From: Macrostomum lignano
Lineage: Eukaryota
DNA: 57,082 nucleotides
Direction: 5' to 3'
NCBI GenBank assembly: GCA_002269645.1
Contig: NIVC01002401.1
Location: 1-57,082, forward strand
Part shown: positions 1 through 57,082 of the stretch, one piece after another
How positions within the stretch are numbered: the first letter of the stretch is position 1
How the letters are laid out: each line of letters begins with the position of its first letter
Program-made: the position numbers and the translations under genes
Notes under the pieces: model-generated
The model's database searches: none
Seen by the model: only the letters and a program-made list of their open reading frames with translations
Told to the model about the DNA's origin: nothing

Positions 1-1006
1 TCTAAACAGATACTCTCTTGCAGATACTCCCGAATTTCTCTGAATGCTTCTTGGAATCTCTTACTGTAAAATGATTTAAGGATATCTAAGAGCGATTTCT
101 AGTGAACACGTTTTGAAGCTTATAAGCTTTGAAGCTTCGTTAGCAAGCGAACGAGTGCAAGCTGCGAACAAGTTATCTTTTTTTCCCTAAATTTGCCCTA
201 TTTATACAAAAAATCGCTTATATTTATAACAAATTTTCCAACTCGAAAATATTTTGCAAATTAAAACAAACATATAATTTTCGCGTAATTTTAAAACTAG
301 AGTTTCTAAGAAATGATAACTGTTTCTACACTTTGCTTTAAAAAAGGCACGCTTTAGAGCGAACAACACGTAAGGCCTGGACGACAGCTAAGTGCAGCAC
401 GTGCAACTGTGCAGACCCCAAATGCATGGAATTATCCATTTGGTCTCTCGTCCGCAGATACAACCATATGCTGCTCCCTGCTGCCACTGCAAATGCCTGA
501 GGCTCACAATTTTAATGGCTCTGGAGCATTGAATTGGAATGTCAAAGCAAAGATAAAAGCGCCCAGCTTTCTGAGAGATAAATTAGGCTAGATAGAAGTA
601 GCTCGTAGCTACTAGTATAGAGAAGACTAGACATTTCTATTGTATCTCCTAAGCCTGCCACAACTCGGAGTGAATTAATTGCACACGATGCTCGTAAACA
701 GCAGTAAAATGAAATCTCGTGTTTCAGGCTTCACCAATATCATAATGCCGCAGGCATGCTTGCCCTAACTTTAGTCTAAATGGGTACTTGTCGTCTGCGA
801 TCGCATACCTACCTACGACAGACCATTTTTAGTATATGGATGGATACTTGTCTTCTGCGAATAGAGTGGGCAGGGGTTGAGTAGAGAGTTTGAGGTTTCA
901 CCCTCACGCTTCATCAACAGCTGCGGCCGCCGCACGTGTCTGTAGCGCACTTGTTTTTGAGCGAGACCAGCGTGCTCGTGTCAGCGAGGCCACGAGATGG
1001 AGCATC

Positions 1007-1012
1007 TATAAG
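1007..1012 (+). promoter_or_regulatory. Candidate TATA-like box of the F-type lectin gene
   Basis: TATAAG about 95 nt upstream of the signal-peptide ATG at 1105; position only, no TSS data. Confidence 0.3.
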
Positions 1013-1104
1013 AGACGCCTCATAAACTCAGAAATCGGAGCACGCTGCGCTCAGAAAAAGAGTTTTTCGAACCAAAGACTGACAAAAAGGCGAATTAAAG
1101 AGAC

Positions 1105-1165
1105 ATGCAGAGAGTCTTCAGGGCGCTTCTGCTGGTGTCGATTTTGTGCAGCTTCTCTGCCGCAA
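1105..1165 (+). CDS. Lectin exon 1, signal peptide MQRVFRALLLVSILCSFSAA
   Basis: ATG at 1105, basic N-terminus, hydrophobic core, SAA cleavage site, phase-1 donor GTGAGT at 1166 matching the phase of the domain exons. Confidence 0.8.
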
Positions 1166-4100
1166 GTGAGTTGCCACCCTTTGTTTTCTGTGCTCAATGT
1201 TTCTCAAGTAAACTTTGAATGGTGCCATGCAGTTAGCATGCTTAGCAGTACTTAGTGTCCTCCGTTATGACAAACATTTTCTGGCTGTCTGCATCTGTAT
1301 TTGGGAACTTTTATACGTAGTTGATAGCAAATTCAGAAAAGACAAGAGGTCAGCTGCCTCCCTGTGAGTGAACTAAAAACTAAGGGAGACTCTAAGCAAG
1401 TTGAAAAATATTTCTTTCCAAACAAAATATACCATCGCTGCAGAGTAGCATGATCCTTCTGGTACCAGCAGTGAAATCAGAAGACAGCTGCGGGGAATTC
1501 AGAGAATAATCAACAGGCTGGATCCCCGTTTTTCTGATGAGTGGCTGCGAACCCTTCAATTATTTTTTTGAAGCAATTACTGGCAACGGAAAGTGGCATT
1601 CAAAAATTAGTACTCACACAAGTCACATAACTTTTACTTACCAACAATTCTCCAGTTCGGCTGCCCCTGCAGGCATGCAGGCAAAGCTCCACGCACACTC
1701 CGTGCCATCGAGCCATCGACGGCAACACTAACCAGAAGTGGTCCGGCAACTCCTGCTCGCACACCAACATGCAGAACAAGCCGTGGTGGCAGGCCAACAC
1801 GCCCAGACTGGCGCACTTCCACACAGTCCGGATTTACAACCGCCTCTGCGGACCCGGCTGCTCGTCGCACCAGAACAACATTGTGATCAAGGTGGACGGC
1901 GTTCCTTGCGCCTCGTACCACTCGAGCCACTACTTCTCTGTCAAGACGTTCCATTGCAACCGAGTCGGGCAGATTCTGGAGATCCACAGCACTGTGCGGT
2001 CCTATCTGATGCTGTGCGAGGTGCAGGCATTCGGAAAATGGGCTTCACTGGCCCACACTGGACGTAAGCTTGCTTAAAATAAGCTTCTACCGCTGAGGGA
2101 TTAAAATATATTTCCAATTAGAAAATAAATTAACACGCATGTCTACAGGCTTACACTCGTAGCTTGCATATATTATTAGCCAAAATTGATTGGCATCTAC
2201 TATCATGCTAAGAGCTACAATACATCCACAAGTTTACATTTTGCACATTAGTACAGATGACTGCAAACACCGATTTCAGACCGAATACCGCTCAGTGACT
2301 GCAGACAGAGCTCAACTCACACACCCTGTCGAAGAGCCATCGACAATAACCTCAACCAGCATTGGTCCGGAAAGTCGTGTGCTCACACTAAGCGTCAGAA
2401 GAACCCATGGTGGCAGGCAAACACGAACCGTCTCGCTCACATCAAGCAGGTCCGAATCTACACTCGACTGTGCACTCCGCCTTGTAGGGTGTACTTTAGA
2501 CACATCGTCGTCAAGGTCGACGGCCACATCTGTGCCAGACACAAGGGCGTTGGACTCGGTTCGACAATCACTCTCAGCTGCAACAGGGTCGGGCAGATTG
2601 TAGAGATTCAGGCTATGGCAAAAAGAACGTACCTGATGTTGTGCGAAGTCCAGGTTTTCGGAACGTATGCTTCTCTGGCTCATAAAGGCGGTAAGTCACG
2701 CAATCCAGTCTATCATTTAGTACAGATTTTGCATTCTGATGCTAACAAGGATATTTTATGATGCATTCGTACCGAAACCATTTTAGCCAAACTGCCTCTG
2801 CAAGACTGCAGACAGAGCTCAACTCACACACCCTGTCGGAGAGCCATCGACAATAACCTCAACCAACACTGGCCTGGAAAGTCGTGTGCTCACACTAAGC
2901 GTCAGAAGAACCCATGGTGGCAGGCAAACACGAACCGGCTCGCGCACATCCAGCAGGTCCGAATCTACACTCGACTGTGCACTCCGCCTTGTAGGGTGTA
3001 CTTTAGACACATCGTCGTCAAGGTCGACGGCCACATCTGTGCCAGACACAAGGGCGTTGGACTCGGTTCGACAATCACTCTCAACTGCAACAGAGTCGGG
3101 CAGGTTGTAGAGATTCAGGCTATGGCAAAAAGAACGTACCTGATGTTGTGCGAAGTCCAGGTTTTCGGAACGTATGCTTCTCTGGCTCATAAAGGAAGTA
3201 AGACTACAGGGCATGAATACGCACATGGTTATTTCTCCATCGAATTCGATCGTACAATCATGTCGCCATTAGGAGCGAAACTATACGATAAAACTTTCCC
3301 AATCTAGGTATGCTGCCCTTACAAGAGTGCAGGCAGAGTTCAACGCACACGCCATGTCGGAGAGCCATTGATAACAACCTGAACCAACACTGGCCTGGAA
3401 AGTCCTGCTCGCACACGAAGATGCAGAAAGGCCCGTGGTGGCAGGCGAGCACAAACCGATTGGCTCACATCAGACAGGTGCGAATCTACGCTCGGCTCTG
3501 CGGACCAGTGTGCTCCAGATACCTGAAGGACCTAATCATCAAGGTTGATGGGCACGTTTGTGCCAGATACACATCGACGAAGGGCTACCTCTCGACCCAC
3601 ACGTTCGAGTGCAACAGAGTTGGCCAGGTAGTCGAAATTCGGTCTCGAGCGAAGACCTATCTGATGCTGTGTGAGGTTCAGGTTTTCGGAAACTACGCCT
3701 CGTTAGCACACAAAGGACGTAAGTTTTTTTTTACAGAGGTGGCAGTTTTAGGCATACTCTGACAAAATTACATGTTCGACCGACATTACATGTTACCGAC
3801 AGATTATCGAAAATATGTTTTGCAGGTCTGCTGCCACTTCAAGACTGCAGACAGAGCTCAACTCACACACCCTGTCGAAGAGCCATCGACAATAACTTCA
3901 GCCAGTATTGGTCCGGAAAGTCGTGTGCTCACACTAAGCGTCAGAAGAACCCATGGTGGCAGGCAAACACGAACCGTCTCGCTCACATCAAGCAGGTCCG
4001 AATCTACACTCGACTGTGCACTCCGCCTTGTAGGGTGAACTTTAGACACATCGTCGTCAAGGTCGACGGCCACATCTGTGCCAGACACAAGGGCGTTGGA

Positions 4101-7100
4101 CTCGGTTCGACAATCACTCTCAGCTGCAACAGAGTCGGGCAGGTTGTAGAGATTCAGGCTATGGCAAAAAGAACGTACCTGATGTTGTGCGAAGTCCAGG
4201 TTTTCGGAACGTATGCTTCTCTGGCTCATAAAGGAGGTAGGATTTTGAGAGTATCTATTTAGCTTTTCTGTTTGATATTTGGGGTAAGATCGGAGTAAAA
4301 GTGCTAGTAGAACTAAACAAATAGACAGTCAATTCAAGTAGTAATGTTTCTTTTGATTAGAAAGAAGATGGAGTTGCAAAAAGCGAATTGTATGAATGAG
4401 AATATCTGTCTAATATCCTTTAGTGACCAGCCAGACACAAAGAGACACATTGAGACAATTGGCGAGCAAGGCGAGCAACGCGCGGGAGGCGCACAGCGAA
4501 AAAGCGACCTCCAAACCCAAAGCGAGCAAGCGAACAAAAGCAGAAGGCTGGGAGCTAAAACAAAGCAGAGACACCACCGGCAAAAGTTACAGCAGCCACC
4601 GCTGCCTGGTGAAACTGGGGGAGATAACGCTGCACAGCCTCACTTTTCCAATCACCAATGCGCATGATATCAGACACTGGGAGGCCTAGCACAGACGCCC
4701 AGGTAGCTCCTCCTCGTCGCAGACTGTGCGCGGAGTAAGAGCCAGCTGCAGCCTGTCGGTCTCGTCAACTAGTCGTCGCATCTCCGTCAGCATTGTAGGT
4801 GACACAGGCCGCTTTCGGTTCACGCGCAGTCCGAGGACCCGTTTAGCGCCGCGTAGGAGAAGAACCGCTGAAGCGTGATTAGTCAGGTCCGGCGACGAGT
4901 TAATTCGGAACCAGAGCGACAGAGAGCTGTAGACTGCCGAAATGCTGCTGTAGGCATGTAGCCGTGTGCCGATCAGACTGGCCAAATAGTTCAGCAGGCT
5001 CGTGACGTTGCAGGACACTGGATCGCAGCCGGTATGGCGGCAGAACTCCCGCCACTCACGGACGTGTCTGTTGACTGCCTGCGCCGACCTTGGTGCGTAC
5101 GCAGCGCTCAGCAGCGATGTGGCGCGGCTGCTAAGAGAGTCTGACGCAGCTGGGCGGCCTGAAAATGAAGAAAGGAGGCGGTCGCCAAGCCAAAAGCATG
5201 CTGATGCAGTGATTGTAGAATGCTTGGGCAAATAAAACCATAACAGCGGAGTAAAAAGTTTAACAGCTGGCCTCGCTCATGCAACCGCGAGGCAGCGTCA
5301 GCAAAAATTTAAAAATCACCAGGCACATGAAACGCGCGAATGCTCATCCCAAAATGCAAACACACCAGAGCCACCGTCTACAGCAGCCGCTGCAACGCAG
5401 GACACTTTGAAACGCCTTTGTTGATGATGTGACAGGCCGTCTGGTTGTCGCAGTAGATGCTCACCTTGCAACCTTTGAGCACATCCCTCCACCTCATCAC
5501 TGCCAGCAGAGAGACCAACGCTTCCTTGTAGTTGATCGGCAGGTTCGCGAAGACTGATCCTGCATCCTTCTCCCAGTCCAGGTAGCACCAGTCAAACAGA
5601 CCATCCTGGTCACGCAGCAGCGCCGCACCACCTCTGCCTCACGCATCGGACTCCATCGCCACAACTCGATTGTAGCTCGGCCACAGCTGCACCCATCGGC
5701 ACGCCTGTAACGCCACCTTCCACCAATTCAGCTGACTGCGTAACCCGGAGTCGACCAGCGTTCGCTGTCCGCGCCGTAAGGTGTTGCACCGCTCAATCAG
5801 CTCACGCAAGAAGGTCCTTCCGCAACTGATGACCTGAGCTGCCCACCCCAACTTGCCAATGATCTGTTGGAGGGCCCACTGACTAATCCTCACCTTGGCT
5901 GACTCGGAACCAACCAGGTTGATCAACTTCTTTGCCTTCTCATCCGGCAGCTTCTTGATTCCTTCCACAGTGTCGAACTCAATTCCAAGGAATGACATCC
6001 GCTGCGCCGGCAGCTGGCACTTGGCCGGATTGACGGTGAATCCCAGCCGAGTCAGCAAGTCAATCAGATCGACGTAGAAGCGCTGGCAGTTCTCCTGCGT
6101 CCCGCAGTAGGCAAAGTCGTCCAGGTAAGACTCGGTGTTGATGAAGCCTCTGCGCACCATCATCAGATGAATCGCATTGCTCAGGCGTTGAAAGCACGTG
6201 ACCGAGGCTGCCGCCCCGAACGGCAGGCGCGTATCAAACATGTAGGTGGGAGTGGCGCAGCCAGGAAACTTGAACTTGAGACCGGTGTTGACGAATTCTC
6301 CTGGGTGCACTCCACATGCGCGGTATGCTTCACTCCGGTCAACTTTAGTCATGTAGCAGCCTCTCGTTAACTTTCTTGCGAAGTTTTCAGCGCTTGAAAA
6401 TCGCAACTTCTCATTGCTCTCCCAGTGCGCGTTCACCGACAGATTGTCCGGCCGACTGCAATCGTGAATTAGGCGTACCCGACCGTCATCCTTCGGCAGG
6501 GCACCCAGCGCACTCACAATCCGAGGCCGCCACTTATCCGAGCACCGACGGTAGCGGTCAAGGCGAATTTCTCTCAGAATTTGCATTTGAACAGCTTCAG
6601 CGTAAACATTCACAGACTCGTAGTTGCTGACCTCGACAGACTTCAGGTTTTCTCGCTGCACATTCGTAATCCGAAATCCCTCAGACACACCATCAAGAAT
6701 AAACTGCTTTCTGTCCAGCGGCAGATCAATCGACTCCAACTCTTCCATCCAAGCCTCCAGCTTTAGGTCGGTTGATAAAACAGAGGAAGTTAAAACAGGA
6801 TCGACGCGCAGTCAGTGCAGAGGCCTGCTCACCTCAGCACCGTCATCCCTGTGCGCCATCGCCGCTGAGTGGCCAAGTCCACAACGCCGGCACCGATGAG
6901 CGAAACGGCAGTTCCGCCTTGAGCATCCAGCTTCCTTGTTGAAATCAAAGCAGGGTGGCTGCAGGCTTTGTCTTTGCACCCGGTCAACTCTGGCAGTCGG
7001 TGCACTCTGTGGGGCCATCAGGTAGGTGGCAACTCGACCAAGGTCGGATCCGCGCGACTCTCATGACGTCTCGCCATCTTCACTCAGTCTTCACTCGTCA

Positions 7101-10100
7101 TTAAACCTCATGACTCGAGCCTTGTCAAACCCGAGGTCAAACAGCTCGCCAATGCGCGCAGTGTAGCGCAGATAGTCACGCAACTCTGACACATCAGGCT
7201 GGCCGCCCAGCCCGCTCTTCACCAACCTGCCATCATCCAGCAACTTCAGAATGATTCGAGCATTCGCCGAGATCCAGTCTCCAAACGTCAGCGAGTCAAC
7301 AACAGCTTCCTTCACTCTGAAGGTGACTCTCCCTGATTTGTCAATGGACTGAGTCACTCCTGCTTCCTGCTGCTTCCGCTTGTTAATAAACTCAGGGATT
7401 CGGTACACCTTGCCTACAAACCGACTGGGCTCTTGCTGGGCAGCATCTTCATCGTCAGACCACAGGTTAATGAGCAACTCACCGGGATTCTTTGACGTCG
7501 CAGGCCTTCGCTGAAGTTGGCTGACTTCCGCCTGAAGCAGAGCGGCCTCCTTGCGTAGCTTTAGCAGTCGGAGCTGCTTCTCAGCCTCCACCAGCTCGTC
7601 GTCCAGGCCGCCAGCCGCGTCAGACTCTTGACCATGTTGTACCGAATCGTTCGCGATAGAAGGCAGTTGCCTCTCCGCCATAGCGCCGTTTCTTCTTTTA
7701 CGCGTCGTCACTGCGGCAGCTTCATCTTGCTCCTCGTCCTCGTCGTCCGCATTCTCAAAGTCGGAGGCGATGCCCTCGAGGTGCGCCCTCAGCCGCATTA
7801 AAAGTTCACATTTTTTGCCTTGTGTTGAAAGCCCTAGGCTCTGAAGCTTCTCACGTAGCGCCCTTACAGTGCTAGGCGCTTCGGGTGCAACTGGCTCGTT
7901 AGGGTTTGGCATGATTGTGCAAAAAAAACATTTGCTGGCTGTCTGCATCTGTATTTGGGAACTTTTATACGTAGTTGATAGCAAATTCAGAAAAGGCAAG
8001 AGGTCAGCTGCCTCCCTGTGAGTGAACTAAAAACTAAGGGAGACTCTAAGCAAGTTGAAAAATATTTCTTTCCAAACAAAATATACCATCGCTGCAGAGT
8101 AGCATGATCCTTCTGGTACCAGCAGTGAAATCAGAGGACAGCTGCGGGGAATTCAGAGAATAATCAACAGGCTGGATCCCCGTTTTTCTGATGAGTGGCT
8201 GCGAACCCTTCAATTATTTTTTTGAAGCAATTACTGGCAACGGAAAGTGGCATTCAAAAATTAGTACTCACACAACTCATAACTTTTACTTACCAACAAT
8301 ACTCCAGTTCGGCTGCCCCTGCAGGCATGCAGGCAAAGCTCCACGCACACTCCGTGCCATCGAGCCATCGACGGCAACACTAACCAGAAGTGGTCCGGCA
8401 ACTCCTGCTCGCACACCAACATGCAGAACAAGCCGTGGTGGCAGGCCAACACGCCCAGACTGGCGCACTTCCACACAGTCCGGATTTACAACCGCCTCTG
8501 CGGACCCGGCTGCTCGTCGCACCAGAACAACATTGTGATCAAGGTGGACGGCGTTCCTTGCGCCTCGTACCACTCGAGCCACTACTTCTCTGTCAAGACG
8601 TTCCATTGCAACCGAGTCGGGCAGATTCTGGAGATCCACAGCACTGTGCGGTCCTATCTGATGCTGTGCGAGGTGCAGGCATTCGGAAAATGGGCTTCAA
8701 TGGCCCACACTGGACGTAAGCTTGCTTAAAATAAGCTTCGACCACTGAGGGATTAAAATATATTTCCAATTAGAAAATAAATTAACACGCATGTCTACAG
8801 GCTTACACTCGTAGCTTGCATATATTATTAGCCAAAATTGATTGGCATCTACTATCATGCTAAGAGCTACAATACATCCACAAGTTTACATTTTGCACAT
8901 TAGTACAGATGACTGCAAACACCGATTTCAGACCGAATACCGCTCAGTGACTGCAGACAGAGCTCAACTCACACACCCTGTCGAAGAGCCATCGACAATA
9001 ACCTCAACCAGCATTGGTCCGGAAAGTCGTGTGCTCACACTCAGCTTCAGAAGAACCCATGGTGGCAGGCAAACACGAACCAGCTCGCGCATATCAAGCA
9101 GGTCCGAATCTACACTCGACTGTGCACTCCGCCTTGTAGGGTGTACTTTAGAAACATCGTCGTTAAGGTCGACGGCCGCGTCTGTGCCAGACACAAGGGC
9201 GTTGGACTCGGTTCGACAATCACTCTCAACTGCGACAGGGTCGGGCAGGTTGTAGAGATTCAGGCTATGGCAAAAAGAACGTACCTGATGTTGTGCGAAG
9301 TCCAGGTTTTCGGAACGTATGCTTCTCTGGCTCATAAAGGAAGTAAGACTACAGGGCATGAATACACACATGGTTATTTCTCCATCGAATTCGCTCGTAC
9401 CATCATGTCGCCATTAGGAGCGAAACTATACGATAAAACTTTCCCAATCTAGGTATGCTGCCCTTACAAGAGTGCAGGCAGAGTTCAACGCACACGCCAT
9501 GTCGGAGAGCCATTGATAACAACCTGAACCAACACTGGCCTGGAAAGTCCTGCTCGCACACGAAGATGCAGAAAGGCCCGTGGTGGCAGGCGAGCACAAA
9601 CCGATTGGCTCACATCAGACAGGTGCGAATCTACGCTCGGCTCTGCGGACCAGTGTGCTCCAGATACCTGAAGGACCTAATCATCAAGGTTGATGGGCAC
9701 GTTTGTGCCAGATACACATCGACGAAGGGCTACCTCTCGACCCACACGTTCGAGTGCAACAGAGTTGGCCAGGTAGTCGAAATTCGGTCTCGAGCGAAGA
9801 CCTATCTGATGCTGTGTGAGGTTCAGGTTTTCGGAAACTACGCCTCGTTAGCACACAAAGGACGTAAGTTGTTTTTTTACAGCAAATTATTTCTTTAAAG
9901 AGGTGGCAATTTTAGGCATACTCTGACAAAATTACATGTTCTACCGACATTACATGTTACCGACAGATTATCGAAAATATGTTTTGCAGGTCTGCTGCCA
10001 CTTCAAGACTGCAGACAGAGCTCAACTCATGCACCCTGTCGAAGAGCCATCGACAATAACTTCAGCCAGTATTGGTCTGGAAAGTCGTGTGCTCACACTC

Positions 10101-11480
10101 AGCTTCAGAAGAACCCATGGTGGCAGGCAAACACGAACCGTCTCGCACACATCCAGCAGGTCCGAATCTACACCCGACTGTGCACTCCGCCTTGTAGGGT
10201 GAACTTTAGAAACATCGTCGTTAAGGTCGACGGCCGCATCTGTGCCAGACACAAGGGCGTTGGACTCGGTTCGACAATCACTCTCAACTGCAACAGGGTC
10301 GGGCAGGTTGTAGAGATTCAGGCTATGGCACAAAAAACGTACCTGATGTTGTGCGAAGTCCAGGTTTTCGGAACGTATGCTTCTCTGGCTCATAAAGGAG
10401 GTAAGATTTTTAGAGTATCTATTTCGCTTTTCTGTTTGATATTTGGGGGTAATATCGGAGTGATTGTGCTAGTAGAATTCTACAAATCGACAGTCAATTC
10501 AAGTAGTGAATGTTTCTTTTGATTAGAAAGAAGATGGAGTTGCAAAAAGCGAATTGTATGAATGAGAATATCTGTCTAATATCCTTGACTTTTTTGTTCA
10601 TACAGCACTTCTGCCGCTGAAGCACTGCAGCCAAAGCTCCACCCACACGCCGTGCGCCAGAGCCATCGATGGGAAGCTGGCGCAGCACTTTACTGCAAAG
10701 TCCTGCTCTCATACGAAAATGCAGACGAAGCCGTGGTGGCAGGCAAAGACCATTAAGCCGGCCTTTATCCAACAGGTGCGAATCTACGCCCGCTTGTGCG
10801 GCCCGGTGTGCTCGCGGTATCTCAAAAACATCATCGTGAAGGTGGATGGGAGAGTGTGTGCCAGTTACCACTCCACTGCTGGCTATTTGTCAACGCGGAC
10901 TTTTAATTGCAATCGCTACGGCAGTACAGTTCGAATCGAATCTACTGCCAAGACCTACTTGATGCTGTGCGAGGTCCAGGTGTTGGCCGATACGGCAGGA
11001 AGCCACCAACCCGTGAGCTGAGTTTAGCATTAATCTGCGTGCTTTGTGCTTGAGCTCTGTGTTTGATCAAATTGATGCAGCCTCAAAGCTTCCTTAAATT
11101 TAAATTTCAGACATTGAACCTGGAACTGGTGAGGAGACTGGAACCCATGAGACAGGAACTACTGGTGAGTCGGGATCGCCTTCAGGACATGGAGAAACTG
11201 GGAGGTGGTGAGCTTTGAGAGGCACTGCATTGATGGCCACGACTCATCGGAGCACAAGCTGGGCACGTCCTGGACTACGAAGGTGCCGGCAGAGGGCTAC
11301 TGCTATCACTACTCGTGCACCGAGAAGTCCGAGGCGGGCCCTGTGAGCGTCGACTGCATGGACGCTTCCGGGCACTGCGTGAAGCCGAGCAGCGAGGGCA
11401 CGGACTTTGCCTGCAGATCCGGCTACACCAGCTGCTCTTGCGTCCACCGGGACGGCAGGACGGGCATCATTTTCTCCTGA
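1105..11480 (+). CDS. Secreted multi-domain F-type lectin (fucolectin/FTP, F5/8-like) gene: signal peptide, 10 lectin domains and a probable Cys-rich tail
   Basis: Exons 1105-1165, 1656-2063, 2280-2690, 2787-3197, 3308-3718, 3826-4236, 8308-8715, 8932-9342, 9453-9863, 9990-10400, 10606-11012, then 11111-11480 with unresolved frame. All have AG/GT sites. Each domain shows QSST..RAID.N, CxHT, PWW, V.IY.R and L.LCEV.V, the hallmarks of F-type lectin domains. Confidence 0.85.
1656..2063 (+). CDS. F-type lectin domain exon, type A (copy 1)
   Basis: tccag|TT..AC|gtaag, 408 nt, phase 1-1; RLPLQACRQSSTHTPCHRAIDGN...CSHT...PWWQ...IYNRLCGPGCS...LMLCEVQAFG. Confidence 0.88.
2280..2690 (+). CDS. F-type lectin domain exon, type B
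   Basis: tttcag|AC..G|gtaagt, 411 nt, phase 1-1; RIPLSDCRQSSTHTPCRRAIDNN...CAHT...IYTRLCTPPCRVYF...LMLCEVQVFG. Confidence 0.88.
2787..3197 (+). CDS. F-type lectin domain exon, type B
   Basis: ttttag|CC..A|gtaaga, 411 nt, phase 1-1, paralogous to 2280-2690. Confidence 0.88.
3308..3718 (+). CDS. F-type lectin domain exon, type C
   Basis: tctag|GT..C|gtaag, 411 nt, phase 1-1; MLPLQECRQSST...IYARLCGPVCSRY...LMLCEVQVFG. Confidence 0.88.
3826..4236 (+). CDS. F-type lectin domain exon, type B
   Basis: ttgcag|GT..G|gtagga, 411 nt, phase 1-1. Confidence 0.88.
4555..5231 (-). pseudogene. Tyrosine recombinase of the element, internally deleted
   Basis: N-terminal SAM-like part (AAYAP...WREFC...LLNYLASL...LLLRGAKR...KRPVSP) in ORF 4686-5231. 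C-terminal catalytic part YSAHSLRRGGATWA...IMRIGDWKSEAVQRYL in another frame at 4737-4555. The box I Arg region is missing. Confidence 0.85.
5108..6811 (-). pseudogene. RT/RNase H (pol) of the element with in-frame stops
   Basis: LKLEAW...ALPKDDGRVRLIHDCS...LPFGAAAS...YLDDF...FLGIEFDT, then RNase H ESDA*GRGG...INYKEA...CDNQ...HVPG..*..ADAASR. Stops at 5639-5641, 5378-5380 and 5309-5311. Confidence 0.88.
6812..7912 (-). pseudogene. Gag-like ORF1 with N-terminal SAP-like motif and C-terminal Cys/His zinc finger
   Basis: TVRALREKLQSLGLSTQGKKCELLMRL (SAP-like); CFDFNKEAGCSRRNCRFAHRCRRCGLGH (DIRS/Ngaro gag finger). ORFs 7091-7999 and 6812-7018 are one frame broken by TGA at 7091-7093 and 7061-7063. 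Confidence 0.75.
8308..8715 (+). CDS. F-type lectin domain exon, type A (copy 2)
   Basis: Near-identical to 1656-2063 with the same splice sites. Confidence 0.85.
8932..9342 (+). CDS. F-type lectin domain exon, type B (chimeric)
   Basis: 5' flank and start as exon 2280; 3' end and downstream intron as exon 2787-3197; 411 nt, open frame. Confidence 0.85.
9453..9863 (+). CDS. F-type lectin domain exon, type C (copy 2)
   Basis: Near-identical to 3308-3718. Confidence 0.85.
9990..10400 (+). CDS. F-type lectin domain exon, type B (copy 2)
   Basis: Counterpart of 3826-4236; open frame, AG/GT intact. Confidence 0.85.
10606..11012 (+). CDS. F-type lectin domain exon 10 (unique, outside the duplication)
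   Basis: tacag|CA; LLPLKHCSQSSTHTPCARAIDGK...CSHT...IYARLCGPVCSRY...LMLCEVQVL; likely donor GTGAGC at 11013 (phase 0). Confidence 0.85.
11111..11480 (+). CDS. Probable terminal exon(s) of the lectin: linker plus Cys-rich module (VWC/PSP94-like spacing), frame unresolved
   Basis: Acceptor tttcag at 11110; GC-rich ORF RHCIDGHDSSEHKLGTSWTTKVPAEGYCYHYSC...C...C...C...CSC ending in TGA at 11480. Confidence 0.5.
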
Positions 11481-12328
11481 ATGCCGAGCGGATGATGGTT
11501 CTACCATAAATTATTTACAGGATAGTTAAAACTTCCACACCTTACAATAGATTTTTAATCACTTTTATCCTCTCGATTTATTCATTTGTAAACTCTAACA
11601 TTTCTTTATCGAAGACTTTTCTATGATAAAATTTTTTGATAAAAATGCTGGATCATTTTTTATTCAGAGCAAGATTTAGAGAATTTTTCACCGATTTAAT
11701 AGATTCTCTGCACTCGTTTACTCCTACTCGTGTTTAGACACCCTCTTAACAAAAATGTTTAACTTACGCTCTCTCTGTCTGAAAATTTCTGATATTTATT
11801 TCTGAAAATAGTTGCACACGAAAAGTTGCCACAAGTTTCCAAATTCCATGCGATCCCAAATTAAAACTTGCTGCATGCTGAAGCTGCACGAGTGATTTTA
11901 ATCTTATTAACTGGTGTTTACGGCCTGATCGGATCGAATATTTTCAAATTCAATCGCTGTATTAAAATATGGTTTTGAAAATAAATTTTAGATACTCATT
12001 TTGAAGCATATAAAACAAAAGATCAGCACCTGTATTGCGCTTGTGTGGGCGTGGAAGTTGGCTCTCATGGCCGTAATTTAAGCATATATTTTTTGAGTAC
12101 ATACGAGCTAGTGAGCACAACGTTGCTACTGTTGCGTAACAGTGCAAGGGCGTACACGTGGGGGAACACAAAAGCGAGAGCAAAGGAGAGACCCGACGTA
12201 ACAGTGCAATACATCTCTCCCCCAACCAAAAAAGTACAAAGCCTAGAATTCGATAACTTCGCAGATTAAACATAAAGAAAACTGAAACATTGATTACATT
12301 TGAGTACATTTTTGCAAATATAATTTGT

Positions 12329-12660
12329 TCAATTAATAGAGCCCGACTGTGTTGCTGTGGCATTGTGTTCTGATGACGTGTTGCCGTACAGCCGGTGGGC
12401 TTCCAAAAGCCAGTCGCACAGCTTCGGTTGCTTCCTGGCGCAGCGCCGATTGAAATTATCTGACGGCTGCTGAACGTCTGCCTCCCCTGCTGTGTCTGCC
12501 ATCCGCTGTTGGCTGGCTGGGAGTGTCTCGTGCGCGTCACCGCCTCCGGCGTTCTGGTGCAGGCGTCGCCTTGACAGAGCCGCCTGCGCCTGCCAGACCA
12601 TGCCGGGCCACCAGACTTCATTCCGCAGCCATAACAACCAGACATAACAGTGCACTACAC
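12329..12660 (-). CDS. Possible orphan terminal exon of unknown product
   Basis: Acceptor-like gacag|, GC-rich codon usage, 108+ codons to TGA; no recognisable domain and no convincing upstream exon. Confidence 0.25.
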
Positions 12661-14503
12661 CACCTGTCTTTCAAACATTACAAATGCATAAATTAACAAA
12701 ATTCTTGCTTGCAGTTCATTGCTTTGTTGCAAATCTCAAATACAGAATTCAGCTAGTTTGAACTTTAGCTCACGGAGTCAGAAAACAAGGGAATGCAGGA
12801 ATAGAGTTATTGGGAACCCGCTCTGGGAGCTAAGTTAGAATATTCTGTAGTGAAAACTGCGTGAAAAGCAACGGATTGTCTGCAAATTTGCTGACTGCAT
12901 GGAATGCAGCACCGTGCACATCATATTCTCGGGGTCTCCTGCCGGGCCCTTAGCCAGGAAGTTGAAATCAAGGACAACTTGAGACTGCATGTTTTCTAGT
13001 GGTCCTTGGTTTAAATATTGAAGAACCTCAAATAAATCAACCTCTCTAATATCGGAAATCGGAATTTACGAGGGCAACAGTTTATCAATCTATGTGATTA
13101 AAAGGCCATTTTTCAAGCGAAAAATCTTTTCGCGAGTGGACGCTTCATTCATTGCAAGACACGTCCAGCTGCTGGGCCGCACAAGATGAAGTGCCTCGCG
13201 CCATCTCAGCTGGAATCCAACAAACCAGCGCGGCCGGGCAGAGCGGTTTCCCCTTCACCCAAGAGTTGCACTTTTCCACAGCAAAGGTGGTCACAGAAGA
13301 TCCCAGCGGCGCTCGGTTCAGATGCGAGAAAACACAGCAAAAGCATCCCGATACTTCTGCGTCTTTTTCTGACCCAGAAAAGCCCCGTTTGCCGGCGGTT
13401 AAAAAGGTCAAATTCTTCGCGCGCTGGTACCTCGTATTTACCATTCTGCAAAGCAGTTTCTGCAATCTTCTCGGCCGTTGCAAATAAGCCGGTTTTCTGC
13501 AGAGAAAAATGACGTTTTCTCTTAGGTATTGGCAAGCAAATAATATTTATTCACTGTCTTGTCGGAATCTGGCCCGAACTGCGATCGAGCAGGCTTTGAA
13601 TGCTTTAGAATTTTAGAAGTATCCACCCCCTGCCTTGGGAATCACCAGGAAGGTCGCACTTTACAATCAGAATTTGTGTTAATGTTTTCACCCCGGAAAC
13701 TAGTTTTCGAAAACTGGCAGCTTTAATCCAACTCCAGCCATAACTCTCCACTCCCTCCTCAGCAGCCTAAGCTGGTGCCTTGTGACGCGAATCGCATTAC
13801 CCACATTTGAATCGAGAACTGCAAGCTTGATGTGAGTTTAGACTTCTACTAGTACATGTTGCTGAGTGCATCTAATGTATTGAAAAAAGTTCGATTGATA
13901 CTAAACGGACTCTGAAATCCGACTATTTCATACATCTTGGAGGCTACAAAGCTGCTTGTTCATCTCTACTGCAAATTTCAGTACAAATGCATGCCATACT
14001 AAAACATGTCAGCTCGCTCGGTAGCAGGCAAAATGTTTTCATGTTTGCTCTTGAGCAGCGGTTTATCGTCTCAGCTGAAATGCTACAGCTGCGCATGAGG
14101 ACCTGGGGTGCCAAAAACCGCTGCAGGAGTGACATGTGCAGCGCAAATATTTTCGAACTAGCTTGGCCAGTGTTAAAATTTGGAGAGAATTACGACGGAG
14201 CTAAAGTGTCCGTAGCTGCAGAACGTGGTTGCAGAAAAAACGGCTGTATTTGTTAGCTTACTAGGTCTTCTTGAAGGCAGATTGAGCTTCCGAGAAGTGG
14301 CCAGGTATGACCGCAGAAAAAATAAGCTCGTTCGCTCAGAACAGCAAACCAAATGCACTTATGCATAGCAGCCAGGCAGCCAGTCCAGTATCTACAGACA
14401 GCCAATTGAAGGCCCACTAGCAGGGCTCCGAAGAGTCACTGATATAAGGCTGACCGAGCGAAGAAAATTTCAAAGCCAGCCCTTCTGCTCTGCCGGATTC
14501 GAA

Positions 14504-16629
14504 ATGCAGTCGATTGGCCTCGCCGCTCTCGCTCTGCTCTGCGCCGCCGCCTGCGCATCGGCGGCCAGCCCAGCCCGATACCCGCTGGTCCTGGTCTCCT
14601 GCGACGGCTTCCGCTACGACTACCTCAACTGGTACCCCAACGAGACGCAGTTCCTGAGGTCGCTCATCAAGCAGGGCGTGCACGTCAAGTCCATGAAGCC
14701 GGCCTTTGCCACAAAGACCTTCCCCAACCACTGGACCATCGCCACGGGACTCTACCAGGAGAGCCACGGCATCGTCGGCAACAGCATGTACGACCCGCTG
14801 TTCAACGCCTCCTTCAACAAGGGCACTCGAGATGAGCGCTGGTGGAACGCATCCGAGCCGATCTGGATCAACGCGAAGAAGCAGGGACTGAAGTCGGCCA
14901 CGTTCTTCTGGCCCGGCAGCGAGGTCTCGTTCAAGGGTGTTCGTCAGGACTACTGGTTCAACTACAGCGGAAGTGTGAGCTTTGAGACCCGGGTGAGCAC
15001 CGTGCTGGAGTGGATCACCGAGAAGGACGTGCAGATGGCCACAATGTACCTACATGAGCCCGACGGCACCGGACATGATTTCGGTCCTGAGTCTCAAGAA
15101 ATGAGGAAAGTTTTAAAGAAAGTTGACGACACCATCCGCTCGCTATTCGAAGGACTGAAGGCGAAGAAATTCTCAGATAAAGTCAATGTCCTGATTGTAT
15201 CAGACCACGGTGAGGACATTCTTAGTTTTGCCTAAAAGGAGGAAGCCTGAATGATTAAGCTGTATATTAATTGCTTGAGTTTTCTTTGTAACAGTTTCAT
15301 TTCTAGTGTGCGAACCTTCAAATCGAAAACTTATCTCGGACCAGATTTTTTAATCTAAAACCAACTTCCAAGATACAGCAAAGAGAGAGAAACAAGATTT
15401 TTATGTGTCGCAGAAAAGAATGAGCAAAACGCGGGAAGCACAGGTAACAGCTCTGTGATTTAGTATGTCTTTTTTCCTGACTTCCGTTCACTTCTGGCCG
15501 CTGACTGGGCTTTCTCTCAGCACAGGAGCTGAGCTGTTTGGCTGTGCATTTTATCTGAGCCGGTTAGCTGAGGCTTGCCATTGACCAGCAGTTGCAGGCA
15601 AGAATTGACGAAACTGTCAAAATTCGTTAGCCTTATCAGTAGTCCGCTATCTGAGATTCCCGCTGCAGCAGGGGCTGGGCGCAGAGTACAATTTTCTGTT
15701 TTTAACGCAGTTCAAACTGCCATCCATAGTGGAAGGAATCCATTCTCAGCTATCCAAGCGAGTATTCTGTAGGGTCGCCACGCCAGCCAAATGTCCCTGG
15801 CTGTACACTCAATATTCATTGCTGTGACAGGGGCAGCAACTGAAAACTGTAGGGAGTTGCGATCCCAGTACTGTCGGGACTTAAGAGGGCCAGTCAGGCA
15901 TATTTTAATACATTGTATTGGCACAACGATCCACATGTGTTTCACCCAGATTTTCCATCAATGTAAGCACTGCACCATTTGATACATATGCAGAATAGAA
16001 CCGACATTTGCATCATTTCAGGCATGATGGGCATGACGCCTGACAAGGTGATCCGCCTGAACAGCAGCATGGACGAGCTCGTAGACCGAGTCCTGGACAG
16101 CGGACCGCTGCTGGCCATGAATGCCAAGCCGGGTAAGCGGAAGCAGCTGGTGGAGTACCTCAACAACCAGGTGCGCCAGCGCAACCTTTCCATGCGCGTG
16201 TTCGACAAGGACAGTCTGCCGGAGCGACTCCACTACGCCAAAAACCGCAGGACGCCCGAGGTGCTCGTGCTGCCCGACCAGGGCTACCTGGTGCTGACCA
16301 GCAAGGATACGAAGCCAGTAAGTTCCGGTCACCACGGCTTCGACAACAGCTACAGCGACATGCGGGTGCCGATGTTCGCCGTTGGGCCCAGTTTCCGTCA
16401 AGGCGTCGAGCTAAACGGCGTAAACGACGGTAGCTTCCGTCAGGTGGACATCTACGGTCTGATGTGCCACCTGCTGCAGATCCGGCCGCAGCCAAACAAT
16501 GGGTCCGGCGAGTTGCTGCCACAGATGCTGAAGTCTTCAGCCCGCAGTGCCACGCGCGCCTCTAGCTGGCACCCGCTATTCGGCCTGATTTTCCTGGCTT
16601 GGGCTTTGCAGAAACTGATCATGACCTGA
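14504..16629 (+). CDS. Ectonucleotide pyrophosphatase/phosphodiesterase, ENPP4/5-like (~437 aa; exons 14504-15209, 16022-16629)
   Basis: Signal peptide; LVSCDGFRYDY, TKTFPNHWTIATGLYQESHGIVGN, YLHEPDGTGH, SDHG|M, GHHGFDN, VDIYGLMCHLL; hydrophobic C-terminal tail; phase-1 intron. Confidence 0.93.
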
Positions 16630-17392
16630 GTGCTTTTTCGGACAAGTACTGCTAAATCGTTTTAATTCTTCTCATCATCTTACCCTATATGAAAGTACTT
16701 TTCATAGAAAAGTTATATGTGCGAATATTGCTGCTTAAAGCATCATATTCGAATTTTATTGAATTTCTTTAAAAAATCGGAATACTTGTAACCGCTTAAA
16801 TAAAAAAATCCAACAGACTTTGTTTAATTTTTTGTAGCAGTGCCGGGATTCCCTTAATATATCAATATCAAGCCAGCTTCAGATTGAATCTCAATGCACA
16901 ATTACTCTATTGGTAAGCGACACGAAACTGGCAAAGCAATATAAAATTTTGAGAAAACGTTTTAGCAAAAATATTTCTTGGGCAATTATCGAGTTCCCAG
17001 TCAGAGTTTTGCCAGCTGTTCTGATGGGTTGGTGACACCAGCTGCGGGACTGTGAGGTGTTTGATGAAGCTTCAGCTGTAATCGAGAGGTGGAGCCTGTG
17101 GAGGGGGCAATGAGAAACCGAGAGCCCTCAAACCGTCCATTTAGCTTTCAGTTTGACGACAGCTGCCTCTCGCTCCACCGGTGTTTGAAGTGGGTGCGTG
17201 CAGCTGCTGAGAGCAGCCGCTGTCGCTGCAGGTGGGTTTATGGGTGCAAACTGAAGCTAATAGCCTGCTTCAAGCAGAGGGTGTCAGCAAGCAAACCACT
17301 TTCTCCAGTGCCTCTGTAAAAAGGCAAATATCGGAGCCATGAGAATGAATTCCGAAACTAGCTCGTAAAAACCTTTTATTCTGAAGCATTAC

Positions 17393-18623
17393 TTGAATCC
17401 ACTGCACTGTCTGAATCCACTGCACTGTCTGAATCCACTGCACTGTCCTGAATCCACTGCACTGTCTGAATCCACTGCACTGTCTGAATCCACTGCACTG
17501 TCCTGAATCCACTGCACTGTCCTGAATCCACTGCACTGTCTGAATCCACTGCACTGTCTGAATCCACTGCACTGTCCTGAATCCACTGCACTGTCCTGAA
17601 TCCACTGAACTGTCTGAATCCACTGCACTGTCCTGAATCCACTGCAGTGTCCTGAATCCACTGCAGTGTCCTGAATCCACTGCACTGTCCTGAATCCACT
17701 GCACTGTCCTGAATCCACTGCACTGTCCTGAATCCACTGCACTGTCCTGAATCCATTGCACTGTCCTGAATCCATTGCACTGTCTGAATCCACTGCACTG
17801 TCTGAATCCACTGCACTGTCCTGAATCCACTGCACTGTCCTGCATCCACTGCACTGTCCTGCATCCACTGCACTGTCCTGCATCCACTGCACTGTCTGAA
17901 TCCACTGCACTGTCTTGAATCCACTGCACTGTCCTTCATCCACTGCACTGTCCTGAATCCCTGCATTGTCCTGAATCCACTGCACTGTCCTGAATCCACT
18001 GCACTGTCCTTCATCCACTGCACTGTCCTGAATCCATTGCACTGTCTGAATCCACTGCACTGTCCTGAATCCACTGCACTGTCCTGAATCCACTGCACTG
18101 TCCTGAATCCACTGCACTGTCCTGAATCCACTGCACTGTCCTGAATCCATTGCACTGTCCTGAATCCATTGCACTGTCTGAATCCACTGCACTGTCTTGA
18201 ATCCACTGCACTGTCCTTCTCCTTCATCCACTGCACTGTCCTGCATCCACTGCACTGTCCTGCATCCACTGCACTGTCCTGCATGCACTGCACTGTCTGA
18301 ATCCACTGCACTGTCTTGAATCCACTGCACTGTCCTTCATCCACTGCACTGTCCTGAATCCCCTGCATTGTCCTGAATCCACTGCACTGTCCTGAATCCA
18401 CTGCACTGTCCTTCATCCACTGCACTGTCCTGAATCCCCTGCATTGTCCTGAATCCACTGCACTGTCCTGAATCCACTGCACTGTCCTTCATCCACTGCA
18501 CTGTCCTGCATCCACTGCACTGTCTTGAATCCACTGCACTGTCCTTCATCCACTGCACTGTCCTGCATCCACTGCACTGTCCTGAATCCACTGCACTGTC
18601 CTGAATCCACTGCACTGTCCTGC
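17393..18623. repeat. Minisatellite of 18/19 bp units (C)CTGAATCCACTGCACTGT, ~1.2 kb
   Basis: About 65 tandem units read directly; explains the repetitive ORFs at 17270-18634. Confidence 0.97.
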
Positions 18624-19035
18624 AGTCCCATCATGCCACTGCACTTTCCTACAATGTTATCACTCTGACCATACTACCAATCGAATATGCTTCTGACTTT
18701 AACATACGGGATATGACAAGGTTACCAAGGGAAAATTGACTTCGCTGAACTACTTCAGTATCAGTAAACTGATGCTGAATTAATAAAGTTTTTTATGGAA
18801 AGCAGGCGCTCCTGGTTAGAAATAAATAACGCTTTGAATCAGAACTCTTTCGTGCTGCCCGCCCGGACAGTTCAAAACAAAGGAAACTGCAAGCCTGTAT
18901 TAAAGTATCCTCAGGCCCATCAGGCACTTCGGGCCCATTTGAGTATTTGAGTTCATGATAATGAAGCTGACAGGGTCACTTAAGAAGTCTTTGGATCCAA
19001 ATAGCTTGAAAACTGTCCATCACAGACCGGTATAG

Positions 19036-19788
19036 TTAATCGAAGGGCGATACGCATTCACAAAGGGCGCCAAAGAGACCCATATCGGTGATGTCCACTA
19101 CGTCCACTATGGTCATGTGTCGAGCGGTGGCCATTTCGCTAAATCCACTCGGTTCACCAGTTCCCCACACAGAGCCGATCGTGATGTTGCAGCCGACCCA
19201 AAACCAGCCGTCTGCCTCCTGGGCTCCCGGAAACACCCGGTAGCCGCCCAGGTACATGGGATAGGTGGGGGAGTGAGCGACAAACAGGGCATTCACGTGG
19301 CTCAGCTCAGCTGCGTCAGCGACATCGGCCATGATCACCAGGCCCGGCTCCGACTCGCACCTTCCTCTCTGAACCGCCCAAGTTGCGTTGTTCTTCAGCA
19401 CCCGGTACTTCACTCCGCACAGCTCGTCGCCGTAGCCGGGAGGACACAGCGAGCCCGCCGAGAGTCCCGGCTGCCGCTTCACGAACAGGCGGCCTCTCCT
19501 GGAGCAGCCGCAGTCCCTCACCAACTTGCTGCACTTGTCGAACACGAACAGCTGGCACAGACCGTCGGCGGTGGTGAAGGCCTGGCAGCGCTGATCGGAG
19601 CCGCAATGCAGAGAGCACGGCAGGTCCGAGGTGATGCCGCTCAGGTTGCGGGTGAAGGCGCTGCGGATGCAGAGGGAGCCGTCCTTGACCTCTGAGAAGG
19701 CCACAGGGCACTGCTGGCTGCCCTGAGCCGCCACCAACAAGGCCAAGGTAGCCAAGATTCGAATCGATAGCTGAACTCCTTCTGGCAT
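19036..19788 (-). CDS. Secreted PAN/apple-like plus C-type lectin-like protein (single exon, 250 aa)
   Basis: Signal peptide MPEGVQLSIRILATLALLVAA; CSLHCGSDQRCQAF...CQLF (PAN); CPPGY...KY...TWAVQRGRC...YLGG...WFWV...WGTGEP...ALCE (CTLD). Confidence 0.75.
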   Translation of the reverse strand: MPEGVQLSIRILATLALLVAAQGSQQCPVAFSEVKDGSLCIRSAFTRNLSGITSDLPCSLHCGSDQRCQAFTTADGLCQLFVFDKCSKLVRDCGCSRRGRLFVKRQPGLSAGSLCPPGYGDELCGVKYRVLKNNATWAVQRGRCESEPGLVIMADVADAAELSHVNALFVAHSPTYPMYLGGYRVFPGAQEADGWFWVGCNITIGSVWGTGEPSGFSEMATARHMTIVDVVDITDMGLFGALCECVSPFD

Positions 19789-21014
19789 CGAGAGCTTTAG
19801 CTTGCGGATAATGAGGCTGGGCAAAAGAAATTGCATTCTGCCGAAGCAGATTTGGCGGGGTTTTACCGGTTTTGCTGTTGCTTAGACGCTGTACGGCGAA
19901 TTCTCTCCCCAGTTTGAGATGCCGCTGCGTTCCTGGAAGCTAATTTGTCCGCGGTTCCTGCTTGGCATTCTTTTGCGTGAGAAACTGCTGCTTGTGTCCT
20001 CCCAGGCTCTCCGAGGCAGAAAAGTTTTCTCCTTGCAGAATTTTCTAAATTAGGCATCCTCAATCATTTTGCAGCTGCCACTTACTCCTGCTTCGCCCTT
20101 AATGATGAGCGTATTAAAAATAATAACAATGAGAGAACAGCGAAAGACATCGCCATAGAATGGCACCCATAGGCCAGGGTCCCGCTTCTGCAAAGCTAAC
20201 CGCTGCGGGACTTCAGCTGTGGAGCGACAGGCTTTCAATTATTAAAACGCTTGGGCCAATCATGCAACTTAGGCTTTGGCTCGAGTTGCTTATGAAACAT
20301 TTATAAAGGTTCTCATGGTATGGAAATTTCTTGCCGATGCTTCTCTGGCGTGACAAAGCGGCTTGCTGAGTCTCCATGGGGCGACAGAGGCTGCAAGCTG
20401 CCTGCCAGGTGAACAAAGGTGGAGACTTGCTGGAGGAGTGAGTCCACGCGCCGCGCCAGTGGTTTAGAAGGCTGTTGCGCATTGCACGCAATTCACGGAT
20501 TGACATTGCAGAGTCTTGAAGCCTCATATGGAATTTTGCTAGTAGTAGTAACACACTAAAGCTAAAACTATTGCTAAAATTATAGCGTTTTAATTAATTT
20601 TTTACCGTTTGATAAAACGATAAAAATATGTTATGCTTGTCGGAGAAAATTGAACACAAGCTATATAAATCTGCAAAATAGCAATGGCTTATCCAATGGT
20701 TAAAAAACGGAAAAATTAACTCGCTTCTGTTTAGATAAAAAAACTGCTATTCAACGCATGACGCTCCTATGCAAGTTAAATTTCATTATTTTGGAATCGA
20801 AGAAATTGTTTAGAATCTCATTTCGTGCACTCTGCAAACTAGAGAACATTAATGATAAGTCAAGCGACTTTTGTTCCTACCTGGTTCACAAGGCTCGCTG
20901 CGTGCATTAAAAACAGCGAAAAAGTCAGTTATGTTAAAGTCTGTGGAAAAGCAGAAGAATCAGAACCAGGAAGCAGTCACTCCTGCAAGCTGCAGACTTT
21001 GTTGCGGGTCTTCA

Positions 21015-21300
21015 TCATCGACACCTGACAGGCCGTGAGGACCTCCGGCTCTGCTGGCCCGCCAACCGCGCTGCCAGGATGCAGCTCTCCTGCTCCTCGA
21101 GGTACTCCTTGTACTTTGCCCCGTCCATGCTCGACCTGTCTGAGGCCAGGGTTTCCCGCGCCGACCGTGCGAAGAGCCGGTCGCCCTCGGAAATCGAGTT
21201 CGCGGTCCGGCCACCCATCGACCCGGCAGGCAGCACCGTCACCCGGCCGTTTCCGGCTCTTTGGTGCTCCGGGCAGAGCTACAGCAGCTTGTCACAGCCA
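21015..21300 (-). other. GC-rich coding-like segment, possibly part of the decayed gene at 21700-22106
   Basis: CCGCDKLL*LCPEHQ...DGAKYKEYLEEQESCILAARL; coding-like composition with an in-frame stop; family not recognised. Confidence 0.25.
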
Positions 21301-21699
21301 CAGCACCTAAGGACAGGACCGAACTCTTCAGCTGCAAATTCCAGAGTAAGCAAAGTTTCTGATGCGAAATTCCAGAAATAATTATTTTATTTTCGCGTCA
21401 CCTGTAAAATGCAGCTCACGTGGATATGAATTGTAAGCAGCTCTTTTAAAGCAAATTCTTTCTATTATTTAACTACCAAGTTAGTTTGACAGTCAAGTCT
21501 TCTAAGAGTGGCTTTGTCTGCTTGAAGGCTCACATATATTCCAGGATTTTCCACACTGTGAAGATGCAACCTCGAACCACTCCGTCAGCCACCATCAGGC
21601 CAAGAAGTTTACTCAAAAGTCGCAAAATGTTTAGTTCAATGCAAATAATACAAACCAACAGGACAAGTGACGCAAAGCTGAACTCCTTCCTGTTAGTTC

Positions 21700-22106
21700 T
21701 CAGTCTTCTAAGCTGCTCAGCTGCTTCAGCAGCAGCTGCTGCGCCAATCCCGAGCGGGCGAGCGTGTCAGCCTGCAGGCATTTTTCGCCCTCGGCGCCCT
21801 GCATATGGTTGAAGCTCAGGCCTCTGGCCTGGATCAGCAGGCACACAGCGGTTTGCTGGGCCCGCCACTGTAGGACCGTGAGAGTGCCAGCGATAAGTAC
21901 AGGAGAATTCAAGCACTTGGGACAGGGCAGGATCTCTTCATAGTGGACGCCGTGGAACGTCTCCTTGGTGAGACTGCTGAAGACGTCGTTAATCGTGAAA
22001 AGTACGTTCTCGGGCCTCGGTCCGAACACAGTCGCAATCGTTGATGTCTCTCGTCCATGGGGAGGACGGCGATGTGGACGATGAAAGGATGTGACGTCAG
22101 CAGATC
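21700..22106 (-). pseudogene. Fragment resembling the C-terminal COR region of invertebrate ROCO (LRRK-like) proteins
   Basis: FIVHIAVLP...RLRL then, after a frameshift, GPRPENVLFTINDVFSSLTKETFHGVHYEEILPCPKC. Family assignment is from recall, not a search. Confidence 0.4.
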
Positions 22107-22822
22107 TGGGGATAAATCTCTGGGTATACATACGAGTATATGACTAAGTCTAAAATGTCTCCATGGGAATCTTGTCCGGCTTCTCCAACTGCAACATTGG
22201 GTATTTATTTTGACAGGTAACTCTGGCTGTAATTCTAATTGCAGTAATAGAAAACAGTCTGGGTACTTGGGCACCCCGTGCGCGGTTGGCAGTGGAGGGG
22301 AGCTGGAAGTTTAGGTCATACCCAGATCTGACGGTGCATGGCTCACTGACCCACTCATTTCAGCCGAATTTACAACCAAATGAAGCTCTGTATTAAATAT
22401 CACCATATTACTGATTCCCATATCAGTATCGTCAGAAGAGTGCTCTAATTAAATGTTGTCAGACGAATCCCTGCTGTAGAAATACTCGTAGATTGAGATA
22501 GAGAACCAAGTTCTGTCACTACATGTAGACCTGAATCAATATTTTAGGCACTGTCGCGAAGAGGGTTCTGAAAATAAACAACTCGAATACGACCTAGAAG
22601 CGTACTCAATACTTTTTTACGAGAATCGTATCAGCCTGCAGTAGTAAAGGTCCGATAAGACTGCCGACCATAGCAAAAAACTTTTCTAATAAAATCATAA
22701 AACCAACGCCAAAAAGTCCAGACTGTCTCAGGTAGCACTGCGTGTGCGCGTGGTCCCGCAATCTCTAACTACAACTGCTGAGCTGCTAATTTCTGAATCT
22801 CCGACCTGAGCACGCAAAACCC

Positions 22823-24971
22823 ATGGCAGACCGCAACAGCGAAAGTCGCACCGACCTCGTGTTCGTGGAGGGGAAGCTGGGAGCAGCATACGGAGCAACC
22901 GATGGCGGCGGAGCGGAGATTAAGTTCAGGTTGGCCGCACAAATAGGGCATCAAGTTAAATGCATTACGAGGTCATAAAGCATGCATGAAGAATAAAAAC
23001 AACCTTTCCAGGGACCAGTCCTCCAGAGCGCTCTACGAGGCCGAACCGAGAAGCGGCCTCTTGGGCGTGGCCGACCGCTTCGGCGCAAAGTTTTTCCCTC
23101 TCGGCTACTGGAGCGAGTTCCGCGAGATCGCCAAGCTGCACCTGCCCGCCTTCCTCACCTGCTTCTTCCAGTTCCTGCTGCAGACAATCAGCGTCATCAT
23201 GTGCGGCCACCTGTCCAAGGAGCAGCTGGACGCTGTCGCTCTCGCCTGCACCCTCATCAACGTGGCCGCCCTGAGCATCGGTCTCGGACTGTCCACCGGC
23301 TGTGACACCTACTTTGCTCAGACCTTCGGCAGCCGACACAAGAAGCGAGTCGGACTGTACCTGCAGCGTAGCCTACTCGTCATGTACATGTTCCTGGTGC
23401 CCGTGTACTGCCTGCACCTGAACATCAAGCCAGTGCTGCTGCTACTGGGCCAGGACCCGATCATCAGCGACATGACCGCTCGCTACATCCTCATCTTCAT
23501 GCCCGGCGTGTTTTTCGACTACACTTTCTTGGTGCTGGCGAGGTATCTGCAGACGCAGAACCGCGTCAACCCGCCGCTCGTGTGCGCAGTGATCGGCAAT
23601 GTGTTCAACGCGGTGTCGCAGTACATCGCCATCTACGTGATGGGCTTCGAGTTCGAGGCCTCGGCGGTGTGTCAGGCCGCCTCGCTTTTCGTGATGTGCC
23701 TCTGCATCCTGGTGTACATCCGCGTGTTTCGCGTGTTCGAGGAGACTTGGGACGGCTGGAAGACCGAGGCTCTCTACGACATCGGCGGATTCATCAGGCT
23801 GGCGGTTCCGGGACTGCTGCTCGTATCGCTGGAGAACATCAGCTTTGAGGTTAGTGTATATTTTTTCAGTTGCAGTAAATTGGTCGGCACAAAGAAATTG
23901 CCACTGCATTTTATATTGCCATATTAGCGATGCTCTTGAAGACCAAAATTCAAGACCAAACCGTTTAAAACTTTTTTCTATACTGGACTCGCATTTGACT
24001 GCATGCACCTGCAGGTGGGAACATTCCTGGCGGGCAGTCTGAACGCAGTGCAGCTGGCAGCGCAGGCCATTCTATTCCAGAGCATCAGCCTGCTGTATAT
24101 GGTGTGCATCGGCATGTCCATCGCGGTGAACATCCGTGTTGGTCAGCACCTGGGCGCTGGCAACATTGAGAAGGCCAAGCATACCTGCAAGGTGGCCGTG
24201 ACAATGATTTTAGTGACATCAACTTTGATTTGCGTATTTTTCGCTACCTGCAGGGAGCAAGTGGCGAGCATCTTCACCAGCGATCCGGAAGTGAAGGCGG
24301 CAACTGTGGAGCTGCTGGCTGTGTACGCCCCGTACCCCTACTTTGATGGCCTGTCTGCCACCGCGGCCGGCGTCCTGAAGGGCAGCGGCCAGCAGCTGAT
24401 CGGTGCCGCCGTCAACATCGTCGCCTACGACTTCATCTCGCTGCCGATCGGGATTCCGCTGAGTCTGCTCACCCCGCTGCAAATGAAGGGGTTCTGGATC
24501 GCAATGTTGCTCGGCATCGTGCTTCAGAGCATTGTATTCTGGCTTATCATCTGGCGGACCAACTGGGAGAAGCAAGCAGCCGCAGCGCTGTCCAGAGCGT
24601 CCGGTCAGCAGATCAAAAAGACGCCTAAGAGACGTCGTAAAAATTTGAGCAGAGAAGATCAAACGGAGCCGCTACTGGCCTCAGAAATTAAGCCCTCTCA
24701 CGTCCGGTCGGCCTCGCGAGTGTACTCGACTCCGTACGAGAGTGAGGTGGAGCTGGACTTGGCTCAGCCTCCGAGTCTGCCGCCGCTGCGGCCTGTGCTG
24801 ATCCGGCGGCTGGCGACGTGGCTGTGCCTGGCCGTCTGCTTGGCTGCTGCCATTGTGCTGCGGTTATTCCAAGGTGTGCTGGTTCCGCTTAGGTGGTTTG
24901 ACCTGTGCCTGCCAGCTAGAAACGGCTCAGAGTCCCTGAAGCTTGAGTCCAATATAACTTTCTGTAGTTGA
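22823..24971 (+). CDS. SLC47A: MATE family multidrug and toxin extrusion transporter, paralogue 1 (~633 aa; exons 22823-22929, 23012-23849, 24015-24971)
   Basis: ISVIMCGHLSKEQLDAVALA, GLSTGCDTYFAQTFG, VGLYLQRS, RYLQTQN, IRLAVPG, RVGQHLGAG, GVLKGSGQQ..GA, GFWIAM; intron phases 2 and 0 are consistent. Confidence 0.92.
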
Positions 24972-25684
24972 ACTTTCAATAGTTTTTCCAAGAGCCCTTG
25001 AGCGAATACGCATCAGTGAGATGGTGACCCACTGACCACCAAGCATCAGGGAAATGGTGACCTAGACGCTAGATATTTATCGCTATGGGTGCTCATTTAC
25101 TGACCCATGTTGCTATTCGTTAACAATACGTATATATTTTCAGCATACTTCAGTATTTAGCCAACTGATAGCAGCAAAGCTAGTTTTGCAACTAACTAAA
25201 TTCAAATTTCTGAGTCGATTTTTGTGACTCATGACTCGAATTTCTTTTTTTCGTTACTTCATGAGTTTTTTAATCAGTTTGATGTATAAGTTAAGTTTCC
25301 ATTTTGGTTGGTTTTTGCAAATTATGCAATGGGTTTTCACGTAATCAACAATGGAGCCTAATAACTTTATGACGTCATGGAAACTGCTATTTGCTCACGG
25401 CATGTCAGAAAATTTGAGGCTTAAAATTTTCCACTGTGATTTGATTGACAATCTGATCGGACAAGAGAGCGCAGCTTGTAAAATAACGATTAGAGTAAAA
25501 ACCACGCACCCCTGATGGGCAGAGGTTAAAATGTACAGAGCCGCATGTACAAAGAGCACGTGACCAAATAGAAGGGATAAAATAACAAACACAAGCATGA
25601 AGGCACAACCTCACACGCAAACCTCACAAGGCAATCATTGACATTGTGGCGATTCTGCCGATTTACCCCAAAACAGTAAAAATT

Positions 25685-26385
25685 ACCGAATCGTACCGAA
25701 CCGAAATGTAACGATCCGAAACCTACCAAACCGAATCGTACCGAACCGGATCCTTCCTCTAATCGTACCGAACCGGATCCTACCTATAATCGTACCGAAC
25801 CGGATCGTACTGAACCGAATCCTACCTCTAATCGTACCGAACCGGATCGTACTGAACCGAATCCTACCTCTAATCGTACCGAACCGGATCGTACTGAACC
25901 GAATCCTACCTCTAATCGTACCGAACCGAAACCTACCAAACCGAATCGTACCGAACCGAATCCTACCTCTAATCGTACCGAACCGGATCGTACTGAACCG
26001 AATCCTACCTCTAATCGTACTGAACCGAATCCTACCTCTAATCGTACCGAACTGGATCCTACCTCTAATCGTACCGAACCGATTCGTACCGAACCGAATC
26101 GTACCGAACCGAATCGTACCGAATCGAATCGTACTGAACTGAACCGAACCGTACCGAGCCGAATCGTAACGAACCGAATCGTACCGAACCGAATCGTACG
26201 GAATCGAATCGTACCGAACCGAATCGTACTGAGCCAAATCGTACCGAATCGAATCGTACCGAACCGAATCGTACTGAGCCAAATCGTACCGAATCGAATC
26301 GTACCGAACCGAATCGTACTGAACCAAATCTGACCGAACCGAATCGTATCAAACGGAATCGCATTACAACCGCACCGAATCGCCT
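25685..26385. repeat. Pentamer-derived tandem repeat (ACCGA/ATCGT) with 42 bp and 15 bp higher-order periods
   Basis: CCTACCTC recurs at 25821, 25863 and 25905 (42 bp period); the right half is ACCGAACCGAATCGT (15 bp period). Confidence 0.93.
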
Positions 26386-26872
26386 ATCGATTTACCCAAA
26401 TATTTCTACGCTCGTACCCAAAACCACAACAACAGCTGTCTAAATTGGCAGTAATGCATTGTCACAGCATCTGGAATGGAAATTTCTAAACTGAAGTCCA
26501 GTGAGTCTGGTGATGATAATTGAAATCTTATGAGATGACCAAAGACCAAAGTCTAATAAAGAAGACGATAGTCGACAAGACTCTGTCAGAAGCCCTTCTT
26601 CATGCTCGTATTGGAAGAAAACTCGTGCCCACTTTTCCAGTGATTCCGGCCCTTCAAACAAATCATACCTCACTAATCTCTCTTTGCTTTATCTATTATT
26701 ACAAAACATGTGCCTCTGCTTAATCTACAGGTGTGTCTATCTGTTTAAGCAACAGTGTATTTATATTAAAATAAACTTGACAGCTTTCAATAAGCAAGAA
26801 CATGCTCTCCATCAAAAATACATTTAGTGAGATTTCGATATCTCCAAAGTGATGTAACCGCCCTTGTCGCCT

Positions 26873-27874
26873 GTCCGCTCCGTAGAGAGACGAACGCATG
26901 ACTAGAGGGGGAAATGACCGTAGGCTGCCTATGACCGGGCAATGACCTGACGGACCTCCAGCACCAGACTGTCCCGCCCACATGATTGATAGCTTTGGTA
27001 GCGCTTTGTGACCAGAGGGCCAAGGACCCACATGGACCCCACCTGTAGCCAAGGTGCAATAGTTGGTCACTCGGTCATAGTATGACCGAGTGGCTGCCAC
27101 CACTCTATGTGACCTGGCGCACCTGGATCTTTCTACCAGACCTCTCGAGGCTAGAGCCCCGCCTGGGATGGTTACCAGGAGATTTAGGCTAACAGGGGAG
27201 ACACATGCAGCCGAGGGACTCTGCTTGGGGCATGATCGGGAACTCTGGGCTCAATCTGGAGGATTTCTTAGCAGGGGATCCTTTGTGGCTGTGAGCGAGG
27301 CTGACTTGCGACTTTGATTACTAAGAGTAGTATGAGGCGAACATGTACTGTCTATAGTTTAGATTGCTCAACTATAGTCCGCTCCGTAGAGAGACGAACG
27401 CATGACTAGAGGGGGAAATGACCGTAGGCTGCCTATGACCGGGCAATGACCTGACGGACCTCCAGCACCAGACTGTCCCGCCCACATGATTGATAGCTTT
27501 GGTAGCGCTTTGTGACCAGAGGGCCAAGGACCCACATGGACCCCACCTGTAGCCAAGGTGCAATAGTTGGTCACTCGGTCATAGTATGACCGAGTGGCTG
27601 CCACCACTCTATGTGACCTGGCGCACCTGGATCTTTCTACCAGACCTCTCGAGGCTAGAGCCCCGCCTGGGATGGTTACCAGGAGATTTAGGCTAACAGG
27701 GGAGACACATGCAGCCGAGGGACTCTGCTTGGGGCATGATCGGGAACTCTGGGCTCAATCTGGAGGATTTCTCAGCAGGGGATCCTTTGTGGCTGTGAGC
27801 GAGGCTGACTTGCGACTTTGATTACTAAGAGTAGTATGAGGCGAACATGTACTGTCTATAGTTTAGATTGCTCA
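26873..27874. repeat. 498 bp direct duplication inside the LTR (26873-27370 and 27377-27874)
   Basis: Offset 504 with a 6 bp spacer ACTATA; one substitution noticed (cttag versus ctcag). Confidence 0.95.
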
Positions 27875-28610
27875 GGGCGGAGGGACGCGTCAGCATGGGG
27901 TTGCAACCTTCCTACTGCCATTCTGTGCCAAGACTCGCTAATCCCTCTACTGCACGCACACACGGCCCCGCAGCACGCACTCACAGGCGAGCTTTGCACG
28001 GGGAGAGGCCATTAGCTTACCCAAACTTCCTTATGCTTAGCCACCCCGGGAGAAAGGCTTAGCAAGCCATGGGTGAAATGATGGTGAAAGAGTGAATAAT
28101 GATGAGGTTAGTTAATAGTTAATAATTAGGGCCTTAGGCAAATAGTCAGGCAATTAGGCGGCTTCACTATTGAGTAAAATACAGCAAAAGTTACGTATCA
28201 CAATTGGCTCAGCTCTCTAATTAAGCAATGGCAAATAGGCAAACCCCGGATAAGCAAGGCGATTAGAGCACAAACTAGTAATAGGAACTTACCGGCAGCT
28301 GCACAGAGAGAGAGAGGCGGAGTGACCGAGGGCGGCTGTAGGCTGCAGTCAGGCAGACAGTGAAGCGGCGATGCGCTGAAGCGACGAGGCGCTGATGTAG
28401 ATCAGGCGATGCTGATGATGCTGGGCGGTATCAGACCGCTGGCTGATAGGCGAGCTCAATTGGGGAGCTGAAGATAACTTGGCGGTATCAGACCGCGGAC
28501 CGGCAGAGGTTCGTCCTATAGACGAATAGGTCAGAGCTACGTCTGACAGCAAGTCCAAAGAAAGACGAGGAGCCCGAAGGTTGAGGATTCTCATGCCGAA
28601 AACCGCTTCC

Positions 28611-28701
28611 TTATATAGCCTTCCCAGCCGCCGCTCCAAGGTCGTTTCCATGACTCCCTCTCTCTGATTGGCTGCCGGCAGAATGACGTCAGAGTGAGTC
28701 A
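28611..28701 (-). promoter_or_regulatory. LTR promoter cluster: AP-1, CRE, CCAAT, TATA
   Basis: TGAGTCA 28695-28701, TGACGTCA 28684-28691, CCAAT near 28666-28670 and TATATAA 28617-28611, in canonical order on the minus strand. Confidence 0.6.
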
Positions 28702-29999
28702 TGATGAGAAGCATGAGAACGGCATAGCAACATGAGAAATGGGAGAATTGCGCAATCCGGAGGTGAGGTGGGGGATAATTGGCGCAGCGGGAGGTCGCAA
28801 AAGTGTTGCGCAAGCAAACATTGAGAACAATGGGGCTGGGGTCGAGAACAAAGGAATTGGAAAACGGGGATAATTGGGGAGAATTGAGAACAATAGAAAA
28901 GCAAACATTGGGGAAAAGGTGATAATTAGGTGCGAAAACGAGAACAATAGAAAGAGAAAATCGGAGAAAATGTGATAATTGGTGGGGGTAAAGAGAACAA
29001 AAGAATCAAAAACGAGAACAATAGAAGCGGAGGTGGGGTGGGTGTCGCATGAGAAATTTGGGGAGGAGAACAATGGCGTGAGAAAAGGTTGCGCAAGAGA
29101 GGGGGATGAGTCATCGATGAATCATCGAGGGGAAGGAGGGGTCACACGACTTGCGTCACCGTTTGGGAGTTCGAGAAGGAAAATAGGAATATAGGAGTAT
29201 AGAAGGAATATAGTTCGAGAAGGAGTTTTTTAGGAAAATAGGGCAAAAGGGGCAAAAAGGGGGGGGACAGGAAGAGTGCATAGAGAATAGGGAGGCGCGC
29301 AGGGGAGATAAGGTAGAGGGGGAGGTACAAAGAGGGAGGGGGAGCTCCGGAAAGGCAAGTGTGGCGGCAGGGGAGACGGAGCCAAGGCAGCAGGGGGGTT
29401 GCAGCAGAGCGGGAGTCTCCAGGCCTGGTCGAAGACCTGGCCGAGTCTCAACAGCTCTGTGCAGGGGGTGCACGGCGATAGGAGGCACTTTCGAAAAAGT
29501 TCCGCTGCCCTATCCCGCGACCAGAGCGTGGTTACATCAAAAGCCTCTTTCGGGGCCCTTTGCCCACGTTGCAGTGAGTGCTACGCTCGCAAAATAGTTG
29601 CAGAAACGGCTGCGCACAAATTGTCAAACAGATTGCCCTAAAATACAACTTCTGGCGCCAGAATTCAAAGTGCGTAAAAATTTGATAGCAGCAAAGTTGT
29701 GCTTGGTCAGGAAAAACAAAAACCCTGGAAAAACTTTCAATATCACAGAGCTCAGATAGCAGATTTTCGCCCCAGTCTAGCAAGAGGCAGTAAAACCAAG
29801 CTAAACTGGGCAGGTGAATCTGTGATTGCGCTTATCTCCCAGTGCTTTTACTTGATAGCACTACTCGTAGTTTTTCTAGCCATTTGAAGCTTAGTCTCGC
29901 TTGATCAGTGCCGAAAGCATAGAGAAAGGCATAGAGAAAGCGAAAGGCGGCTATTCTCAGCGGTTTTATTGGCAGACAGCTGCTCATTCAGTAGCAAGC

Positions 30000-32224
30000 A
30001 TGTCGCATAGCGGTGGCGCCCAACATCACGGGGCTGACCTGCCAGCTGGTGAGAAGCGGGGCAAGGACACCGCCGCGTACGGAGCACTTGATGGCGCCGT
30101 ACTGGAGTTCAGGTGAGACTCGTACTCTGAAATTGGCTCAGTATCATGATGCAAAAATACTGAAAATCGGGCATGTAATTTGGGTTGCCGAGGAAATGCC
30201 GCTTTCCGTTTTGATTTTCCACACGAAATAATAATTCTGTGCTTGACTGTTTTCTCTACTTTCGCCGTACAGGCATAGCTTGAAGCAATCAAGAAACTGT
30301 CCGTCCCTCCGCACTGCAGGGACCAGTCCTCCAGAGCGCTCTACGAGGCCGAACCGAGAAGCGGCCTCTTGGGCGTGGCCGACCGCTTCGGCGCAAAGTT
30401 TTTCCCTCTCGGCTACTGGAGCGAGTTCCGCGAGATCGCCAAGCTGCACCTGCCCGCCTTCCTCACCTGCTTCTTCCAGTTCCTGCTGCAGACAATCAGC
30501 GTCATCATGTGCGGCCACCTGTCCAAGGAGCAGCTGGACGCTGTCGCTCTCGCCTGCACCCTCATCAACGTGGCCGCCCTGAGCATCGGTCTCGGACTGT
30601 CCACCGGCTGTGACACCTACTTTGCTCAGACCTTCGGCAGCCGACACAAGAAGCGAGTCGGACTGTACCTGCAGCGTAGCCTACTCGTCATGTACATGTT
30701 CCTGGTGCCCGTGTACTGCCTGCACCTGAACATCAAGCCAGTGCTGCTGCTACTGGGCCAGGACCCGATCATCAGCGACATGACCGCTCGCTACATCCTC
30801 ATCTTCATGCCCGGTGTGTTTTTCGACTACACTTTCTTGGTGCTGGCGAGGTATCTGCAGACGCAGAACCGCGTCAACCCGCCGCTCGTGTGCGCAGTGA
30901 TCGGCAATGTGTTCAACGCGGTGTCGCAGTACATCGCCATCTACGTGATGGGCTTCGAGTTCGAGGCCTCGGCGGTGTGTCAGGCCGCCTCGCTGTTCGT
31001 GATGTGCCTCTGCATCCTGGTGTACATCCGCGTGTTTCGCGTGTTCGAGGACACTTGGGACGGCTGGAAGACCGAGGCTCTCTACGACATCGGCGGGTTC
31101 ATAAGGCTGGCGGTTCCGGGACTGCTGCTCGTATCGCTGGAGAACATCAGCTTTGAGGTAAGTACGAGTATAACTGGAACCTTTAAAGCAGCATGATCTT
31201 ATCAGTGAATCTGAAAGAGTTTTCAGTTGTCATGTTTTTTTTACTTTTTTTGTGAAATTTGCAGATAGGAACCCTTGTGGCGGGCAACATCAGCCTCCTT
31301 CAGCTGGCGGCGCAGGCAATCGTGTTCCAGACCGCCTCTCTGCTGTACATGGTGTGACTCGGCATGTCCATCGCTGTAAACATTCGAGTCGGACAGCACC
31401 TTGGCGCTGGTAAGGTCGAGCAGGCCATCCACACCTGCAAGGTGGCCGTCACTATTATCATGGTCACCTCCACTGTGATCTGCGTGACCTACATGACCTG
31501 CAAGGACCCGATAGCTAGCATCTTCACCAGCGATCCGGAGGTGAAAGCCGCCACCACCGAGCTGATGACAATCTACGCTCCCTTCCCGTTTGTCGATGGC
31601 CTCTCCGCCACGGCGTCGGGCGTCCTGAAAGGCAGCGGGCGGCAGTTGATCGGGGCTGTCGTGAACATCATCGCCTATGACGTCATCGCTCTGCCCATTG
31701 GGTTGCCTCTAAGCCTGCTCACTGGGCTTGAGATGAAGGGATTCTGGATCGGCGTTCTGGTCGGAATCTCTATAGAGACGGTTGTTTTCTGGGGCATCAT
31801 CTGGCGGACGAACTGGCAAAAGGAAGTCAGCAATGCGCGTGTTAGAGCGTCCGGCCAGCAGATGGGTTTGAAAGCTGGTCGTCATGGCAGCAGGACTCGG
31901 TCCGCAGTGGACGAAGATCAAACGGAGCCGCTACTGGCCTCCGGCAAACGCGGGCACGTCCGGTCGGCCTCGAAAGTGTACTCGACCCCGTACGAGAGTG
32001 AGGTGGAGCTGGACTTGACTCAGCCTCCGAGTCTGCCGCCGCTGCGGCCTGTGCTGATCCGGCGGCTGGCGACGTGGCTGTGCCTGGCCGTCTGCTTAAT
32101 CGCGTCCATTGTGCTGCGAGCGTTTCAGGAGACGCTTTTCCCACTGAGGTGGTTCGAGCTGTGCCTGCCGGCCGGCAGCAACTCTACGTCCGTGTCAGGG
32201 ACCAATTTCACCGTGTGCTCGTGA
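30000..32224 (+). CDS. SLC47A: MATE transporter paralogue 2 (exons 30000-30112, 30320-31157, 31265-32224) with an in-frame TGA at 31355-31357; possible pseudogene
   Basis: Same exon phases as paralogue 1. LLYMV*LGMS aligns with LLYMVCIGMS of paralogue 1. Confidence 0.85.
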
Positions 32225-32934
32225 GAGTGTCGGGTCATCACGCGCCTCATGAATGAAATTTTCTGATGTTTATCGTATGTCACTCGGTGCTTGCATGGTA
32301 GCGGCTCGAATTTCATTGATGACTACGGATATATTTTCGACAATATATGGATTTAAAAGAACTTTAAAAAATAAATTTATAAGCTTCTCGTTCAGATACT
32401 TGCAGACATAAAGGAACCTAGCTCGCGCATGTGCATGTTTCAGCCCTATTGAACTTGCGAACGCGTTAAAATTATGAATTTGCTTTTACCAGGGACTTCT
32501 AAGGTAAATTATGGATTACCCATAGATTTCTATAGTAAATTTATATCGCCGAAGTCCCTGCTTTTATCTGCAGCTGGCAAGTGGTCGATAAATGCTTTCG
32601 AGACTTTGCAGTCAACTGAATTACACCTCTCTCAACTGGAGTGCAGTAGAAAAACAGCAGTCGTTGAAAATCATAATCCCAACTCGTAATACAATCCAGT
32701 GCTGAATCCTGCAATGGCAACTCATGCACTGTCTTAACACACAGCTTTAGCGGCAGATTTACCAGTCAGAACACGGTTTTCTCATTTATTGAGCTGAACA
32801 TAAAAATGCAACAGACAAATACGATGCAATTTACATAAAATTTATGAAATGTGAAAAGGCACTGGATGACCCGTCAGCGAATGCTCAGTCTGGGACCTTG
32901 TGCAGCTGAAAAGCCTCGCCGTCCACCCGAAGCT

Positions 32935-34969
32935 TCAACCGCGGGCGGGCAACAACAGCGCCTGGTCGAGAGCGCACCGCAGCTGCTCCAACCGCCTGTC
33001 GATGTCGCCGATCTCCGCCTCATAGGGCGCCGGGCTGGGCGGCCCGCCGTTGCGAGCCCTGGCCGCCAACTGACTTGCTGACGGAGCTGGAGAGAGATTC
33101 GAAGGGCGCCGATGGCGGCGGCCTGGTCGCTCCGATGAAGGCTGTGGAAGCGTCTGAGTTGGCGGAAGAGGCGCCGTATTCTGGCGCTCCAGGGAACGCG
33201 CACGCCGGCGCATGGAGCCCAAGCGCAGCCCGGCTCTCTGGGCGGCCAGCGAAGCCTCCGCCTCCGCCAGCCGGCGCCGCGCCTCGCTCTCAGCGCGTCT
33301 CAGACTCGACACTTCGGCGCGGAGTCCGGCCAGTTCGGCGCTGGCGGCGCTCTCTCGTCGGCGCCGCTGATCAAGACTGGCGCGCGCTCGCCTCGCCGCA
33401 GCGCCAAGCTCGGCAGCTTCGCGCCGGAGAGCCGTCGCTTCGTCTGCATCAGCGGTCAGGCGTCGGTTTTCCTCTGCTAGACGGTGATTTTCCCGACGCA
33501 GCTGCGCCACCCGCGTCTGCAGCCGACGGAGGTCGGTGGCGCCGGCGCTGCCAGGCCGCTTCACGGCGCTCCGGGACTCGGGGGATGCCGTGGTGGCGGC
33601 AGCGTTCACTGGGTCCAGCGGGAGCGGGAAGTGCACCCGGTTAGAGCTGCGTGTGCGCGTCACGATGAGGAAGCGGCAAAGCTGCTGCGGTAACGGCGGG
33701 GCCGCTGCGTTGGTTGGACGAAAGTGGAAGTCAAAAACACGAGTAATGAAAAATTTTTGTATTTTCAAGAGTGGTGGAGCGCATCACAGACTCGGAGTTA
33801 AATTCTGCTGCTAGTGTTGTGTATTGCAAAGGCATGCAATGCGTAGGGATAGTTCGGGGACAGGGTTTCTAGAAACTTCCACAGCAGGACTTGTTTACGC
33901 GGGGGCGCTTCATAAGACCTAAATTTCACAACGCCTAAAGCACATGACTTCACATCACCTTAATTTCATAACGCCTAAATTTCACAACGCCTAAAATCAA
34001 AAATGCAGCCTCCTTCACAACGCCTAAATTTCACATCGCCTAAATTTCACAACGCCTAAAAATCTGCATGCTCTTTCATATCGCCTAAACTTCATATCGC
34101 CCAAATTTCACAACACCTAAAACTGAATGTGAAGGAGAGAAGCAAAGATTTTAGGCGTTGTGAAATTTAGGCGATATGAAATTTAGGCGTTGTGAAATTT
34201 AGGTCTTATGAAAGCGTCCCGTTTACGCATAGTTCCAGAAGATTCCTCTCCCGGTCTTTCTAGAACTTTCCTTCCCCGCGTGCATAAAATACGAGCCGCC
34301 CTCCTATTGGCCAAGCCCTCTTTTGGTGCCACTGGGCGCCCGGATAATTATCTGTCTTGTTTCTGCGTTCGTTAATTCAACAACAGAACAGTTAGTGCTT
34401 GAAGGCCCAAATTCAAGGCAAACTCCAAGACACGCCTGACGATTCGAAAGTCATGTGTACGTCGTATAAGCGCGTGCCTAAGTGTGCAGTATTGGCGCGC
34501 TTGTATGTGCTCAGGGGTCAGCGCAGTAGGCAAGCATGATGGCCTTCTCGCTGGCATCCTGGTCAAGCTCGCTTTAGTGCAACTAAAAGCCCCTGCTGAG
34601 AGAAGTCGGCAGCTCACCACCAGCTGATGCACCAGTCTTGGTTGCCCGCAGCAGCTGCAGCTGCTCCAAGGTGAGCAGGTCCAGCTGCCAGGAGGTTCCA
34701 TCGCTGAGTCGAGCGGCTCCGCCTTCGGCTGCAGCACCAGCAGCGGCGCGGATTCCCGCCACGAACTCGGCGAAGGAGACGGTGCAGCCGCCCGCCTTTG
34801 CTGCCAGCTGGCTGACGTAGCTGTCGGTGAACGCGGCGGACCAGGCCTTGCCGCTGCCATCTGCGGCCACCACGAGGACGGTGGCGGCGATGCTGTCGGG
34901 CTGGCCGCCAGTGACGGTCAGGACAGCCGGCCCCCCGCTAGGGAAGGTCAGGCGAGAGGAGCTGCGCAT
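32935..34969 (-). CDS. CCDC61: Coiled-coil domain-containing protein 61 (VFL3)-like centrosomal protein (~373 aa; exons 34969-34618, 33704-32935)
   Basis: WSAAFTDSYVSQLAAKAG..F..F...LDLLTLEQLQLLR and RFLIV....NRVHFPLPL match the CCDC61 head domain; coiled coil; C-terminal EIGDIDRRLEQL; phase-1 intron. The start may lie on a further upstream exon. Confidence 0.75.
33901..34220. mobile_element. MITE/foldback element (MULE- or hAT-like) in the CCDC61 intron
   Basis: About 38 bp TIRs GGG(G/A)CGCTT(T)CATAAGACCTAAATTTCACAACGCCTAAA; target duplication GTTTACGC at 33893-33900 and 34221-34228; internal 16 bp repeats CCTAAATTTCACAACG in both orientations. Confidence 0.85.
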
Positions 34970-35059
34970 CGCCTGCAAATTCGAGTTTAGGAATGAAAAG
35001 AATGAAGCACTTTGCCGTAAGTTTGTTATGGTTGTTTTTTGACTTGTATTGCTAAGCAC

Positions 35060-37100
35060 TAACTTTTAATTTTGATTTGATATGAAAAAGTTATGCTAAT
35101 TTTCTAGAACACGCAATAGGTTGTATTGATAGACTTCTAAATATGTCTGTCACATTAGAATGTGAAATCTACATTGAAGAAGGAAGTTTGATTATTCATA
35201 CAGTCGCTAAGTACATTATTAGGTCAATAAATAAAATTATAAAGTTGTAAACCATAAACAAGGCTTATTTATGAGAAAGCTTTATAAAAGCTCTCTTGTA
35301 TATATAATTTACAGTAATTTTACTTATTATATGTAGGTAATGTGATCAGTAATTACTTTAAAGTAAGTACTCTTACTGACAGTAACGATTAGGTAAAATG
35401 AATAATATGAGCAGTGAATAGTTGATGCATATGTAGTTTTATATAATTTTAAAAGAAAAAATGATGCTGTAGTTCAAAATGGAGACAATTTAGAATTTTT
35501 AGCCAACAACTAAAATTCAAGTTTTAACCGTGCAATCGTGCAGAAAAGAAAAGAATACGGCGATGCTGTCGAGCTTGCTGCTAACTTAAGTTTTAGTACA
35601 CAAAACTTTCTTGAAACTATCATGTACATTTTAAGATTTTTTATCTTTTCTCGCCTTACCTTTGCACTAATGTTTTAAGCCTTGTGAAACAGGATAGCAA
35701 TGTGATAAACACCGAAATTATTTAGATTTACACGCTTTAACATAAAAAATAAAGGTCATGTCACCAAGTGCAATATGGAGTCATCTATATAAGTATATTT
35801 TATTGGTCTTTATTTGATCCTGAAAATATGCATGAAGATAAAATAAACTGAAAAAATAGCGGACGCGAAAGATACGATAGATAACACTAAAGATTAAATA
35901 CATTTGAAATTTATAAATTTAAAATTAGGGATTTAATGTCTAAGCCAAAAAATTCTTCCCTGCATCAAGTCTCACAAGCAAAGTGTTTCTTATAATTAGT
36001 GATGGTCCGTGCTGCTAACTTGAATTTTGTTTTGTATCTTCGCGGGCCCGGCCGCCGCACGATTCTTACAATAAATTTGCTAAATTAATAGATGCTTGCG
36101 AACGGTAGCAAAGCAAGAACTGTAAATAAGACATGTGTCTCGAAATATATTTTTTTGGCAGAGAATTTTCCGTGCTAAAGAGATTTAAATTTTGTAGAAG
36201 GTTATGATTTAGCATGCATATTTATTCCTTTTTTGTGTTGTGCTTGTGACAACATTACGAAGAAATAAATATTCATAGGGCTAGATTCTATTTCTATGTT
36301 TAAGACTCTATGCTAAGATTTTAGTTTTCATGGGGGGGATTGCTTAGATTTCATGGTTAATGGGGAGGAATCACCAAAAATCTGTGGCTCATGGTGGCAT
36401 TGCTGTAAATTCGATGTTAAATGTAGAAAATTGATAAAATACTGTGTTTTAGGAGATTGCTGCGATATTAGTCTAATAGGGTAATTGTTAAAATCTTATG
36501 ACTCATTGGGGGAAATACTACTATTTCAAGATTTGTATGTGAAACTTTTCAGATATCAAAGCTCATGAGGGGAATTGCTCAGGTACCAAGGTTTATGTAT
36601 TGGGGATATTGCTAAAAATACTGTATTTTAGGAGAACAACTAAGATATCGTTTTTTTGCTTTAATCTTATTTGCTTTAAGCTTTTGCTTTGCTTTGCTTT
36701 AGATATCCTTAAGAAATTAACAACATAGACTATAAACTCTCCAAGTCTGTACATAGCCTAGTTTATTCAACATTTTTTTCTTTACTGCCTCCATAAGAGG
36801 GGGTGAAGTTTTCTAGTAACAGCTCTGGTTTTATATGCTTATTTTTGCTAATTCACTATAGATTTTAATTATTCATAGCATATCTTGAGCTAGTAAAAGT
36901 GTCTATACAAACTAATTTGAATAAATTTTCAATTTTATCAAAAAAGTTTCTTTTTGAGCCTGTTAACACTTGCAAACTCAATGGTGAAAAATAAAAACTT
37001 TTGAGTCTTGAATCATTTAGTTTAAGAGCACTATTTTTATTTAATTACATCCATAAAAAGGTCTATTTGGCTATTTAATTAATGATTGTAATAGATCCAA
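35060..37100. other. AT-rich, CpG-poor block with decayed internal repeats
   Basis: No ORF of 60 aa or more; degenerate GGGGA(A/T)TTGCT-type repeats at 36300-36660. Similar blocks at 42150-43430 and 55880-57082. Confidence 0.6.
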
Positions 37101-37135
37101 TCAATAAGTTCTCACCTCCATCCTGCTTTTAAGGC

Positions 37136-38298
37136 ATGAAGTTGCAGTTTTGGTTAGTGGTGTTTATCTCTCAGTGCTCCATTGGCAGGCTTGGGTTTAG
37201 TTCTGACCCTGATTTCTGCAGAGGTAAGTTGAAATCATTTTTGACAATCCTCTTTTTAAGCATTTGTACTACTGTAGATTAATCTTCTGTCTAAGTACCA
37301 GGTTTTGCTGCTTGCGAGAGAGGCCTACTAGTTTGCAATCATAACTTTTCTTACTGTCATTAACTGAAAATTCTCAGAGCAAATCGTCAACTGCATCGAG
37401 TGCGACACGTCAGTGGACCCAAACTGCCGCGACCCATTCGACATGACGCTGGTGAAGCAGGGCCTCATTCCGTCTGTGCGATGCCTGGGCGTCTGCAGCA
37501 AGTGGGTCTACAGCTCTGGGGGTGAGTATTGCGACACTGCTCCCTTGCGCACTAGGAGCGGGACAGTAGCAGGGGACAGGCGTTTCTTTGTCCTCATCTT
37601 AGTCTCATTTTGGATGACGTAACTCTCGGAACAGAGCTGTGCTAAAAGCTTCCAATTGTGAACATAAAAAAAGATTACTAACGCCTTCATCCACGAGGTG
37701 CTCTCGAAGATGCGATAAATAAAGAAAATGGAGGTCTCGTGTTAACTTCAGGCTCTCAAATGGATCTCAAGGTCACAACAGCGAGATTTTAGCATCGGTT
37801 TTTCCTGACTTACAACTTTCAAAATGCGCCCAATTTCGCATGCTAGCCTGCTCAGCTGCATGGTCCCCTTAAGTGTCGAGTGCTGAACTTTCACCTGATG
37901 GTCAACGGCAATATATGCATTAACAAAATACCTTATATAGAGACTTACTTATACTGCTTCTATTACATCTTTCTCCCAGTAGAATTATACATGGCGAAGC
38001 CCCTGTCGCCTACATAGCATATACGCCAGCTGACGCAGCTCAACTCACGCCGAGTCCCGCAGATACCAAGCGGATCCGGCGCACCTGCTCGAATAAGCTG
38101 GAGCTGAAGAAGGTGTCCCCCTATCTTGTCTGCATCGATGAATCGCGCGGCCGCGGCGGCAGCCTCTGCTTTTGCGACCGGCGCAACTGCAACGCGGCGG
38201 TGTGCTTCGCTTCACCCAGCGTCGCCCTGGCAGTCGGTGCCGCCGCTGCCACAGTCGCTGCACTTGCTGACACCCTGGGTAGGCTGCACTCGGACTGA
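37136..38298 (+). CDS. qvr: Quiver/sleepless-like Ly6/three-finger GPI-anchored protein (exons 37136-37223, 37378-37521, ~38030-38298)
   Basis: Signal peptide; CIECDTSVDPNCRDPF...RCLGVCSKWV; IRRTCSNKL...VC...GSLCFCDRRNCN followed by a hydrophobic GPI-type tail. The last acceptor could be 38018 or 38030. Confidence 0.82.
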
Positions 38299-38315
38299 GG
38301 CTCGCAGCTCGAATC

Positions 38316-38823
38316 GTGAATTGGTGATCGCCAGCAGGGTTTCACTAAAGTTTAGCGTGAGTTGGTGATCGCCAGCAGGGTTTCAATACAGTTTAGCGTG
38401 AATTGGTGATCGCCAGCAGTGTTTCACTACAGTTTAGCGTGAGTTTGTGATCGCCAGCAGGGTCTCACTACAGTTTAGCGTGAATTGGTGATCGCCTGCA
38501 GGGTTCAACTACAGTTTAGCGTGAGTTGGTGATCGCCAGCAGGGTTTCACTACAGTTTAGCGTGAGTTGGTGATCGCCAGCAGGGTTTCACTACAGTTTA
38601 GCGTGAATTGGTGATCGCCAGCAGGGTTCAACTACAGTTTAGCGTGAGTTGGTGATCGCCAGCAGGGTTTCACTACAGTTTAGCGTGAATTGGTGATCGC
38701 CAGGAGGGTTTCACTACAGTTTAGCGTGAATTGGTGATCGCCAGCAGGGTTTCAATACAGTTTAGCGTGAATTGGTGATCGCCATTAGGGTTTCACTACA
38801 GTTTAGTGTGAATTGGTGATCGC
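38316..38823. repeat. 41 bp minisatellite, ~12 copies, just 3' of the qvr stop codon
   Basis: GTGAATTGGTGATCGCCAGCAGGGTTTCACTACAGTTTAGC repeated head to tail with no spacers. Confidence 0.97.
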
Positions 38824-40087
38824 TACCATGGATTTATTGTTCACGTTGTCCCGTCCCGCTATTATTTACATGTTCTGTGTTTCCTTGCTTTTCGCTTCTA
38901 CAATTCATTCTTAATCTCATCGAAAACGAAAAATTGCTGCCTATTTGAGTTTTTTGCTTTTTTTAGTCAGTTTCCGTCAGCGTTTTGCATTCGCTGCTTT
39001 AATCAGTTCCGCCGTACGGACCCGACGCGATTGTCTCTTGTTATACTGCAGTGCTTTTATCTGTCACTTTTCTGTCTGCGCGCCCAGAATCCAGGACCAA
39101 ATTAGGCTACAATTGTCACGTGATGCACGGGTCCAGTTGGACAGCCTGTTGGCCTGCTGACAACCGGATTTTCTTTTTTCGTTTTTGTTTGTTTTGTTCA
39201 TTGATGTTGTGGCAGCGTGTTTTTATCTTGCAATATTTTGTTTTACTTACTGGTCTTTCAGCCCCGCCCCTGCCCGCAGCAACCTGTTGAAACAGGTGGC
39301 TCCGCAATAATAGCTTGGAGTTCTCTGTCCTGCTTTTTTCTGTTGAGTCTGGACTTTTCTGACTGTAAATATATTTTTCTCGCAGTTTTGCCTTGAACTT
39401 TCTTGGCAAAGAAAAACTAAAGAAGGAAGTCAGTCTCCGTAACTTCTATTTAACTGTTTTAAAGTTGCTCAACAGGTGAGAGGCGCCTCCAGTGTATTTT
39501 TCTGCTCGGATGCAATTTATAACCTGAAAGCCCTGTAGGTTTATGGAGCAGTTTCCAGCAACAACGAAAAATATTTTTGCATCACAGGCCAAATCCTTAG
39601 ATGCTTTGAGTAAAGTAATTAACTACTTGTAAGAAAGTACAAAAGAAAGCAGTCACCTGTGCAGAAGTGCAGCTGGGTATAGAGGTCTGCTTTAGTAGTT
39701 CAACACCAGTGAAAATGGCGCACTAGACACCTTATCTGCAAAAATATGCATCCATACTACAGCTCAGACAGGTACCGCGGTGAGTCATCTACAAGGTAAC
39801 CATTGTTTTGCGATACGAGCGTACGTTCATAAAAAATCAACAGGAATCTATCAAACTAGTTTGTATCTGTCAGCTTATTTATTTCCAAATCCTCTCAAAA
39901 AGTCTCACAGAAGATCATAGAATGAGATGAGAGTGACGAATTTCACCGTGGCAACGTCTCAATCTGGGGCAGAGACTCGGCGCTTGGCCAAGTGACTTCG
40001 TTGGGTCAGTGCGGCGCTGGCACGGAGGTGTGAAAATATGAAGAATATCCCAGCGAATATCGTGGTTGCTCTGCAGTGAAGCGGTGC

Positions 40088-42030
40088 TCAGACTCCGTTG
40101 AAAGCATCGGCTCTGCTGTCGCCGCCGCTTTCGCAAAGCGCCGCAGCTTCTGCTTTGACGAGGCGGTCAGCCGCGCCCGCCTCCTGCAGGCCGAGCCGCC
40201 ACTGGAGAAGCTCAAACTCGACGCCCGGCGTGAAGGACAGGTAGAGGGGCAGGCAGGGCCAGCGGGGGTCGAGACCGTGACACCAGGGCACCGGCTCGCG
40301 GACAACGGCGGTGCGCAGCAGCCCGCAACCGCTGGCGGGGCGCGACACGGCTGGCACAATCAGCTGCAGCAGTGGCCGCTCGGTGCCGTAGCGGAACAGA
40401 GCGGCCACCTGCTGGCAGGCGAGCTGGCCGGCGGAGAACAGCAGCAGGAAGTGCGACTGCAGGTCCAGCAGCTGCAGCAGGCGGCTCAGGCGGTGCCGCA
40501 GCGGCCCGTAGCGGCAGTCGGAGCCGCTGACGGCGCCAGGCGCAGACTGCCAGTAGCGCGTCACTCTGAAGTAGCCGGAGAACTTTCCGGCATCATCCAG
40601 CAGCTCCTCCACGGTGTTGAAGCAGCTCGGCAGGCTGCGGATGTTCAAGCAGGCGTCGCTCAGAGCGGTCAGGCGGTGCAGTTGCTCCAGCCGCTGGCAG
40701 CCGATGCGAACCAGCGTGGCAGCGCTGGGGCTGATGGCCACCGCGAGCTGCTCGCCAAGGCAGTTGCCATCGGGCGGGTCCAGGTAGGCCAGGCCTTCAA
40801 CGGTGGAGTCTAACTGCAGCTCCGCCTGGGGCCGCAGCCGGGCCGACGGCACCTCGGCGGCTGGCGATGCAAGCGGCGGCAGCGACCAAAGCTGCAGGCG
40901 GCTCTCGGCGGCGCAGACGAGCCGGCGGTGCCCACAGGCACAAGGGTAGGCGAGCAGCGATCTCACGCTGTCGTCCAGCTCGAACATCGGCCAGGTGGCG
41001 CCGCGTGTGAGGCCCAGCAGCGGCAGCAGGAGGGAGCCGGAGCCCAGCCAGTCCGTGCGCAGCAGCAGCCCGTGCCGTCCCAGCCGCAGGGACACCGGCC
41101 TGGGGGGCGGGTCCGCCCCGCTGCCAAGAACAACTCGGATGCGGCAGACGCGGGCCCGATTGAGCTCGGGAGTGTACAGCAGCAGCCGGAGCTGCCCGTT
41201 ACTGTAGTGCTGGAAAGGTTGGAATCCGGGAGTGGAATGGGCTGGAATCTGGGAGTGGAATGGGCTGGAATCCGAGGAGTGGAATGGGCTGGAATCCGGG
41301 AGTGAAATGGGCTGGAATCTGGGAATGGAATGGGCTGGAATCCGGGAGTGGAATGGGCTGGAATCCGGGAGTGGAATGGGCTGGAATCCGGGAGTGGAAT
41401 GGGCTGGAATCTGGGAGTGGAATGGGCTGGAATCCGGGAGTGGAATGGGCTGGAATCCGGGATTGGAATGGGCTGGAATCCGGGAGTGGAATGGGCTGGA
41501 ATCTTGGAGTGGAATGGGCTGAAATGCGGGAGTGGAATGGGCTGGAATCTGGGAGTGGAATGGGCTGGAATCTGGGAGTGGAATGGGCTGGAATGCGGGA
41601 ATGGAATGGTTTGGAATCAAGGCAGAATCGGATGTGGCAGCGAGGCCTTCAGGCGACTCACCGCGCTGAGCAGCTTTTCGGCCCAGGCCATCCCTCCCTC
41701 AGCCGCAGCCTCTTCGTTGCTGACGTCTAGCCTGACAGCGGCGACCCTGCCGCAGGCTCCGGACAGCAGGGCCACGCGTTGCGCCAGAGACGCCGCGGGC
41801 TCCGCCTGCAGGCCGAGCCGGGCCGCGTGCAGTCGCCAGGCGCCGCTGGCGGAGACGGAGGCCCTCCAGCGATGGCTGACACCGCGGCAGGCCAGCAGGC
41901 TGCGCACGTCCAGCAGGCGGAGGATTCGCTCGCACAGTTCCTGTGGCAGGCAGCGGGGGCTGCAGGGATCTGACGATGGCCGCAGCGCAGAATCCTTGGG
42001 TTTTTCATCATCACTCTGCTGCTGCGGCAT
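40088..42030 (-). CDS. F-box protein (~496 aa; exons 42030-41662, 41209-40088)
   Basis: LPQELCERILRLLDVRSLLACRGVSHRWRASV is an F-box; phase-0 intron GTGAGT...TTCCAG; C-terminal part may be a degenerate beta-propeller. Confidence 0.8.
41220..41618. repeat. 23 bp minisatellite (GGAATCCGGGAGTGGAATGGGCT), ~17 copies, in the F-box intron
   Basis: Direct reading. Confidence 0.97.
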
Positions 42031-42149
42031 GGCCTGAGGTCAGTCAGTGATGTCAATGCAGATTGAAGACATGCAGACAAGAAATACTGCGCAATTCAGT
42101 GCTAAGCCTGCTTGGCATGAAGGAGTTGAGTGCTTAATGGCAGTTTTTG

Positions 42150-43430
42150 CTAAATGCAATGGCAATCGATACATCCATGTTTATTAATTGGTCAATATAC
42201 TTTCTTAATTTCTATATGCACAGTTTTTATAACATAGCATTACTTTAATTGTTGTAAAAACATACTATAATAATAGAAGACAATCATAAGGAGTGCATCA
42301 TTTTTGTCTAGGAAAGTGGGGTTTTGGCCTTAAATAGGCTCTACTTACTCTGAATTTAGAAACTCATTTTTATAGAAGTTTAATAAAATCTAATTAATAA
42401 TAACAATTATGTAAGAAGTGATGCTAATTAAAATTCAAGTAAACATTTTCCTTACATAAGTCTTGTTTAATCTAAGTAATAGACAATAATACATTTTTGA
42501 GAAATAAAAATATTAACAAAGGATCATAGATTATAGATTCATATCATTTTAAAATGTATTGCTTAGTTTAGAATATATTCATGGTATAGGCCTATTAGAT
42601 ACTGAGCCACAGGAAAATTATACCAAACTATACCCCATATTTTGATATATAATCAGCCAACCTGAAAAACCACTAGTCTAGTACATATTTGCCCTTTTTG
42701 TGATTATGCCTATAGATAGTATATATTTAAGTCAAGATATTTAATGCCTTTAAGCACTTGCATGAAGATTTGAAAATGGGTCAATATACTTCTAATGGTG
42801 CAAGTTCAAAGAAAATCAGTTAGGCCATTTTTTCTCTAATTGATCATACCTACCAACAGACCATTTTAGTATATGGAAATACTTTTAAACACTTGCATAA
42901 AGATTTGAAAATAGGTCAATTTGAATATAATAAGATACCTACTTGATTACAAGCTAGATTGTTTTTTGTTAGAGTAGCCATATGGATTAAAATTATAATT
43001 TTATAAATATATTGAAACAATAAAAATTGATTGCTACCTATGGCCTATGCTTTTAAATTTTTATAATTTGAAAGTTTTTTATTCTCAAAATTTTTTTTCG
43101 TGGAGGCGTCAAATTTATACTCAAACTAAAGTACAGGTTTAGTTGTTGCCAAAAACAATTCTTTTTATTCTAAAATCCAGAATACATTATGTTTGAAGTG
43201 CAAAACTTAAACTAAGGTCCCATCATAGAATTTTCAAATTTATTATTAAGTAAGGTATTGCAAACAGAGCTGATTTTAAATGAAGTTGCACTGCAACTGC
43301 GTAGCTTTAATTTAGAGGACCTATAAATTTAACTAGCCAGCAACTACATATTTGATACTCTTGATTAGGTATTGATTAGGTAATTAGCCTTAGATCTGGC
43401 ATTTATTCGACTAAGTCACTAAGCCTAAGC
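42150..43430. other. AT-rich, CpG-poor block
   Basis: No ORF of 60 aa or more; decayed direct repeats at 42751-42785 and 42886-42920. Confidence 0.55.
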
Positions 43431-43792
43431 CAATGATCTTAGCCACATTTGAGCACATGCGATTGCGATGTACCATAACAAGATATAGCAGAGCCAGAGA
43501 CAAGAATACAAGGCCTCTGTCTATGGCTGCTGAAGGGTCGCTCGTCCTTGACTTGCTCCAACTCGCTCGCTTGCTTGCTGTACAAACTGATTATTAACAG
43601 AATCGGTTTCATAGAAAGCATTCAATTTAAAAAGCAGACTGTTTATTCAAACAAATGCTTATCAAATTTAGATTACATCACATGTAAGCTTATTCATAGC
43701 ATGAATGGAAAAAGCATGAAAATAAGTTTGATGTTGGCTTTAACCGACTTGTACGATTTCATATCAGCTTGAAGCAACCACATGCTGTCAAG

Positions 43793-44161
43793 TAGGCTTT
43801 TCATATTACCGATTCCAGAACAAGGACCACTGTATATATGGCCCTTGTTCCAGAACCAAAATCGGTTCGAAGCTTTTCAAATTGTCCGTTCCGTTTTCAG
43901 AATCGGTTCCAGAACCGTGATCCGATTCTGGAATTCCGCGGTTCGAGAAATTTTCTCGATGGCCGTTGTCGCATATTCTATGAAACAAAAAAACAAATTT
44001 GAAATAAAATTTCGCGATTTTAGATAAAATTGTTTTTATCTTTCATTTTTAGTATATAGGAAATTGAATAGAAAATTTTGACGCTTTTCATTTTTCCTAC
44101 CAATTCTGATTCTGGAATCGGAACTATTCTGGTTCTGGAACCGATCTTCGTGAAAAGCCTA
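43793..44161. mobile_element. Putative hAT-like MITE
   Basis: 11 bp TIR TAGGCTTTTCA/TGAAAAGCCTA with subterminal GGTTCCAGAACC/GATTCCAGAA motifs in both orientations; no target duplication found. Confidence 0.55.
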
Positions 44162-45364
44162 AAGGTTCACAATTGTTAAAGGCGTCAGAGGTTTCAGATC
44201 TCTCACACCTCTCAGGCTATGGAAAACTTAAGTAACTGCATGTGTACTGTATTTAAGACCTTACAGTTTAAAGTTTATAAACTTCTGCATGTTTCATGTA
44301 CATTTAATTAAATACCAAAGAAGTACATGTAAGACACGTATAATATAACTCTAACTGCATGCAAGTATACTCGTACGTATATACAGATTAAATTCGTCCT
44401 AATGTCTCGTCATTGTGGAGCATGGCGGCCGGAGAGAGCAACTGACGTGTACAATGTAGTTATAAAGAATGCTCTAGAGAGGAAACAGACTACAAGACCT
44501 CATGCACGGAACAAGCGCATGCAGTTTACTGAAGGTCCTTAAGTCCCGCGAAAGGCGAACGCGGCAGGTCCTTATAAAACGTTATAAGACCAGACCGCCC
44601 TGCCTCTATGCACAATACATGTTCATATGCATCAGGAACAATTAACGGAGCTTACTTAACTTGTCCGTGGTACACATGCAGAGGAAACGTATCAGAGAAA
44701 ACGATACACATTAACTATCATGTAATTATTACATATAACTGTTATGTGCTTGTACTCGAACTTACTTTTTTACGAACAAACGATGGCCTATGGCAGCTGA
44801 ATTCGACGGCAGTATGGCGATCAGTTACGCTAGTACGGTGAGACTATTGTCATTTATTTATTCTAATATCTCAAACAGGCTTGTCGAATATTTTCTTAAG
44901 CAGCAATACAAGTATTACGAATTAACAGTCTTTGAGTGAGCAGAATCGAATTACGCATTATTCGATGCATCTGTTTTAGATGTCTATCGTCAGCACTACA
45001 CTGCACTAGAAGGCTGCCTCTCTGAGTCGGCTCATGTACTCTTGCGACCACTGCATCAGCAGCTGCTCAGCGTAGTCCAGGCTCTTTTTAATGAGCTTGA
45101 GCACAGGCTTTATCTCCGCATCGGAATAGAGCACCTCTCGCATCTCCGGTGGCAGTTCCTGGGGGCAAAAAGTGATTTTTTTCGTATAATTTATGAGAGC
45201 AAAATCGTTCGCATGGTGCTTGTCGGAGGTAATTAGTATCGAGGTAATTACGAGGTTATCACCGAAAAACGTCTCGAGAAAGGAAACTTCAAGCAGCTCG
45301 AATCACAAGCGTTAGTGGAGCCTAATTGCGAAAGCATCTGCCAGATAAGGACAAAACGCATGAA

Positions 45365-48300
45365 TTAAGTCAGGTGGGAGTGGGGTGGACTCACGGGCAG
45401 TGGAGCTTTGCTCATGTTGCCGCCCCGGTCAATGGTGCTGAGCTGGCCGACCAGCCGCCGGTAGATGTACATGAGGATGCTGGCGACCAGGCGGGTGTTT
45501 CGCTCCGCCTTTGGTGAGGTTTCATCCACCATGCCGTAGTGCTCCGTCTTCAGGTACAGCTGCGGGAGTGGGTGGCCAGGGGTTAAGCACCTTGACTTGC
45601 TGATCACACACACTACTGACATAACATTATGTAGCCTGCGTCAAACTTATTAGCTAATAAGCTCTGATCAGAGAAAGCGGTGTGCTCACAGTCTCCACGA
45701 GAGCCCGCGTGAGGAACATGCCGATGATGAGCATCTGGCCGTCAGCGTCTGAAATTTTGGACGTCCGGCCATCTTCGTCGAAGTCGAGCATTTTCTGTGG
45801 AGGGCATTGAAGCGTGTTGTGAAACAGCAGGTGCGTGAATTCCCACTTCTGCTATGCAAGCTACCCTCGATATCAAGACTTACCCTTTCCATGTCGTAGA
45901 AGTACCCCCTTGGATACAGATTGCCCGTGCGCATCATCTCGAAGATGCCGGACTTCCGGTGGGTGCCAAGAATACCGCTGGATGGCTGCGGATGTGTATA
46001 CATTACGTATTTATTACAGAAATACAAATATTGCGGCGAGTTCAATGTTTGCTTTCAGAATGAATGCGGCACTCAATATTAGTGTGAAGTGTGCGTACAA
46101 GCTAAGGCCAATAAAACTTATAAAAAGGAAAGTTGACAGGATTGCTGTAAATTAATCATAAATATAACGATTTGAGAAAAGCGCCTTTTCTCCATAAGTT
46201 CTAAAATATTTAAGTTCTGTATGCCCTTCTGTATGCGTACCTTACCTACCAGCCCCCTGTTTGCGTTGAAGCTCTGCACCTTCCCCGGATCATGTCTGCA
46301 TTCGCTGCCCAGGATCATGTCTGCGTTCCCTGCCCCGGATCATGTCTGCGTTCCCTCCCTGTTCCCTGCCCAGGATCATGTCTGCGTTCCCTGCCCCGGA
46401 TCATGTCTGCGTTCCCTGCCCCGGATCATGTCTGCGTTCCCTGCCCCGGATCATGTCTGCATTCGCTGCCCAGGATCATGTCTGCGTTCCCTGCCCAGGA
46501 TCATGTCTGCGTTCCCTGCCCCGGCTCTTGTCTGCGTTCCCTGCCCAGGATCATGTCTGCGTTCCCTGCCCCGGCTCTTGTCTGCGTTCCCTGCCCCGGA
46601 TCATGTCTGCGTTCCCTGCCCCGGCTCTTGTCTGCGTTCCCTGCCCAGGATCATGTCTGCGATCCCTGCCCCGGCTCTTGTCTGCGATCCCTGCCCCGGA
46701 TCATGTCTGGTTAGGAGGCACCAGTCACTTGAACATGGATCGATATTTAATAATTCAAACTAACTGTACGAAATAGATCGACTCAAGTTGAACACTATCA
46801 ACCGGGCGAGCGAAAACTGGTCGGTTAGCACCGAAGCAGCGCAAAGCTGTAAGGACCGCGCAAGTGCGTCTTTGTCCTTGAGTTTCTTTGGGTCTAAATT
46901 AAGAATTCTGTCGCCAGGGCCTCCGCGGTTGCTGACTGTCAACTCCATCTGACAGTGAGACTGTTGGGTTGCCAGGCAGTGGGAAGCCGGTTGATCCGTC
47001 TCGGGATACAACAGGGTGAGAATGGGCATAGAGTCTGAGCACATGGGGATGCGAGCACAATGGCTTGTGTTTTAAAGTTGCTTAAGTGCCCACGCCTGCG
47101 ACTCCCTGTCTAGCCCTTCGAAGAAATTTATCTATCCTTTTACGTAGCCAGAAAGAGAGGCCTCGGGGAGCGAGGAATTCAAGTGCAGGGGTAGAACCGT
47201 ACCATTATGTCTGTGATCTGGAAGACCGTATTCTCGATGCAGTAGGACAGCTCCGTGGTGAGCGAGCGCTCGTCCTCGATGCTGAGCGTCTTTGGCGAGT
47301 TGAGCAGCTCGGTGAGCTCAGCAGCCTCGGCGCCCATGACGGTGGAGATGGTGATGTTGTACAACTGGCCATCTGGAGCCTTGTAGATTCTGTGCAGCGT
47401 CTCCAGGATTTCCTTCAGCTTCAGGTCGAACAGAAAATCGTTCGTCGGCCGAAATTTGTTCTGCGGAGGAGAGGACGGAGAAATAAGCAAAAGACTGTCG
47501 TAGAAGCTGCACTTTTAGCCTCCAACCTGTAGGATCAGTTCAAATTTCACAATCCATCATCAGTTTGATCGCATTTGCTCACCTCTCTCGTCCACCTGTC
47601 GAGTGTTGCAACGAAGAATGCTGCGTAGGCGAGCCACCTCAGCTTCTGCTGGTTGTCTGTAGGGTTGAGAGTGATGGAGACGGCGGTGAGACACTGCTGT
47701 GCAAGTATGCCAATTCGCTAGCTTAACAAAAACCTACCATTTCCTGGAAACGGGTACGGCCCGCTGCTCTTTTTCACCGCTTTGGCTGAAATGGGAGCGA
47801 CGGAGCGGAAATGCTCGGCACGTTTTAACCAGCATCAGAAAACCAGATTGCTGTGGCTACTGACAAACTAGGAGCAGTTTGCACCTACCCTCTTCTGCCT
47901 TAGCAGCTGCCGCTGGAGTTCCAGGCTTAGACCGGTACTCAACTCTGCAAAGAGGCAGCAAATCAGTGTAGATTATAAAATTATAAACTTAAAACCAGTT
48001 TAGACTCACATCTGCTGCGGCTGCTGCTGCGGCGGCGGGTACGGCGGGAACATCGGCATGGGGATGTAGATCGGCATCGGCTGCGCCGGCTGCGGCGGGC
48101 TCGGAGCTGCTCTGTAGGAGGGAGAATCTCCCAGCGTCTGCTTCATCAGCATCTGGTTGAGTATCATATTGTGCACTTGCGAGTTCTGCATCATCATCAT
48201 CTCCATCATCTCCGAGAAGCGATCTGCGGTGGCGGAGGCGATGGCGGACAATATAAAATGGTAATCGAGAGGTCAGCGTGGCAAATTCCTGACAGCTCTT

Positions 48301-49192
48301 TGCCTGCGCTCGGACACGATTTAAAGAAGGCAGAGGCACAGGTGAAACAGGGGAAAGCTTGACGCCTGCACAGCTAATCAATAATTGCATGCAGAATAGA
48401 AACGCATAATTGATAAGCAAATCTGTACAGTTGAGATGTAAATTGATGAAGACCGTTGCAGCATCTTGAAAAATTGAAATTTTGACACCCGACAGGCTCA
48501 CCGCCGCGACGCTCCCGCGGACTCTGCGATCGCCGGGTCGCATGCCCGACGCTCGAATTTCTCGGCCTGTCGGCCAGCTTCTCGGCCAGCTGCCGCTCCC
48601 TCTCCATCTGGTTGCGCAGGTCGGTGTGGCGCAGTCTGGCCAGCTGGATCTCGGCATCCAGGTCGCCGATTTGGCCGCCGTCCGGGTCTCGGCCTGCCAC
48701 CTCGCGGTACTTATTTCTGGCGGCCTTCTGCTTCTCCGAGGCCAGCTTCTGGAAGAAGCGAATACAACTTTTAAGTGAAAGAATGGACGCCATCTCAAAT
48801 TATTCAGTTGTTTTGTTTCAAAGTGCACGAGGCGCTGCTGCTGACCCTGCAGCCCCCCCCAGCCAGTAGCAAGAACAGAAACGACTTATTAACACTTTTT
48901 CGACTGCCTACTGGCCATGCAGGGCTCCGGATTCGGTCAGCGGTGCGCCCTAGCGCTGAGGCACCCCTGTGATGGCAGTTCCCGTGTTAAGTCGCAATGA
49001 CAGAGTATTGTGTTACTTCTCCCGCTGTCTCCCACTGCCAGTCCGTACAAATATCTGTTTGATTCAGAGTCTAAAAGCGCCGCGAACCTCTTGCAGCATC
49101 TTCAGACGAGCCTCGGACATTCGCCGGTCGACGTCACGAGAGCCGCTGCTTCGACGACTATCGATGCTGTCCCCGCTGCGGGAGCTGGCCAT
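45365..49192 (-). CDS. DUF4587-type (C21orf58/CCDC17-like) coiled-coil protein, 10 exons, ~486 aa
   Basis: Exons 49192-49088, 48748-48502, 48223-48010, 47944-47889, 47785-47738, 47656-47583, 47460-47203, 45985-45884, 45851-45690 and 45559-45365 join in frame. EMMEMMMMQNSQVHNMILNQMLMK resembles the DUF4587 core. The family call is less certain than the gene model. Confidence 0.7.
46281..46710. repeat. 25 bp minisatellite (CCCCGGATCATGTCTGCGTTCCCTG), ~17 copies, intronic
   Basis: TCTGCGTTCC recurs at 46381, 46406 and 46431. Confidence 0.96.
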
Positions 49193-49408
49193 TGCACTGC
49201 TGCTGCGATCTCCGAATGGAGCAAATCAGCAAAGAAAAAGCTTTGCTCACTGTACAGTTGGTTGTAGGCTTTGAGGCAGACTGAGCTGCGTTGCAATTTT
49301 ATCCACCCAAAAGGCAGCTTGGGGTTGAGCGCAAAGTGCCCGCCCGAGTATGAAATGGCCGCCTTGTGCTCACAGTGCTCTCACTGTACAGGTGCGAGTG
49401 CAGGCCTC

Positions 49409-49416
49409 TATAAATA
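49409..49416 (+). promoter_or_regulatory. Candidate TATA box between two divergently oriented genes
   Basis: TATAAATA between the DUF4587 gene (minus) and the PHOSPHO-like gene (plus). Confidence 0.3.
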
Positions 49417-50076
49417 GCAGGCTTTCAGTAGTGATGGGTCTGTACGGCCACTATGGCAACCGGGGGCACTGAGAATGAGATGAGAGAGAAGAGGGCAGAA
49501 GATGCTACACAAAAGCTGAGAACTCGCACTGAGACGGCTGTATTGACTGTGCGAAGCGGTGCGTTAAGTGCCAAAGCCGTTGAGTCGTTGAGTCAATGTC
49601 AATTGTGCTTAATTTAAGTCCAGAGCCTTATTGTAATTAAAAACTTTTGAGCCAAAATTTTCTGCAGAATTTCTTCAGCTTTAGGCGATCGATGTGCGAA
49701 AAAAATGAGCAGCTGCTCAAGTGAATATTCTTAGAGTCACAAGTGCTCATCATGCGGTTACAAGTAAACTTTGAGTACATTCTTAGTGATAGGAGCACGT
49801 GCTCCGAAAATTTAGGTCGGACAAATACATGACATTCTGTTTTCTCGCAAAAAAAAATCTTGATGACTAAAGAGTTCTCGATGTTGCGAAATTTCGACCT
49901 TGTGAAATAGTTCGCTCTTCGACGTTGTGAAGATTCGAGCTGGCAAAGCACCCCCTAGTAGTCTATGGCCAGAGCCAGTCAAATATATAGCACCATTGCT
50001 TAGCGAATTCACCTCAGCTCATAGTTTACAACCGAGCGAAGCATTGCAAAATTGTTCAATAATCCAGTCAGCAGCC

Positions 50077-50930
50077 ATGGCGCACGCCGTCCTCAACAAG
50101 GACCCCTGGCGGTCGCCCCGTCTGGTGGTGTGGGACGTCAACGACACAATCGTGATGGGCAACATCGACGACGCTGTAGCGGGGCTGCTGCCCTCCGAAC
50201 GACGACACGCGCTGAACGCCTCGCAGAAGAACCTCGGCTGGAGCGGCCCAACCTACATGACTCACGTGATGTCCACGCTGCAGGAGTACCGCATCGGCCG
50301 CTGGGCCGTGGAGAGCCTCATCCGGTCGCTGCCGCTGCACCGCCTCATGGTTGACGCGGTGCGGGAGATGTACCGGAGCGCGTGGTCCAGGTGATCATCT
50401 CCAACACCAATGTGGCCTTTCTGCACACCTTTCTGGAGCACTACGGCCTTTTGGACCACTTCGCGGTGATCTTCGCTAATGAGGCCAACTGGAAGAGCTC
50501 CAGCTGCGACAGCTCATTAGAGGTGATTCCGATGCACCCCTGCAGTGAAAAGGAACTGTCAATCTGTCAGCAGTGCAACTATCAGCAAACCGGAATCTGC
50601 TGCCGCACCGCGTTGCGAAACATCCTGCAGTACCTCCACCTGCTGGAGGCCCGCATCGCCCTGGTGCAGACCAGCTGGGGCCTTTGCGCCTCGCACTGCC
50701 TCAAGCCGACCTCTGACCTCATCCTCAGCCGCGTGGGCAACCGGACGACTCGGCAGCGCGCCGACCCAGCCGCCGGTGCAGAACACGCCGGAGAGGCGGA
50801 CGCGACCATCGTGCCGCCCCAGGTGAAGTACCAGCACGGCGAGGACCTCATCAACATCCTGCGGCAGCCCGTCACCGAGGCTTCGCGAGCCAACACTGGT
50901 GAGTTGCAGGCAGCCTTGCGGGTAAAGTAG
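50077..50930 (+). pseudogene. PHOSPHO1/2-like HAD phosphatase homologue; intronless, one frameshift near 50381, degenerate catalytic motifs
   Basis: LVVWDVNDTI, SLPLHRLMVDAV, VIISNTNVAFLHTFLEHYGL..HFAVIFAN, HPC...CQQC...ICCRTAL; fold recognisable. ORFs 49927-50394 and 50382-50930 join with one extra base. Confidence 0.7.
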
Positions 50931-50967
50931 GGCTTGGATAGCTGAGCGAGCTCGCGGAGATGGCGAA

Positions 50968-51455
50968 GAGGGCTAGCAGCCAGTGAGACGTGATGGAAAT
51001 GATGGAGTGGAGGGCTAGCAGCCAGTGAGACATGCGATGGAGATGGTGGAGCTGAGGGCTAGCAGCCAGTGAGACATGTGATGGAGATGGTGGAGCTGAG
51101 GCCTAGCAGCCAGTGAGACGTGATGGAAATGGAGTGGAGGGCTAGCAGCCAGTGAGACGTGCTGGAAATGGAGTGGAGGGCTAGCAGCCAGTGAGACGTG
51201 ATGGAAATGGTGGAGTGGAGGGCTAGCAGCCAGTGAGACGTGATGGAAATGGTGGAGTAGAGGGCTAGCAGTCAGTGAGACGTGATGGAAATGGAGTGGA
51301 GGGCTAGCAGCCAGTGAGACGTGATGGAAATGGAGTGGAGGGCTAGCAGCCAGTGAGACGTGATGGAAATGGTGGAGCTGAGGGCTAGCAGCCAGTGAGA
51401 CGTGATGGAAATGGTGGAGTAGAGGGCTAGCAGTCAGTGAGACATGTGATGGAGA
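50968..51455. repeat. 39-44 bp minisatellite (GAGGGCTAGCAGCCAGTGAGACGTGATGGAAATG(GTG)GAGTG), ~12 copies
   Basis: Direct reading; starts about 40 nt after the PHOSPHO-like stop. Confidence 0.96.
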
Positions 51456-53215
51456 CGGCATGCTTCTAGCTGTTACAGAAATTGGTTCTCACTGTTGCAA
51501 CCCAGCAATGAGTGCTCCGACGCCGTCAAGTTGCCATGCAGCCCACAACCGAATCCCGCAGGCTTGCTGCCCACAGAGCAGCGGGAACTGGAAAGCTTCC
51601 TGCAGAGCGCCACGCACTACTTTGACGATACTCGGATTTGCAACACAACGGATAAACGAATTTGCCGCAAGTATCCCCACTGAGTGCTGGGACAGCCATT
51701 TCGTAATGCTAATCTGTAATGTCTTTTATTAAATAAAATTATTAATGTGTTCCTAAGACGTTTTGATACATTCTTGATCCTTTTTTCGAAATTTCAAATC
51801 GTAGGTCTCGCATGTAATGCTGCTTATTAAATTCACCAAGACATGCAGTTTATGGTTGCTTGATCAGCCTATATTTCTTAATCAAATATTTAAGCAGGAA
51901 TTTTCCTATGACCTGTGTCGTGATCTCAATAAAATTCTCGAACTCTGTTGCGGTCCAGTTTAGTAGCAGCAGAATTAGTTTAGAAACCCCTACTAGAAGA
52001 GACGGGTCCTTCTCCAAGTACCTGCTCAAACCATTAGTTGGTTATCTGATGTACTTTTTTTAAATCTCGCAATGCAACTATATTCAGACTACTGCCAGTA
52101 GAAACTGTCGCTTATATAACCTCTACGCACAGATACTAGAATTACTAAATAGGCCACTCAGCACATTTGCGTGTAAGCTACTTTCGGTTCAGTAGCAAGT
52201 TAAACAGATGCATTTTTATGTATTTTTCAAGCCAAGGCTCATTTATTGCCTCTTACCCTCAGCTGAAACCCCCTCCAACCGCGCCTTTCTACCCTACCCC
52301 CCCCCCGCGCACCCCAATTTTTATTGCCCTTATCGGAATTCCAGGCTAAAGCGGACATGTACATTTCAGTGGACTGGCTAATGTACATTACTTCTGAACC
52401 AATTAGAGCAAGTTGTTTACGCCTGCAAGCTTGGACAATTTATCAAAGTCATTTCAGCTGCCTTTATTTTTATAAAATAGCTTATGTATTCTTCTTTGCT
52501 ACTGAGCTGAAAGTAACAAGCTGTTTTACTAAGTATATGTGCCTGAGTGGCTCATCTAGTTATTCTAGTATCTGTGACTCTACGCTTGGATTGAATAAAA
52601 GTAGCGAGAATGGCGGGACAAAAATAGCAATTAATCGGACTGGCTGCAACGGCAACCCACCGAGGACAAGAGGGACGCTCAGTTTAGGGAGCGCAGTTTA
52701 TTCAGTTCAACATCCAGTTGAAAACGGACTCGGTCATTGGGCTTCTGCAGCCTGAATGACTGCGGTGAGGCTGCAGCTCAGTCGGACTAAAAACACATTA
52801 ATCAGAGCTAAAAACAGTGAAGCATGCAGACGCGGTGGCAGGTTTCAGCTCAAGTTGCCATAGAAACCAAGCGAGCCAACGGGAGAGATGGGGTCGAATC
52901 CATGAAGTCGGGCAATGCAGGAGCAGATATTAATATAAAGGCCAGCAAGTAAACGCAGCAGGAATTACACGCTATAAAAATAAGTCAGACGCGCATGACG
53001 CGACTGCAGCGAATGGCCGAACTGCATCCGCAACTGCAGAGTACACGGGGGATGGTCATAAAAATACAGTGCTAAATTGTAATTCTCCCAGGTACAAAAA
53101 AGGTCAATGCAGTTAGTTTTTAACTATGTACACAGCAACTATGAACACGCGTATAGCCTGACAAAACAAACTGATAGCGAGTAATTAGTCTGTAGCACTG
53201 GCGATGCTGGCTGCC

Positions 53216-55871
53216 TCAGTCGCTGGAGGAGACCACCTGGCTGCGCCGGATCTCGTGCTTCTTGGCCCTGGCCAGCTTGTCCACGTAGGTGCTCACGAAC
53301 TCCCGAGTCTTGTCCGGCTGCACGTCCTGCGCGTTGCTGCGCGAGATCTGCAAGATAAGTGAGTGAGTGAGTGAGTGGTGAGTGAGTGAGTGAGTGAGTG
53401 AGTGGAGTGAGTGAGTGAGTGAGTGAGTAGTGAGTGAGTGTGAGTGTGAGTGAGTAAGTGAGTGAGTGACGAGTGATGAGTGAGTGAGTGACTAAAGTGA
53501 AGTGAGTGAAGTGAGTGAGTGAATTACGGTGAGTGAGTGAGAGTCATAGTGAGATGAGTCGTAGAGTTGAGTTGAGTTCGATTAAGCTGGTCTTGAGTGG
53601 TTACGAGCGTAAGTGAGTGACAGTTTTTCGCAATGAGGAATGTTTAAATAAAATTCCGCCGCGTGAGCTGTTACTTTCAGTAACTGATCTCGGAATGAAT
53701 TCATAAAGTAACCGAAACAGGAAGTGAGTGAGTGAATGAGTGAGTGAGAGTGAAATGGAAAACTCAGAGTCGCACCTTTGTGACGGCCTTGAGTGAGTAA
53801 GAATCTGAGTTTATAGTCGTTCTTGTCAATCTGCCTGGAGTGTACAGCGGCCGCAGCGTCAGCTTGACCTCGGCGGCGATTCGCTCCTGCCAGTCGGCCT
53901 TGTTGGCGAACTGGTCGCGCCGCGTCTTCGCTAGCAGCGCCGCCAGCTTCGGTCCGACGGGTCCGCCGCTGCCATGCGTCAGCGGCACCGCCGCGAGGCT
54001 GCCGGCCGCCTTGGAGCCGCCGCCGGGTTTGCCGCCAGCCGCGTGCCCTGTGGGTTGGCCGCTGCGCTTGGCCTGCATCTGCTCGGGCGTGGGCATCGGT
54101 GGCAGATTGAAGCGAACCGGCTCAGCTGGGGGCGGAGGCTGCGGGGCCTCCAGCTGGGGCATCGCCTGCTTCGGCGGGGACGGCTGCTGCTGCGGGGGAG
54201 GCGGCGGCGGTGGCGGCTGCTGCTTCTTGAGAATGTTGCTGAGAATGTTGGAAGCCGTTGAGGACAGCAGCTGCTGGATGTGCTGGATGGAGGAGTCCTG
54301 GCTCGCCGGCTGCTGTTGCTGCTGCTTGTCGGAGGCGCTGGAGGCCGCGGCGGAAGTGGTCGGCGTAGGGATGCCGGCCTGCATGGCAAGCGTGTCCATC
54401 AGGCTCGACGGGAACTGCGACGGCGGCGGCGGCGGTGGAGGACGTTGCTGCTGCTGAGACGAATGCGGCGGCGGGGCGGCGGCGGCGGGGGCGGCGGCGG
54501 CGGCCGTTGCTGCTGCTGAGACGAATGCGGCGGAGGGGGCGGCGGCGGGGCTGGTGGTGCGGCATGCCAGGAGGCGGGGTGGAGAAGCGGGACGGCATGC
54601 CCGGCAGGTGGTGCAGCGGCGGCGGCGGCTGGCCGGGCCGAAATGCGGCAAAGTTAGGAACGCCGAACTGCGAGTGCGGAGGCGGTGGCCGGGAGGGCGG
54701 CATCCCCGACTGCGACATCGGCGGCATGGGCGGCGGCGGGTTCTGGAAGCCGGCAACGGGCCCGGATTGCAGCAGCATCGGCGGCCGAACCCCGAACCCG
54801 AGAGCGCCGCTGAATCCGGGGGGCACTGAAGTCACCGGAGTCGGCGCAGTAGACGGTGCGGGGGCGGCTGCTGCTGAGTCCGCGGCGGACCTCGGGCCGC
54901 CATGTCGGCCTCCCGGAGAAGCTGGGCAGCGATTTCAGCGGACGGCTCGAGGCCGTTGTGGATGACACGGCCGCGGGACGCTTCTGGCGACCACCGTCTG
55001 TGGCGGCCGCTCCGCTCGTCCCGAACCGGCGTCCGCTCGCGATCGTCCGCCTGCGGCTGCTTGGCCGGCGTCCCCGAGCGGGACTTGGAGCGGGAATGCC
55101 GCCTGCGGCTGCGGCGGTGCCGGTCCCCGTCTCTGTCCCGATCTCTGATTTGGTCCCGGTCCGAGACCTGTCCTTGGACTTGTCCCGGGATCGATCCTCG
55201 CGGACGGCGGGACTCCGCGACCTCGGAGGCGACCTGTTGCGCCGCCGGCCGCTACTGCGATGCTTCGAGTGCGATCTGGAGTGCCGGCGATGCTGGTGGC
55301 GCCGATCTTTGGCGCTATCAGGCGCGCCGGCGTCGGCGCCGTTGTTTACAGCGGAGGCGTCGGCCTCCCCATCCGCATTGGAGGCTGTGGCGGTGCCATA
55401 TTTTTCCTTGTCGTCAGCAGCATCCCGAGACGAGCGGCGCCGATCGCGCGAGCGCCTGCGCCGTTGTTGGCGGCGCCTGTCGGAGTCGCCTTCGGCGTCG
55501 GCGGCATCTCGGCGATCGCGCCGCCGACTGCCGCCGCGACTGCCCCTGGAGCGCGAGCGGGACCGACGATGGTGACGACTTCCGCTGCGGTGACGGCGCC
55601 GTTTGCGACTGTCGCCCCCGCCGCCGCCGCCTCCGTCGCTGGCGTTCGCGGCTCCCACAGCGTCTGGGTCGGCCGGCTTCTGCTCGCTTGGTTTTGCAGC
55701 GATGGCCGGGTCGGCCTGCGGCGATGCGCCATCGGGCTGGGGCTGCTGCTGGAGATCCGCCACTTCCTGCGCCAACTGGGACGCCTTCGCCGGCTCCCCA
55801 GCCTCCTCCGCCACTTCATCAGTGGGGTGACTGGGGCTGTAGTCAGAGGACTCGTTGGCCAGCAAGTGCAA
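53216..55871 (-). CDS. 3' part of an SR-related CTD-associated factor (SCAF11/PHRF1/SCAF1-like); large exon ~55870-53776 with apparent frameshifts, last exon 53347-53216
   Basis: DYSPSHPT, RS/RD-rich tract, Pro/Gln-rich tract, then WQERIAAEVKLTLRPLY...KAVTK|ISRSNAQDVQPDKTREFVSTYVDKL, matching the SCAF11/PHRF1 C-terminal Pol II CTD-binding domain. The 5' exons are not found in the window. Confidence 0.75.
53357..53755. repeat. Degenerate (GAGT)n microsatellite in the last intron of the SCAF11-like gene
   Basis: GTGAGTGAGT runs at 53357-53540 and 53724-53755. Confidence 0.9.
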
Positions 55872-55879
55872 ATAAATTT

Positions 55880-57082
55880 TTGCATAAACTGTTAATGAAA
55901 GGTGTGGAGCATTTCAGATCTATTCAAAATTTACAGATTTAAAAGTCAGAAGCAGTCTTCTTATAAAACTTTTTTTGGCAGATGAAGATTTTTAATTGCA
56001 ATTTTTCAAGCAATAAAAAACTTATTATTGCTACTCTTTTGAGATTTATTATCAATAATGAATACAATGGTGAATATAGGTGTTTGTCAATTAAGGCTCA
56101 AAGTGATGCTCATATGAAGCAAAAAATATTTTAGTTCATTAAAGTTCATAAGTAAGTTGTTACATTTGCATGATTATTATTGTAAACAAAGAGATTAATT
56201 AGGCACTTATATAGGTTATATTGTATTTGTAATGCTGTAATTTCTTACAAGACATACTTTTGTTCTTTCCTTGCATCTTTGGACTCTTTGGCATAGTTAC
56301 TAGTGTTAAATATGAATTCTTTATTGGCAAAACAATTATCAATGTAACTTTTTTAAGTTGCTAATGCAAGAAAGCTCAATGGCAGTTTTATTAATGTTAA
56401 TGAAAAATAGAGGTCCAGAAGACAGGATTGAAGTTATTAGGCAGGATGATAATTGGGATTTTTTTCTTAGGTTTGGGATTGGGATCAGGATTTGGGAATC
56501 AGGATCAGGTTTTTTAGTGTATCATAGTCCATAGGTCTATATTAAGTTATAGAGAAGAGATGTACAATTAGATATAGACAAAAATATTAGCTACGAGTAT
56601 TAAAGTAGATAGGCATAGCTAGACCTACATAACAAATACAAGTTAAAACAAAATGCATTCAATTACTCACTAATTCTACAAATCTTGAATCAAAATACTT
56701 ATTTTTGATTCCTAATAAATCAAATTTTTAAAGATTGAATTTTTTCCTTATTTTGTAATTAAGGATTTTTTTGGAATCTATTTAATTTTTTTGGTTTTTT
56801 TATTTTTGTTTGTTAAACCCACAATTTTTATTGGATTCTGAGAATTTTATATTTGTAGGGTTAGGATCTAAACTTGTGGGAAATTAATTTTCCTTGGATC
56901 CAAGACTTTTTAGATTAGGATCTTGTCTAATCTCTATTAAAAATCTTAATACTTATTAATGCTTACTAATAGGTTAATGTTTTTAATAGACTAGTGCCCA
57001 ACACTGATTAGGCTATAAAAATACTATAAATTTTAAATAAGCAAAATATCTAAATTAAAGTGTTTTGGATTTTGATGTAGCT
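55880..57082. other. AT-rich, CpG-poor block (probably intronic)
   Basis: One CpG seen by eye (56594) in about 1.2 kb; decayed GGATC(C)-type motifs at 56460-56510 and 56760-56925. Confidence 0.6.

Follow-up and report, generated by a model that had tools for sequence, protein, structure and literature searches.

A ten-domain F-type lectin gene of Macrostomum lignano and its probable origin by exon-level recombination

We asked whether a run of ten similar exons in the genome of the flatworm Macrostomum lignano belongs to one real gene, how its number of domains came about and whether those domains are likely to bind sugar. The stretch of DNA analyzed (referred to as the window here) is the 57,082-bp contig NIVC01002401.1, which carries the protein P0068 (PAA58200.1; locus tag BOX15_Mlig000828g2). 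The gene is on deposit as a 738-aa hypothetical protein that uses 5 of the 10 domain exons. As shown below, the best explanation of the evidence as a whole, and one that we consider likely, is a real gene whose ten lectin domain exons arose via exon-level recombination. It would be a single protein-coding gene for a secreted protein, composed of a signal peptide, tandem domains with an F-type lectin fold, a low-complexity linker and a Cys-rich tail.

The original prediction had described a signal-peptide exon ending in phase 1 that is followed by nine phase 1-1 exons with one lectin domain each and by a tenth such domain in an exon of its own, and a scripted check of splice sites and phases confirmed this architecture. 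All exons lie on the plus strand. Exon 1 (1105 to 1165; 61 nt) starts at the ATG, encodes the signal peptide MQRVFRALLLVSILCSFSAA and ends in phase 1 at the donor GTGAGT; the peptide has a hydrophobic core in the Kyte-Doolittle profile, and the same N terminus is found in the deposited proteins P0001, P0068 and P0069. About 95 nt 5′ of the ATG there is a TATA-like hexamer (1007 to 1012, plus strand; pattern match only). The nine phase 1-1 exons, each flanked by AG and GT, measure 408 nt in the case of A1 (1656 to 2063) and A2 (8308 to 8715) and 411 nt in the case of B1 (2280 to 2690), B2 (2787 to 3197), C1 (3308 to 3718), B3 (3826 to 4236), B4 (8932 to 9342), C2 (9453 to 9863) and B5 (9990 to 10400). 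Together with the tenth domain exon, D (10606 to 11012), they give the order A-B-B-C-B-A-B-C-B-D. The division into four sequence types, also predicted from the start, is reproduced by the pairwise identities: 99.8% between A1 and A2, 100% between C1 and C2, 92 to 96% among the B copies and 59 to 72% between types. Since a 136-aa domain is present in ten copies, this pattern cannot be due to chance. The intron between B1 and B2 (2691 to 2786, 96 nt) is unmatched in the rest of the window and in the sister locus L001, and it resembles none of the other introns. A scan of the window with Rfam returned no RNA family.

At the 3′ end of the gene, two points can be added to the original prediction. 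The tenth domain exon is likewise symmetric (408 nt, phase 1-1) in three sister loci, and a further coding exon (11111 to 11480) follows it. Every domain exon is thus in phase 1-1, so that any of them can be skipped without loss of frame, as had been noted. In the window, exon D is only 407 nt long, with 1 base missing near 10983 to 10985 relative to the sister loci; the apparent stop codon at 11019 to 11021 results from this gap. The last coding exon contains a second 1-nt gap, near 11200 to 11202. Both gap sites are variable among the sister scaffolds (T or C, and G or C, both synonymous), and because the gaps fall where these scaffolds differ, we read the two frameshifts as consensus errors and not as mutations. 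The true gene is predicted to run past exon D into a linker rich in Gly, Thr and Glu, followed by a 10-Cys tail of about 90 aa, with its stop codon at 11478 to 11480. P0001, P0069 and P0070 contain the same tail, in frame. The exons spliced in silico form a single open frame of 4,170 nt (1,389 aa). Neither a Pfam scan nor phmmer against the PDB found anything for the Cys-rich tail (92 aa), and a word-indexed homologue search yielded no candidate, despite the verbatim presence of the tail in P0001 and P0002; single-sequence AlphaFold modeled it with a pLDDT of 43.

To identify the repeated domain, we combined sequence searches with structure prediction. Searching the PDB with phmmer retrieved the F-type lectin FBP32 (3cqo; E value of 1.4e-18), followed by 4gwi, 2j1r (4.6e-07) and 1k12 (1.1e-04). 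The Pfam model PF22633 scored 23 to 29 bits, straddling its cutoff of 27.8, while PF00754 stayed below its own cutoff; UniProt labels the proteins of this cluster “FTP domain-containing.” The AlphaFold2 model of the domain chosen for modeling, B1, reached a pLDDT of 90 and a pTM of 0.86. When this model was compared with the PDB by Foldseek, the best 11 matches were all F-type lectins, among them 3le0, 2j1r, 3cqo and 1k12, with TM scores of 0.74 to 0.80 and E values of about 1e-9 to 1e-10, followed by CBM32 domains with roughly 1,000-fold weaker values. The predicted F-type lectin identity is thus borne out by the sequence matches in the PDB and by the model, and each domain exon encodes one F-type lectin domain.

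The binding site is less conventional than the fold. The fucose-binding motif of the family consists of a His followed by Arg-x-Asp-x4-Arg/Lys, together with a vicinal Cys-Cys (PMC5712786), and this canonical motif is intact in none of the ten domains. The His and the first Arg, separated by 26 residues, are invariant in all ten. The Asp of the motif is replaced by Cys throughout, the vicinal Cys-Cys is replaced by C-x3-C, and the loop is 2 residues longer. The third basic residue is found at +7 in type B and at +8 in types C and D, and type A has none. The cation-binding motif h2DGx reads AIDGN in type A, AIDGK in type D and AIDNN in types B and C. Among the 233 proteins collected, the C-x3-C loop is confined to this M. 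lignano gene cluster. The loop is derived, and classic fucose binding cannot be assumed. Because the motif is noncanonical and the B1 model is least confident at the binding loop (residues 61 to 70; pLDDT of 74), sugar binding is a candidate function only, and so is the role in glycan recognition, mucus or adhesion suggested by the original prediction.

One reading of these changes is that the F-type fold was kept while sugar binding was lost, leaving a structural, adhesive or protein-binding repeat protein. It could account for the replacement, in all ten domains, of the Asp that forms a salt bridge with the Arg, for the missing vicinal Cys-Cys, for the absent third basic residue in type A and for the cation motif of types B and C, in which DG has become DN, given that such deviations can mean either loss of binding or altered specificity (PMC5712786). 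It fits less well with the invariant His and first Arg and with the basic residue kept at +7 or +8 in types B, C and D. It also fits poorly with the dN/dS values among the eight B copies (no other type differs enough for this measure): by pairwise Nei-Gojobori, they range from 0.15 to 0.61, which, as a crude whole-exon measure, suggests that the B copies are under purifying selection. Moreover, the C-terminal domain of FBP32 also lacks the Cys-Cys and is nevertheless treated as sugar-binding (PMC5712786). On balance, we regard a loss of binding as unlikely, although it deserves to be kept in mind.

The ten-exon form results from an intragenic block duplication. Copy 1 (1272 to 4420, plus strand) comprises the 3′ part of intron 1, the exons A1-B1-B2-C1-B3 and the 5′ part of the B-to-D intron, and copy 2 (7926 to 10586, plus strand) comprises the same intron parts around A2-B4-C2-B5. 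The homology of copy 1 to copy 2 ends exactly at 4420. The copies diverge by about 1 to 4%, similar to the difference between loci, and B1 and B2 of copy 1 correspond in copy 2 to the single hybrid exon B4, whose start is B1-like and whose end and downstream intron are B2-like; B2 is the additional B domain, missing from copy 2. The exons of the two copies are separated by a composite intron of 4,071 nt (B3 to A2, 4237 to 8307), formed by the start of the B-to-D intron (4237 to 4420), a retroelement and, at 7926 to 8307, the repeated 3′ portion of intron 1.

The 3.5-kb retroelement (4421 to 7925, minus strand) is antisense to the gene and, judging from Pfam matches and a six-frame reading, is a degenerate DIRS-like fragment with a reverse transcriptase and a tyrosine recombinase. 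It encodes a SAP-domain ORF1, the reverse transcriptase, an RNase H-like stretch and the recombinase, and Pfam matched PF02037 and PF00078, the latter in the reverse transcriptase (ORF at 5639 to 6748, minus strand; E value of 5.3e-11). Direct scans of the recombinase ORF against Pfam, NCBIfam and the PDB were all empty. Its link to PF00589 comes from a homologue search only: the retroelement of the sister locus L003 has an intact recombinase ORF of 353 aa that matches P0075 (1.4e-31), which carries PF00589 and PF13495. The recombinase motifs HSLRRGGAT...Y were read by eye. In the window the element contains frameshifts and has lost 385 nt internally at 4740; it occurs there once and is absent from L001. 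It appears to be 5′ truncated, since it starts only about 10 nt before the ATG of ORF1. The 4-kb intron with this antisense element, together with the weaker donor of B3 (GTAGGA), might favor exon skipping or premature termination. The same GTAGG variant also occurs on the L003 B exon directly 5′ of D (position 10404).

Divergence gradients within the window could not decide between a real and an artifactual duplication, and the matter was settled by the sister scaffolds instead. L004 is identical to a prefix of the window. Of the sister scaffolds, L002 shows the same ten-exon arrangement and differs from the window over the first 10.5 kb only by indels of 1 to 2 nt plus two substitutions beside one of them; the two probably represent one molecule that entered the assembly two times, and it is L003 and P0002 that support the arrangement independently. 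Between L003 (NIVC01004330.1) and the window there are 143 differences (∼1.2%), mostly substitutions and 44 of them inside the retroelement, which in L003 is 385 nt longer than in the window. L003 is collinear over 4420|4421 and 7925|7926, and all ten exons are intact. By contrast with the ten domain exons of the window, L002 and L003, L001 has seven (A-B-C-B-C-B-D), and it lacks the retroelement. The domain exons are free of stop codons in all four loci. The UniProt model P0002 contains the junction from B3 to A, and its sequence differs from that of the window. We presume that P0002 derives from the older ML2 assembly, as one of the A0A1I8 UniProt entries. The scaffolds all stem from a single inbred line, and P0002, if derived from ML2, partly shares PacBio reads with them (PMC5730564).

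These comparisons bear on two readings under which the window would not represent a functional ten-domain gene. The arrangement might be an assembly artifact in which a repeat shared by two alleles or homeologues of a five-domain gene led to their head-to-tail fusion. The DV1 assembly of M. lignano is indeed highly redundant, with 180 Mb in blocks of 95% identity or more (PMC5730564), the divergence of copy 1 from copy 2 is similar to that between loci, and consensus errors occur in the window where the scaffolds vary. However, L003 is clearly distinct in its 143 differences and its longer retroelement, yet its two junctions lie exactly where those of the window do and its exons follow the same order; P0002, unlike the window in sequence, also joins B3 to A. 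An artifact would further require the same retroelement at two intron positions, in the same orientation, in two alleles. The original prediction had itself named a tandem mis-assembly of alleles as grounds for giving it up, and the same two breakpoints in the independently diverged L003 speak against exactly this; we consider the artifact largely refuted already and hardly credible as an explanation. The window copy could instead be a decaying pseudogene in which exon D and the last exon are truly frameshifted, with loss of the Cys-rich tail, as the two 1-nt deletions relative to L001, L002 and L003 and the shifted C terminus of the deposited window protein might suggest. This, too, seems very unlikely to us: both gaps sit exactly at T/C and G/C differences between scaffolds, as is typical of consensus dropout in collapsed haplotypes, the window departs from L002 between position 1 and about 10,500 only by the small indels and the two substitutions mentioned above, and all ten domain exons are intact.

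Taking the locus to be a real gene, its history can be outlined as follows. With one exon per domain between phase-1 introns, unequal exchange between introns or homologous exons adds or removes whole domains in frame, and such exchange has taken place more than once. The ancestral unit would have been roughly A-B-C-B-D. In the haplotype of the window, a five-exon block was duplicated inside the gene, with the 5′-truncated, antisense retroelement of 3.5 kb filling the junction between the block copies; the copies also differ by one B exon, and at another locus a C-B pair was duplicated instead. The prediction that domain number changes by recombination is thus borne out by the seven exons of L001 versus ten here, by the correspondence of B1 and B2 to the hybrid B4, and by the block duplication. 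Since all ten exons are open, the splice sites are canonical and the B copies appear to be under purifying selection, we infer that the default product is a ten-domain multivalent binder of about 1,510 aa.

The deposited gene models do not show such a product. For four near-identical loci they contain 5, 6, 3 and 5 domains, all in frame, and none of them includes all ten exons. Their sources are StringTie/TACO assemblies of short reads together with mapped de novo transcripts (PMC5730564), and in P0070 a junction falls within two repeated B exons. Considered as evidence for alternative splicing, these models were rejected on account of their short-read and mapped-transcript origin and the intraexon junction of P0070, and the combinatorial splice isoforms that the original prediction had allowed for find no reliable support in them. 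The locus might still make five- or six-domain mRNAs from copy 1, copy 2 or a mixture, in which case the duplicated block would provide alternative cassettes and not extra valency. Consistent with this, the window model passes directly from A1 to B4, omitting B1, B2, C1, B3 and A2, the L002 model passes from B3 to D, omitting all of copy 2, the L001 model takes 5 of 7 exons, UniProt holds cluster proteins of 826, 820 and 689 aa, and all of these skips are in frame. However, the short reads behind the models cannot be placed uniquely in exons that are 92 to 100% identical, the P0070 junction is a clear artifact, and the exon choices at three near-identical loci all differ, which points to ambiguous mapping and not to regulation of splicing. 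Such a choice between blocks is therefore a possibility that we take seriously but doubt, and the ten-domain product remains our preferred reading.

The closest precedent for this gene is the sperm bindin of the oyster Crassostrea gigas, which has 1 to 5 tandem F-type lectin domains, a number attributed to recombination and alternative splicing; a retroposon bearing a reverse transcriptase adjoins the repeats of a multirepeat bindin gene (PMC5712786). In M. lignano, domain number similarly varies, here between loci (7 versus 10), and a retroelement is found at the duplication junction. In bindin a variable intron, itself a hotspot of recombination, interrupts every repeat, whereas every M. lignano domain lies in a single undivided exon. 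Bindin is also documented to have isoforms and to be under positive selection at its binding pocket; the whole-exon dN/dS of the M. lignano B copies is below 1 and does not show the positive selection expected of a bindin-like gene.

Among solved structures, the best sequence match is the striped bass MsaFBP32/MsFTL1 (3cqo; E value of 1.4e-18, TM score of 0.80 to the model). As in the gene studied here, its two repeats lie between phase-1 introns and transposon-like sequence adjoins the first repeat (PMC12221842), and its C-terminal domain likewise lacks the vicinal Cys-Cys. It differs in having only two domains of two exons each and the canonical His-Arg-Arg triad plus Asp; it is a fish serum opsonin, with an identity to the flatworm domain of only ∼26%. 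Long tandem arrays are also found in the Xenopus pentraxin-fusion protein (five domains) and in the predicted proteins P0004, P0013, P0014, P0095 and P0100. Five or six domains are common, and P0095 and P0100 have 13 and 15 matched stretches, some of them possibly partial, so arrays of ten or more domains may already be on record. These other arrays have the canonical R-x-D-C-C loop or other variants, as opposed to C-x3-C here. Within M. lignano, the paralogues P0010 (three domains), P0004 (six plus a kringle) and P0007/P0009 (WSC-FTP) contain the same domain, and in P0010, and approximately in P0004, each domain occupies its own genomic block, as in the present gene. They are 38 to 49% identical to the domains described here, keep the loop N-R-x-D-C-C-x-x-R-L and are often combined with WSC or kringle partners.

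A more far-reaching view would make this gene a flatworm counterpart of bindin, with its ten symmetric exons of four types, structural alleles of 7 and 10 exons and cluster-specific C-x3-C loop serving combinatorial splicing and repertoires that differ between individuals or tissues. We regard this analogy as improbable. Those main texts and supplements that could be searched contain no mention of the gene (locus tags Mlig000828 and Mlig003756) and nothing relevant on its expression or function. If the analogy were true, the lectin might serve self/nonself recognition or the recognition of gametes or ejaculate in an outcrossing hermaphrodite.

For the public annotation, our results mean that it is wrong at these loci, with a frameshifted C terminus in one model, arbitrary subsets of exons and one intraexon junction. 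What is understood about lectin genes and exon shuffling is unchanged, and this is not a new kind of gene. The replacement of the Asp and the Cys-Cys by C-x3-C is a natural variant of the F-type binding site and would as such be of interest to lectin biology. Above all, the locus offers what we take to be a clean and fully resolved case of domain-number evolution through exon-level recombination, in which three structural states (A-B-C-B-C-B-D and blocks of A-B-B-C-B and A-B-C-B) coexist in one genome and a retroelement marks one of the junctions.

The lectin gene (1105-11480, plus strand) contains ten copies of the anchor TGGTGGCAGGC, encoding Trp-Trp-Gln-Ala, on the plus strand between window positions 1784 and 10734, and every copy sits in an open frame flanked by phase-1 splice sites, AG at the acceptor and GT at the donor. 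A 61-nt exon 1 (1105-1165), which holds the ATG and the signal peptide and ends in phase 1, precedes the domain exons A1 (1656-2063), B1 (2280-2690), B2 (2787-3197), C1 (3308-3718), B3 (3826-4236), A2 (8308-8715), B4 (8932-9342), C2 (9453-9863), B5 (9990-10400), and D (from 10606), all on the plus strand. Spliced together, these eleven exons give a single uninterrupted frame, so that the exon and domain anatomy of the original prediction is correct. The same is true of its four sequence types, given that nucleotide identity is 92 to 100% within a type (99.8% for A1/A2, 100% for C1/C2, and 92 to 96% among the B copies) versus 59 to 72% between types. The intron that separates B1 from B2 (2691-2786, 96 nt) showed no resemblance to other introns of the gene, to the rest of the window, or to L001, a sister scaffold described below.

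The exon array includes two copies of one block, the first of which (1272-4420) runs from the end of intron 1 through A1-B1-B2-C1-B3 to the start of the B-to-D intron, while the second (7926-10586) has the same content minus one B exon. Between them lies a 3,505-nt insert (4421-7925) with coding on the minus strand, comprising a SAP-domain open reading frame (ORF) and a reverse transcriptase (Pfam PF02037 and PF00078) together with an RNase H-like stretch and the C terminus of a tyrosine recombinase. No second copy was found elsewhere in the window. In sister scaffold L003 the insert has an intact 353-amino-acid recombinase ORF, a homologue of which carries PF00589 and PF13495. The insert is a degenerate DIRS-type retroelement (reverse transcriptase plus tyrosine recombinase) that appears to be 5'-truncated. 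The window copy lacks, at 4740, 385 nt of the recombinase region that are kept in L003 (13636-14020) and hold the catalytic core, and therefore it cannot be autonomous. Because the retroelement separates the two block copies, the B3-to-A2 intron is a 4,071-nt composite; the junction preserves the frame, as B3 ends and A2 begins in phase 1.

The window is scaffold NIVC01002401.1 of assembly Mlig_3_7 (GCA_002269645.1), in which the gene is also found on three sister scaffolds: L001 (NIVC01000868.1), L002 (NIVC01002342.1), and L003 (NIVC01004330.1). The assembly is PacBio based and highly redundant, since the DV1 line bears extra copies of a large chromosome (PMC5730564). L001 is collinear with the window at ∼98 to 99% but lacks the retroelement; its seven domain exons run A-B-C-B-C-B-D. 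Up to position 10,500 of the window, L002 differs from it only by 1- to 2-nt indels and two substitutions beside one indel, whereas substitution divergence sets in past this point; the two probably represent one molecule that was assembled in duplicate, with a haplotype switch thereafter. A 216-nt insertion with AATAT at each end (L002 19470-19685, corresponding to window 10577) is found in L002 only, 9 nt off the duplication breakpoint at 10586. L003 differs from the window at 143 sites, mostly substitutions, of which 44 fall within the retroelement, yet it is collinear through both breakpoints, with all ten exons intact and their order unchanged. A B3-to-A junction is also present in P0002, a UniProt model that we take to be a product of the older ML2 assembly (UniProt A0A1I8 entries). 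The ten-exon form might have been produced by two alleles mis-assembled in tandem, the alternative named with the original prediction, but the collinearity of the independently diverged L003 largely rules out this source. Instead, the duplication and the retroelement were in place before at least two genomic copies diverged, because L003 is collinear at both breakpoints and P0002 has the B3-to-A junction.

In the sister loci, the lectin gene is flanked on both sides by ENPP-type phosphodiesterase genes (PF01663; L001 5476-6987 and 18340-19277, L002 5012-6510, window 14504-16629), the window itself starting too near the lectin gene to include the upstream one. Farther downstream, MatE (PF01554) ORFs at 22986-24971 and 31364-32224 point to one or two transporter genes of the MATE family. 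Minisatellite arrays are located at 17394-18622, 25685-26361, 38315-38823, 41220-41618, 46279-46709, 50968-51453, and 53358-53541 (19 nt × 65, 15/42 nt, 41 nt × 12, 23 nt × 17, 25 nt × 17, 42 nt × 12, and (AGTG)n, respectively), and the 19-nt array varies in length among the window, L001, and L003. Blocks of 67 to 69% G+C at 40001-42000 and 54001-56000 have long overlapping ORFs on both strands, and a block of 32% G+C at 42 to 44 kb adjoins such sequence.

The forms of the gene differ by at least three rearrangements: duplication of the five-exon block; a change between B1 plus B2 in copy 1 and the single B4 in copy 2, where B4 resembles B1 at its start and B2 at its end and has B2's intron on its downstream side; and duplication of the C-B pair in L001. 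These directly support the earlier proposal that domain number alters by recombination. Mismatches are mosaic among copies and loci (window B5 is 6 mismatches from the second B of L001 and 19 from its L003 counterpart), a pattern that fits gene conversion. That exons could be skipped without frameshift, as also noted there, agrees with the symmetry of all domain exons, owing to which any skip would leave the frame intact. The GenBank models at the four near-identical loci have 3, 5, 5, and 6 domains: A1, B4, C2, B5, and D in the window; A1, B1, B2, C1, B3, and D in L002; five of the seven domain exons in L001; and A, a chimeric B, and D in L003 (P0070). Short reads and the mapping of de novo transcripts underlie these models (PMC5730564), and the junction in P0070 runs from mid-B exon to mid-B exon (L003 18212-19660), which is a mapping artifact in repeated exons. 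Given this short-read origin, exons that are 92 to 100% identical, and the within-exon junction, we rejected the deposited models as evidence for isoforms; the mature mRNA may have ten domains, five or six, or a mixture.

Compared with L001, a single base is absent from the window at two places: exon D reads TT for TTT near 10983-10985, and the last exon reads GGG for GGGG near 11200-11202. L002 has C at both gap sites, while L001 and L003 have T at the former and G at the latter, all synonymous. As the gaps lie at haplotype-variable sites and small indels account for nearly all the remaining differences between the window and L002, the gaps point to consensus errors or dropouts, and the frameshifted C terminus 'VLADTAGSHQPTLNLELVRRLEPMRQELLVSRDRLQDMEKLGGGEL' of the window's deposited protein, PAA58200.1, is therefore spurious. 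Restoring both bases gives a maximal ORF of 4,533 nt (1,510 amino acids) that ends at 11480 and encodes the signal peptide and the ten domains, followed by a Gly/Thr/Glu-rich linker and a tail with 10 Cys residues. This C terminus agrees with those of P0001, P0069, and P0070, deposited proteins of the gene cluster, and the 92-amino-acid tail sequence is present exactly in P0001 and P0002.

The best protein matches are M. lignano "FTP domain-containing" proteins, and the locus fetched for the 738-amino-acid PAA58200.1 (P0068, BOX15_Mlig000828g2) is identical to the window. Pfam PF22633 scores around its threshold. In a sequence search against solved structures, a single B domain matched striped-bass FBP32 (3cqo; 1.4e-18), as well as lectinolysin, the Streptococcus pneumoniae fucose-binding module, and eel agglutinin (1k12). 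An AlphaFold2 model of the B domain, built from a 39-sequence domain alignment, reached a pLDDT of 90 and a pTM of 0.86; F-type lectins make up its best 11 PDB matches (TM 0.74 to 0.80), and CBM32 and discoidin-type domains come next, at ∼1,000-fold weaker significance. With these sequence matches and the predicted structure in agreement, we regard membership in the F-type lectin fold family, as originally assigned, as established.

The binding motif, in turn, is not canonical. In the canonical F-type motif, an Asp forms a salt bridge with Arg and two Cys residues are vicinal (PMC5712786). All ten domains retain the His and the first Arg, but R-L-C-x3-C stands in for the Asp and the vicinal Cys-Cys, making the loop two residues longer; this region is the lowest-confidence part of the model. 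A basic residue is found at +7 in type B and at +8 in types C and D, with none in type A, and the cation motif reads AIDNN instead of AIDGN in types B and C. Among 233 collected relatives, including the best 150 representatives from 1.84 billion proteins, the C-x3-C loop is restricted to this gene cluster. N-R-x-D-C-C is retained in the other paralogues of M. lignano.

Oyster sperm bindin provides the closest precedent: its F-lectin repeats number one to five, recombination and alternative splicing are held responsible for this variation, and a retroposon adjoins the repeats (PMC5712786). Striped-bass MsFTL1 likewise resembles the M. lignano gene in the phase-1 introns flanking its F-lectin repeats and in an adjacent transposon-like sequence (PMC12221842), and each domain of the paralogue P0010, as approximately of P0004, corresponds to a genomic block of its own. 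F-type arrays with five or six domains are common, and some proteins have 13 and 15 matched stretches (some maybe partial), so ten domains are probably not a record. What sets the gene apart from these relatives is its block duplication bridged by a retroelement, together with its C-x3-C loop.

Literature searches for Macrostomum lectins and the locus tags yielded no expression or functional data on this gene. It encodes a signal peptide and ten domains, all intact, of a carbohydrate-binding fold, and dN/dS values of 0.15 to 0.61 among the B copies indicate purifying selection. We infer a secreted multivalent binder whose avidity would scale with domain number and whose Cys-rich tail might serve in oligomerization or anchoring, while the derived C-x3-C loop argues against assuming fucose as the ligand.

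What the first reader, a model, noticed from the sequence alone, without database searches (positions are those of the whole stretch)
1272..10586. Retrotransposon sits exactly at the junction of the intragenic duplication
Seen: copy 1 ends at ...ATATCCTT (4420) and element sequence starts at 4421. The element ends at ~7925 and copy 2 starts at once, with sequence from intron 1 (1272). The layout is segment-TE-segment, like a 3 kb target-site duplication. Inference: it arose by unequal crossover between two insertions of the same family at 1272 and 4420 on different chromatids, or by integration of a recombinase-made circle carrying host DNA. Copy 2 lacks the promoter and signal exon, so it can only add domains to the same gene. 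This would be direct TE-driven growth of a lectin from 6 to 10 domains.
Basis: partly seen in the sequence, partly recalled or inferred. Interest (0 to 1): 0.75.

Follow-up and report, generated by a model that had tools for sequence, protein, structure and literature searches.

The report
Retroelement bridging a duplicated lectin-gene block
In a flatworm (Macrostomum lignano) lectin-like gene, a 3-kb block of domain exons is repeated in tandem with one tyrosine-recombinase retroelement exactly between the copies; the layout is real and inherited, but it is a new example of a known kind of event (like the fly Bar duplication), and how it arose is unproven.

Summary
Copy 1 is 1272-4420, the insert is 4421-7925, and copy 2 is 7926-10586. 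The window is a whole contig (NIVC01002401.1) of the Macrostomum lignano Mlig_3_7 assembly. Two other contigs carry identical junctions but differ by SNPs and indels, so this is not a one-contig misassembly. A fourth contig has neither the element nor the duplication and runs uninterrupted across both breakpoints.

The insert is an antisense tyrosine-recombinase (DIRS-order, Ngaro-like) retroelement: SAP-gag, CCCH, RT, RNase H, YR. It has no terminal or split repeats. It was nearly intact on arrival, because one sister contig keeps a full recombinase ORF. Its 5' end appears to be the family's natural end.

All ten domain exons are symmetric (phase 1-1) and in frame. Annotated models use only 3-6 domains, the tail is frameshifted in this contig, and unit number varies without the element (L001 has 7). 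So "6 to 10 domains" is only partly supported.

Element and duplication are clearly coupled. I favour one aberrant joining event that bridged two chromatids (about 0.4) over Bar-type crossover between two insertions (about 0.25). Interest is moderate: a new member of a known kind.

The parts
1105..1165 (+). Exon 1 of the lectin-like gene (BOX15_Mlig000828g2): signal peptide MQRVFRALLLVSILCSFSAA, donor GTGAGT. Not duplicated.
   Evidence: identical N-terminus in P0121/P0185/P0186
1272..4420 (+). Copy 1 of the duplicated block: the 3' part of intron 1 plus five F-type-lectin-like domain exons. E2 1656-2063 (A), E3 2280-2690 (B), E4 2787-3197 (B), E5 3308-3718 (C), E6 3826-4236 (B, donor GTAGGA). 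It then runs 184 nt into the following intron.
   Evidence: Pfam F5_F8_type_C_2 4.9e-5; database relatives named FTP/fucolectin domain proteins
4237..8307 (+). Composite 4071-nt intron between E6 and E7. It contains the end of copy 1, the whole element (antisense), and the intron-1-derived start of copy 2 with the E2-type acceptor. Splicing E6 to E7 gives ...AHKG|VRLPLQAC..., in frame.
   Evidence: the same junction peptide is in gene model P0122
4421..7925 (-). Tyrosine-recombinase retroelement, 3505 bp here and 3888 bp in sister contig L008. No terminal or split repeats. 13-21 nt leader and 134-nt trailer.
7094..7912 (-). gag ORF with SAP domain (7873-7778). Premature stops at 7093-7091 (this lineage only) and 7063-7061 (shared with L008). 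CCCH finger at 6952-6890. Natural gag stop at 6814-6812.
   Evidence: Pfam SAP 5e-8; comparison with L002 and L008
5234..6748 (-). RT (6748-5642, YLDD at about 6125) and RNase H (5638-5234). Premature stops at 5641-5639 and 5311-5309 (this lineage only) and 5380-5378 (shared with L008).
   Evidence: Pfam RVT_1 5.3e-11; RT_RNaseH 3.1e-4 after masking stops
4555..5231 (-). Tyrosine recombinase. N-terminal SAM-like part 5231-4746. A 385-bp deletion point at 4740/4741 removes the box I Arg region. C-terminal HSLRRGGAT...GDWKSEAVQRY at 4740-4621. ORF ends at about 4558, with the stop at about 4557-4555. The ORF is complete in L008.
7926..10586 (+). Copy 2 of the block: intron-1-derived 382 nt, then E7 8308-8715 (A), E8 8932-9342 (B), E9 9453-9863 (C), E10 9990-10400 (B), then 186 nt of intron.
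10606..11480 (+). Unduplicated 3' end of the gene: E11 (domain D) 10606-11012 and the last exon 11111-11480 (linker plus Cys-rich tail). Relative to L001 this contig has 1-nt homopolymer deletions at about 10983 and about 11200. As assembled they frameshift the tail, and the annotated model stops at 11218.

Best explanation
Shown. This is a real, inherited tandem duplication of a ~3.1-kb block of symmetric domain exons in an F-type-lectin-like gene of Macrostomum lignano. One complete unit of a tyrosine-recombinase retroelement, antisense, is the only DNA between the two copies. The element was nearly intact, with a full recombinase ORF, when it arrived. It has since decayed inside what is now a 4.07-kb intron. 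The ten domain exons stay in frame.

Inferred. Element and duplication arose in one aberrant event. A full-length element DNA (a circle opened at its attachment point, or a full-length linear cDNA) was joined at one end to the chromatid end at 4420. Its other end was joined at 1272 on a second chromatid (sister, homologue or subgenome copy). The element therefore acted as a bridge in a non-homologous unequal exchange. The partner product would be a deletion. Later gene conversion among the repeat units and among subgenome copies blurred the copies' divergence.
For: Real and inherited. Three contigs (window, L007 at 99.83%, L008 at 99.0-99.3%) share identical junctions. They differ by a 385-bp deletion, a 212-bp insertion and SNPs.

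Empty homologous locus. L001 is continuous across both breakpoints. Its states at fixed copy1/copy2 differences are interleaved, so it is not a simple revertant.

Element identity and state.
- Pfam SAP, RVT_1, RNase H, Phage_integrase.
- L008 has a complete YR ORF and lacks 3 of the 5 premature stops.
- In four relatives, similarity ends 17-21 nt upstream of the gag ATG. That is exactly where the window element ends, so this is a natural 5' end.

Single event rather than two insertions.
- There are no single-insertion alleles among the 4 contigs.
- There is no other copy of the family in the window, L001, L007 or L008.
- There is no relative above 60% identity among 5.8 billion proteins, which include two M. 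lignano proteomes.
- Junctions are blunt or have 0-3 nt microhomology. There is no short TSD and no repeated flanking trinucleotide (the expectation for YR integration is from PMC7192593).

Linear extrachromosomal cDNA is the main DIRS-1 intermediate and can be integrated when supplied (PMC7192593).

Frame kept. Exons are 408/411 nt, phase 1-1.
Against: - No precedent is known to me for a YR retroelement bridging two chromatids.
- A complete element with a natural end at the junction is equally what the Bar-type model predicts.
- The element's 3' end could not be compared with any relative, so it may be truncated.
- Upstream flank plus copy 1 are about twice as far from L001 as copy 2 plus downstream flank. 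This hints that the halves come from different chromosomes. That fits an inter-homologue event of either kind and does not discriminate.
- Four contigs from one inbred line are a tiny sample of alleles.
- The mosaic divergence (0/411 in C exons, up to 6% in introns) prevents dating.
Confidence: 0.4

Rival explanations
1. Bar-type origin. Two independent insertions of the same family occurred in the same orientation, one at 4420 on one chromosome and one at 1272 on another. Unequal crossing over within the element (homologous, or catalysed by its own recombinase) then left one element between tandem copies and none at the flanks.
For: - It is the accepted explanation for the same layout at Drosophila Bar (PMC13322080).
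- The element is complete, with a natural 5' end and an intact recombinase at the time.
- There is no element at the outer flanks.
- The divergence asymmetry suggests the two halves come from different chromosomes.
Against: - It needs three rare events.
- The family looks very low-copy: no other copy in about 110 kb of M. lignano DNA examined and none in the protein collections.
- There is no single-insertion allele among 4 contigs.
- The two target sites share no convincing motif, and no flanking trinucleotide repeat is seen.
Confidence: 0.25
2. One ordinary insertion at 1272 came first. Later a non-homologous unequal exchange occurred with an element-free homologue. One break fell in the element's 3' trailer (or 7 nt outside it) and the other at 4420.
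For: - The 5' end at the TE|copy 2 junction looks canonical, while the other end is untested.
- The element's left end TTAGTGAC resembles the host GTTATGAC that lies just upstream of 1272. This could be a remnant of the original left flank.
- The relative L004 has a much longer non-coding spacer, about 750 nt with 220-nt repeats, against about 150 nt here.
Against: - The 7-nt resemblance needs an indel and has roughly a 1-5% chance probability after allowing for multiple looks.
- It requires a break to fall within a few hundred bp of the element by coincidence, and it requires a heterozygous state.
- No allele with the element alone at 1272 was seen.
Confidence: 0.12
3. Circle carrying host DNA. 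The recombinase excised a circle containing the element plus the 3.1-kb block from one chromatid, using a pseudo-site. The circle then re-integrated by homologous recombination into an element-free homologue.
For: The element encodes a YR that was intact at the time. The layout segment-TE-segment is what homologous integration of such a circle gives.
Against: - It needs insertion, aberrant excision at a pseudo-site, and re-integration into a TE-free partner.
- The two host breakpoints share no recognisable recombination core with the element ends.
- There is no precedent.
Confidence: 0.08
4. Replication-based template switching (FoSTeS/MMBIR). A stalled fork at 4420 copied a genomic element copy elsewhere as 'filler' and then re-primed at 1272.
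For: Blunt or 0-3 nt microhomology junctions. Tandem duplications with templated insertions are a known class (mechanisms listed in PMC3744419).
Against: The insert is one exact coding-complete unit that starts at the family's natural 5' end. Arbitrary switch points would hit that by chance at about 1 in several hundred. No donor copy is nearby.
Confidence: 0.07
5. Assembly artefact. The assembler mis-joined subgenome copies through a shared repeat.
For: The Mlig_3_7 assembly has many chimeric scaffolds and three subgenomes that differ by 1.4-2.4% (PMC10733133). This contig has homopolymer indels.
Against: Three separate contigs with private differences share both junctions. A gene model from an older assembly (P0122) has the B-to-A exon order that only a duplicated locus can give. 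The whole structure (10 kb) is within long-read length.
Confidence: 0.03

Closest known systems
Drosophila Bar(1) duplication with a roo (B104) element at the junction
   Same: Tandem direct duplication with a single complete retroelement exactly between the copies and none at the outer ends. It is explained by exchange between different chromatids (PMC13322080).
   Different: Bar is 203 kb of whole genes and the element is an abundant LTR retrotransposon. Here the duplication is 3 kb of exons inside one gene, and the element is a rare tyrosine-recombinase retroelement. The two single-insertion progenitors are not documented here.
Maize Ac/Ds alternative (reversed-ends or sister-chromatid) transposition making tandem direct duplications
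   Same: One transposition-related event inserts element ends into the sister chromatid. It gives segment-TE-segment plus a reciprocal deletion, with no element at one outer breakpoint (PMC3744419).
   Different: Ac is a cut-and-paste DNA transposon. It needs two nearby termini and leaves a matching 8-bp TSD. Here the element is a retroelement, there is no short TSD, and there is no second element.
Ngaro-type tyrosine-recombinase retrotransposons (order DIRS)
   Same: gag, RT/RNase H and YR in that order, no methyltransferase, and a zinc finger in gag (PMC4157794). A 42%-identical relative (L004) has 220-nt direct repeats downstream of YR.
   Different: The window element and its orthologues have no split direct repeats or inverted repeats, and only about 150 nt of non-coding DNA. 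gag carries a SAP domain.
Retroelement cDNA captured at double-strand breaks or bridging rearrangement breakpoints (yeast Ty1; from my own knowledge, not checked here)
   Same: Extrachromosomal element DNA becomes the joint between two chromosome ends by non-homologous or microhomology joining.
   Different: Captured Ty1 cDNA is often truncated or rearranged. Here the unit is complete, and the host is an animal germ line.

Membership tests
Tyrosine-recombinase retrotransposon (order DIRS) | Reverse transcriptase domain | tested here: met
   Pfam RVT_1 5.3e-11, 43 bits against a cutoff of 29.6. There are 144 RT homologues at E<=1e-10, the best 58-60% identical.
Tyrosine-recombinase retrotransposon (order DIRS) | Tyrosine recombinase in place of an integrase or endonuclease | tested here: met
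   L008's orthologous copy has a complete ORF with the LRKSS, KTIQF, HSLRRGG and W..S......Y motifs. The window copy aligns to the L006 YR at 46% over 56 aa, E = 3e-12. L006 hits Phage_integrase at 1.8e-5. The window copy alone scores only 0.0097, below Pfam's cutoff.
Tyrosine-recombinase retrotransposon (order DIRS) | RNase H after RT | tested here: inconclusive
   RT_RNaseH 3.1e-4, 21.3 bits against a cutoff of 24.8, after masking two stops. The region is collinear with the RH part of the 535-aa RT/RH ORF of L002.
Ngaro group | No methyltransferase domain between RNase H and YR | tested here: met
   RH ends at 5234 and YR starts at 5231, so there is no room for another domain. No MT hit in Pfam.
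Ngaro group | Split direct repeats (A1 ... B1-A2-B2) with the internal repeats downstream of YR (PMC4157794) | tested here: not met
   No direct repeat of 16 nt or more links the ends or lies in the trailer of the window copy. The distant relative L004 does have 220-nt repeats there.
Bar-type TE-mediated tandem duplication | Tandem direct copies, one element at the joint, none at the outer flanks | tested here: met
Bar-type TE-mediated tandem duplication | Progenitor chromosomes with a single insertion at each of the two sites | tested here: inconclusive
   The four contigs of this locus in one inbred line are three with duplication plus TE and one with neither. No population data were available.
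Bar-type TE-mediated tandem duplication | The junction element is a left/right recombinant of two copies | not testable with these tools
   No other copy of the family could be retrieved.
Target-site duplication made by the element's own integration | Short duplication of fixed length from staggered target cleavage, identical on both sides | tested here: not met
   The repeats are 3149 and 2661 bp. YR integration is expected to leave at most a repeated trinucleotide (PMC7192593), and none is seen.
Alternative transposition (Ac/P type) | Cut-and-paste element termini plus a matching short TSD at the duplication endpoints | tested here: not met
   The element is a retroelement without TIRs, and there is no short TSD.
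F-type lectin (FTP) domain proteins | FTP / F5_F8_type_C_2 fold repeated in tandem | tested here: inconclusive
   A single domain scores 24.3 bits against a cutoff of 27.8. The closest database proteins are named FTP / fucolectin domain-containing and carry PF22633 and PF00754. Sugar binding was not tested.

The most novel reading that the evidence does not exclude
Integration of a tyrosine-recombinase retroelement can itself join two sister chromatids or homologues at staggered positions. This would make a kilobase-scale tandem duplication in a single step. It would be a retroelement counterpart of Ac 'alternative transposition' and a direct route to domain-number growth in repeat-domain genes.
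Probability: 0.15. Interest if true: 0.7.

Novelty: new member of a known kind. Interest (0 to 1): 0.4.

Why it matters
This is a clean, base-resolved animal example of a mobile element physically coupled to an in-frame exon-block duplication. An empty homologous locus and three diverged copies of the event sit in one assembly. That makes it testable in a tractable model flatworm whether a recombinase-type retroelement can cause such duplications in one step, and whether the enlarged lectin is expressed. It also shows that this lectin locus changes unit number readily without any TE (5, 6, 7 and 10 units), which tempers the claim that the TE drove the gene's growth.

Tried and rejected
1. Looking for other copies of the element family to define its termini. 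The RT search's best hit was 58-60% identical. A combined gag+YR query timed out. The gag search gave one 57% hit. No copy was found in the window, L001, L007 or L008. The 3' terminus therefore remains undefined.

2. Dating the event from copy divergence. I abandoned this. Divergence ranges from 0/411 (C exons) to 6% (introns). L008's copy 2 carries copy-1 states, and the window's copy 2 carries L001 states. That is gene conversion.

3. An early inference that the element was already dead on arrival, based on 5 stops and a deleted YR. I withdrew it once L008 showed an intact YR and sense codons at 3 of the 5 stop positions.

4. L001 as a revertant by recombination between the copies. Its states at fixed differences are interleaved, not 5'-copy 1 / 3'-copy 2, so a simple revertant is not supported.

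5. Three-sequence 'which copy groups with L001' test. Three taxa give branch lengths only. With seven sequences the asymmetry (L001 = copy 2 at 20 fixed sites, = copy 1 at 6) drops to 11 against 6 events after collapsing clusters, which is not significant.

6. Reading the 847-bp repeat pair at 23009/30317 as LTRs. They are two MATE-transporter gene copies.

7. A common recombination core at the two host sites. Both have GAC next to the break, which has a 1/64 chance. The observed junctions do not fit a GAC-core exchange.

Full report
OBSERVATION

The window holds a direct repeat with a unique 3505-bp insert between the arms. BLAST gives 1272-2695 = 7926-9347 (98.2%) and 2804-4420 = 8949-10586 (95.8%). 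Copy 2 is one ~507-bp unit shorter than copy 1.

HOST GENE

- Exon 1 (1105-1165) encodes a signal peptide.
- Every domain exon is 408 or 411 nt with phase-1 boundaries, so any block of them can be repeated without breaking the frame.
- Copy 1 has five exons (types A-B-B-C-B), copy 2 has four (A-B-C-B), and a tenth (D) follows at 10606.
- The predicted E6-to-E7 splice across the insert reads ...AHKG|VRLPLQAC....
- One domain hits Pfam F5_F8_type_C_2 at 4.9e-5, below the cutoff.
- The closest proteins are Macrostomum lignano 'FTP/fucolectin domain' proteins.

SOURCE AND SISTER LOCI

A cluster look-up showed that a 738-aa M. lignano protein lies on a contig of exactly 57,082 bp. The window is therefore NIVC01002401.1 of assembly GCA_002269645.1, gene BOX15_Mlig000828g2. 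The same assembly has three more contigs with this locus.

- L001 (NIVC01000868.1) is collinear and 98-99% identical in both flanks. It runs uninterrupted across the equivalents of 1272 and 10586. It has no element and no second A unit, but it does have seven domain exons, A-B-C-B-C-B-D.
- L007 (99.83% identical over 10.6 kb) and L008 (99.0-99.3%) carry the same copy 1-element-copy 2 layout with identical junction 40-mers.
- They have private differences. L008's element has 385 bp that the window and L007 lack. L007 has a 212-bp A-tailed insertion 4 bp before the end of copy 2. The window and L008 elements differ at 44 sites.

M. lignano has three subgenomes that differ by 1.4-2.4% (PMC10733133). 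The simplest reading is that the event is present in two of them and absent from the third. A gene model from an older assembly (P0122) has the domain order C-B-A-D with the predicted junction peptide. It differs from the window by single residues. A one-contig misassembly is thus very unlikely.

THE ELEMENT

It lies on the minus strand.

- gag has a SAP domain (Pfam 5e-8) and a CCCH finger.
- An in-frame natural stop follows, then RT (RVT_1, 5.3e-11), RNase H (RT_RNaseH, 3.1e-4 after masking stops) and a tyrosine recombinase.
- There is no room for a methyltransferase. The coding plan is therefore Ngaro-like as defined in PMC4157794.
- The defining split direct repeats are absent, so I do not file it as a canonical Ngaro.
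- Relatives from metagenomes are 40-60% identical. One of them (L004) is assembled as two head-to-tail units with 220-nt repeats after YR.

Compared with the intact relative L002, the window copy has five premature stops and a 385-bp out-of-frame deletion. By position, the deletion removes the box I arginine region of the recombinase. L008 keeps a complete recombinase ORF and sense codons at three of the five stop positions. So the element was close to intact when it arrived, and most decay came later.

In four relatives, similarity extends only 17-21 nt upstream of the gag ATG (a T/A-rich run, then (C)TGC..A.TCATG). Beyond that point their flanks are unrelated: L002's is AT-rich and L010's is GC-rich. 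The window element ends at exactly that point. The TE|copy 2 junction is therefore probably the element's natural 5' end. The 3' end (134 nt after the YR stop) could not be compared with anything.

JUNCTIONS

Against the empty site, the left junction is blunt. The right junction is ambiguous by at most AAA. There is no short target-site duplication. There is also no repeated flanking trinucleotide, which is the mark expected of YR integration (PMC7192593).

Two small oddities remain unexplained:
- Both host sites have GAC beside the break.
- The element's left end TTAGTGAC resembles GTTATGAC just upstream of 1272.

HISTORY

Divergence between the copies is a mosaic:

| Segment | Copy 1 vs copy 2 |
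|---|---|
| C exons | 0/411 |
| A exons | 1/408 |
| B exons | about 3.5% |
| Introns | 0.9-6% |

Across contigs, the copy 1 sequences are nearly identical. L008's copy 2 carries copy-1 states at many sites, and the window's copy 2 shares ten states with L001. Gene conversion between the copies and between subgenome copies is evident, so the event cannot be dated.

At 26 fixed copy1/copy2 differences, L001 matches copy 2 at 20 and copy 1 at 6. The sites are interleaved, so L001 is not a simple recombinational revertant. The asymmetry hints that the two halves have different ancestry, as do the flanks (the upstream flank is 1.5% from L001, the downstream flank 0.7%). It is not significant once clustered sites are collapsed.

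MECHANISM

The exact placement of the element at the joint shows that insertion and duplication are coupled. The layout with no flanking elements excludes ordinary crossover between two elements on one chromosome. As argued for maize Ac duplications, that would leave three copies (PMC3744419).

The remaining routes all need an exchange between two chromatids. I rank them as follows.

1. One aberrant event in which a complete element DNA bridged the end at 4420 and the start at 1272 (0.4). This is favoured by parsimony, the apparent rarity of the family, the absence of single-insertion alleles, and the non-homologous junctions. Linear extrachromosomal cDNA is known as the main DIRS-1 intermediate (PMC7192593).
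2. Bar-type crossover between two insertions on different chromosomes (0.25). This is the accepted model for the same layout at Bar (PMC13322080).
3. A prior insertion at 1272 followed by a non-homologous exchange (0.12).
4. A host-carrying circle (0.08).
5. Template switching (0.07). This is disfavoured by the natural 5' end and the exact unit length.
6. Artefact (0.03).

CONSEQUENCE FOR THE GENE

The structure can encode ten domains in frame. But the annotated models on these contigs use 3-6 domains: P0185 takes E2 plus copy 2, P0186 takes copy 1 plus D, and P0187 is A-B-D. Only P0122 crosses the joint.

This contig also has two homopolymer deletions that frameshift the Cys-rich tail. They may be real or may be assembly errors.

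Unit number varies without the element. L001 has seven units, and copy 1 has an extra B unit with no counterpart. pN/pS between the copies is 0.55 overall. 'TE-driven growth from 6 to 10 domains' is therefore possible but not shown.

VERDICT

This is a new member of a known kind (a TE-bridged tandem duplication) involving an unusual, repeat-less tyrosine-recombinase retroelement. Interest is moderate.

Noticed in passing
window ~10983 and ~11200: Two 1-nt homopolymer deletions (TTT to TT, GGGG to GGG) in coding sequence relative to L001. They shift the Cys-rich C-terminal tail out of frame, and the annotated protein P0185 ends in the aberrant tail. They could be real pseudogenisation or long-read assembly errors.
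   Followed up: partly
L007 ~19475-19686 (equivalent to window 10582/10583): A 212-bp insertion with an A-rich tail and an AATAT/ATAT flanking repeat, 4 bp upstream of the copy 2 boundary. It is present only in L007 and looks like a short non-autonomous retroposon.
   Followed up: no
window 3308-3718 vs 9453-9863: The two C-type exons are identical at all 411 nt, while the adjoining introns differ by 3-6% and the B exons by about 3.5%. This suggests recent gene conversion or unusually strong constraint on this domain.
   Followed up: partly
window 2787-3197 (E4): An extra B-type exon in copy 1 with no counterpart in copy 2 or L001. It differs at 21 or more nt from every other B exon and is present in all three duplicated contigs. 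Unit number at this locus changes independently of the TE (L001 has A-B-C-B-C-B-D).
   Followed up: partly
window 6814-6812; L002 ~1530-1600: In this element family gag ends at a stop codon, and RT continues in the same frame a few codons later, in both the window copy and the intact relative. This suggests RT expression by stop-codon read-through or re-initiation.
   Followed up: no
L004 1-7532: A 42%-identical relative from a metagenome is assembled as two perfect head-to-tail units (period 4286 bp), with a 220-nt direct repeat in the YR-to-gag spacer. It may be a tandem array, or a circular form assembled round twice.
   Followed up: no
window 1262-1274, 4417-4430, 10583-10592: Both host breakpoints have GAC beside the break (CCTT|GAC and TATGAC|AAAC). 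The element's left end TTAGTGAC resembles the GTTATGAC just upstream of 1272. This may be chance (about 1-5%) or a trace of an earlier junction.
   Followed up: partly
window 22986-24971 and 30369-32169: Two tandem copies of a MATE-family transporter gene (Pfam MatE 1e-27 to 1e-31). The first 847 bp are 99.3% identical and the next ~870 bp only 77%. They are not LTRs.
   Followed up: partly
window 17394-18622, 25685-26361, 38315-38823, 41220-41618, 46279-46709, 50968-51453: Six satellite-like tandem arrays (periods 19, 15/42, 41, 23, 25/50 and 42 nt) within 35 kb. The 19-nt array has 65 copies here, and its length differs in L001 and L008.
   Followed up: no
window 1105-11218; L007 10001-20590; L008 10001-20741: The three annotated gene models for the same duplicated structure disagree (738, 963 and 552 aa; 5, 6 and 3 domains). 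Each skips a different set of repeated exons, so annotation of this locus is unreliable.
   Followed up: partly
window 14466-16629; L001 5476-6987 and 18340-19277: Phosphodiesterase-family (PF01663) genes flank the lectin gene on both sides in the sister contigs. Window 14466-15214 matches the upstream copy at about 94.5%, so this is an older local duplication around the lectin gene.
   Followed up: no
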